From an uncultured Planctomycetia bacterium (GTDB lineage: Bacteria > Omnitrophota > Gorgyraeia > 2-02-FULL-51-18): a stretch of DNA of 33,821 bases. Numbering within the stretch: position 1 is the stretch's first letter; the number at the start of each line of letters is the position of its first letter. Positions 1-33,821 of the stretch are shown piece after piece. Position numbers and translations under genes: made by a program. The stretch covers positions 1 to 33,821 of the forward strand of contig CAZAPB010000001.1 of NCBI GenBank assembly GCA_964486835.1. The letters run 5' to 3'. The notes under the pieces were generated by a model, which saw nothing but the letters and a program-made list of their open reading frames with translations, did no database searches and was not told the DNA's origin.

Positions 1-9
1 GCTTAGATA

Positions 10-486
10 TTGCAGGTAAAGAATAAACATAAGAAGATATTTCAGAAATTGAATGTACTGGAGAATCTCCAGTTCGGCGCATACTTGCGCTCCGATGCGG
101 CCGCCGTCAAAGGTGATCTTGAAGATATTTTCCATATTTTCCCAATCCTGAAAAAAAGAAAGTGCCAGAAGGCGGGAACGCTTTCCGGGGGAGAGCAGCA
201 AATGCTTGCGATCGGCCGCGCGCTGATGTCGCGGCCGTCAGTTCTCTTGTTGGATGAACCATCGCTCGGACTTGCGCCGATTCTGGTGGCGGCCATCTTT
301 AGCATGATTCAAAAAATCAACCAACAAGGGAAGACCATTCTCCTGGTAGAACAGAACGCCCACATGGCGCTCAAGATCGCGCATCGGGCGTATGTTATGG
401 AAACCGGCCAAATCGTAATGGAGGGAGCCGCCGCCGACCTAAGGGACAATCCCACAGTCAAGCACGCTTATTTGGGAGGTAGATAG
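10..486 (+). CDS. LivF-like (branched-chain amino acid type) ABC transporter ATP-binding protein, C-terminal two-thirds only; possible pseudogene or truncated gene
   Basis: ABC signature LSGGEQQMLAIGRAL, Walker B LLLLDEPSLGLAP and H-loop region VEQNAHMAL are present. No Walker A is in frame. An in-frame TAG at 4-6 stops the ORF extending to the window edge, and the only start is TTG at 10. Confidence 0.6.
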   Translation: MQVKNKHKKIFQKLNVLENLQFGAYLRSDAAAVKGDLEDIFHIFPILKKRKCQKAGTLSGGEQQMLAIGRALMSRPSVLLLDEPSLGLAPILVAAIFSMIQKINQQGKTILLVEQNAHMALKIAHRAYVMETGQIVMEGAAADLRDNPTVKHAYLGGR

Positions 487-493
487 CCGCCGG

Positions 494-706
494 TCAGGAA
501 GTTTTCTTTTTCAGAACGAATACTAATTTTTCGCCGGCGCCGAGTGTGATGTCGAGAGTCTTATCTTGCAAGCTTTTCTTATGTTTTTTGCAGAGCAGTA
601 CGGGGAACATTTCGTCAGGCTGGGGCATCACATTCGTAACTGTTTCGATTTCGACAGAGTCTCGCCCGCCGCAAACCGAACAAATTTTATCTAAAATAGG
701 TGCCAT
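494..706 (-). CDS. small hypothetical protein with C-x2-C ... C-x2-H (zinc-ribbon-like) pattern
   Basis: 70-aa ORF with an ATG start. CSVC at residues 9-12 and CKKH at 39-42. Convergent with the LivF-like gene. No recognisable family. Confidence 0.45.
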   Translation of the reverse strand: MAPILDKICSVCGGRDSVEIETVTNVMPQPDEMFPVLLCKKHKKSLQDKTLDITLGAGEKLVFVLKKKTS

Positions 707-813
707 GGTCTCATTTTAAAATATAGTAGCACAGATTTAAGCAGTGGTTCAAGCCGTACCGCAAAAAAATAATTTATATCTGAGTAAAATTTGATAAGGT
801 TTCATTTTCTTTC

Positions 814-842
814 TTGTGCTTTTTAGCCAATGACTATAGAAT
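814..842 (+). promoter_or_regulatory. candidate sigma70-type promoter for the pilus operon (TTGTGC-17 nt-TAGAAT)
   Basis: Hexamers at 814-819 and 837-842 with a 17-nt spacer, in the AT-rich divergent intergenic region about 94 nt upstream of the 936 start. Confidence 0.3.
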
Positions 843-935
843 AGATAACTATATATTGTGCAATATTCAGCTCGGAAGCAATAGGCAGAGGGTGTGTCAG
901 TGCTATGATTCATCCAAAATAATGAGAAAGTAGTC

Positions 936-2507
936 GTGTTGATAAATAACTTCATAAGTAGTAATACAGTGGGATTGTATATTGAAGGCAAGCGCATATA
1001 TGTTGCTGAGCTAAGCTGCCAATTTGGAGAGAGTAAGATTTCACATGCGGGACAGTCAGAAGTGGTGCTGACCCAGGTTAATCCGACGCCGGACGATGAG
1101 GCTGTATCCCGCGCTATCCTTGAAATGCTCAACCGCGAATCTATTAGGCACAAAGATGTTATTGTGGCACTCACCGAAAAAGAATCCATGATCCGGTATT
1201 TTGAAATGCCGATTCTGCGGTTGGCGGAACGGCGGAATTCTGTTCGTTTTGAAGCGCAAAAATATCTGCCCTTTGATATTCGTGAGCTTTATTTTGACTA
1301 TTCGTTGCAAATAGATAAAGCCCAGAACAGGATGAAAGTTACGTTCTTTGCCGCTAAAAAAGAAGCCGTGAACAGGTTGAGCTCGATTGTTAGGGGGGCG
1401 GGTCTCAGAGTCAGGGCGATTGAGTCTGCGTCCATGGCTTTAACGCGAGCGTTTTATCCGGTGGAAACTAAAGCCCTCAATGAGGCGTTTGCCGTACTGG
1501 ATATCGACAAAAACGGTTTTATCAATATTTTTATCGTCAAGAACGGCCTTATTGTGATGACGCGCGATCACATATACTTCAAGCCCGCGGCTATCGGAGA
1601 TGTGACGGAAAACGATTTTAAAGCATGTGTGTCTGAAGTCAGGCTTTCGTTGAATTATTTCTCCAAGACCTTTAAGAATGAAAACCTAGCCAGGATTGTT
1701 CTCGGGGCTGACCTCAAGGGGGCATACAAACAATGGGATTCCATGCTTGAAGTTGAACTGGGTATTCCCGTGAGAGTTGGTAACCCTATGGGATATTTTC
1801 CTGCCAATCAGAGTTACTCCGGCGGACTGACCACGGCTATTGGTTTGGCGATGAGAGGAATTCCGCGCGCGAGGGGAATGCGCCTTAACCTTAATCCAAA
1901 GGGTGATGTGCGCCCCGCCAATATTGCGACTGCACGCACGGTTGTCGATGAGAATGATTTTTTAAAAAAAGCAGTTATTTGTGAGGTGATATTTGTGGCG
2001 ATTTTTGGCATGATTGTTTATTACGGTGTTTACAGCAAATTGCTTGCTGTCAGAGGCAATTTCACACGGCAGTCGCAATCGACGCAAGGCCTATCCGCCT
2101 TGTCGGCTGAGGAGGTCAATGCCAAAGCCACGAATCTTAGCGGCCAGATTAATTTTTTGTCCAATCTTGTTCAGCACCGGGTCTATTTCACCCAGAAAAT
2201 GAATTCGCTGGCTAAGACGCTTCCACCCGAGGTTTCGTTGTCAGCCCTTTTTTATGATGAGCGTGAGGGATCAAGTGGTAAAGGAAGGTGCACGCTATCG
2301 CTGGAGGGTATCATTGTTTCTCATGCGGGGGGAGTCGAGCTGACGGAGCTGAATCAACTCGTTGCCACTCTTTCTCAGGATAAGGAATTTATGAAAGGTT
2401 TTGATGACGTGAGGATCGTGTCCGCACAAAACCAACCTGAGAATGACAGGCTATTGACCCGGTTTGTAATCAATTGCACAACGCAGGCCCCGGAGAAGAC
2501 TCAATGA
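936..2507 (+). CDS. pilM: type IV pilus assembly protein PilM fused to a PilN-like TM/periplasmic domain (GspL-like architecture)
   Basis: The N-terminal ~330 aa are an actin-like PilM fold (VGLYIEGKRIYVAEL ... AIESASMAL ... GLAMRG). One TM helix follows (VICEVIFVAIFGMIVYYGVY), then a ~170-aa PilN-like periplasmic part. GTG start. The stop overlaps the next start (ATGA). Confidence 0.8.
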   Translation: MLINNFISSNTVGLYIEGKRIYVAELSCQFGESKISHAGQSEVVLTQVNPTPDDEAVSRAILEMLNRESIRHKDVIVALTEKESMIRYFEMPILRLAERRNSVRFEAQKYLPFDIRELYFDYSLQIDKAQNRMKVTFFAAKKEAVNRLSSIVRGAGLRVRAIESASMALTRAFYPVETKALNEAFAVLDIDKNGFINIFIVKNGLIVMTRDHIYFKPAAIGDVTENDFKACVSEVRLSLNYFSKTFKNENLARIVLGADLKGAYKQWDSMLEVELGIPVRVGNPMGYFPANQSYSGGLTTAIGLAMRGIPRARGMRLNLNPKGDVRPANIATARTVVDENDFLKKAVICEVIFVAIFGMIVYYGVYSKLLAVRGNFTRQSQSTQGLSALSAEEVNAKATNLSGQINFLSNLVQHRVYFTQKMNSLAKTLPPEVSLSALFYDEREGSSGKGRCTLSLEGIIVSHAGGVELTELNQLVATLSQDKEFMKGFDDVRIVSAQNQPENDRLLTRFVINCTTQAPEKTQ

Positions 2508-3022
2508 TAGGTTCTCTTTCAAAGAAAACAACCGATAACCTTATTTTTTTCTCATTTGTTATATTTTTCGGGGGGGCGTTCATTTGCTGGAATTCTTTTG
2601 TAAAACCGATGAATGTTCAGATCAAGTCACATCAAGCTAATATGGTCAAAATAGCGCAAACGAAGACAGCGGTTGAAAATCTAGATGCCTTGCAGAGAAG
2701 ATTCGTGGACTACAAGAATGTTCTCTCGGAGACGCAGCTGATATCCTGGCTTATCGATGAGTCCAATCGTCTAGCGACAGATTGCGGCCTGACTATTATA
2801 TCCGCGTCTCCAGGGCCTGATATACCGAATTTGGATTTTCGGCGGATAACTCTGAGGATTGAAGCACGAGGCACTTATCATCAATTAGGTGATTTTATCA
2901 GTAGCATTGAGAACTCGGAACGACTTATCAAGATAAGTGACTTTTCCGCAGAGCGCGGTGAAAATGCAACAAAAGGACTTCGTATGATAATAACTCTGTG
3001 TATTTTTACTGTGAGGACATAG
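2504..3022 (+). CDS. pilO: PilO/GspM-like pilus assembly protein
   Basis: N-terminal TM helix (LIFFSFVIFFGGAFICW), a coiled segment, then a PilO-type C-terminus (ITLRIEARGTYHQLGDFISSIENSERLIKISDF). ATG at 2504 gives an ATGA overlap with the upstream stop. The ORF track's 2474 TTG start is less likely. Confidence 0.7.
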   Translation: MIGSLSKKTTDNLIFFSFVIFFGGAFICWNSFVKPMNVQIKSHQANMVKIAQTKTAVENLDALQRRFVDYKNVLSETQLISWLIDESNRLATDCGLTIISASPGPDIPNLDFRRITLRIEARGTYHQLGDFISSIENSERLIKISDFSAERGENATKGLRMIITLCIFTVRT

Positions 3023-3023
3023 G

Positions 3024-3398
3024 ATGCTTTATTGGAATATAATCAATATAAAACGGCCTATTTATTTAACCTTTTTAGCTATTCTGCTGGCAGAGTTGTT
3101 GACAGGTGAATCTGTGATGGCTGTGGAATACGCCGGCCGGCTATTCCGGGATCCGTTCTCGAAAAACACAGAGAAGAGCGCGCCGAAGACAGAGGATACG
3201 CCTTCGAGCAAACTGGTTTTGAAGGGAGTGTTTTGGAGCGCTGGAAACCCTCAAGCGCTGATTAACGGCCAGGTAGTCAAAATAGGTGATAAAGTGAGGG
3301 GCGCTGAAGTGATTGACATTAAAAAAGAAGGCGTCAAAATGCGTACGGGTGACAACGAGGAGATATTTTTGCTTTTTAAGAGGGGGGCAAGTTCATGA
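3024..3398 (+). CDS. small periplasmic PilP/GspB-like secretin-coupling protein (tentative)
   Basis: TM/signal anchor followed by a C-terminal motif LVLKGVFWSAGNPQALINGQVVKIGDKVRGAEVIDIKKEGVKM, typical of small PilP/GspB-type proteins. GAGGA RBS about 7 nt upstream. ATGA overlap with the secretin gene. Confidence 0.55.
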   Translation: MLYWNIINIKRPIYLTFLAILLAELLTGESVMAVEYAGRLFRDPFSKNTEKSAPKTEDTPSSKLVLKGVFWSAGNPQALINGQVVKIGDKVRGAEVIDIKKEGVKMRTGDNEEIFLLFKRGASS

Positions 3399-5137
3399 AG
3401 AAAAGAAGATTTGCCGCTACAGTTATTTTATTAGCGGCTTTTTTTTTGATTTCAGCCACGGGGTATATTCCAAGCGCCTATTCTTCTGATGAGCTTACTG
3501 GCGGAGCTGATTCTGCCATTGTTTCAATGGAATTCGAAGGCGCGGCCCTAAAGGATGTCTTAAAGGTGCTTTCCCAACAGTCGGGTTTGAATTTTGTCAC
3601 AAGCTCCGATGTCGAGCAAAAGCAGGTTACCGTCTATTTTGATCATGTACCTGCCGGTGAGGCCCTGGAAAGTATTGTTACCGCCAATGGTTTGGTTTTT
3701 GAAAAAAAAGGCGCTAATGTCTACATGATCTCTGCGCCCACCGCCTCCCAAGATGCTGTCACTCTTCAGACGCGGGTTATCCGGCTTAAGTATTTGCGCG
3801 CTTCAACGTCACCTTTGGATGTGGGTGGTGATGCGACAATCAAACAGCTCAGGAGCTCAGAATCGATAATGAGTTTTGGTACTACGGTTGGCGAGGCAGC
3901 GGCTGGAGGGACGGATAGCGGGAACAAGAAAGGGGACGAGAATAAAAAGGGGGCTACGGTCGTTCTTGAGAAAGGAATTGATCAGCTAGTGGCGAGTCTT
4001 CTGTCTGATAATGGAAAAGTAGCCGTGGATTTGGCTAGTAACTGTTTGATCGTCACGGATACTATCGATAAGCTCAATCAGGTCGAGAAGGTGATCGCTC
4101 AAATCGATGTAGCCCCAAGACAGGTTATGCTCCAGGTGCATCTGATGGAAGTCCAAAAGAATGTATTGGATGACCAGGGCATCGAATGGGGCGGTAACAA
4201 TGGAGCGTTGGCGTCGTTTCAAGGCGGGTCTCGGACCGCCGCTTGGCCGTTTGATGAGCATATTTGGAAAAGATTCAAGGGGGTCGAAGCTAGCCAAGTT
4301 ACCGACCCATCGACTTTAACGCTTGGGACGCTCAGTGCTGAAAATTTGCAGGCAGTTCTGCACTATTTGACAACACTTAATGATACAAAAATATTAGCGC
4401 GACCGCGTGTTCTGACGCTGAACAATGAAGCCGCCAATATTCGTCTGGTGACCAATACCGCTACTGCCAAGCTAGATGTGATGTCAAGCGGAGGCGCTAT
4501 CACTACGCTTCAGACCGGCGGCGCCGAGAGAACCCCTGTTGGTGTGATCCTTAAGATAACTCCGCAGATTAACGATGACGGGACTGTAGGTCTTTTTCTC
4601 GAGCCTTCTTTTACGACAGTTGCCCCGTCTTCTTTTTTCCCGGCTGACTTTTTAGATCCGACGACTCGATCCATTCGTACCATGGCAAGAGTTAAAAATA
4701 ATGAAACGTTGGTTCTTGGTGGTCTGGTAAGTAGCAACAACCTCAAAACGACAAAAAAAGTACCTGTTTTGAGTGGGCTGCCTTTAGTAGGAAAAGCGTT
4801 CCAGTATGAGCACACGAGCACGACGGACACGGAGCTCATCATATTCATTACGCCGCACATTGTGAATGGTTACGATAGCATGGCAGTCCCTAGCGCTACG
4901 GCTTTGACGCGGGATGTCGAAGCAAAGAAACTCGTTGATCAGTTCAAAGAGAATGAATACAAAAGAATCATGTCCTCATTGGGAAATGCTGAAGTTGAAA
5001 ACCAGCCGTTTTATGAGGAGGATAAGCAGATGATGATAAAAAATGCTAGAACCATCGTAACTCCCGCTACAGAAAAAGCGATGAGCCAGGCGATTAACCC
5101 TGACCTAAAGAAGTTTGAGGCAAAACCGGTTAAGTAG
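3395..5137 (+). CDS. pilQ: secretin (PilQ/GspD family outer-membrane channel)
   Basis: Signal peptide, N-domain repeats (LKDVLKVLSQQSGLNFV; CLIVTDTIDKLNQVEKVI) and the conserved secretin core (ILARPRVLTLNNEAANI ... VPVLSGLPLVGKAFQ ... ELIIFITPHIV). Confidence 0.9.
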   Translation: MKKRRFAATVILLAAFFLISATGYIPSAYSSDELTGGADSAIVSMEFEGAALKDVLKVLSQQSGLNFVTSSDVEQKQVTVYFDHVPAGEALESIVTANGLVFEKKGANVYMISAPTASQDAVTLQTRVIRLKYLRASTSPLDVGGDATIKQLRSSESIMSFGTTVGEAAAGGTDSGNKKGDENKKGATVVLEKGIDQLVASLLSDNGKVAVDLASNCLIVTDTIDKLNQVEKVIAQIDVAPRQVMLQVHLMEVQKNVLDDQGIEWGGNNGALASFQGGSRTAAWPFDEHIWKRFKGVEASQVTDPSTLTLGTLSAENLQAVLHYLTTLNDTKILARPRVLTLNNEAANIRLVTNTATAKLDVMSSGGAITTLQTGGAERTPVGVILKITPQINDDGTVGLFLEPSFTTVAPSSFFPADFLDPTTRSIRTMARVKNNETLVLGGLVSSNNLKTTKKVPVLSGLPLVGKAFQYEHTSTTDTELIIFITPHIVNGYDSMAVPSATALTRDVEAKKLVDQFKENEYKRIMSSLGNAEVENQPFYEEDKQMMIKNARTIVTPATEKAMSQAINPDLKKFEAKPVK

Positions 5138-5185
5138 CCCTATGCAAAAGATGAGTCTGACTAAAAAGCAAGAAGGAGCTTTTTG

Positions 5186-6913
5186 ATGGGCAATCCACCG
5201 CTAAGACTGGGCGAGATTCTTCTAAAAGATGGCCTCATCACGCAGGAGCAGCTTAGCGCTGCTCTGGCGCTTCAAAGAAAAGGGGCTAATGAAGCGCTTG
5301 GCGTGCTTCTTGTCAAAGCCGGAGCGATTTCCGAAAAAATCCTTGTTGTGACGTTGAGCAAGCAGCTGAATATTCCCTACGCGTCAAAAGAGAAGGGAAA
5401 TCTACTTCCAGCTCCCGACCAGAGCCTGGTTAAGATTATTCCCGAAGAATTCGCCCGCCGCAATACCGTGTTACCACTTTTGATCGAAGGCGGCGACCGT
5501 CTCAAAGTTGCTATTATGGACCCCTTGGATGTTGTACTTTTAGATAATCTCCATAAGATCACCGGATGCGAGATTCAGAGGGTTATTGCTTCCAGAGGTG
5601 ATATTGATGAAGCGATAAGCAAATTTTATGGGGAAGGCGGGATGCTTAAAAGTGTGATTCAATCCTCCTATTTGTCGGCGGGTTTGGTAGCCGACGATGA
5701 GACGGATGATCGGTTGTCTTTGGACGATTTGGTAGCCAGCGCTGAGAAAGCACCTGTCGTCAAGCTGACCGACCTGCTAATCCGTGAGGCGATCAAGAAG
5801 CGCGCCAGTGATATTCACTTGGAGCCTTTTGAAGATAAGCTCAGTATACGTTTCCGCATTGATGGCGTCTTGAGAGAGATACCGGCACCGGACAAATCGA
5901 TGATCCTGCCTTTAACTTCGCGTATCAAGATTCTTTGCAAGATGGATATCGCCGAGAAACGCCTTCCTCAGGACAGCAGTTTCCGTGCCACGATCGAGAA
6001 CCGTTTGATTGATTTTCGCGTTTCAACGATTCCAACCATTCACGGCGAAAAGGTTGTTCTGCGTATATTGGACAGATCCGCAGTTGCTCTTGACTTAAAG
6101 ACCATGGGTTTTACCGAAAGAGAAAAAGATATTTTCACTCAATGTATTCGCAAACCTTATGGCATGATTCTTATCACGGGCCCGACCGGCAGTGGAAAGA
6201 CAACAACCCTTTATTCGGCTCTCAATGAGATTAAGGGGGAAGCTTTGAATATTACGACAATTGAGGATCCTGTCGAATACCAGCTACACGGCATCAATCA
6301 GGTTCAAGTGAAGCCCGGTATCGGACTGACATTCGCTAGCGGGTTGCGCGCCTTTCTTCGACAGGATCCCGATGTTATGCTGGTAGGTGAGATCCGAGAT
6401 CTGGAAACAGCGCAAATTTGTGTTCGCGCGGCGCTTACCGGGCACTTGGTCTTCAGTACTCTGCATACTAATGATGCGCCCACAGCTCTGAGCCGGCTGG
6501 TAGATATTGGCATTGAGCCTTTTTTTGTCAGCTCGTCTCTTTTGATGGTTGTTGCCCAGCGCTTGATCCGCAAGCTTTGCCCCAAGTGTAAAGAATCATA
6601 TAAACCTCTCGCGGCGGATCTACCAAGTCAGCTCAAGCTCAAAGGCGCGGCTCCCATAGAACGGTTGTATCGTCCCAAGGGCTGTGAAGCATGCAATAAT
6701 ACCGGGTATGCAGGGCGCAGGGCAATCTTTGAAATGATGAACAACACGGAAGAGATTGCGCGCATGATTCTCAAAAGAGCGGGTGTGGCCGAAATAAGGG
6801 AGGAAGCCAGGCGCAACGGCATGTCCACCCTGGAAGAAAACTGTCTTAAAAAAGTAGCTGACGGAGAGACTTCCCTGCAAGAGATGATGAGAGTGGTATT
6901 ATCCAGTGACTAA
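5186..6913 (+). CDS. pilB: pilus/secretion assembly ATPase, PilB/GspE family
   Basis: N-terminal T2SSE_N-type domain (LGEILLKDGLITQEQL). Walker A GPTGSGKTT, Asp box, Walker B VMLVGEIRD, His box and the tetracysteine motif CPKC...CEAC. AAGGAG RBS 7 nt before the ATG at 5186. Confidence 0.92.
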   Translation: MGNPPLRLGEILLKDGLITQEQLSAALALQRKGANEALGVLLVKAGAISEKILVVTLSKQLNIPYASKEKGNLLPAPDQSLVKIIPEEFARRNTVLPLLIEGGDRLKVAIMDPLDVVLLDNLHKITGCEIQRVIASRGDIDEAISKFYGEGGMLKSVIQSSYLSAGLVADDETDDRLSLDDLVASAEKAPVVKLTDLLIREAIKKRASDIHLEPFEDKLSIRFRIDGVLREIPAPDKSMILPLTSRIKILCKMDIAEKRLPQDSSFRATIENRLIDFRVSTIPTIHGEKVVLRILDRSAVALDLKTMGFTEREKDIFTQCIRKPYGMILITGPTGSGKTTTLYSALNEIKGEALNITTIEDPVEYQLHGINQVQVKPGIGLTFASGLRAFLRQDPDVMLVGEIRDLETAQICVRAALTGHLVFSTLHTNDAPTALSRLVDIGIEPFFVSSSLLMVVAQRLIRKLCPKCKESYKPLAADLPSQLKLKGAAPIERLYRPKGCEACNNTGYAGRRAIFEMMNNTEEIARMILKRAGVAEIREEARRNGMSTLEENCLKKVADGETSLQEMMRVVLSSD

Positions 6914-6931
6914 ATTCGGCAAAATGCAATA

Positions 6932-8158
6932 ATGGCCACTTTTTTATTCAGCGCTCGCGATGGCGCGACGGGTAGACTTGTGCAAGGCAAGCAGGATGCC
7001 GATAATGAATATGCGGCGATCAGAATTCTCCAGGGGCGCAATCTGGTTATTTCTAAGCTTGCTCTTGTCAGCGGTCAACCCGTGGAGATAATAGGGGGTC
7101 AAAATAAGATAAAAATTCATCGGCAGGTTAAGCCGGGAGATCTGTTGTTTTTAATACGCCAGACTGCGATTCTTTTGGATGCAGGTGTGCCATTGATCAG
7201 AGCGCTTGATATTCTTTCGGCGCAGATAGAAAGTTCTTACTTAAAGGAGGTGCTCAAGGTTGTTGTAGATGACATTAAAGCGGGCTGTACTTTCAGTGAC
7301 GCCATCGCTAAGCATCCGACGACATTTCCCCAAATATGGGTTCATCTTATAGAAGCAGGTGAGGCAGGTGGTCTCTTGCCTTTAGTGCTTAATCAGCTGG
7401 CGGCATACGTCGAAGCAAGCATCAATTTAAAAAGCAAAATTATTTCCTCACTGATTTATCCGGGGATGATTATGTTGACGGCGTTTGGCGCGATCATCGT
7501 TTTTATGACGGTGCTAATTCCCGTGTTTGCCAAACTTTTCGCTAGTTTTAACGCAAAACTGCCTCCTCTAACGCAGGCTCTTATTGACATCAGCTCGTTT
7601 TTCCTTAAATTTGGGCCGTATACTGTATTCCTGCTCGTAGTCGTAGGATATTTTCTCCGCAATTATTTACGTACTCAGGAAGGAAGCAGGTTGAAGGATG
7701 ACGTTCTTATAAGGCTCCCACTTTTTTCTGTTTTGGTTAAGGATATCATTCTTGTACGCATCGCTTTGAATATGTCGGCTCTGATCCAAAGCGGAGTGAA
7801 CCTTTTGCAAGCCCTTGAGATATCAGCCAAGATATCGGGCAATTACCTTTATGAGAACGCACTGAGGAACGTAATGCATGATATTCAACAGGGAAAAAGC
7901 TTGTCAGCCTCCATAGAGCAGAGCGGTCTTTTTCCCGTGATGGTTACGCACATGATCATGGTGGGAGAGGAAAGCGGGCAGTTGGCCCCCATGATCAAAA
8001 AGGTTGCTGAATACTACCAGGGCCGCATTGACATTTTTGTATCTAGGCTTTCGGTCATGATTGAACCCCTTATTGTGTTGGTTGTGGGAGGCATCGTCGG
8101 GGTGCTTATCATTGCTATGTTTCTTCCAATCATATCATTGAGCAGTGTAATTAAATAA
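6932..8158 (+). CDS. pilC: inner-membrane platform protein, PilC/GspF family
   Basis: 408 aa with the two-repeat GspF-type architecture (LIRQTAILLDAGVPLIRAL ... and IALNMSALIQSGVNLLQAL ...) and three TM segments. Confidence 0.9.
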   Translation: MATFLFSARDGATGRLVQGKQDADNEYAAIRILQGRNLVISKLALVSGQPVEIIGGQNKIKIHRQVKPGDLLFLIRQTAILLDAGVPLIRALDILSAQIESSYLKEVLKVVVDDIKAGCTFSDAIAKHPTTFPQIWVHLIEAGEAGGLLPLVLNQLAAYVEASINLKSKIISSLIYPGMIMLTAFGAIIVFMTVLIPVFAKLFASFNAKLPPLTQALIDISSFFLKFGPYTVFLLVVVGYFLRNYLRTQEGSRLKDDVLIRLPLFSVLVKDIILVRIALNMSALIQSGVNLLQALEISAKISGNYLYENALRNVMHDIQQGKSLSASIEQSGLFPVMVTHMIMVGEESGQLAPMIKKVAEYYQGRIDIFVSRLSVMIEPLIVLVVGGIVGVLIIAMFLPIISLSSVIK

Positions 8159-8217
8159 TAATTGTTACTAAATTCTAGCAAAGCAAAGGAGGAAAGAAAT
8201 AATATTTCGTCATACTA

Positions 8218-8246
8218 TTGATTTTTAGTCAAAATACTGCTATTAT
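8218..8246 (+). promoter_or_regulatory. candidate sigma70 promoter for the major pilin genes (TTGATT-17 nt-TATTAT)
   Basis: Hexamers at 8218-8223 and 8241-8246 with an exact 17-nt spacer, in the AT-rich 130-nt gap between pilC and the first pilin gene. Confidence 0.45.
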
Positions 8247-8288
8247 TTAATTGGGTTGATAGTAAACAATTAACATAAGGAGAATAAG

Positions 8289-8684
8289 ATGAACGGTATA
8301 AATAGATTGAGAAATCTTAAAGGTTTTACATTAATGGAAGTACTTATTGTGCTGGTGGTTTTAGCAATTATTGTTAGTTTGGCTATACCTATCTATTCGC
8401 AGTCAGGTAAAAAAACGTATAAAGCTGAGGCTTTTAATATACTCAATGGTTTACGTAATGCGCAGGTTAGGTACTATTCTATGCAGACAGGCTCGAGGTC
8501 GTATTCTACAAGTTATACGGATATTGAATTTGACCCAACTGTAGTAGCTGGTACGCCGCATTTTACTTATTCCGTTGCTGCGGGTGTTGGTACGTTTCTT
8601 GCTACGGCAACCGGTTCCACTGGAGTAATCACTGGAAGCACAGTAACAATTGATCAGGCGGGTGCGATTGGTGGGAATCTATAA
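8289..8684 (+). CDS. type IV (pseudo)pilin, copy 1, likely major subunit
   Basis: Class III signal: leader MNGINRLRNLKG, then FTLMEVLIVLVVLAIIVSLAIP with Glu at +5. AAGGAG RBS 6 nt upstream. The mature part is identical to copy 2. Confidence 0.9.
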   Translation: MNGINRLRNLKGFTLMEVLIVLVVLAIIVSLAIPIYSQSGKKTYKAEAFNILNGLRNAQVRYYSMQTGSRSYSTSYTDIEFDPTVVAGTPHFTYSVAAGVGTFLATATGSTGVITGSTVTIDQAGAIGGNL

Positions 8685-8691
8685 TAAGTTA
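8320..8691. repeat. tandem direct repeat unit 1 (372 bp, identical to 8783-9154 wherever I compared by eye)
   Basis: With an offset of 463 nt the match starts at 8320/8783 and ends at 8691/9154, with mismatches immediately outside both ends. Confidence 0.85.
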
Positions 8692-8763
8692 GAGGTGCTG
8701 TTAACGTAAAAGGATATTAATGGCAAGCTGAGAAGCAATCATAAGTTTTTAATGAGGTGATGA

Positions 8764-9147
8764 ATGATAAATAAGCATCGTCAAGGTTTTACATTAATGG
8801 AAGTACTTATTGTGCTGGTGGTTTTAGCAATTATTGTTAGTTTGGCTATACCTATCTATTCGCAGTCAGGTAAAAAAACGTATAAAGCTGAGGCTTTTAA
8901 TATACTCAATGGTTTACGTAATGCGCAGGTTAGGTACTATTCTATGCAGACAGGCTCGAGGTCGTATTCTACAAGTTATACGGATATTGAATTTGACCCA
9001 ACTGTAGTAGCTGGTACGCCGCATTTTACTTATTCCGTTGCTGCGGGTGTTGGTACGTTTCTTGCTACGGCAACCGGTTCCACTGGAGTAATCACTGGAA
9101 GCACAGTAACAATTGATCAGGCGGGTGCGATTGGTGGGAATCTATAA
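8764..9147 (+). CDS. type IV (pseudo)pilin, copy 2, with mature sequence identical to copy 1
   Basis: Leader MINKHRQG, then the same FTLMEV... sequence to the stop codon. It has its own GAGGTGA RBS. Confidence 0.9.
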   Translation: MINKHRQGFTLMEVLIVLVVLAIIVSLAIPIYSQSGKKTYKAEAFNILNGLRNAQVRYYSMQTGSRSYSTSYTDIEFDPTVVAGTPHFTYSVAAGVGTFLATATGSTGVITGSTVTIDQAGAIGGNL

Positions 9148-9154
9148 TAAGTTA
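8783..9154. repeat. tandem direct repeat unit 2 (372 bp)
   Basis: See unit 1. The 91-nt spacer and the leader-coding parts are unique to each copy. Confidence 0.85.
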
Positions 9155-9200
9155 AGGGGGCTAGGGCACGTTAAGGTTATATTGCTTGAGGGATAAAATT

Positions 9201-9232
9201 GTGCTTCTTGAAATAGAACAGAAAAGAAGCAC
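9201..9232 (+). terminator. weak hairpin downstream of the duplicated pilin genes (possible partial terminator or attenuator)
   Basis: 9-bp perfect stem GTGCTTCTT (9201-9209) / AAGAAGCAC (9224-9232) with a 14-nt loop. No T-tract follows, so it is not a canonical intrinsic terminator. Confidence 0.25.
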
Positions 9233-9323
9233 GGGAAAGGGTTTATAGATGAGTGCATAGTAGCGTTCGAACGTAATTAACTAATATATTTAATAGATTG
9301 GCGAGTTAGTCGTCTATACGCGG

Positions 9324-9770
9324 ATGAAAGTTAGCATGAAAAACCATCGAACAGAATTTGGTTTTACGCTTATGGAGATCATGATTGCGATAGCAGTTAT
9401 GAGTACGATGGTTGGACTAGCGATTCCTTTGTATTCTTCAACAATCGAGGCATCGCGTTCAAATGAAGCCAAGGCCAATCTTTACACAATCTACATGGCT
9501 GAAAAAGTTTATCGGTTGAATAACGACTACTGTTATCCATACAGCGCCACACCGGTGACAAATATTGCCTTAATCAACAACAACCTTAATATCGAAATAA
9601 GCTCTCAATATTATACAATTGAACTTTTTTCGAATACACTCTCAGGTAGTCTAGCGGGATTTACCGCGACAGCAAAAAGAAATAATGCTGGAGCTAAAAT
9701 TTTTACATTGACATACGCAGGGAGTGCTGATACCGCTACTCCATCAATAGTTGAGACGGGAAGTTATTAG
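9324..9770 (+). CDS. type IV pilin-like protein (third pilin, distinct sequence)
   Basis: Prepilin motif EFG|FTLMEIMIAIAVMSTMVGLAIPLY. The ATG at 9336 is an alternative start. Confidence 0.85.
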   Translation: MKVSMKNHRTEFGFTLMEIMIAIAVMSTMVGLAIPLYSSTIEASRSNEAKANLYTIYMAEKVYRLNNDYCYPYSATPVTNIALINNNLNIEISSQYYTIELFSNTLSGSLAGFTATAKRNNAGAKIFTLTYAGSADTATPSIVETGSY

Positions 9771-9773
9771 AAA

Positions 9774-10892
9774 ATGAAATTTTGTCTTATGCGCCGCCGT
9801 GGTTTGTTAATTATATTGTTCTTTTTTGTTTTAGGCCATACGGATTACGGTTGGGCTGTACCGCAGGCAGAGAAAATTAATTTGTCCACAGAATATGTGT
9901 CGCCATTCGGGGATTATCAGGAGATGATGGTCCGCGATACGATGACTGTCGGAGAGTCGACGACCGCTACGGCGATAGCGACCATTCATGGCAATGTGTC
10001 GGTGGTTAAAGGCGTTTTTCAGGTGGATGACACCTTCAACGTGGATAGTAAGACATTGGCGAATTACGCTAACACTGTTGGCCAGAATTATTGGTTTGGT
10101 ATTAATATTGCCGTTTTGCAGAATGGACTGCCTCGGGCGGAGTTTGAGGTCAACGGCGATATATTCGCGGGGATGTTCCGCGCTTCGCCATCGCTGGCCG
10201 ATTCATCGGTTGATCAGGATACATTATTGTATTTTGGACCAACTGACGATGCCAACGCTGATGGCGTTGCCAGCGGCACATTTGATGATTTTGCTGTGCG
10301 CATGGGGGCGTACTCAGGCCAGAATAGTGCTGATGTTACTAACTATCCGGGAGGTTGGAATGATCCCCGGAGCGTATGCCGCATTAATGGTAGCCCGCAC
10401 ATAGTGATCAATTGCATAGGAAGTGATCCGGCTTTTAGCAACGATGTTGAATTTTCCTCAGGGAATGTAGGCATTGCTACCACGAACCCCCAATATAAAC
10501 TTCAAATCGGCAATCCCTCCGGCGCGGGCAGTGGATTGTATGCTGTGGGCCACCGCTGGGCAGGTTGGAGCTCGCGGGAATACAAGAAGGATATCACGCC
10601 ATTCACCACTAAAGATATTAACGGTATTTTTTTAAAGATCAGCGATCTTAATGTTGTGAGGTATCGCTACAAAGGAGCCAAAGAATTGGATCGTCTTCGT
10701 ATGGGTGTGTTGGCGGAGGAAGCTCCACAAGAGATAGTCACCGCCGATGGCAAAGGGGTGGACAGCATGAGCGTCATTGGATTTTTAGTCGCCGGTATCC
10801 GGGCCTTGAATGAGCAAAACATAGCTCTCGAAAAGCAGATCGCGGAGCTGGAGATTCGCGTTAACGGCGGTTCTGCTTTGGGGAAAATATGA
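9774..10892 (+). CDS. secreted tail-fibre-like protein A with a C-terminal peptidase S74 intramolecular-chaperone auto-processing domain
   Basis: Signal peptide (cleavage about GWA|VPQ). NVGIATTNPQYKLQIG motif. S74-type C-terminus from S266 (nt 10569): SSREYKKDITPF...VVRYRYK...MGVLAEEAPQEIV...VIGFLVAGIRALNEQNIALEKQIAELE. Confidence 0.85.
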   Translation: MKFCLMRRRGLLIILFFFVLGHTDYGWAVPQAEKINLSTEYVSPFGDYQEMMVRDTMTVGESTTATAIATIHGNVSVVKGVFQVDDTFNVDSKTLANYANTVGQNYWFGINIAVLQNGLPRAEFEVNGDIFAGMFRASPSLADSSVDQDTLLYFGPTDDANADGVASGTFDDFAVRMGAYSGQNSADVTNYPGGWNDPRSVCRINGSPHIVINCIGSDPAFSNDVEFSSGNVGIATTNPQYKLQIGNPSGAGSGLYAVGHRWAGWSSREYKKDITPFTTKDINGIFLKISDLNVVRYRYKGAKELDRLRMGVLAEEAPQEIVTADGKGVDSMSVIGFLVAGIRALNEQNIALEKQIAELEIRVNGGSALGKI

Positions 10893-12109
10893 AAAGAATT
10901 TTCTCGGCCGCTATGCCAGTGGCTGGTTTACTAATTTTCAATCTTGTTTTTTGCGCGGCCCTCTCAGCGGCCCAGGTTGAGCTTTATGCGTGTTTTGCGG
11001 CGCCGTATGGCTATTATAAAGCTTTGAAGTCACTAACGACCTTTCGTATTGGTGTAGCAGGCGCTCCCGCGACCAACGTCGTTTTTAATGGGGGCAATAC
11101 GACCGCAGACCCCGCGACTGTTCTATACGTAAGAAATAATGGTCTTCACCCGTGGCAGAGCGGCACGCCTAGCGGCGGAAATCTGATGATAAACGGTGAT
11201 TTCAATGTTTTGGACGCAAGCGCGCAATCTCTGTTTTATATTGATAGTGTCAATAATCGTGTGGGGATCGGAACTAGCAGTCCTGGAGCCACCTTGGAGG
11301 TGCGGCCTAATAACGGTTTTGGTGCCGGGATAACGGCTCTTGACCAAAGCGATATAAAATCGTTGGTTATTGCGGGACACGAGAACACTGTGGATTATAC
11401 CAAGCCTTGGGTGGAGATGAGGGCCCAGTTCAACGCCCCTGATTCTACGATTCAAACAGTAGCAAATCCGCTTAACTTGGCGTCTTTTGGAGGGGTGGGC
11501 AATAATAGCTTGAGCAAACCGTACACCTATTATTGGACAACCACTCATCTTGACGGAGCACCGGTACTGTTTCAGTCGATCAACAAATCTGCCTCAGGGG
11601 TAACCGCCGGCGGCGGATACGGGCAGGTTGTGATACGCGGTTATTACAATAGCGCTACAACAGGCCCAAACCCACGGGTTGCTTCCAACGCAGTTTTGGT
11701 GGTTGGTGAGCCTAATCCTGTTGTGTACGCGCCCCCTTATGTGACTGCCCCCAGCTACACACCGCAGTGCCGTGGTTGGTCCTTTGCCGCTTTTTCATCA
11801 CGTGATTATAAGCAGGACATCAAGCCTTTAACTCTTGCTGATTATCAGGGTTATTTGTGTTTGCTGGCTGGCGCAAACTTGGTTGGTTATCATTATAAAG
11901 GAGAATCCGTTGACAGTAAGCTTCATACCGGATTTGTCACTGAAGAGGCTCCAAGGGAAATCGTGACTGAGGATGGAATCGCGATCAGTTTGCAGGATGA
12001 GGGCGGTTTGCTGTTGGCATCGCTCAAAGCGGTAAAAATGGAAAATGACGGCATCGCCAAACGAATCGAAAAGCTAAAACAATGCGCTTCTCAAAACGCG
12101 TCACGATAA
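10889..12109 (+). CDS. secreted tail-fibre-like protein B with a C-terminal peptidase S74 intramolecular-chaperone domain
   Basis: ATGA overlap with A. Signal peptide (SAA|QVE). RVGIGTSSPGATLEV motif. S74 module from S303 (nt 11795): SSRDYKQDIKPL...LVGYHYKG...TGFVTEEAPREIVT...LLLASLKAVKMEND. Confidence 0.85.
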   Translation: MKRIFSAAMPVAGLLIFNLVFCAALSAAQVELYACFAAPYGYYKALKSLTTFRIGVAGAPATNVVFNGGNTTADPATVLYVRNNGLHPWQSGTPSGGNLMINGDFNVLDASAQSLFYIDSVNNRVGIGTSSPGATLEVRPNNGFGAGITALDQSDIKSLVIAGHENTVDYTKPWVEMRAQFNAPDSTIQTVANPLNLASFGGVGNNSLSKPYTYYWTTTHLDGAPVLFQSINKSASGVTAGGGYGQVVIRGYYNSATTGPNPRVASNAVLVVGEPNPVVYAPPYVTAPSYTPQCRGWSFAAFSSRDYKQDIKPLTLADYQGYLCLLAGANLVGYHYKGESVDSKLHTGFVTEEAPREIVTEDGIAISLQDEGGLLLASLKAVKMENDGIAKRIEKLKQCASQNASR

Positions 12110-13305
12110 ATATACTGCTTGTGATGGCGCTCATTGCGCTCTACTCCGGCAAAGATTCTTTCGCGAATATTGTCTTAAAAGCTTATTATCCGGTTCCATA
12201 CGGTGAATATCAGAATGCGATTGTTCGAGGTAAATTGGTGGTAGGCACTCAGTATCCGCGGCCGCAAACACCAGCTGCAGCTGATCCATATGCAATCGAC
12301 GACAGCTCCGCCATTCCCAGCAAAACCGATATTTTCGGTAATTTGACCAGCAATGGGAATGTGACCGTCACCAATGGACTGGTCAGGATCAATCCCGGGT
12401 TTGGGCCATACGGTAAGGACGGACTTCGTGTTTCCAATGGCATCAGCGGGGCAACGAGTAAAGTCATGGTAGGTAGTGACGATACCGAAGACAGGAAGGA
12501 CACTAACTCTGCCACCAATACTCAACCGTTTACCCGCAGGGGAACAGCCCGATTTAAAGCGAATGCCGTTTTGGCGGGCCAAAATCTATATGCGGTGGAT
12601 TATACGTCAAGCGGTTGCTTATATCAAGGTGCCATTCGTCGCCTTTACGGACGCATACGCGGCTACACTGATACCACAAGGACCCCTGGGGTATTGCAGA
12701 AGAAAGGTATGTTTTACGGCAAGTGGTTCAGGGCCGACAAATTGCCCAATGATTTTACGGTGCCACCCGGTGATATTACGGCCGCACAACATTGGGCGGC
12801 GTTAAGGATAGATGGTTATTACGTGCGTCTGGGTCAGAAAATGGTAGATCGAGCGGTATCCACAGAGGGGCTCATGAACACAGTTCTTATTGGCACGAGG
12901 AAACCCGATCCTACGGTGACACGTGCTGAGTCCCTTTTTCTGCAAGTGGGTACCCCAAATACCAGAGCACAGCTGGCCAGGGGTGATTTTTGTGTATTTA
13001 GCTCACGGGAGTTCAAAAAAGACATCACACCTTTTTCACCCAAGCAATATGCCGATGCTTTGCAAAAAATTTCACACACCCCCGTGTACCGCTTTCGTTT
13101 AAAAGCCGATCCCGCTGAAACAATGCCTAGAGTGGGATTGATCGCCGAGGATTCTCCCGCAGAACTGTTGACTATTGAAAAAAATGCCGTGGATATTTCT
13201 GATGCCAATGGATTTTTATTGGCGGCGCTCAAAGGGCTCAAGATCAAGAATGATGATCTTAAAATAAGGCTTGAAAAAAAAAAGAAAAAATACAAGGCTC
13301 TGTAG
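12082..13305 (+). CDS. secreted tail-fibre-like protein C with a C-terminal peptidase S74 intramolecular-chaperone domain
   Basis: 28-nt overlap with B. Signal peptide (SFA|NIV). S74 module from S307 (nt 13000): SSREFKKDITPF...PVYRFRLK...VGLIAEDSPAELLT...GFLLAALKGLKIKNDDLKIRLE. Confidence 0.85.
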   Translation: MRFSKRVTINILLVMALIALYSGKDSFANIVLKAYYPVPYGEYQNAIVRGKLVVGTQYPRPQTPAAADPYAIDDSSAIPSKTDIFGNLTSNGNVTVTNGLVRINPGFGPYGKDGLRVSNGISGATSKVMVGSDDTEDRKDTNSATNTQPFTRRGTARFKANAVLAGQNLYAVDYTSSGCLYQGAIRRLYGRIRGYTDTTRTPGVLQKKGMFYGKWFRADKLPNDFTVPPGDITAAQHWAALRIDGYYVRLGQKMVDRAVSTEGLMNTVLIGTRKPDPTVTRAESLFLQVGTPNTRAQLARGDFCVFSSREFKKDITPFSPKQYADALQKISHTPVYRFRLKADPAETMPRVGLIAEDSPAELLTIEKNAVDISDANGFLLAALKGLKIKNDDLKIRLEKKKKKYKAL

Positions 13306-13702
13306 AGGGCTTTCCGTCAGCGACGAGCGAGGATTTTCGCTTATGGAGCTGATGGTGGCAACAATGCTACTTGTTACGATGGTAGTCTGTGTTTATGCAA
13401 CGGTGATGACGTCCCTGCGGTTGCTCAAGCCTCAGCCGACTGTAGCTATGGACCTTGCCAGGCAGAAGATGGAACAATTGTATGAGGCGATACGCGGAGA
13501 CTGGTGGGGTGACGTCAGCACTAATTTTCACCCATTGAGAGTTGGAGGAACCGTCGGTGATGCATTAAAAAGCAACTACACAGATGCGGTAACGCTCGAC
13601 GGTATAACTTATACGCGAAGCTATATCGTCGAGAAAATTAACAATAATATCGGCGTCGAACGATATCGTCGCGTTAAGGTGACTGTCTCATGGCCAGACT
13701 AG
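13271..13702 (+). CDS. pilin-like minor subunit (PilV/GspI-like); start uncertain
   Basis: Prepilin motif ERG|FSLMELMVATMLLVTMVV and a C-terminus RRVKVTVSWP. The only canonical start upstream of the cleavage motif is TTG at 13271, which lies inside an A10 tract and overlaps the end of fibre gene C. Confidence 0.7.
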   Translation: MKKKRKNTRLCRGLSVSDERGFSLMELMVATMLLVTMVVCVYATVMTSLRLLKPQPTVAMDLARQKMEQLYEAIRGDWWGDVSTNFHPLRVGGTVGDALKSNYTDAVTLDGITYTRSYIVEKINNNIGVERYRRVKVTVSWPD

Positions 13703-14307
13703 CGCTATTCAAGAACAAAAAAGGTTTTACTCTGACGGAAATCTTGATTGTGAGCGTGTTGCTTGGTGTAGTTTTTTTTTCCTGCACAACCGCGTATATT
13801 GCTGTCTTGAGAGTATTTGAGGATTTAAAGAAGAATGCTGACAACGCAGATATTTTTTATGGGTATCAATCAATAACGCGGAAAATCAGTGTGGCACACG
13901 AGGCTGAGATTTCGGTTGACCATCAGCAGATCAAACTAAGGGTTGATTATCCACAGAATTCAATCATCTGCAATGGAACACCGGGAGTCAAGGGTGATGA
14001 CACTTGGGTAAAATATAGGATAGACTCAAACGGTAGGACAGGGATAGACTCAAACAGAATTTATTGGAGCTGGGATGTAGCGCAGGCCGGAGATGTTGTT
14101 CCCAGCGATGCTGAGCATGGCAGTAATCAGGTCGCGGCTGGTCTTGTAATCAAGAGCGGCAGCGGCTCAGGCTTTTTTTTAACAAACGTAACAGGTGCTG
14201 GAAACCCCACAGTTGTCAATGTAAAGCTTGTGGCGCTAATAGGAACACCTATTAGAGAAGTAGCTTACGACACTAGTGTGGCGATTGGCTGTATGGCGAA
14301 AAACTAA
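13690..14307 (+). CDS. pilin-like minor subunit (PilW/GspJ-like)
   Basis: Prepilin motif KKG|FTLTEILIVSVLLGVVFF. 13-nt overlap with the upstream gene. Confidence 0.8.
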   Translation: MARLALFKNKKGFTLTEILIVSVLLGVVFFSCTTAYIAVLRVFEDLKKNADNADIFYGYQSITRKISVAHEAEISVDHQQIKLRVDYPQNSIICNGTPGVKGDDTWVKYRIDSNGRTGIDSNRIYWSWDVAQAGDVVPSDAEHGSNQVAAGLVIKSGSGSGFFLTNVTGAGNPTVVNVKLVALIGTPIREVAYDTSVAIGCMAKN

Positions 14308-14310
14308 AAA

Positions 14311-14802
14311 ATGAAATCCTGCAGATCTCTAAGAAGTCAAAATGGTGTGGCTTTGATAGTGGCCATGTTGGTTATTATTATGATGTCTTCTATGGCCGCT
14401 GTGGTGTATATGCCTGGCGCATCTGCGAAGTTTGGAATGGGCCCTATCAGCTCTCTTTCTTTTCACACGTTCAAGGTAGTTCGCATGCTGAGTTCTGGCC
14501 GAGAGCTAGCGCTCTATCGTGCGCGCGCAGGCATGGTCGATGCGCAAGAAAGAATGAGGACTAACTATCTTACTTTGGATTCCGGCGGACCTCTTACAAC
14601 TTGGGCAAACATAGGCAGCTTGGCCGCGCCGAAGTACAATTTTATAATCAATAATTATTCGGTGTGTCAACAGGTTAAAACTACGCTCCGCGATGATTAT
14701 GCCTATGTGGCGGCAGGCGTGCCGGACTCGGTGCCTACTAGCGGTACCTATGGATGCAGACTTATTACCGTAACAGGTCAAGAGTTTTTTCAGACGAATT
14801 AA
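14311..14802 (+). CDS. PilX/GspK-like minor pilin-associated protein
   Basis: PilX_N-like N-terminus QNGVALIVAMLVIIMMSSMAAVV without a G|F(T/S)L(x)E cleavage motif. Last gene of the co-directional block. Confidence 0.65.
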   Translation: MKSCRSLRSQNGVALIVAMLVIIMMSSMAAVVYMPGASAKFGMGPISSLSFHTFKVVRMLSSGRELALYRARAGMVDAQERMRTNYLTLDSGGPLTTWANIGSLAAPKYNFIINNYSVCQQVKTTLRDDYAYVAAGVPDSVPTSGTYGCRLITVTGQEFFQTN

Positions 14803-14914
14803 TATATTATTTTTGTGTATTTGGTATCACATAGAATGATATTATGTGCAGTGAGTTGTAGGGCATTGCTGTTATCTAGTTTTATAGTCCAGGCATAAGG
14901 AAGACTGAAAATCT

Positions 14915-15691
14915 ATGGTAAAAAAAACTTGGAATATTTTTTTCGTTGTTGTCGTGACGGTCATTTTCGCGCTGACATCCTACATGCTTTACTCAGATGC
15001 GCAAAAACAAAAAAGTTTGAGGATTAAGAAAGAAACGGAGCTCTCTGCTAAAATTGTTGAGCTCGCGGAGATTCAGGAGCAGATTAAGCGAGTGACTGCT
15101 CAGCGCAACGAGATTGAAAGTCGCCTTAATTATAAGGTCGCCAGCCTTGAGGCCTCGATGAAGGATTCTGACGTGACGATCAAGTCTCAAGCTGAAAAGC
15201 TCGATGCTTTGAGCGAAGAGAGTGTAACGCTTCGCAAAGACATTGAGGATGGGGAAAAGAAGATAGCGGAGTTTGCCCGCAGAGCTCAGACTTTGGAAAA
15301 AGAAAAGACCGCATTGACCGCTAAGCTCAAAGAATTTGAGGGTAATCAGCCAGAGGTTGCCGATGAAAAAGAGAACGATTTAAATTCCGGCGGAGGGATT
15401 GACTGGACCGCGGATATGGATACGGTTGATCTCGGAAAGATCGTGGTACAAAAAATGTCTGGTAAAGCCGCTCTGGTTCAGCATGTGGACTCTCTCTATG
15501 GTTTTATTGTGATCAATGCCGGGAAAGAAGATGGAATGACCCCGAATATGGTCGTCAATATTCTTCGCAATAAAAAGATGATCGGCAGGGCCGTGGTGCA
15601 AAAGACTGAGAAGAACGTCTCTGCTGCTGTGGTGTTGCCGCGTTGGACCCGAGGCGAAATCAAGGAAGGCGATGTTGTCAGCCGCTTTTAG
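14915..15691 (+). CDS. membrane-anchored coiled-coil protein with a C-terminal beta-rich domain (function unknown)
   Basis: N-terminal TM helix (IFFVVVVTVIFALTSYMLY), about 130 aa of heptad-like E/K/L-rich sequence, then GKIVVQKMSGKAALV...FIVINAGKEDGMTPNMVVNILRNKKMIGRAVVQK...IKEGDVV, an MreC/SH3-barrel-like pattern. This is tentative. Confidence 0.6.
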   Translation: MVKKTWNIFFVVVVTVIFALTSYMLYSDAQKQKSLRIKKETELSAKIVELAEIQEQIKRVTAQRNEIESRLNYKVASLEASMKDSDVTIKSQAEKLDALSEESVTLRKDIEDGEKKIAEFARRAQTLEKEKTALTAKLKEFEGNQPEVADEKENDLNSGGGIDWTADMDTVDLGKIVVQKMSGKAALVQHVDSLYGFIVINAGKEDGMTPNMVVNILRNKKMIGRAVVQKTEKNVSAAVVLPRWTRGEIKEGDVVSRF

Positions 15692-15858
15692 ATATTGTGG
15701 CCACTCACCGTTCGCTCAACAAGCTTGAGTTCAAGGCGCATATGAGTATCCACAATTTTATCAGTGTTTCTGAGCATGAGACTCACCAGTCGTGGGCGTT
15801 CACTCGAGACCGTTTTGGAAAAATACACCTTCTAATCGACGAGCAGGGGAGTGGGCGA

Positions 15859-16122
15859 ATGGTGAATCTTAGGAATAAAGCTGCCAGCGCTGTTTTGGTG
15901 CTTTTCTTTTTTATCTTTGTTTCATCCGCGGCTGCTGATACCTCTTCTGGCTCTATCCAAGGGAAAGGGCCTAATGCGCAAGTTTCCAGCAACGATCCCG
16001 AAGTCCGGTCAATTGATAGCTGGATGAATAAGAATGAAGAACGACCTGTGTTTTATAACGACGGATCGACCGCGATGGGTTTTAATGACAGCGGTGATCC
16101 GAATGTGAGTACACGGTTCTAA
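15859..16122 (+). CDS. small secreted hypothetical protein
   Basis: Canonical Sec signal MVNLRNKAASAVLVLFFFIFVSSAAA|D begins at the ATG at 15859. In-frame alternative starts are ATG 15742 and TTG 15643; the latter overlaps the upstream gene and is unlikely. Confidence 0.45.
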   Translation: MVNLRNKAASAVLVLFFFIFVSSAAADTSSGSIQGKGPNAQVSSNDPEVRSIDSWMNKNEERPVFYNDGSTAMGFNDSGDPNVSTRF

Positions 16123-16136
16123 AAGTCCCCCAACAC

Positions 16137-16988
16137 ATGCGAAGAACGCGTTTTCTTTCCGTTGTGTTGGCCGCGGCGGTATCTTTCTCATATTCTTCTG
16201 AGGTCTGGGCTGGATCATCCCGGGCCAGTGTGCTATCGGCACGTTCTGCGGTGATCATGGACGCCAATACGGGCGATATTCTTTTTTCCAAAAACCCTCA
16301 CTTGCGTCTGCCGCCGGCCTCTACAACCAAGGTCATGACCGCGCTTATCGCTATCGAAAAACTTTCCCTTCAAGCGAGAGTGCGTATCGGCAGAAATGCG
16401 GTCAATATGGCGCCCAGTAAAGCGGGTTTGAGCGCGGGCGCTTGTTACTCGGTTAAGGACCTGCTGACCGCGGCGCTGGTATCCTCATCCAATGATGCCG
16501 CGGTGGCATTGGCGGAGGCGGTTGCGGGAGACGAGGTTTTATTTGTGAAGCTGATGAACGAAAAGGCCCGGAAGTTTGGCATGAGGAATACATTTTTTGT
16601 GAATGCCTCAGGACTGCCTATGAAAAACGGAGAGGTTTACGCCAAACAGTATTCCACAGCGTATGATCTTTCCCGCCTTATGTGGTATGCCTCCAGAGAC
16701 CGGTGCATCGATAATTTAATGGCGGTTGCGCGTACCTCGATACGTGGCAGTGACGGAAAAGAGATTTTTTTGAGGAATCACAATAAAATGCTTTGGAAAT
16801 TTCCGGGTTTGGTCAAAGGAAAGACCGGCTGGACTTTTGCTTCCCGCCACACTTTTATGGGAACCAACTTTTCCAATCCCAAGCGGTATACGTTTGCGAT
16901 GCTCAGCTCCAGAGAGCCCTGGGTCGATATCCGGCGGCTTTCATTCTGGGGCACCGCCGCTGTCGCGCAAAGTCGTTTTTCTCTCTGA
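16137..16988 (+). CDS. D-alanyl-D-alanine carboxypeptidase (peptidase S11, low-MW PBP)
   Basis: Signal peptide plus the SxxK (ASTTKVMT), SxN (SSSND) and KTG (KGKTGWT) motifs in the correct order and spacing. Confidence 0.88.
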   Translation: MRRTRFLSVVLAAAVSFSYSSEVWAGSSRASVLSARSAVIMDANTGDILFSKNPHLRLPPASTTKVMTALIAIEKLSLQARVRIGRNAVNMAPSKAGLSAGACYSVKDLLTAALVSSSNDAAVALAEAVAGDEVLFVKLMNEKARKFGMRNTFFVNASGLPMKNGEVYAKQYSTAYDLSRLMWYASRDRCIDNLMAVARTSIRGSDGKEIFLRNHNKMLWKFPGLVKGKTGWTFASRHTFMGTNFSNPKRYTFAMLSSREPWVDIRRLSFWGTAAVAQSRFSL

Positions 16989-16994
16989 CCTTCG

Positions 16995-18260
16995 ATGACC
17001 CTAAGCCAGGATACTGCGCCCTTGTTGACCGACATCGCGGTAGTCGGGGCCGGTGCCGCAGGATTAATCGCTTCAATCATGGCACGCAGAGCTGAGCCTG
17101 ACAAAAAAGTTGTTCTTTTTGATGCTCGCGAAAAAATTGGCACCAAGATACTTATTTCCGGGGGCACTCGTTGTAATGTTACCAACCGCCGTGTTCAGCC
17201 GGGTGACTATCAAGGCGGTACCGCTCATTATATAAAGCATGTCCTTGAGGCTTTTACACCGGCGCAGACTATTCTTTTTTTTGAGCAGTTAGGCGTCGAG
17301 CTTGTGCTGGAGCCCTCAGGAAAATATTTCCCCTCAACCAACTCAGGAAAAACTGTCCTTGAAGCTTTGCTTAGAGAATTGACTCAGGCCGGGGTCCAGC
17401 TGAAGGCTGGAATCAAGATAGAACAGATCAAGAGCAACAGCGGGAGTTTTCTTCTAAAGACGAGCGAAGGCGAGTACAAGGCCAAACGCGTTATTTTGGC
17501 GACCGGCGGACTTTCTTACCCGCAGACCGGAAGCGACGGCACGGGCCTGGCGATTGCCGCTGAGTTGGGACATAGCATAGTCTTTACAACTCCAGCGTTA
17601 ACCCCTCTTCTTTCGGCGGATGAGCAGTGGACGTCTCTTTCCGGGGTGTCTCTAGAATCGGCTGTGTCGTTTTATCGCTGTGGAAAAAAAGAAGCCTCCG
17701 CCACAGGAGCCTTGTTGTTCACGCATTTTGGTTTTAGCGGTCCGGCGGCGCTGGATATTAGCCGCCATGTCGCTCGTTGCTCTGCGGCAGACAGGCCGGA
17801 GGTCTTTGCCGACTTTATTCCTGGTTTTGATGATGAGTCTGTGATTGTGGCATTTCAAAAGAACAGCCGTTCGAACCTGTCTCTGAAGCATTTTCTAACG
17901 GATCAATTCGGTCTGCCCGTCAGATTTGTTGAAGTGTTCATGACTAAGAATGCTTTGGATCCGATGGCGGTTGCCTCCAGGCTTTCAAGGTCTGATAGGA
18001 ACAAACTCGTTCAATTGCTTCGACGTTCACCACTGGCTGTAACCGGTGTCATTGGTTATAAGAAGGCCGAGGTTACCGCCGGTGGCATCGACTTAAAAGA
18101 GGTTATGGTAGCCACCATGGGGTCAAGAATAGAACCGGGCCTTTTCTTTGCCGGTGAGATTCTGGACGCCGACGGCCGCATCGGGGGGTTCAATTTTCAA
18201 TGGGCCTGGTCCACGGGCGCTATCGCCGGAAAAGCGGCCGCTGAGAGTTTGCGTCCATGA
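16995..18260 (+). CDS. FAD-dependent flavoprotein, HI0933/BaiN-like family
   Basis: GxGxxG dinucleotide fold (VVGAGAAGLIASI), the family-typical ISGGTRCNVTN, and a C-terminal GEILDADGRIGGFNFQWAWSTG. Confidence 0.85.
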   Translation: MTLSQDTAPLLTDIAVVGAGAAGLIASIMARRAEPDKKVVLFDAREKIGTKILISGGTRCNVTNRRVQPGDYQGGTAHYIKHVLEAFTPAQTILFFEQLGVELVLEPSGKYFPSTNSGKTVLEALLRELTQAGVQLKAGIKIEQIKSNSGSFLLKTSEGEYKAKRVILATGGLSYPQTGSDGTGLAIAAELGHSIVFTTPALTPLLSADEQWTSLSGVSLESAVSFYRCGKKEASATGALLFTHFGFSGPAALDISRHVARCSAADRPEVFADFIPGFDDESVIVAFQKNSRSNLSLKHFLTDQFGLPVRFVEVFMTKNALDPMAVASRLSRSDRNKLVQLLRRSPLAVTGVIGYKKAEVTAGGIDLKEVMVATMGSRIEPGLFFAGEILDADGRIGGFNFQWAWSTGAIAGKAAAESLRP

Positions 18261-18817
18261 TCTATCTGGCATCCAAATCCCCGAGGCGTAAAAAGATTCT
18301 AAGAGATCTGGGCATAGCCTTTGAGGTTTTGGCTCCTCACTATCATGAAAAAGTGATGCGCGGCGTCGCTCCCGGCAGGCTTGTTCGTTCCCATGCCCTT
18401 GGGAAAGCGCTTTCGGCGGTGCCGATGGTTGGCTCTGGAACGATCTTATCGGCGGATACTATTGTTTATTTTAAAAACCGCGTTATCGGCAAGCCGCGTA
18501 ATATGAAAGAGGCCGTCAAAACGCTTGAGGCGCTTCAAGGCCAGTGGCACCAGGTGTACAGCGGAGTTGCCGTTCTTAAAGTATCAGGTGGTCGTATTAT
18601 TAGCCGCCGTGTGTTTGCCGAAAAGACCGGGATCCGGCTTAAGGCGATGAAGCAGGGAGCCATCGTTAGTTATTTTAAAAGAGTCAGTCCGCTAGACAAG
18701 GCGGGAGCCTATGCTATTCAGTCTAAACGAATGAGTATCGTGCAGGGGGTCAAGGGCTCGTTCTATAACGCTGTTGGATTGCCTGTCGAATCGCTCAGAC
18801 GGGAATTGAAAGACTAG
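18257..18817 (+). CDS. maf: Maf-like nucleoside triphosphate pyrophosphatase (septum formation protein)
   Basis: IYLASKSPRRKKILRDLGI...SADTIV...KAGAYAIQ motifs. 4-nt overlap with the upstream gene. Confidence 0.88.
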   Translation: MIYLASKSPRRKKILRDLGIAFEVLAPHYHEKVMRGVAPGRLVRSHALGKALSAVPMVGSGTILSADTIVYFKNRVIGKPRNMKEAVKTLEALQGQWHQVYSGVAVLKVSGGRIISRRVFAEKTGIRLKAMKQGAIVSYFKRVSPLDKAGAYAIQSKRMSIVQGVKGSFYNAVGLPVESLRRELKD

Positions 18818-18889
18818 ACCCGAAAAGCCTTTATTTCCCCCGGATTCATGATAAAATAAATAAAAATTTAGGAGGCTAAAAGCCTGAAT

Positions 18890-19363
18890 ATGAGTGAAAA
18901 TATTCCGATGACCCGAGAAGGTTTTGAGAAACTAGTCAAAGATCTCGAATATCTGAAAACCACCAAACGCCGAGAGATCGCGGATGATATCGCTAGGGCG
19001 CGCGCATTTGGGGACTTGAAAGAGAACGCAGAGTATGATGCCGCCAAGAACAATCAAGCGTTCAACGAAAGGCGTATTTCAGATCACGAGAACAGGCTCG
19101 CCAACGTTCAGATCATCGATGAATCCAAAATACCCAAGGATCAGGTTTTCATCGGCGCTAAAGTTCTGCTCAAGGACTTAAAGAACGGGGAAGAGTTTAG
19201 CTATTCGATCGTGCCGCACGACGAGGCTGATTTTGACGAAGGTAAGATATCAGTGTCTTCGCCGATCGCCAAAGGACTTCTGGGATTAAAGGTGGGCGAG
19301 CTTACCGAGATCAAGATTCCGGCGGGTCTGCTCAAATACAAGGTTCTTCAGATTACCCGTTAA
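18890..19363 (+). CDS. greA: transcription elongation factor GreA
   Basis: 157 aa. MTREGFEKLVKDLEYLKTTKRREIADDIARARAFGDLKENAEYDAAK and C-terminal SVSSPIAKGLLGLKVGE. Confidence 0.93.
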   Translation: MSENIPMTREGFEKLVKDLEYLKTTKRREIADDIARARAFGDLKENAEYDAAKNNQAFNERRISDHENRLANVQIIDESKIPKDQVFIGAKVLLKDLKNGEEFSYSIVPHDEADFDEGKISVSSPIAKGLLGLKVGELTEIKIPAGLLKYKVLQITR

Positions 19364-20372
19364 GCTCCGCTTCTGATTTCAACCACGCGCCGTTTTCCGC
19401 GCCTGCCGCGATCTTAAAATCAAAGATCAGGTCTTTTATTACTTTTATCGATTGGGCCGTATTGATCTTGTTGCGGAATTCGCTGGCGCCGGGCACTCCT
19501 TTGAAATACCAACTGGCGATTCTTCTCATATAGAAAACGACGGACCTTTCATCGCGGTGAAGACACTCCAGCTCTAGATGCCGTAAGAGCGCTTTCCTTT
19601 TCTGTTCTCCTGTTGGATCCGGAAGCTCTCCTTTGCCGGCGATGACGTTTTCAATATTCTTGAATATCCAGGGGTTGCCCAGGCCACCGCGGCCTATCAT
19701 CACACCGTCGCATCCGCTGATCTCTAGCATGCGTCGGGCGTCGGCCCCTCGGAGCACATCGCCGTTGCCGATGACGGGGATAGTGACGGCCTCCTTGACT
19801 CGCCGTATGGCATGGTAGTCGGCATTGCCGGAGTAACCTTGAACGCGTGTCCGGCCGTGGACTGATACGGCGCTAACGCCGCAGTCCTGGGCGATCTTGG
19901 CGACTCGGGCGGCTTCATTACCCGATGGGTCGGCGACACCCAAACGCATTTTGACCGTTACGGGGATCTTTTTTACATTTTTGACCACGGCCGTGAAGAT
20001 TTGGCGACATTCATCGGGTCGCGTCAACAGGGCGGAACCCGCGCCTTTTCCGGCAACTTTTGGAGTGGGACAGCCGAGATTCAAGTCCAGAAGGTCATAG
20101 CCCATGCTTTCGACGATGGCTGCGGCTTGACCCATGGCTTGAGCGCGGCATCCGACAAGCTGAGCGCCAAGAGGTTTGTCTTCCGGTACCGTTTTCATCA
20201 AATTTTCCGTTGCTTCATTTTCACGGATCAGGGATTCGGCCGCCACCATCTCTAGAAAACAAAATTCGAGGCCGTATTCACGTGAAATAAGCCGGTAAGC
20301 TAGATCTGTACACGCGGCCATGGGGGAGGAAATGACATTGGATCTGAGTTGAAGTGATTTGAGCTTTAGCAT
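19353..20372 (-). CDS. dusB: tRNA-dihydrouridine synthase (Dus family)
   Basis: SPMAACTDLAYR, DLNLGCP, VTVKMRLG and HGRT motifs. I prefer the ATG at 20372 (MLKLKSLQLRSNV...) over the ORF-track TTG at 20429. The 3' end overlaps greA tail-to-tail by 11 nt. Confidence 0.85.
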   Translation of the reverse strand: MLKLKSLQLRSNVISSPMAACTDLAYRLISREYGLEFCFLEMVAAESLIRENEATENLMKTVPEDKPLGAQLVGCRAQAMGQAAAIVESMGYDLLDLNLGCPTPKVAGKGAGSALLTRPDECRQIFTAVVKNVKKIPVTVKMRLGVADPSGNEAARVAKIAQDCGVSAVSVHGRTRVQGYSGNADYHAIRRVKEAVTIPVIGNGDVLRGADARRMLEISGCDGVMIGRGGLGNPWIFKNIENVIAGKGELPDPTGEQKRKALLRHLELECLHRDERSVVFYMRRIASWYFKGVPGASEFRNKINTAQSIKVIKDLIFDFKIAAGAENGAWLKSEAELNG

Positions 20373-20422
20373 GGGCAATATAGTAGCACAGCGCATGGTG
20401 GAGACTATAGGACCAATACCTC

Positions 20423-20450
20423 TTGACAAATTCAGGATATTTGATATTAT
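20423..20450 (+). promoter_or_regulatory. strong sigma70-like promoter (TTGACA-16 nt-TATTAT with extended -10 TG)
   Basis: -35 TTGACA at 20423-20428, TG at 20442-20443 and -10 TATTAT at 20445-20450. It points toward typA, with a predicted TSS near 20457. Confidence 0.55.
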
Positions 20451-20507
20451 TTACACAGCAAATCCAAGTGGTTAGCGATCCCTTTTAAATGGAAGTAATT
20501 TTTTTTT

Positions 20508-20541
20508 GACTGCGGATGTAGTTCATTCGCAGTCTTTTTTT
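20508..20541 (+). terminator. Rho-independent terminator/attenuator hairpin between the promoter and typA
   Basis: GACTGCGGATG (20508-20518) pairs with CATTCGCAGTC (20524-20534), giving 11 bp with one G-U pair and a 5-nt loop TAGTT. Seven T residues follow directly (20535-20541). Confidence 0.75.
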
Positions 20542-20640
20542 GTTCCCCAGGGGAACCGACTACCGGCCAAAAAGCCTCGCAGGGCGGATTCAGAGTCTGT
20601 CTGCAAAGGTCAATAACTTTAAAATAGAAAATATAAACCT

Positions 20641-22461
20641 ATGGGCATTATAAATATAAGAAATATTGCTATTATCGCGCATGTCGATCATGGAAAGACC
20701 ACTTTGGTAGATGCAATTCTTCGGCAAACGCAGGTGCATCGTAATATTCAGGAGATGGGCGAGCGCGTCATGGATTCAATGGATCTTGAGCGTGAACGCG
20801 GTATTACGATCCGCGCCAAGAATGCCAGCGTTATCTATAAGGGAACCAAGATCAATATCGTGGATACGCCCGGCCATGCCGATTTTGGAGGCGAAGTGGA
20901 ACGAACACTACGCATGGTGGACGGTGTGCTTTTGGTGATCGATGCCAAAGATGGCCCGATGCCGCAAACACGTTTTGTGCTAAGAAAAGCGTTGGAGCTG
21001 GGGTTGCGAGCGATCGTCGTGATCAATAAAGTAGACAGACTCGACTCTCAGATTGAGGATGTCGAGAACAGGACGTTCGATCTTTTTTGTGAGCTCAACG
21101 CAAATCCCGAGCAGTTGGATTTTCCGATCGTGTATGCCTCGGCATTGCATGGAACGGCCACGACGGATATGGCCAAACCGTCTGATAATATCAGCGCGCT
21201 TCTCGAAGTGATCTTGAACAAAGTACCGCCTCCGGTAGCCAAGAATGAAGACTCATTGCAGATCCTGGTCTTATCGCTACTGCAGGATTCCTATAAGGGA
21301 AAGATGGGTATCGGCAAGATCACCGGTGGCGTGATTCAAAAGGGCGATAATGTGATGCTGGTGCGCCGTGACGGATCCCAGATCGTTTCGAAGGTCACCA
21401 CAATTCTGACGTATTCGGGGTTGGAACGTTCGGAGGTCGAGCGTGCCGAGGCCGGAGATATTGTCGCGGTAGCCGGTTTTGAGAACATTGGCATCGGCGA
21501 GACGATCACTGATCCCACAAGACCGGCCCCACTGCCTACGCTACAGATCGATGAACCGACGGTACAGATGACTTTTGGCGTTAACACAAGCCCATTCGCG
21601 GGACGCGATGGAAAATTTGTAACTTCCCGGATAATACGGGACCGATTGTTCCGGGAGCTTGAAACCAACGTATCGTTGCGCGTTGAAGAGACCGAGAGTG
21701 CGGACACGTTCCTGGTGTCGGGGCGGGGAGAACTGCATCTGGCGATATTGATCGAAACAATGCGTCGCGAAGGTTTTGAAATGCAGGTTTCACAGCCCCA
21801 GGTGATCTTACACGAGAAGAATGGTGTGCAGAATGAACCGTTCGAATTTTTGGTCATTGACGTAATGGCCGCCTATCAAGGCACGGTGATCGAAGAGGTG
21901 GGACGCCGCAAGGCGATCTTAAAGACCATGGCGCAAACACCGACCGGTGAACTGCATCTTGAATACCAGATTTCAACACGCGGTGTGATAGGCCTCAAGG
22001 GAGCTTTGATGACTAAAACTCGCGGCACCGCGATCATGCATCATGTGTTTGATGAATACCGTCCGCTTGAGGAAGGCGGTTTTACTATCCTGCCGCATGG
22101 TTCGTTGGTCGCCAGCGAGTCCGGTGAGTCCAATGCGTACGGCCTGTGCAATGCCCAGGAACGCGGAAACCTTTTTATTGGCGCCGGAGCTGATGTGTAC
22201 ACGGGGATGATCATCGGTCAGAATGCCCGCGACGAAGATCTCGATCTGAGCCCCTGCAAAACCAAGAAATTATCCAACATGCGATCCTCCGGCTCGGACG
22301 ACGCGCTGGTTCTGACGCCTCCGCGTGAAATGAATCTGGAACTTGCCATTGAATACATTGGGCAGGACGAGTTGGTAGAGGTCACGCCGAAAACGATCCG
22401 ACTGCGCAAGCGTCTTTTGGACCCGTTGCAAAGAAAACGCATTAAACGACAGGCCGACTAA
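20641..22461 (+). CDS. typA: translational GTPase TypA/BipA
   Basis: [33 protein letters not shown] and NKVDR G-motifs. 606 aa with the BipA-type C-terminus. Confidence 0.95.
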
Positions 22462-23240
22462 TGTCTGAGAACAGCAAAGAGACCAGCGGAATGCCTCACG
22501 CACCCGGAACTGAGAGGCTTCAGGTAGTTTTGGCCCGCTTTGGTCTGGCTAGCCGCCGTGGCGTGGTTTCACTGATCGAGGAAGGCAAGGTTACGGTGAA
22601 TGGCAATGTGGTTCTCGAAAAGGGTTTTCGTGTCGACGCAAAAAAGGACCAGATCATAGCCAACGGCCAGGAACTTTCCATCGAAGCTGACCGGCAGATG
22701 CGCTATTTTATTTTTTATAAGCCCAAGAATGTGATGACGACGCTGCAGGATCCTCACGCGGAGCATACGGTCGCTGAGTTTTTTAAGAATATTCCAGAGA
22801 GGCTTTTCCCGGTCGGGAGGTTGGACCGCGATACGACGGGTCTGATTTTGATGACCAATGACGGTGAGCTGGCCTTCCGGCTGACGCATCCCAAGTTCGG
22901 TGTAAAAAAAAGGTATTTTGTGCGCGCCAGAGGCCTGGTTACCGTCGAAGAGGCTAAAAAGCTTGAGGCCGGCGTGATGCTTGAAGAAGGTCCGACAGCT
23001 CCCTGTAAGATCGATATTGAGAAATTTAGCCCCAAAGAAACGACACTGCGCGTGGTATTGCATGAGGGTAAAAAACGCCAGATCCGCCGCATCTTTGAGG
23101 GGATAGGGCACCGCGTGATCCAGCTTGAGCGTACTGATTACGGCCCTCTTTCTTTGGGCGAGATGAAACCGGGAGAAAAAAGGGAGCTGCGGCCCGCTGA
23201 GGTTAAAAAGCTCAAAGAAGCCGCGGGATTGAAGGGCTAA
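22461..23240 (+). CDS. rluB: 16S/23S rRNA pseudouridine synthase, RsuA/RluB family
   Basis: S4 domain (RLQVVLARFGLASRRGVVSLIEEGKVTVNG) and the catalytic motif GRLDRDTTGLILMTNDGEL. The start overlaps the typA stop by 1 nt (TAATG). Confidence 0.88.
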   Translation: MSENSKETSGMPHAPGTERLQVVLARFGLASRRGVVSLIEEGKVTVNGNVVLEKGFRVDAKKDQIIANGQELSIEADRQMRYFIFYKPKNVMTTLQDPHAEHTVAEFFKNIPERLFPVGRLDRDTTGLILMTNDGELAFRLTHPKFGVKKRYFVRARGLVTVEEAKKLEAGVMLEEGPTAPCKIDIEKFSPKETTLRVVLHEGKKRQIRRIFEGIGHRVIQLERTDYGPLSLGEMKPGEKRELRPAEVKKLKEAAGLKG

Positions 23241-23251
23241 GGAGCTCTGTC

Positions 23252-23494
23252 ATGGCAAAAAAAATAGAAATTTACACCACGAACTATTGCCCTTATTGCA
23301 CCGCCGCAAAAAATCTTTTGAAATCAAAAAATGTGCAGTTTACCGAGATTGATGTTACCGACGATGAGCCGATGCGTGAGAAACTGGTCAAGATGACGGG
23401 CCGCGAAACGGTGCCGCAGATCTTGGCGGACGGCAATCTGATCGGCGGATACGACGATCTTGCCCTGTATTATCAGGCGGGAAAAACACTCTAG
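23252..23494 (+). CDS. grxC: glutaredoxin
   Basis: 80 aa with the CPYC active site, TVPQI and GGYDDL motifs. Confidence 0.92.
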   Translation: MAKKIEIYTTNYCPYCTAAKNLLKSKNVQFTEIDVTDDEPMREKLVKMTGRETVPQILADGNLIGGYDDLALYYQAGKTL

Positions 23495-23497
23495 ATC

Positions 23498-24304
23498 TTA
23501 ATCCATTCCCAGGCGGCCGAGTTTTCCCGAATCGCGCGCGCTCTTGAACATTCTAGCGAAAAATATCCCCGCCAGAAAAAAATAGAAAAGGTTTAACCCA
23601 AAAGCCATCCAGAAATACGGCCAGGGCAGTGCGCCGGTTTTTATTACTTCGCGTATTCCTTCGAATACGTAAGTGCTGGGAATTGACTTGGCGACATACT
23701 GCAGAGGCGTTGGAAGTACGGACACCGGGTAATAAATAGCAGACAGCGGTTGAACCAGGTAGGGAATCCCCCAGATAAGAGCTTCGGCGGCATGACCCCA
23801 CCGGATCACAAGGGCCGAGGTGAATACTCCCAGCGCCCATCCAAAAAAAAGAAGATTGGCCAGAAGAGGGATCATGGACAGGCCTAAGTGGTGAAAAAGA
23901 TTGAAGTGGTACAAGCCGAGAGCTATTGCCGATAGTATCGACGTGATCAGGGATATTTTGATAAAACCGTAGATGAATGTAGCGGCCAGCCACTCGCGTA
24001 TGCGTAGAGGTGAGATCAGGATATTGAGTATGTTCTGTGTCCAGATGTCCTCTACAACCGCCATGCTGACGGCTTGCTGGCTACGGTACAGAATATCCCA
24101 AAAGATCATCGCGCTTATCAGGATCGCGACAATTTTGGTGGATGGATCGGCTAAGAGAGATTGAAAATACACCGACACAAAGCCCCAGACCAGAAGCTCC
24201 ATCACCGGCCAGAAAAAGATCTCAAAAAGGCGAGGCATACTGCGGGTGTGCAGGTAGAGATACCTCAGTAGTATGCCTCCGATGCGGGTAAGTGAGTGTT
24301 TCAT
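23498..24304 (-). CDS. ABC-2 type transporter permease
   Basis: 268 aa with about 6 TM helices. 4-nt overlap with the upstream ATPase gene. Confidence 0.8.
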   Translation of the reverse strand: MKHSLTRIGGILLRYLYLHTRSMPRLFEIFFWPVMELLVWGFVSVYFQSLLADPSTKIVAILISAMIFWDILYRSQQAVSMAVVEDIWTQNILNILISPLRIREWLAATFIYGFIKISLITSILSAIALGLYHFNLFHHLGLSMIPLLANLLFFGWALGVFTSALVIRWGHAAEALIWGIPYLVQPLSAIYYPVSVLPTPLQYVAKSIPSTYVFEGIREVIKTGALPWPYFWMAFGLNLFYFFLAGIFFARMFKSARDSGKLGRLGMD

Positions 24305-25053
24305 GGAAGCTGTCTTTTGATGACGAAATCTCCCGAGCGCACTATTTTAATAAACACCTGCTCCAGCGTCTTGCTTTCGAAGGCACTCATGATATCTTCC
24401 GGCGTTCCTTCGGCGATCATGCGCCCTTCATGGATGAAATAAATATAGTCGCAGATTTCCTCGACCTCGGGCATGTTGTGTGAAGTGTAGAGGACGCCGA
24501 TGTTTCTTTCTTTTTGGATTTTTTTTAAGAGTTTGCGGACATTGTCAGCCATCTCAGGGTCAAGGCTCGCGGTGGGCTCATCCAAAAGAAGCAATTCGGG
24601 ATCGTTGAGGAGGCATTTGCAGAGATTGAGCCTTGTTTTTTCCCCGGCCGAAAGTGCGCCTGTAATTCTTCCCGCCAAAGCGGTCATATCCAGAAGATCC
24701 AACAAATCCGAGATTTTCTTACGAGCGTTAGGGACATTGTAAAGACGGGAAAATACTTTAAGATTTTCCATGACCTTCAGATTGGAAGGTAGTTGAGCGT
24801 ATGCCGAAGAAAAGTTGAACCGCCCCGCGATGCGATGACGGTTGTGTTCCGGCGAAAAACCAAATACTAATACCTCACCGGATGTGGGAGATAAAATACC
24901 CATCAATATATGAATCGCGGTGGTTTTGCCCGCCCCGTTGGGACCTAAGAGACCCACAATCTGCCCGCGCCCGACAGAAAAAGACAAATTCTCCAGCGCT
25001 TTAAAGCCCGAGTAGCTTTTAGAGATTTGTTTGGCTGATACAAGAATATCCAT
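24301..25053 (-). CDS. ABC transporter ATP-binding protein (ABC-2 exporter type)
   Basis: Walker A GPNGAGKTT, signature LSAGEKTRL, Walker B LLLLDEPTASLD and an H-loop TSHNM. Confidence 0.92.
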   Translation of the reverse strand: MDILVSAKQISKSYSGFKALENLSFSVGRGQIVGLLGPNGAGKTTAIHILMGILSPTSGEVLVFGFSPEHNRHRIAGRFNFSSAYAQLPSNLKVMENLKVFSRLYNVPNARKKISDLLDLLDMTALAGRITGALSAGEKTRLNLCKCLLNDPELLLLDEPTASLDPEMADNVRKLLKKIQKERNIGVLYTSHNMPEVEEICDYIYFIHEGRMIAEGTPEDIMSAFESKTLEQVFIKIVRSGDFVIKRQLP

Positions 25054-25087
25054 GGACCTACATTTTACATCAAAGAAGTGAATTTTG

Positions 25088-25115
25088 TTGCACTATCCCG
25101 TGGGCTCGGTATAAT
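25088..25115 (+). promoter_or_regulatory. candidate sigma70 promoter (TTGCAC-16 nt-TATAAT)
   Basis: Hexamers at 25088-25093 and 25110-25115, about 40 nt upstream of the lipoprotein gene, which has an AAGGAG RBS. Confidence 0.45.
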
Positions 25116-25156
25116 TAGAGCATTCTAAAAAACAATTTTCTATAAGGAGATTTTTA

Positions 25157-25597
25157 ATGAGAAACCGTTTTTTTTCATCGATCATTTGTCTGGTATTGGC
25201 TGGTTTTGTTCTATCCGGATGCGCGACGGCAAAACCTCGTCGTGGCGACTCTAACACAGCTGTTCAAACCAACCCCCAAATAGCCGAGCTTCAAAGCCAA
25301 CTCTCTGTCAAAGACCAACAGATACAGGATTTGCAGTACCAGCTTGAGCAGAGGCGCTCTTCCGATAGCAATTTCAGCTCCTCAGTGTCGTCAGGCACTT
25401 CGTCCAAGATTCATGTGAGCGGTGTGACCGTGGCTGATGTTCAGCGTGCTCTTACAAAGGCCGGTTTTGATCCTGGTCAAGTCGACGGGAAGATGGGCAA
25501 GAAGTCTAAAGCAGCGATCAAGGCATTTCAAAGGTCGCAGGGTCTCAAGGCTGACGGGGTCATAGGCGAAAAGACTTGGAAGTTGCTTAGGTCCTAG
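25157..25597 (+). CDS. lipoprotein with a C-terminal peptidoglycan-binding (PG_binding_1-like) domain
   Basis: Lipobox VLSG|C at the end of the signal peptide. A coiled Q-rich linker. C-terminal VQRALTKAGFDPGQVDGKMGKKSKAAIKAFQRSQGLKADGVIGEKTW. Confidence 0.8.
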   Translation: MRNRFFSSIICLVLAGFVLSGCATAKPRRGDSNTAVQTNPQIAELQSQLSVKDQQIQDLQYQLEQRRSSDSNFSSSVSSGTSSKIHVSGVTVADVQRALTKAGFDPGQVDGKMGKKSKAAIKAFQRSQGLKADGVIGEKTWKLLRS

Positions 25598-25875
25598 TGT
25601 TCATTCATAAGGTCCTTTTTAAGATCAAAAAAAAGGACGTTCCGATTTACGTGCGGGATTGCCGTATGTGGAAGCGGGAAGCAGCCAAGCATACGGGCTA
25701 TCTGGATTGCCGCACTCTTTTACGGACCAACGAAAAAGACCATTATGCGTCAGTTTATTTTTGGAAAACGGAAGCTAACCATAACCGTTTTATGAAAAAA
25801 AATCATGAGCGTCTGGTTGGCCTCTCCAAATGCCAGGTCCAGGTACTTGGGTATTTCAACTTCAAAACGATATAG
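25597..25875 (+). CDS. small ABM (antibiotic biosynthesis monooxygenase)-like protein (tentative)
   Basis: 92 aa with a GTG start. Only a loose ferredoxin-like ABM pattern (...YASVYFWKTEANHNRF...). The function call is weak. Confidence 0.4.
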   Translation: MFIHKVLFKIKKKDVPIYVRDCRMWKREAAKHTGYLDCRTLLRTNEKDHYASVYFWKTEANHNRFMKKNHERLVGLSKCQVQVLGYFNFKTI

Positions 25876-25884
25876 CCGCTTTCC

Positions 25885-26349
25885 TTGCCCCACATCCACA
25901 AGTCCTACGATTTTGTTGTTTCCGCTTTTATCGTGTGTCGCGGAAAGGTCCTTTTGATCTACCACAAAAAGTACAATGAGTGGCTTCCGATCGGTGGGCA
26001 TATAGAGCTCAACGAGGACCCTGAGCAAGCGCTTTATCGCGAGATCCATGAGGAATGCGGCCTGCGGGTAAAGATACTGGCGTCTACTCCCAAGATCGGT
26101 CACGCGGGTGTCAAGCCGATGCCAACTCCGGATTATGTGGATAATCACCGGATTACGCGGCGTCATCGGCATATCGCTTTTATTTACTTTGGAGTTTCAC
26201 GTTCCCAGCGGGTCAAATTGCATGAGCGTGAGCATCGTGAGTACCGATGGCTCGCTGAAAATGAGCTTAAGGACCCCGGGTTCCGGTTGACACGGTCCAT
26301 TGATTTTTACTGCCGACGGGCCCTTGAGGCAGCGCGAGGCTATCCTTGA
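25885..26349 (+). CDS. NUDIX hydrolase
   Basis: Nudix box GGHIELNEDPEQALYREIHEECGL (G-x5-E-x7-REUxEExGU). TTG start. Confidence 0.85.
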   Translation: MPHIHKSYDFVVSAFIVCRGKVLLIYHKKYNEWLPIGGHIELNEDPEQALYREIHEECGLRVKILASTPKIGHAGVKPMPTPDYVDNHRITRRHRHIAFIYFGVSRSQRVKLHEREHREYRWLAENELKDPGFRLTRSIDFYCRRALEAARGYP

Positions 26350-27035
26350 GTCGTGTGGCGATCGCGGCACTAAGCTTATGGCTGGTGTGGACGCCTCTGG
26401 CGGATGCTTCTATTGAATATTGCAAGGTGATCGACATTTCGGGAAATGCCGAGATCCAGTTTTCGGGCAGTGAACGCTGGATGCCCTTGTCGGCTCAGGT
26501 GTTATTGAAAGGTGGAGATAAGATACGGACGCCTCAGAGATCGTATTTGGAGCTTGCTACCAGCACGGATCTCTCCGGGCTTATGTTGCTCAGCGGTAAT
26601 TCGGTGCTGGAGGTGATGGGGGATGACCTGACGCGTTTTTTTCTTCGCCGGGGGGCGCTCTCGGTGCTCCGCGAGGGGGATGGAGATATTGCGCGTAGGG
26701 TGTCTGGCGAAGAAAATCTAATACAGATTTTTACACCTGAATTGGTGGTGAACATCCTTCAGGGAGGCATGTCGGTAAGCGCCTATGCCAATGGGAGTTG
26801 GGTGCGAGTTTTTAGCGAACAAGTCCGGATCGATCCTTTCGGCGCCGGTCGGCAGAAACTGCTCTCCAGAACGGTGAGCGAGGGCTATGAGTGTTTCGCC
26901 GACGCTTCTTCAACAAAGGCTCCTCAGGAAGCTCTTCGTATGAGCTATTCGGATTATAAAGATTGGCAGTTTTGGGCGCGCAAGTGCTATAAAAGAAAAG
27001 ATGATATGGCTCAAACTGAACTGCTGAGAGGCTAA
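26346..27035 (+). CDS. secreted FecR-domain-like protein
   Basis: Signal peptide (ALSLWLVWTPLADA), then IDISGNAEIQFSGSERWMPLSAQVLLKGGDKIRTPQRSYLEL...GNSVLEV, which is a FecR-type pattern. The start overlaps the NUDIX stop. Confidence 0.6.
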   Translation: MSRVAIAALSLWLVWTPLADASIEYCKVIDISGNAEIQFSGSERWMPLSAQVLLKGGDKIRTPQRSYLELATSTDLSGLMLLSGNSVLEVMGDDLTRFFLRRGALSVLREGDGDIARRVSGEENLIQIFTPELVVNILQGGMSVSAYANGSWVRVFSEQVRIDPFGAGRQKLLSRTVSEGYECFADASSTKAPQEALRMSYSDYKDWQFWARKCYKRKDDMAQTELLRG

Positions 27036-27039
27036 AGAT

Positions 27040-28548
27040 ATGAGTGCGTGGATCACAGATGGCCGCAAAGCTTTGTTGTTGGTAATCGGGTTGTCCGTTT
27101 TCCTTTTCTTTTTTCGTCTGGGCGACCGCCCGTTCCGCAATCCGGACGAAGGACGCTACGCGCATATTGCCGGACGGATGGTTGACAGCGCAAAATGGAT
27201 GGAGCCTCAGATATTCGGCATTGATTATTTGAGAAAACCGCCTCTTTTTTACTGGTTAGTCGCCGCCTCATTCCAACTGCTTGGTCAGGGCGAATGGCAG
27301 GCGCGCGCGGTTCCGGCGTTATTCGGTCTTTTTGGGGTTCTGGCCGCTTATTTTTTCTCACGGCGTTTTTTTGGCGCGCGCGCCGCATTATTCTCAGCTT
27401 TGCTTCTTTTGGCTAATCCGTGGTATTTACACGTTTCGCGGTTTCTGGTGATAGACGCTGTTTTTTCTTTCTTGATTGTGGCCAGTTTTTATCTTTTTTT
27501 CCTGGGGTTGTCATCTCTGCGGCACAAGAATAAATATTACGCGGCGTTCTACCTCAGCGTTTCGCTGGCGTTTTTGGCCAAGGGCGTATTGGCATTGGCG
27601 ATCCCGGGACTGGCTATTTTTGTGTTTATTGTGTCAGACCGGCGGTACTGGAAAATATTCAAGGAGATGAATCTACTGATGGGCGCGGTCATCTTTTCGG
27701 TGATTGTTTGCCCATGGTTTGTGTGGATCAGCTCGCATAAGCCCGAGTTTTGGAATGTATTTTTTTTCCGGGAGCATTTATCACGTTTTACCTCCGATAA
27801 TTTTGAACATCAACAAGGGTGGTATTTCTATCCGGTGCTTTTGTTCGTGTTCTTTCTGCCGTGGTCTGTGGTCCCGGGACCGATGAGGATCTGTGCCCGG
27901 CAAGTCTCGGAGCGCCAAGAAAACGGTCCCGCGCGTTTCCTTTTTGCAGCGATCGCGGTTACGCTGATATTTCTTTCTTTATCCAAATCCAAACTTGCGA
28001 CCTATATTGTGCCGGTAATACCGCCGGCATGTATTTTACTGGGGAGCGCTTGGGCTCAATGGACAGAAAACCGGAAATTTAGGCAAAAGCTCTTTGTCTT
28101 TTCTGCCGGAATCCTCATGATTTCTCTTTTGCCCCTGGTTTTTATCATGGAGAGAGTAAATCATGATTTCACATCCAAGCATTTTGCGCTTAAACTCAAG
28201 CCTCAGCTAAGCCCTGCCGATAAGGTTTATGTTTATGACCATCCGGGCCCTTTCTACGATTTTAGTTTTTATCTGCGTCATCCGGTCAAACCTGTGGGTT
28301 TATATGGGGAGTTGGAGATCAGCCAAGAAGATGAAAGCGCCAAGAGGATTTCGCTTGCAAAGGCGGATTTTGAGGCGCTGATCGGAAGCAAAGAGCACTT
28401 TTATTGCCTGATGCGCCTCTCGGATTGGAATGATCTTCCCGAGGCTTCACGCAGTTTCTTTAAGGTGTTGATGCGGGATGAGCGCAAAGTTCTTTTTGAA
28501 TCCGGGCTGAGGCTTTTGAACACAAGCCCATGGGAGACAACAGAATGA
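27040..28548 (+). CDS. GT39/GT83-type (ArnT/PMT-like) membrane glycosyltransferase
   Basis: 502 aa with more than 10 TM helices. The first periplasmic loop carries FRNPDEGRYAHIAGRM (DE motif) and KPPLFYW. Confidence 0.82.
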   Translation: MSAWITDGRKALLLVIGLSVFLFFFRLGDRPFRNPDEGRYAHIAGRMVDSAKWMEPQIFGIDYLRKPPLFYWLVAASFQLLGQGEWQARAVPALFGLFGVLAAYFFSRRFFGARAALFSALLLLANPWYLHVSRFLVIDAVFSFLIVASFYLFFLGLSSLRHKNKYYAAFYLSVSLAFLAKGVLALAIPGLAIFVFIVSDRRYWKIFKEMNLLMGAVIFSVIVCPWFVWISSHKPEFWNVFFFREHLSRFTSDNFEHQQGWYFYPVLLFVFFLPWSVVPGPMRICARQVSERQENGPARFLFAAIAVTLIFLSLSKSKLATYIVPVIPPACILLGSAWAQWTENRKFRQKLFVFSAGILMISLLPLVFIMERVNHDFTSKHFALKLKPQLSPADKVYVYDHPGPFYDFSFYLRHPVKPVGLYGELEISQEDESAKRISLAKADFEALIGSKEHFYCLMRLSDWNDLPEASRSFFKVLMRDERKVLFESGLRLLNTSPWETTE

Positions 28549-29477
28549 TCGCGACTATCACACTCAATCCGTCGATCGACCAGTCCATTGTGGTTCCACA
28601 CTTGTTCAAGGATGATACCAACCGTGCTGTTTCGGTGCTAAATCACGCCGGGGGCAAGGGGGTCAATGTGTCGAAAGTCATCCGTGAGTTGGGCGGACCT
28701 ACTCGAGCCTATACGCTTCAGGCGGGATTTATTGGAAAACTATGGGCAAGCGAGCTCTCAAAATTGGATATCGCATTTACTTCGCATCAGGTCCCGGGTG
28801 AGATGCGTATTAACACGATATTGACCGACACCGAGGATGGAACGCAGACACGCATCAGCGCTCTGGGCCCCAATGTGTCTGAATTTGAGCAGCGTCTTTT
28901 TTTGCGGGAGCTTTTAAATACTCGTCCGAAACCATTTTGCTGGGTGATCGGGGGAAGCCCTTCCGGCGGGATGAAGCCAGATATCTACAAGAAATACATC
29001 CTGGCCCTACAGCGCACAGGAACACCCTGTGTTCTAGATGCCGATGATGAGGCGCTGAAGCTGGGCATTCAAGCCGTGCCGTTCATGATCAAGCCCAACG
29101 AATACGAGATCCAGCGGTTGGTTGGAAAGAAGCTTTCATCTCTTGAAAGCTATCATCAGGCGGCGTTCAGCCTGACCCAAAAGGGTATAAAGATCGTAGT
29201 GGTTTCACTTGCCGCGCGCGGCGCGCTGTTCGTGACTGCCAGGGAGGCGCTTTATGCGGAAGGTGTTAAAGTTCCGGTAAAGAGTAAAGTGGGCGCCGGC
29301 GACTCGCTGGTGGGAGGATTATTGCTGGGCCTTATGCGCAAGATGAGTCTTGAGAAATCAGCTTCCTTGGGTATTGCTGCCAGCGCTTCCGCGGTTATGC
29401 GCGAGGCGCCCAGGCACTGTCGGCGCTCAGACATCCCCAGTCTTTTAAGGAGAGTCAAGGTTCACAGGCTCAGCTGA
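28545..29477 (+). CDS. PfkB-family sugar-phosphate kinase (1-phosphofructokinase / tagatose-6-P kinase type)
   Basis: MIATITLNPSIDQ, AGGKGVNVSKV and GAGDSLVGGLL motifs. ATG at 28545 gives an ATGA overlap with the upstream stop. The ORF-track start at 28530 is also possible. Confidence 0.85.
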   Translation: MIATITLNPSIDQSIVVPHLFKDDTNRAVSVLNHAGGKGVNVSKVIRELGGPTRAYTLQAGFIGKLWASELSKLDIAFTSHQVPGEMRINTILTDTEDGTQTRISALGPNVSEFEQRLFLRELLNTRPKPFCWVIGGSPSGGMKPDIYKKYILALQRTGTPCVLDADDEALKLGIQAVPFMIKPNEYEIQRLVGKKLSSLESYHQAAFSLTQKGIKIVVVSLAARGALFVTAREALYAEGVKVPVKSKVGAGDSLVGGLLLGLMRKMSLEKSASLGIAASASAVMREAPRHCRRSDIPSLLRRVKVHRLS

Positions 29478-29620
29478 TCATGCGGTTGTAAAGTGGAGTT
29501 TCAAGTAAGACGAGAATTGGTTCAAAGCCCAATGTGCGGCATTGAATAGGTTGACGGGCAGGATTTGAATCAAATGGGTAGAATTAGCCTCAAGATGATA
29601 ATCGCAAGAGAAGACTTGAT

Positions 29621-29824
29621 ATGAGAAAAGTGAAGGTGTCCGCCCTGCTTGGCTCGGCTCTGAAACCCCGGCTTCAAAACAACAAACTAAATGAACCCTC
29701 TAAAACTTATGATAAAATAAGCCAGCTACTTGAAAAAGTCAGTTTCGGCAAAAGGGAGTTTTGGCAGACTGTTAGGGGCGACCGGCAATTGCTTAATCCT
29801 AAATATAGGAAGGGATCATTATGA
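29621..29824 (+). CDS. small basic hypothetical protein
   Basis: 67 aa with no recognisable motif. ATGA overlap with the following PA14 gene suggests co-translation. Confidence 0.35.
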   Translation: MRKVKVSALLGSALKPRLQNNKLNEPSKTYDKISQLLEKVSFGKREFWQTVRGDRQLLNPKYRKGSL

Positions 29825-30702
29825 CGCCCAAGCGCATTGAAGTCATGTTGCGGGACATTGAAAACGATTTAAAAGTGATCAATGTTCTTTTGGAAAACAA
29901 TCAAAAAAAAGCCACGCTTTTTTTTGCCCAGTCAATGATGTCTAAAATAGACTCGCTCGAAAAATGTTTACAGAAAACCTATGCCTTGAGCACTCCGCTA
30001 ATGCGAGATATTATTTCAAATAATTCTGAATTATCTCAGATCAAAGAAAAGGTCTCGGCGTGGTCATCCGACTACTCTAAAGTTAAGGAAAAACAATTTG
30101 ATAGTCTTAATTATGATTTATTTATCGAGGAGATAGTGTGTTTGCATAACAAGCAGATAAAATGCATACGACGCAAGTTTGGAAGCAGTTATATGACTAT
30201 TAATGCTATCCGGACCTCGTTGGTTCTCGGCGGCATATTGTTGTTGATGGTCATTGGTTTTATTTACAACCGCATCCAATCCAATAGCCGTGGGTTGAAT
30301 GTGGAGTATTATAGCGGCATTAATTTCAGGAATCTTTTAAACCGTGGTAAAAGTCAGCAGATTGATTTTATGTCCGCGAAGCAATTACCCTCCTTTGTGC
30401 CTAAGGACGCATTTTCAGTTCGATGGACTGGTTATCTTGTGGTGCCGGATGACGGCGAGTATGAATTTTCCTTCGTAAGGGATAACGGTTTAAAATTCTA
30501 TATTGATGATCGTATTTTGATCGATGAGTGGACTGACTCGGTGGGCAAACCGTCTGTAAAAGCGCAGCTTTCAAAAGGTTCGCATTCTATAAAAGTAGAG
30601 TTTTTTGAGGCATATGGCAAAGAAACTCTTCAATTTTATTGGGCCTATAAAGGAGGGGAGCGCAAGATTGTCGAGGCTAAGTATTTTAAGCCTAAAATTT
30701 GA
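29821..30702 (+). CDS. single-pass membrane protein with a C-terminal PA14 (carbohydrate-binding) domain
   Basis: About 130-aa helical N-terminal part, a TM helix (LVLGGILLLMVIGFIY), then PA14 hallmarks GLNVEYYSG...FSVRWTGYLVVPDDGEYEFSF...DNGLKFYIDDRILIDEW...HSIKVEFFEAYGKETLQFYW. Confidence 0.85.
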   Translation: MTPKRIEVMLRDIENDLKVINVLLENNQKKATLFFAQSMMSKIDSLEKCLQKTYALSTPLMRDIISNNSELSQIKEKVSAWSSDYSKVKEKQFDSLNYDLFIEEIVCLHNKQIKCIRRKFGSSYMTINAIRTSLVLGGILLLMVIGFIYNRIQSNSRGLNVEYYSGINFRNLLNRGKSQQIDFMSAKQLPSFVPKDAFSVRWTGYLVVPDDGEYEFSFVRDNGLKFYIDDRILIDEWTDSVGKPSVKAQLSKGSHSIKVEFFEAYGKETLQFYWAYKGGERKIVEAKYFKPKI

Positions 30703-30801
30703 TCAGGCGCGCCGGAACGGTGTTCGGTTAACGGCAAAGCAAGCAATTCGAAATCATACAAAATACCGCGTAATATGTCCGGATAGTGCAAAGCTCACCC
30801 A

Positions 30802-31815
30802 ATGACTAAAATTATTTGTACTTTAGGCCCCGCCTCGAGTAAAGCAAATGTCCTTCTCGCGATGATGCGCGCGGGCATGAATGTTGTCCGGCTTAATTTT
30901 TCCCACGGAGAACTTGATGACCATATTGAGCGGATCAGGCTTGTCCGGAACCTAAATAAGAAATATCGTAAGAATGTAAAAATATTGGGCGATCTTGAAG
31001 GGCACCGCATTCGCGTAGGCCGGATGAAAGGCGGCGAGCCCGTTCAGGCAAGGAGAGGGCAGTTGGTGTGGCTGGTGCCCTCAGATATTCTTGGATCTGG
31101 CTCCACCATTCCTTTTGATTTCCGGGGGTCTTTGGATCAGATCAAGCCGGGCCGGTTTATTTATATTGATGACGGCCATATCGCGCTCAGGGCAGAAGGC
31201 CGCGATAAAAAAGGACTCAGGGCGCGCGTGATCGTCGGCGGGCTCATCAAAGAGCGCAAAGGGATCAATTTACCGGATGTTCACCTTGACTTCGAAGGAT
31301 TGACCCCAAAAGACAGGCTTGATATCGGGTTTTGCGCCGAAAACAAGATCGATCTTCTTGCTCAATCATTCGTGAGAACTCAAAAAGATATCGCTGTCGT
31401 CAAAGAGATGATGAAAAGTCACGCCTACCGGTGCCCCGTGATCGCAAAGATCGAGAACCGGGAAGGGATAAAGAATATTGACGACATTATCCGTGTTTCT
31501 GACGGCATCATGGTCGCCCGGGGCGATATGGGCGTGTCACTGCCGTTTTATGAGGTGCCTCTGATGCAAAAAAGGATCATCCGGAAGTGCAACCGCTCAA
31601 AGAAGTTTGTCGTCACCGCTACGCAGATGCTCGAGAGCATGATCACAAACCTTATCCCTACGCGGGCGGAAGTCTCAGATGTCGCCAACGCGATCCTGGA
31701 CGGCTCGGACTACGTGATGCTTTCCGCGGAAACGGCCGTCGGGATGTATCCGGCCGACTGTGTCGATGTCATGCGTAAAATTATTATTTATACCGAAAAA
31801 AACAGGTTAAAATAA
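30802..31815 (+). CDS. pyk: pyruvate kinase, short form lacking the C-terminal (allosteric) domain
   Basis: [36 protein letters not shown] and ATQMLESM motifs. It ends about 25 aa after [10 protein letters not shown], at 337 aa. Confidence 0.85.
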
Positions 31816-31893
31816 TTTCTTCATATCGGACTGGGTGTCCCGCACCTTCCCACATTAACGCGCCTCCTCGGAGCGAGGCCTGGCTTTCGGTTC

Positions 31894-33528
31894 TTAAACT
31901 GCTTTAAAACTCACCCGTATTGTCGTCCCTATCCCCGGAGCGCTTTGGGCCTGGATCTTGCCGCCATGTTCCTTGATGATGCCGCTGACGATAGACAGGC
32001 CCAAGCCGGTGCCTGTTTCTTTGGTGGTGAAGAAGGGCTCAAATATCTTGTCCAGGTCTTCTTTGGGGATGCCTTGGCCGGTGTCGTGGATCGAGATCTC
32101 AAGGCGCGTATCCCGGGTCAAAGAGGATGTGACCGTCAGCGTCCCACCCTCAGGCATCGCCTGGGCCGCGTTGAGGAAAAGATTCAGGAAAACCTGCCGC
32201 ACTTGCTTGTGATCGGCTAATATTGGCGGCACTGACTCACCAAACTCGGTTTTGACTGTTATCTTCTGGTTTAAAAATGCGTTATTTAATAAATCCAGCG
32301 TATCGCAAATCACCGTTTTGACGATCATTTGTTCAAGCTTTGGGGGAGAGGGTTTTGAAAACTCAAGTACGTCGCGCACGATAGAGTCGATCTTTTCGAC
32401 TTCGGAGCCCACCACCTTGGTGAATCGGCGTATAAATTCCGGATCACCGGACTTCTCAGGAAGATAATCAGTGAATGTCTTGATGGCAGTGAGCGGATTT
32501 TTTATCTCATGGGCCATGCCGGACGCCAGTGTGGCGATGGCTCGGAGTTGGTCTTGTTTTTGGAGCTCCCGGTGAAGTAGAAGATTTTCTTTTTCCATGA
32601 CTTCATGAGTTTTCTTGAAAAAGAGTCTGTCAGTGGCATCTGTGATTTTCTTTTCAAGGGGTCTTGACAGCAAGGTGATGACCGTTAGAAGAATGAGCAT
32701 CAATGGTGTCGAGCGGATCTGAGCCCAATCTTTCACTAGGTTTCCAATGATATAAATCCCAAGAAAGTATAAAGCAATAATGATGGAAATTAGGATCGAG
32801 TAAACGAGACTTTTCTTTATGATAATGGAAACGCCGAGAAGGTTGTGCTTGAAAATGGCGTAAGTAGTGGCATAAATGAAAATCGCGAAAAAAATAAACC
32901 CTGGCGGATAAATATCTATTCCCATATTGGCTAGAAAATCAATAGCCGACATTGTTGCGAATAAAAATGCCAGGCACAAGTATTTTGTCTCGTAGTAGGT
33001 ATTAGTTTTTCCGTTCCGACGCTTTTCCTCAACAGCACCCCCAGCTAACAGGTAGACACCAAAAAGAGCAGTTATGACGACAAAGAGAACGTGGATTTTG
33101 TGAATGAACCCACCTTTTGGATAATAGCCCCAACTATAGTCATATACGCCAGTAATAAAATGAGCGGAGGTCCAGACCAATACAAAGAACAGCATAGTGA
33201 AAAAATAAGCAATTTTTAGGTGAGAGAGCGTTTTTGGCGGCACATTGTCACCGAGGAAAGCGATTGAAAAATGAAGAGCAAGCGTCGGCATAAATACGAC
33301 GCCGCTGTAAACCAGTCTTCCTAACATGACGCTTGTGCCCTGCGGAAACCATTTAGAAGAAAGAAGTGTCATGGAAATGAGCCAGAAATTTGTGGCGATA
33401 CAAAAAAGAAAATAAAGCCGATTGGTCGCCTGGCGCGGGTTCTTGGAGAAGATAAAATAACCAAGACTAAAACACAAAATCCCCGTGATTAGGGTCAAAA
33501 TGGAGTACACAGGGATTTGTGTGGGCAT
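31894..33528 (-). CDS. sensor histidine kinase with a multi-pass (about 7-8 TM) N-terminal domain
   Basis: H-box LASGMAHEIKNPLTAI, N-box NLFLNAAQAM, G1 IHDTGQGI and G2 GTGLGLSIV. The N-terminal ~290 aa is hydrophobic helices. No response regulator is adjacent in the window. Confidence 0.9.
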   Translation of the reverse strand: MPTQIPVYSILTLITGILCFSLGYFIFSKNPRQATNRLYFLFCIATNFWLISMTLLSSKWFPQGTSVMLGRLVYSGVVFMPTLALHFSIAFLGDNVPPKTLSHLKIAYFFTMLFFVLVWTSAHFITGVYDYSWGYYPKGGFIHKIHVLFVVITALFGVYLLAGGAVEEKRRNGKTNTYYETKYLCLAFLFATMSAIDFLANMGIDIYPPGFIFFAIFIYATTYAIFKHNLLGVSIIIKKSLVYSILISIIIALYFLGIYIIGNLVKDWAQIRSTPLMLILLTVITLLSRPLEKKITDATDRLFFKKTHEVMEKENLLLHRELQKQDQLRAIATLASGMAHEIKNPLTAIKTFTDYLPEKSGDPEFIRRFTKVVGSEVEKIDSIVRDVLEFSKPSPPKLEQMIVKTVICDTLDLLNNAFLNQKITVKTEFGESVPPILADHKQVRQVFLNLFLNAAQAMPEGGTLTVTSSLTRDTRLEISIHDTGQGIPKEDLDKIFEPFFTTKETGTGLGLSIVSGIIKEHGGKIQAQSAPGIGTTIRVSFKAV

Positions 33529-33821
33529 GTTTATAAAGCTACCTTAGATTGTTCAAATATTCAATCTATTAGAGCTGAGCAATCTTTTTAATCGTGCACT
33601 TCTCCCACGGCAATAGCCGAGCTTCTTTAAATAGGGTGTTGGGGTTGACCTCGCAAATGGTCCAGAATGCAGCAAGGGGCTCGTTTTTGCTTAAAAAAAG
33701 TCGTCAACATTGGATATTTGACTTTTCTGAAAGCAGCTTCTTAAAAAATGCAAATATCCCGCATTAGAACTTAAATATTTTTATGAAGCTGTCTTGTAAT
33801 TGATCGTGCCGCATGCCAGAC

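Follow-up and report, generated by a model that had tools for sequence, protein, structure and literature searches.

Two adjacent genes in a pilus locus of an Omnitrophota bacterium specify the same mature pilin behind different leader peptides, and the question is how their bodies came to be identical while their 5' ends are not. An earlier note, made from the letters of this DNA alone, had offered two origins, a very recent duplication or gene conversion. The whole stretch analysed here (33,821 nt, referred to as the window) comes from a short-read MAG of 1.42 Mb (182 contigs, 69% complete), and the search set comprised 41 genomes, that is, the window's own and 40 relatives.

Two predicted pilin genes with one mature product

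According to the ORF list, gene 1 (positions 8289-8684, forward strand) codes for a 131-aa prepilin with the leader MNGINRLRNLKG, and gene 2 (8764-9147, forward strand) for a 127-aa prepilin with the leader MINKHRQG. Cleavage at G|FTLMEV would release the same 119-aa mature pilin from both, as the earlier note had concluded, and the mature coding sequences show mismatches at 0 of 363 positions. The cleavage regions read ...KG|FTLMEVLIVLVVLAIIVSLAIP in gene 1 and ...QG|FTLMEV... in gene 2. The second leader cannot be extended upstream, being preceded by an in-frame TGA (8761-8763), and tandem stop codons (TAATAA) close both genes.

The features of a class III signal peptide are present in both ORFs: a short basic leader, Gly(-1), Phe(+1), Glu(+5), and about 20 hydrophobic residues. 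Moreover, the Pfam family N_methyl (PF07963) is matched with E = 7.8e-7 (28.9 bits against a cut-off of 21.2), and phmmer searches against the PDB return Geobacter PilA-N (3e-8), PilA (9laa, 2.5e-6, residues 4-115), and Neisseria PilE (2hi2, 1e-5, residues 13-119). From these matches, both genes are predicted to encode a type IVa-like major pilin. An AlphaFold2 model built on a five-sequence alignment (mean pLDDT 53.6) is too poor for a fold search; it shows a helix at residues 15-65 followed by three strands, an order compatible with the pilin fold. Both leaders are short, basic, and Gly-ended, so the same peptidase should cleave both. A prepilin peptidase (Peptidase_A24, 69 bits) is encoded elsewhere in the genome, on contig G000:C130.

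Extent and edges of the repeat

A base-by-base comparison of 8320-8691 with 8783-9154 (both on the forward strand) gives 0 mismatches over 372 nt at an offset of 463 nt, and a repeat search and the ORF list of the window agree with this result. Thus, the exact direct repeat that the earlier note had matched by eye, with mismatches immediately outside it, stands at 100% identity in the self-comparison of the window that the note had recommended. Beyond the repeat, 8319 and 8317 are the first mismatched positions before its start, and 8692 and 8693 those after its end; outside both ends, the agreement drops abruptly to the random level. An exact repeat of this length cannot arise by chance in 33.8 kb, and there is a high probability that the feature is real.

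The glycine codon of the cleavage site in gene 1 occupies 8322-8324, so the repeat begins 2 nt upstream of it and not 3 nt, as had been counted. Its other end lies, as described before, 7 nt past the stop codon (TAA, 8682-8684). The GC content also needs correction: the repeat has 40.9%, where about 35% had been estimated, against 47.6% for the window and 45-49% for the adjoining genes. The identical tract (372 nt) is shorter than the period (463 nt), and a third copy of the repeat is absent from the genome as recovered in this 69%-complete, 182-contig MAG.

The spacer and the expression signals

Between the two copies lies a unique spacer of 91 nt (8692-8782, forward strand), which contains a Shine-Dalgarno sequence (GAGGTG, 8754-8759) 4 nt ahead of the start codon (ATG at 8764) and the leader codons of gene 2. 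Gene 1 has its own Shine-Dalgarno sequence (AAGGAG, 8277-8282, forward strand), with the ATG 6 nt further. Local alignment of the spacer with the outer flanks gives p = 0.15 for the upstream and 0.54 for the downstream side (5,000 shuffles). A relationship between the leaders suggested by eye (GATGAAYG..ATAAATA in the DNA; I-N-R versus I-N-K in the peptides) was dropped in view of these values against shuffles. Also, no homologue of leader 2 or of the spacer was found.

Upstream of gene 1, a consensus scan recovers the sigma-70-type promoter-like site that the earlier note had placed at 8218-8246 (forward strand; TTGATT, 17 nt, TG-n-TATTAT), which would function as the promoter of the pair. 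It aligns with sites in two other species: TTGATT/TTGCAT-17-TATAAT precedes the orthologous pilin gene at the equivalent position in L115 and L116. Leader 1 and its promoter are conserved across three species. The note had trusted no promoter for copy 2, and the same scan finds no promoter-like site on the forward strand of the spacer. No significant hairpin is present in the spacer either (z = -0.27).

The hairpin that had been noticed after gene 2, at 9201-9232, is real and extends over 9199-9234 (forward strand), with an 11-bp stem, a 14-nt loop, and a predicted energy of -13.1 kcal/mol (z = -4.3; 0 of 200 shuffles equally stable). It has no T-run, and the scan calls no canonical intrinsic terminator, neither here nor between the copies. 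Placed between the major pilin genes and the pilin gene that follows them, it might stabilise the mRNA or act as an attenuator, and the orthologous pilin genes of L116, L035, and L037 likewise have a hairpin 3' of them. Judged by these signals, the pilin message would be bicistronic and highly expressed, the signs of high expression being a strong Shine-Dalgarno sequence, the tandem stop codons, and the conserved promoter.

Tandem pilin copies in related genomes

Tandem copies of the first (major) pilin gene are common in the lineage, and their identity forms a continuum. At one end, the paralogs of G005 and G001, which belong to the same genus as the window's genome, share 45-52% of their amino acids, and the closest two-copy relative (P0003/P0004, on one ENA contig) has copies that are 85% identical at the amino acid level, in patches. 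In G013, G015, G008:C2, and L040, the paralogs are 74-89% identical in nucleotides. At the other end, near-identical tandem pairs were found in at least 8 of the 41 genomes, several of them with unlike leaders: 95.1% in G004, 99.0% in G019, 97.6% and 99.2% at two loci of G003, and 100% in G021 (mature coding sequence), G008:C4, G033, G036 (two loci), and L056.

These near-identical pairs are of two kinds. In G008:C4, G033, and G021, the tract and the period almost coincide (583/593, 752/760, and 556/555 nt, respectively), and from this arrangement they look like fresh whole-unit duplications. The remaining near-identical pairs of the relatives have unique spacers, like the window.

Where the copies differ, the differences are not scattered. 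For example, the pair of G004 has a clean core of 162 nt with the differences clustered at both ends (p = 0.0005). In G003:C5, 9 of 9 differences lie inside 67 nt, a clustering that 20,000 random placements never equalled; eight of the nine are synonymous. In G019 and G003:C60, the differences are confined to the outermost codons and are all synonymous. A mosaic is seen in copy 3 of L056, whose 5' half has diverged and whose 3' half is about 97% identical. That the differences in the relatives' pairs are mostly synonymous points to purifying selection on both copies.

Moreover, in a maximum-likelihood tree the paralogs cluster by genome in 8 of 8 cases, and the pilin identity between genomes is 30-59%, compared with 100% within the window's genome. 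The mosaics, the edge-clustered differences, and this grouping by genome together indicate concerted evolution by gene conversion with occasional new duplications. The comparison with related genomes that had been proposed gave both outcomes, homogenised and mosaic pairs on the one hand and fresh duplications (the three mentioned above) on the other.

The pattern is not specific to the phylum, because 2 of 49 unrelated metagenomic pilin loci taken as a control also carry tandem repeats of at least 85% identity. A 34-mer from the repeat has no exact match in the JGI metagenome contigs, and a profile scan of the same contigs recovers distant pilins only, whose identity over most of their length does not exceed 39%. 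The Omnitrophota literature that was searched makes no mention of duplicated pilins.

Probable homogenisation of an older duplicate by gene conversion

Considering these data, the best explanation is probably that an older duplicate of the major pilin gene has been homogenised by gene conversion, with dosage as the probable reason for keeping it. A simple tandem duplication yields an identical tract as long as the period, with a junction made of the two outer flanks. The pair in the window would not be such a fresh duplication, because its tract is shorter than its period and its spacer is unlike the outer flanks. The spacer has instead the look of the 5' end of an established gene, since a ribosome-binding site is followed in it by a start codon and by a basic leader that runs in frame up to the cleavage glycine, a combination that a chance junction would not yield. 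Hence, of the two origins put forward in the earlier note, gene conversion is favoured, by the short tract and the unrelated spacer here and by the mosaics and the genome-wise grouping in the relatives, whereas a simple recent tandem duplication is disfavoured. As far as the sequence can tell, the identity of the gene bodies looks secondary.

The following course of events is proposed. The duplication would be the older event, and each gene starts with a ribosome-binding site, a start codon, and a leader of its own. Later, homologous recombination, as gene conversion, unequal exchange, or both, and presumably with the help of RecA, would recently have overwritten what could still be aligned between the copies, a stretch that opens with the Gly-Phe-Thr-Leu-Met-Glu N-terminus and closes shortly after the stop codon. 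A search for RecA found none in the 69%-complete MAG, but all 12 relatives searched have it, 5 of 5 of the same genus among them. Both genes would probably be read on one transcript that starts at the promoter at 8218-8246, with the hairpin at 9199-9234 ending or stabilising it. The prepilin peptidase of contig G000:C130 would remove both leaders and thus yield the same 119-aa mature pilin from both genes, and two genes per transcript would double the translation of the pilin, the likely benefit being supply. We infer conversion as the cause, co-transcription, the cleavage of both leaders, and the dosage benefit from the arrangement described.

An old shared origin of the two leaders can be argued from the spacer, with flanks that hold no significant residual homology (p = 0.15 and 0.54). 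The timing of the duplication admits a second account. Because the closest clade includes a member with a single copy (L116), one- and two-copy states are mixed there, and parsimony does not distinguish independent duplications from a single old one followed by losses.

This mixture also bears on the reading that a single recent event copied only the mature-coding part, behind an unrelated leader or together with filler DNA, and that the identity reflects youth with no conversion afterwards. Zero differences across 372 nt are what a young copy would show, fresh whole-unit duplications do exist in the three relatives named above, and repeated gains in the closest clade are as parsimonious as one gain with losses. 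However, the tract falls 91 nt below the period, and the spacer, which resembles neither outer flank, nonetheless brings a Shine-Dalgarno sequence, an ATG, and a basic leader that is in frame and has the cleavage glycine as its last residue. Pasting a mature cassette in frame behind an existing leader would itself be an event of the conversion type. Moreover, the edge-clustered and mosaic differences in the relatives are typical of repeated conversion, and we therefore regard one-event copying as unlikely.

Homogenisation of an older duplicate also has a consequence for the number of copies: a perfect direct repeat of 372 bp should gain and lose copies by recombination, so that the copy number may vary within the population. 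A bolder version of this idea makes the repeat a reversible copy-number switch, with cells of one, two, and perhaps three copies that would differ in pilin supply. This would be doubtful on present evidence; it takes as a real one-copy allele the contig considered in the following section.

Copy number and the assembly

The product of gene 1 was found elsewhere only in one Logan contig of 960 nt (run SRR12261223), and there in a one-copy form: a single repeat stands between the upstream and downstream flanks, at 100% identity. The 127-aa product of gene 2, the full PilC product, and the product of the third pilin gene are not on record in other assemblies. Any of three things would produce the one-copy form: an allele that really has one copy, a deletion by recombination across the repeat, or the clipping of a poorly covered loop in the assembly graph (k = 31). 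The Logan contig cannot settle the copy number because the assembly of this run is too fragmentary, the full PilC product and the third pilin product being missing from it.

The contig does justify the caution, expressed in the earlier note, that a perfect repeat is a place where assemblies collapse or expand. The copy number and the exact identity rest on one contig of a short-read MAG; the copies could exceed two, and the merging of bubbles in short-read assembly could erase a few true differences between them. In this case, the arrangement would be an artefact, with a true copy number of one or of more than two, or with slightly different copies flattened into identical ones. The fragmentation of the MAG into 182 contigs at 69% completeness, the one-copy Logan contig, and the lack of a record of the gene 2 product in any other assembly agree with this possibility, as does a scaffold gap of 100 N inside the pilin array of L056, which indicates that assemblers struggle at such arrays. 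Nonetheless, the spacer, with its 91 nt, fits inside one read and is bordered by the repeat at either end; single reads must therefore have joined the repeat end, the spacer, and the repeat start, and the content of the spacer is gene-like. The Logan assembly of SRR12261223 is itself so fragmentary that the clipping of a low-coverage loop would give the same collapsed contig. Moreover, pairs with 1-5% differences in relatives, from several independent assemblies, cannot come from collapse. Taken together, an artefact appears quite improbable. A strain chimera formed in co-assembly was set aside as contrived, given a spacer shorter than a read with the repeat on both sides.

Are the distinct 5' ends selected?

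The leaders and the contexts of the ribosome-binding sites are unlike, as the earlier note had pointed out, and the two copies could be kept for what these ends do in regulation, translation, or the kinetics of processing. Selection for different 5' ends, and not only a divergence that hinders recombination, would then halt conversion where the leader ends. Ten near-identical pairs were examined, and in 5 of them the start of the tract lies no more than about 15 nt from the glycine codon; a hairpin between the copies in G004, G003, and G019 suggests separate transcription units in those genomes. However, no promoter-like site lies ahead of copy 2 in the window, and the same peptidase should cleave both leaders. 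Furthermore, the tract covers the leader and the ribosome-binding site in G003:C5, G021, G036:C41, G008:C4, and G033, so distinct leaders are not conserved. A functional split between the copies is thus very unlikely.

Comparison with known duplicated subunit genes

Tandem flagellin genes of Campylobacter jejuni, flaA and flaB, are described in PMC5126078 as about 95-100% alike, with the differences at the gene ends and in the upstream regions, and their concerted evolution is credited there to Meinersmann and Hiett (2000). On that account, these genes resemble the Omnitrophota pair in being two adjacent subunit genes of one surface filament, with recombination credited with homogenisation in both cases, and flaA/flaB would be the closest analogue in working. 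The filament is a flagellum in one case and a type IV pilus in the other. In Campylobacter, the two genes have separate promoters (sigma-28 and sigma-54) and a division of labour into major and minor subunit. The Omnitrophota pair, on the other hand, has identical predicted mature products and shows no second promoter.

Legionella pneumophila offers a second comparison, with the adjacent predicted type IVa major pilins PilA2 and PilA1 (genes pilA2-pilA1), which are about 72% identical and of which only PilA2 forms pili (PMC13170364). Here, as in the window, two adjacent predicted major type IVa pilin genes occupy one locus. However, the differences between pilA2 and pilA1 run along the whole length and the genes are diverging, whereas the Omnitrophota pair would be homogenised.

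Gene conversion among the pilin sequences of one genome also recalls pilE and pilS of Neisseria. In that system, the donors are silent, promoterless, 5'-truncated cassettes unlike pilE, and conversion generates diversity. In contrast, both copies in the window are complete, identical, and adjacent, and conversion would remove diversity. Antigenic variation of the Neisseria type was rejected for this locus; both copies have a Shine-Dalgarno sequence, a start codon, and a leader, they are identical, and the genome as recovered has no further copy of the repeat.

Set beside these systems, the arrangement is real but ordinary, and it reveals no new mechanism. For annotation, it marks the pilus operons of Omnitrophota as a site where short-read assemblies may misstate both copy number and identity. 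As natural history, the duplicated major pilins of the sampled genomes range from 45% to 100% identity and include clear conversion mosaics. With respect to biology, it suggests that the supply of pilin is important to tiny, probably host-dependent cells, and, much more speculatively, homogenised tandem major-pilin genes could be a trait shared by ultrasmall, host-dependent or predatory lineages that rely heavily on pili.

Genes around the pilin pair

Finally, the pair is embedded in a pilus operon of the PilM/O-secretin-PilB-PilC type. Relatives of its PilB protein carry the label Candidatus Omnitrophota or, in third-party assemblies, 'uncultured Planctomycetia'. Directly upstream are genes for a PilM-like protein, PilO, a secretin, a T2SSE/MshEN ATPase, and a T2SSF platform protein. 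Downstream, a third and different pilin-like gene (9324-9770, forward strand; ORF list and Pfam) codes for 148 aa with the cleavage site G|FTLMEI and sets the downstream limit of the duplicated unit; it is accompanied by genes for three proteins with Peptidase_S74 tails and two minor pilins. The orthologues of this third gene ('pilin B') come after the pilin A copy or copies in the relatives. A PilT-family ATPase (426 bits) is encoded at a distance, on contig C37 of the same genome.

Copy number of the pilin repeat and its counterparts in relatives

The locus is also present with one copy of the repeat in an independent assembly, where a contig of 960 nt (Logan SRR12261223_415093) joins window positions 8207-8319 to a single repeat and then to 9155-9626, at 100% identity. 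This one-copy form may represent a genuine allele in which one repeat was deleted, or else a loop of low coverage that collapsed during assembly.

Tandem pilin copies are found in relatives as well. In a genome of the same class (G036), two separate loci, on contigs G036:C41 (L026) and G036:C13 (L029), each carry a tandem pilin pair, the copies being 100% identical over 476 and 421 nt and their upstream regions unlike. A related contig (L056, CAYJVR010000001.1, 10122-11660) holds three copies in tandem, the first and second showing no differences as far as a 100-N scaffold gap. The third is a mosaic: its 5' half has diverged, whereas its 3' half is about 97% identical. RecA was not detected in the whole genome of the window, a MAG that is 69% complete, and is present in 12 of the 12 relatives searched; its gene probably sits on an unbinned contig.

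Transcription and base composition

A -35/-10 pair lies 5' of the first pilin gene at 8218-8246 in the window, at about 560-590 in locus L115 and at about 325-355 in locus L116 (TTGATT or TTGCAT, 17 nt, TATAAT or TATTAT, with TG or GG upstream), its position being kept across three species whose pilins are just 48-59% identical. In the spacers of three other loci (L033 of genome G004, L035 and L037), a strong GC-rich hairpin separates two near-identical pilin genes; this placement suggests that, in contrast to the window, these copies are separate transcription units. The GC content of all three window pilin genes (8289-9770) is 39-41%, compared with 45-49% in the surrounding machinery genes.

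Filament systems

Beyond the ATPase of the window, the genome encodes four more T2SSE-type ATPases and PilT (contigs C119, C12, C99, C106 and C37); judging from these genes, it possesses several type IV filament systems although it is only 1.4 Mb in size. Separately, another Omnitrophota MAG (L047, CAZCLW010000005.1, 10395-15214) carries ten consecutive pilin-like genes behind PilB/PilC, several of them with a C-terminal Cys-Pro-Trp ending.

Follow-up and report, generated by a model that had tools for sequence, protein, structure and literature searches.

Three consecutive genes, here called A, B, and C, were found within a type IV pilus/type II secretion system (T4P/T2SS) operon of an uncultured bacterium, where they encode proteins with secretion-type N termini that end in an S74 intramolecular chaperone/auto-protease module. 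The window analyzed was the whole stretch of 33,821 nucleotides. In the explanation that we favor, and to which we give about an even chance as a whole, A, B, and C are three fixed, distinct proteins that would be Sec exported as fibers or spikes, and the filament machine would be intermediate between type IVa pili (T4aP) and T2SS, with the trio as a fixed accessory module. No published precedent for S74 fiber genes in a pilus/T2SS operon was found in the literature searched, in agreement with the initial annotation.

The trio genes and the surrounding operon

The placing of A, B, and C between the pilin and minor-pilin genes, with the coordinates and overlaps proposed in the initial annotation, was upheld, and the reading frames abut or overlap (Table 1). 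Pilin-X ends in TAG (positions 9768 to 9770), and three nucleotides, AAA, separate this stop codon from the start codon (ATG) of A at 9774. The frames of A and B overlap in the sequence ATGA (10889 to 10892), those of B and C by 28 nucleotides (12082 to 12109), and those of C and minor pilin 1 by 35 nucleotides (13271 to 13305). No terminator signals above background were detected inside the operon, and the trio had a GC content of 0.49 to 0.50, not far from the 0.476 averaged over the window.

The T4P/T2SS context also stood as a complete operon, with PilM-like, PilO, secretin, ATPase, platform, and three pilin genes 5' of the trio and three minor-pilin genes 3' of it. GspD and PilQ models gave similar scores for the secretin, both under the cutoffs. 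The extension ATPase scored 618.7 bits with PilB and 588.3 bits with GspE, both just under the cutoffs, and 48.3 bits with the c-di-GMP motif model NF053729 (cutoff, 38). The PilM-like product reached 104.7 bits with the TIGR01175 pilM model, under the cutoff, and had a weak Amuc_1101-family match; its gene is kept at the same position in genomes L008, L009, and L010, and a protein of similar size occupies the PilP/GspC-like position in L008 and L010. The two major pilin copies have an identical mature sequence and differ in the leader peptide alone, while orthologues of pilin-X lie directly 5' of the trio in L001, L002, L008, L010, L011, and L013. Minor pilin 3 was classed by analogy as probably GspK/PilX-like; tip subunits such as GspK lack Glu5, and this residue is also absent from the orthologues in L008 and L010. 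In L008, L010, and L011, orthologues of the operon-closing protein (254 to 263 amino acids) are found in the corresponding position. Neither a PilT retraction ATPase nor a prepilin peptidase was detected in the window. The claimed absence of PilY1 was confirmed, as Pfam scans of the window ORFs gave no match to this family and the longest ORF was of 606 amino acids.

Table 1. Positions and supporting matches of the trio, its modules, and the operon genes
Feature	Position	Strand	Evidence or remark
PilM-like assembly protein, 523 aa, probably a PilM-PilN fusion	936..2507	+	PilM_2 E=1.2e-16
PilO/GspM-like alignment protein	2474..3022	+	Pfam PilO E=6e-13, T2SSM_b E=5e-5
Small PilP/GspC-like protein, 124 aa	3024..3398	+	Weak T2SSC E=0.0076, under cutoff
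Outer-membrane secretin	3395..5137	+	Pfam Secretin E=3.6e-37, Secretin_N
PilB/GspE/MshE-type extension ATPase, N-terminal c-di-GMP-binding MshEN motif	5183..6913	+	T2SSE E=1.5e-142, MshEN E=7e-19
Inner-membrane platform PilC/GspF	6932..8158	+	T2SSF E=8e-57; GspF and PilC models under cutoffs
Major pilin copy 1	8289..8684	+	N_methyl E=8e-7
Major pilin copy 2, tandem duplicate	8764..9147	+	300 nt 99% identical to copy 1
Pilin-X, second conserved pilin, SNEAKANL motif	9324..9770	+	N_methyl E=5e-5
Protein A, 372 aa: signal peptide, N-terminal motif, ~230-aa body, S74 module	9774..10892	+	
A shared N-terminal motif, residues 35-60	9876..9953	+	INLSTEYVSPFGDYQEMMVRDTMTVG
A S74 module, S266...K271 to C terminus	10569..10889	+	PF13884 32.0 bits, residues 266-318
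Protein B, 406 aa: signal peptide, N-terminal motif, ~273-aa body with beta-helix-like unit, S74 module	10889..12109	+	
B shared N-terminal motif, residues 30-55	10976..11053	+	
B S74 module, S303...K308 to C terminus	11795..12106	+	PF13884 18.8 bits, E=2e-3
Protein C, 407 aa: signal peptide, N-terminal motif, ~277-aa body, S74 module	12082..13305	+	
C shared N-terminal motif, residues 30-55	12169..12246	+	IVLKAYYPVPYGEYQNAIVRGKLVVG
C S74 module, S307...K312 to C terminus	13000..13302	+	PF13884 28.3 bits
Minor pilin 1, GspI-size, Glu5 present, RG/FSLMELMV	13271..13702	+	Weak N_methyl; kept in L001, L008, L010
Minor pilin 2, GspJ-size, Glu5 present	13690..14307	+	N_methyl E=1.2e-5; kept in L008, L010
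Minor pilin 3, putatively GspK/PilX-like, hydrophobic N terminus NG/VALIVAMLVI without Glu5	14311..14802	+	No family match
Operon-closing protein: TM, coiled coil, C-terminal beta-rich part	14915..15691	+	Coiled-coil-type matches only

Shared modules and unalignable bodies

Sequence comparison indicated that A, B, and C have only two modules in common, a ~30-residue aromatic N-terminal motif and the S74 chaperone. In a Pfam profile search, Peptidase_S74 (PF13884; gathering score, 22 bits) matched all three C termini, with A and C above the gathering score and B just under it. Every B orthologue matched at an E value of 0.01 or less, as did 23 of 23 members of the wider family (best E value, 6e-11), and a family C-terminal HMM scored 130 bits on B. 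Of 23 sequences, 21 have Ser and 2 have Cys as the nucleophile of the Ser-x4-Lys dyad, and the Lys is invariant. PHROG tail-fiber and tail families matched the C termini of A and C, and the A-family profile matched the phage T5 L-shaped tail fiber (8HQZ; E=1.7e-5) and MYRF (7DC3), whose ICA domains were among the profile matches. In the AF2 model of C, residues ~305 to 407 had a pLDDT of 87 to 97, and this S74 model superposed in Foldseek on viral S74 fiber proteins at 2.0 to 2.6 Å over ~100 residues; Foldseek against the PDB gave no significant match. On these matches, the C termini are S74 homologues with catalytic residues and are predicted to be self-cleaving.

Inspection and hydropathy analysis of the three N termini revealed a charged n-region, a hydrophobic core of 10 to 14 residues, and a small-x-small site. 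The aromatic motif follows directly after the signal peptide, and its P44, Y48, and G60 (A positions) were nearly invariant across 23 sequences. An HMM of this motif matched only the trio proteins and stand-alone ORFs of the sister lineage (L045 and L048), which encode a non-S74 fiber-like protein away from the pil operon in genomes that also hold a sister pil operon. As the motif is common to A, B, and C despite unalignable bodies and is found on a stand-alone non-S74 protein, it may be a separable anchor.

The bodies of A, B, and C could not be aligned with each other. The B-family body profile (positions 47 to 144) matched the solved trimeric beta-helix fiber Bd2133 (8OND; E=0.0039), which shows a fiber-like segment in B, and GNVGIGT..P..KL motifs tie the trio family to a large fiber-repeat superfamily. 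AF2 monomer models of the bodies were poor (pLDDT of 34 for A and <50 for the C body), and domain searches detected no enzymatic domain in the trio proteins. A, B, and C may form trimers. At 38 to 47%, orthologous bodies were as conserved as the S74 module (43 to 47%), with one-to-one orthologues for each body type; since they differ between paralogues yet are conserved among orthologues, the bodies are not hypervariable.

The initial interpretation was borne out in part, namely, for the secretion-type N termini, the S74 identity with module starts at S266, S303, and S307 (nucleotides 10569, 11795, and 13000), the VGI[AG]T..P...L.V motif in A and B, a fiber-like character (through the Bd2133 and T5 fiber matches), and integration into the operon. 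The view of the middles as "alternative receptor-binding parts", if taken in a fast-evolving sense, was not supported, given the equal conservation of bodies and S74 module; A, B, and C are fixed proteins that differ from each other.

A proposed route to the cell surface

We propose, with the chances about evenly balanced, that trimeric spikes folded in the periplasm would dock through the N-terminal motif on the minor-pilin tip, leave through the secretin, and be displayed as adhesins. A, B, and C would each be exported to the periplasm, where the C-terminal S74 chaperone would nucleate trimerization of a short beta-helix-type body of ~230 to 280 residues and then cut itself off at Ser266, Ser303, or Ser307 with the help of the Lys located five residues further on. 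Mature trimers would retain the ~30-residue aromatic motif at the new N terminus as a putative docking or secretion signal for the minor-pilin tip complex encoded just downstream. Next, the c-di-GMP-sensing PilB/MshE-type ATPase would power filament extension, which would move the spikes via the secretin to the surface. There they may serve as tip-displayed adhesins or target-recognition devices, as a counterpart of the PilY1 of classical T4aP, with shedding as a further possibility.

PilY1 and PilC1/2 are encoded by a large non-pilin gene among minor-pilin genes and are believed to be placed at the pilus tip, on top of the minor-pilin priming complex; PilY1 is a monomeric beta-propeller of about 1,000 amino acids. 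The trio lies in the slot equivalent to that of PilY1 in type IVa pili, and PilY1 is missing here, but the two are not homologous (PilY1/Neisseria_PilC had no match among the window ORFs) and PilY1 is not a trimeric S74 fiber. With phage S74 fibers and tailspikes (K1F endosialidase and the T5 pb1 L-shaped fiber) and eukaryotic MYRF, the trio shares the ~105-amino-acid C-terminal module and its Ser-x4-Lys, whereas it differs from the viral proteins in having unrelated N-terminal parts, Sec signal peptides, a chromosomal operon, and no virion genes nearby.

TcpF (Vibrio cholerae TCP) and CofJ (ETEC CFA/III) are Sec-exported, pilus-operon-encoded proteins whose mature aromatic N terminus hooks the tip minor pilin (PMC9565799) and which ride the T4b pilus through the secretin (PMC9565799, PMC6048534, and PMC10120004); TcpF is a trimer on the pilus tip (PMC9565799). 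The trio proteins likewise are non-pilin proteins coded within a pilus operon, with an aromatic N-terminal segment in the mature protein, but TcpF and CofJ resemble them in neither sequence nor domains and lack S74 and fiber repeats, and those systems have one such protein in place of three paralogues. Their partner is the large homotrimeric TcpB or CofB, whereas the minor pilins of the trio operon are three small GspI/J/K-like proteins and its core is T4a/T2SS-like, and hence the docking analogy may not transfer.

In the mosaic adhesive trimer (MAT) fibers of Bdellovibrio bacteriovorus, e.g., Bd3182 and Bd2133, a signal peptide and a conserved N-terminal domain are combined with an S74 domain that was proven to cleave itself, and their surface anchor is still unknown (PMC10769870). 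MATs and the trio are alike in being cellular and not viral and in combining a Sec signal peptide, a family-wide N-terminal element, a beta-helix-type body, and S74 with Ser...Lys. MATs occur in S74 and non-S74 versions, a split shown here by the stand-alone L048 protein. They differ in size (fragments reaching residues 922 to 1151 and a ~130-amino-acid N-terminal domain, versus 323 to 450 amino acids and a ~30-amino-acid motif in the trio family) and in cleavage motif (SDxxxK versus SSRxxK). The word "operon" does not occur in PMC10769870, which therefore does not present MATs as members of a pil operon.

Conservation and alternative explanations

The layout of pilin-X, A/B/C, three minor pilins, and the coiled-coil protein recurred in 8 distinct lineages, among which trio orthologues were 31 to 49% identical, and the C-terminal modules clustered by slot and not by genome (42.8% versus 36.1%). 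With PilC/GspF as the marker gene for the co-occurrence survey, none of 7 sister-operon loci (PilC, 35 to 38% identical) contained the trio; in the sister operons, pilin-X directly adjoins the minor pilins and no substitute fills the slot. Because the sister operons work without it, the trio is an accessory that lies outside the core machine. The initial annotation had named a recent insertion absent from syntenic pil operons as a refuting case; the absence was observed, but the identity levels across 8 lineages spoke against recency. The trio is neither a recent insertion nor a prophage remnant.

A possible but rather doubtful alternative is that A, B, and C are dedicated soluble cargo of a T2SS-like exporter or a TcpF-style secretion pilus, released as trimeric exoproteins (lectins, matrix, or attack factors). 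The machinery scored almost equally as GspE/F/D and PilB/C/Q, the gene order is pseudopilin-like (G, G', H-like, and then I/J/K-like), S74 cleavage would yield a compact soluble trimer, and TcpF ends up released (PMC9565799). Since PilT and a prepilin peptidase are both missing from the window, the machine may build a short pseudopilus, a point in favor of cargo. T2SS substrates, however, are seldom encoded among pseudopilin genes and usually have no common linear N-terminal motif, A, B, and C have no detected enzymatic domain, and the S74 proteins known so far are attached fibers or spikes. This alternative partly overlaps the favored explanation, as the proteins might first dock on the tip and later be shed.

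We consider it unlikely that the proteins are pilus-independent surface fibers, anchored in the outer membrane by the N-terminal motif via another route and linked to the pilus by no more than shared regulation, as both serve attachment. The MAT-like architecture would fit, and the location of the L045 and L048 motif protein indicates that the motif needs no operon linkage; both genomes carry a sister pil operon, however, and so do not separate pilus-linked from pilus-independent models. The placement of the trio after pilin-X and before the minor pilins, strictly kept in 8 lineages and with overlapping frames, is tighter than co-regulation requires. It seems most improbable that the trio supplies periplasmic structural or assembly parts (e.g., a trimeric spacer or gate-opening factor) with S74 as a mere folding aid: the position amid structural genes, the fixed 1:1:1 gene stoichiometry, and the conserved bodies would suit such a role, but sister operons have neither the trio nor a replacement, every characterized S74 protein is an exposed fiber or spike or the released factor MYRF, and the fiber-repeat motifs are typical of extended extracellular fibers. 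Decaying prophage tail-fiber genes or a recent mobile insertion with no pilus-system role, to which the S74 and GNVGIGT modules common to viral fibers and the absence from sister operons might point, were effectively refuted by the window, which holds no phage structural or integrase gene (as had been claimed), by viral-contig matches to the C-terminal module only, never to the N-terminal motif or body and none for the C family, by intact ORFs and conserved catalytic residues in 8 diverged lineages, and by the GC content.

These results indicated that in a small group of uncultured bacteria a secreted, phage-tail-fiber-like trio with predicted self-cleaving folding domains is fixed in a pilus/secretion operon, and they suggest that the pilus machine displays or exports virus-style fibers in place of the usual tip adhesin.

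Domain architecture of the trio

The three S74 fiber-like proteins (A, B and C) lying between the pilin and minor-pilin genes were present in the ORF list with the boundaries and overlaps given in the initial annotation, and every junction was confirmed in the raw sequence. The stop codon of pilin-X, the third upstream pilin gene, occupies positions 9768-9770 and A starts three bases on. The ATGA at the A-B junction is shared by both genes, 28 nt are common to B and C, and C extends 35 nt into the first minor-pilin gene. Inside this last overlap, which encodes both the C terminus of C (…LEKKKKKYKAL) and the first residues of minor pilin 1 (MKKKRKN…), lies a run of ten A's, then a G and six further A's. 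Strand slippage or frameshifting could occur there; the run is missing from the orthologous overlaps of two related loci, L001 and L010. NCBIfam held no family model for A, B or C, and PADLOC matched none of them to a defense system. Neither the Rfam nor the tRNA scan of the window gave a match, and a promoter and terminator scan of the window was uninformative, with terminators at background level.

Coordinates of the trio, of neighboring features and of features in related loci
Feature	Locus	Position	Length	Remark
A	Window	9774-10892	372 aa	ORF list
B	Window	10889-12109	406 aa	ORF list
C	Window	12082-13305	407 aa	ORF list
ATPase	Window	5183-6913		
Major pilins	Window	8289-8684, 8764-9147		Tandem duplicates
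pilin-X	Window	9324-9770		Directly 5' of the trio
Ten-A run	Window	13274-13283	10 nt	
Operon-closing protein	Window	14915-15691	~260 aa	
Small ORF	Window	15643-16122		3' of operon
PA14 protein	Window	29821-30702	293 aa	Unlinked to operon
A orthologue	L001	649-1722		TCSRQFK
C orthologue	L001	2978-4204		FCSRELK
Operon-closing protein	L008	12633-13424	~260 aa	
Major pilins	L010	6168-6587, 6671-7090		Near-identical pair
Operon-closing protein	L010	12752-13516	~260 aa	
Small ORF	L010	13523-13951		3' of operon
Operon-closing protein	L011	4917-5699	~260 aa	
Divergent trio	L013	615-3171		
Sister trio-free operon	L039	14107-16611 and beyond		STT3/PglB-type gene 3' of minor pilins
Stand-alone protein	L045	16684-17274		
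Stand-alone protein	L048	19845-20822		Complete copy

The Pfam domain Peptidase_S74 (PF13884) was detected at the predicted C-terminal positions in all three proteins. The matches to residues 266-318 of A (32.0 bits) and 307-358 of C (28.3 bits) exceeded the gathering score of 22, and the match to residues 303-355 of B fell just under it (18.8 bits; E=2e-3). All 23 members of the wider family matched PF13884 at E<=0.01 (best, 6e-11), and in every family member the module formed the final 95 to 109 residues. An LQVG element precedes it. The C termini of A and C also matched PHROG tail and tail-fiber families. A single-sequence PDB search with A returned no match; the family profiles matched the T5 L-shaped tail fiber (8HQZ; E=1.7e-5) and the ICA domain of MYRF (7DC3). 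An AF2 model of C, built from a 30-sequence alignment, resolved only the S74 module (residues ~305 to 407; pLDDT of 87 to 97), with a helix-strand-strand-long-helix pattern. Foldseek superposed this module on viral "Peptidase S74" and "intramolecular chaperone" proteins at 2.0 to 2.6 Å over ~100 residues and detected nothing significant for the C model in the PDB.

The Ser-x4-Lys spacing reported for the putative cleavage site was retained in A (S266/K271), B (S303/K308) and C (S307/K312). The nucleophile was Ser in 21 of the 23 sequences and Cys in 2, and the Lys was invariant. In L001, the orthologues of A and C carry Cys at this position and that of B carries Ser, which looks, from the sequences, like a natural, conservative nucleophile swap in an S74 domain. 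The B-like copy of L013 is degenerate and without the SSR signature, with S-x4-K retained (STIASK).

Profile-profile comparison indicated that A, B and C were confidently homologous at their two ends only, and full-length homology of the bodies was thus unproven. Each protein begins with a signal peptide that was typical on inspection; lipoprotein anchoring was considered and dropped because the signal-peptide Cys was not conserved among orthologues. The signal peptide is followed by a ~30-residue motif, [IV]x[LR][ST]T.Y..P[FY]G.Y..L....[LF]..G, in which P44, Y48 and G60 were nearly invariant among the 23 sequences. Stand-alone secreted proteins of sister lineages, encoded in L045 and L048 several kilobases from the pil operon, combined this motif (ITITTYYPSPYGVYREMRA) with GNVGIGT repeats. 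The complete copy, from L048, had a different, non-S74 C-terminal domain with no Pfam match. The N-terminal motif is thus a separable module and, as it is carried by these stand-alone proteins, defines a wider, undescribed fiber family.

The bodies between the two conserved ends comprised 196 to 295 residues and differed between paralogues. Variable, receptor-binding middle regions had been anticipated; this was not borne out, as orthologous bodies were 38 to 47% conserved, level with the S74 module (43 to 47%). On these alignments, the bodies appear to be three fixed designs and not arms-race cassettes. AF2 monomer models of the bodies were poor (pLDDT of 34 for A, from 7 sequences), and searches with the A- and C-family profiles yielded no significant match for the bodies. 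One ~100-residue segment of the B-family body profile (positions 47-144) matched the crystallized Bdellovibrio fiber Bd2133 (8OND; E=0.0039) at chain residues 131-230; the construct begins at residue 662, so the matched residues are, by arithmetic, ~792-891. This stretch sits inside two regions described by the authors as intertwined trimeric beta-helix. Comparison of Bd2133 with the A body gave E=0.27 only, and the C body had no match.

The surrounding filament operon

The proposed type IV pilus/T2SS context was supported by detection of a secretin, a PilB/GspE ATPase, a PilC/GspF platform protein, PilM/N/O-type proteins and pilins with class III signals. The operon is complete for a type IV filament system and lies on a bacterial chromosome. 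The operon 5' of the trio encodes, in order, a PilM-like protein, PilO, a small PilP/GspC-like protein, the secretin, the PilB/GspE-type ATPase, PilC/GspF, two pilins and pilin-X. Three minor pilins and then a coiled-coil protein are encoded 3' of the trio. Past the operon are the housekeeping genes for S11 carboxypeptidase, HI0933, Maf, GreA, Dus, BipA and an RluA-type protein and, farther along, genes for an ABC transporter, pyruvate kinase and a histidine kinase. The NCBIfam PilB, GspE, GspF, GspD and PilQ models all scored just under their cut-offs, so NCBIfam does not separate T4aP from T2SS; there were also weak, sub-threshold matches to Akkermansia Amuc_1098/1101 and Verru_Chthon pilin models, the only hint of a PVC-like lineage. 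The ATPase has an MshE-type c-di-GMP-binding N-terminal motif (NF053729, 48.3 bits; cut-off, 38), and c-di-GMP therefore probably controls the extension of the filament. No PilT or prepilin peptidase was detected among the ORFs of the 33.8-kb window, and these are possibly encoded elsewhere in the genome. Glu5 was missing from the third minor pilin in each of the three genomes inspected, as it is from tip subunits of the GspK kind. The reported absence of PilY1 held, with no PilY1 match in Pfam or NCBIfam for the trio or any other ORF of the window.

Several further features of this region were observed. The two major pilin genes are 99% identical over 300 nt and encode identical mature pilins with different leader peptides; an equivalent pair in L010 suggests concerted evolution or recurrent duplication. 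The operon-closing protein, seen in the window, L008, L010 and L011, combines a TM segment at the N terminus with a long coiled coil and a conserved, beta-rich C-terminal domain (…KIVVQK…GFIVINAG…), and its family searches returned only coiled-coil noise. A small ORF 3' of the operon in the window and L010 has a strikingly conserved N terminus (ATHRSLNKLEFKAHMSIHNF), one hydrophobic segment and a conserved C terminus (…GDPNVSTRF), with no family match. The PA14 (carbohydrate-binding) domain protein encoded farther along the window could be a further adhesion factor.

Distribution and age of the trio

Homologue searches detected few relatives, all in metagenomes or unannotated MAGs. In exact look-ups, the window proteins came back as unnamed singletons. 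An HMMER search of 1.84 billion representatives gave 39,979 matches to the S74/GNVGIGT-repeat superfamily, giant repeat proteins included, and ~25 to 30 clusters of full-length A-type proteins among the best 150 of these matches. A word-index search with the full family alignment added at least one new full-length member. A reference-genome scan with the A-family alignment returned no match, the source genome's own copy included, and a scan with PilC detected only two distant (28 to 29% identical), unclassified MAG operons, both S74 free.

The order of pilin-X, three S74 proteins, three small minor pilins and the ~260-aa coiled-coil protein was constant across L001, L002, L008/L009, L010, L011/L012 and L036. 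The entire machinery was present in identical order in L008/L009 and L010, with L010 also sharing the housekeeping genes that follow the operon in the window. The trio of L013, the most divergent one recovered, has an apparent order of B-like, A-like and C-like. Nucleotide comparison resolved the trio-bearing loci into 8 distinct lineages. A, B and C each had their own orthologue in every genome, and the C-terminal modules clustered by slot (mean identity, 42.8%) and not by genome (36.1%). The genes were therefore triplicated before these lineages diverged.

A co-occurrence survey of JGI metagenomes, using the clade's PilC/GspF as bait, yielded 80 loci, all of which were scanned with the family HMMs. 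The trio was present in both loci whose PilC was at least 45% identical to that of the window. It was detected in none of the seven sister-clade loci (PilC 35 to 38% identical; at least 6.7 kb of downstream DNA each) and was missing from all loci more distant than these. In the sister operons, pilin-X is directly followed by the minor pilins, and the trio is therefore a clade-specific accessory and not part of the core machine. A recent insertion absent from syntenic pil operons had been envisaged; the trio is indeed missing from the syntenic sister operons, but it is not recent, since 8 lineages keep it. Overall, these results indicated that the operon of a small clade has long included the trio as a fixed component, placed exactly between pilin-X and the minor pilins of the tip type. 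One sister operon, in L039, has an STT3/PglB-type oligosaccharyltransferase gene 3' of the minor pilins, with several more ORFs beyond it that look glycosyltransferase-like by sequence, which hints at pilin glycosylation in that lineage.

Possible roles of the trio

S74 domains are established in K1F endosialidase and T5 pb1 (PMC10769870, PMC4690869), and the fiber Bd3182 of Bdellovibrio bacteriovorus self-cleaves at its catalytic Ser, which a Ser-to-Ala change blocks (PMC10769870). On that basis, the module in A, B and C is expected to nucleate the folding of a trimer and then to cut itself off. Mature trimers with ~235 to 280 residues per chain would remain, their last residues being W265, F302 and F306. 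The N-terminal motif could then dock these spikes on the minor-pilin tip, by analogy with TcpF and CofJ. These two proteins are Sec exported and operon encoded; the mature protein attaches to the tip minor pilin by its aromatic N terminus, which acts as a secretion signal, and passes through the secretin as the pilus extends (PMC9565799). The trio likewise lies inside a pilus operon, has Sec-type signal peptides (judged by inspection) and carries, in all three proteins, a conserved aromatic motif directly after the predicted cleavage site; the large minor pilin of the T4b type is, however, absent here. PilY1, of ~1,000 aa with a C-terminal beta-propeller, resembles the trio in gene position only. 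Given the common N-terminal motif and the fixed slot beside the minor-pilin genes, tip docking is the most economical model by this analogy. Trimerization, cleavage, docking, export and adhesion are steps that we infer beyond domain homology and synteny.

Release of A, B and C as T2SS- or TcpF-style cargo is also plausible, and the Gsp-like gene order and the PilT-free window are consistent with it. It is unlikely that they are surface fibers anchored independently of the filament and merely coregulated with it, in the manner of the mosaic adhesive trimer (MAT) fibers of Bdellovibrio. The L048 stand-alone protein shows that the motif can work unlinked, and the split between S74 and non-S74 members among the Bdellovibrio MAT proteins is mirrored by the trio and this protein. 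The trio's rigid position and its overlapping reading frames, however, favor a direct functional link with the filament. MAT fibers, for which the PDB entries are C-terminal fragments only, have a signal peptide and a conserved ~130-aa beta-rich domain at the N terminus; the trio has a signal peptide and the ~30-aa motif. The MAT body is a long, intertwined trimeric beta-helix; the trio bodies have only 196 to 295 residues, with the one segment of B that matched the Bd2133 beta-helix. A periplasmic structural role is unlikely because the sister operons manage without the trio. Distant bacterial S74 proteins (P0012 to P0014) were stand-alone and outside pil operons and so were uninformative on the system to which the trio belongs. 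A prophage remnant is effectively excluded, as IMG/VR contigs matched the A profile only from residues ~170 to 230 onwards (the GNVGIGT motif and S74), the C family had no viral relative among these contigs and, as first noted, the window holds no other phage genes.

Under tip docking, a more speculative arrangement, to which we assign a low probability, is that A, B and C form a single heterotrimeric spike, coassembled by way of their related S74 chaperones. The spike would present three different N termini that match a pseudo-threefold, heterotrimeric minor-pilin tip made of the GspI/J/K-like proteins encoded next in the operon. The filament would then serve as a phage-tail-like organelle of target recognition, with which these uncultured bacteria might, for instance, attach to prey or host cells. 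If true, pilus tip devices would gain a new class, and the anchoring of MAT-type fibers could be explained as well.

Type IV pili and the T2SS are among the best-studied bacterial machines; to our knowledge, recognition of nonpilin adhesins or cargo by the filament tip is understood in few cases only (PilY1 and TcpF/CofJ). Full-text searches that paired S74 or intramolecular-chaperone domains with pili (type IV pili included), pilins or secretins returned no paper on such an arrangement, in line with the lack of a known precedent stated at the outset. S74 fibers in bacteria, secreted proteins riding pili and nonpilin tip adhesins are already known; the combination of these ingredients, the shared N-terminal motif and the conserved set of three paralogues are new. 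A whole clade would have replaced or supplemented its tip-recognition function with three predicted, virus-type, self-processing trimeric fibers built firmly into the operon. Should the docking model prove right, the motif would be a new, sequence-defined tip-loading signal, a concrete hypothesis would be available for the surface anchor of MAT-type predatory fibers, and phage fiber-folding technology would have been recruited by a cellular filament. The trio also suggests attachment-dependent lifestyles in these metagenome-only lineages.
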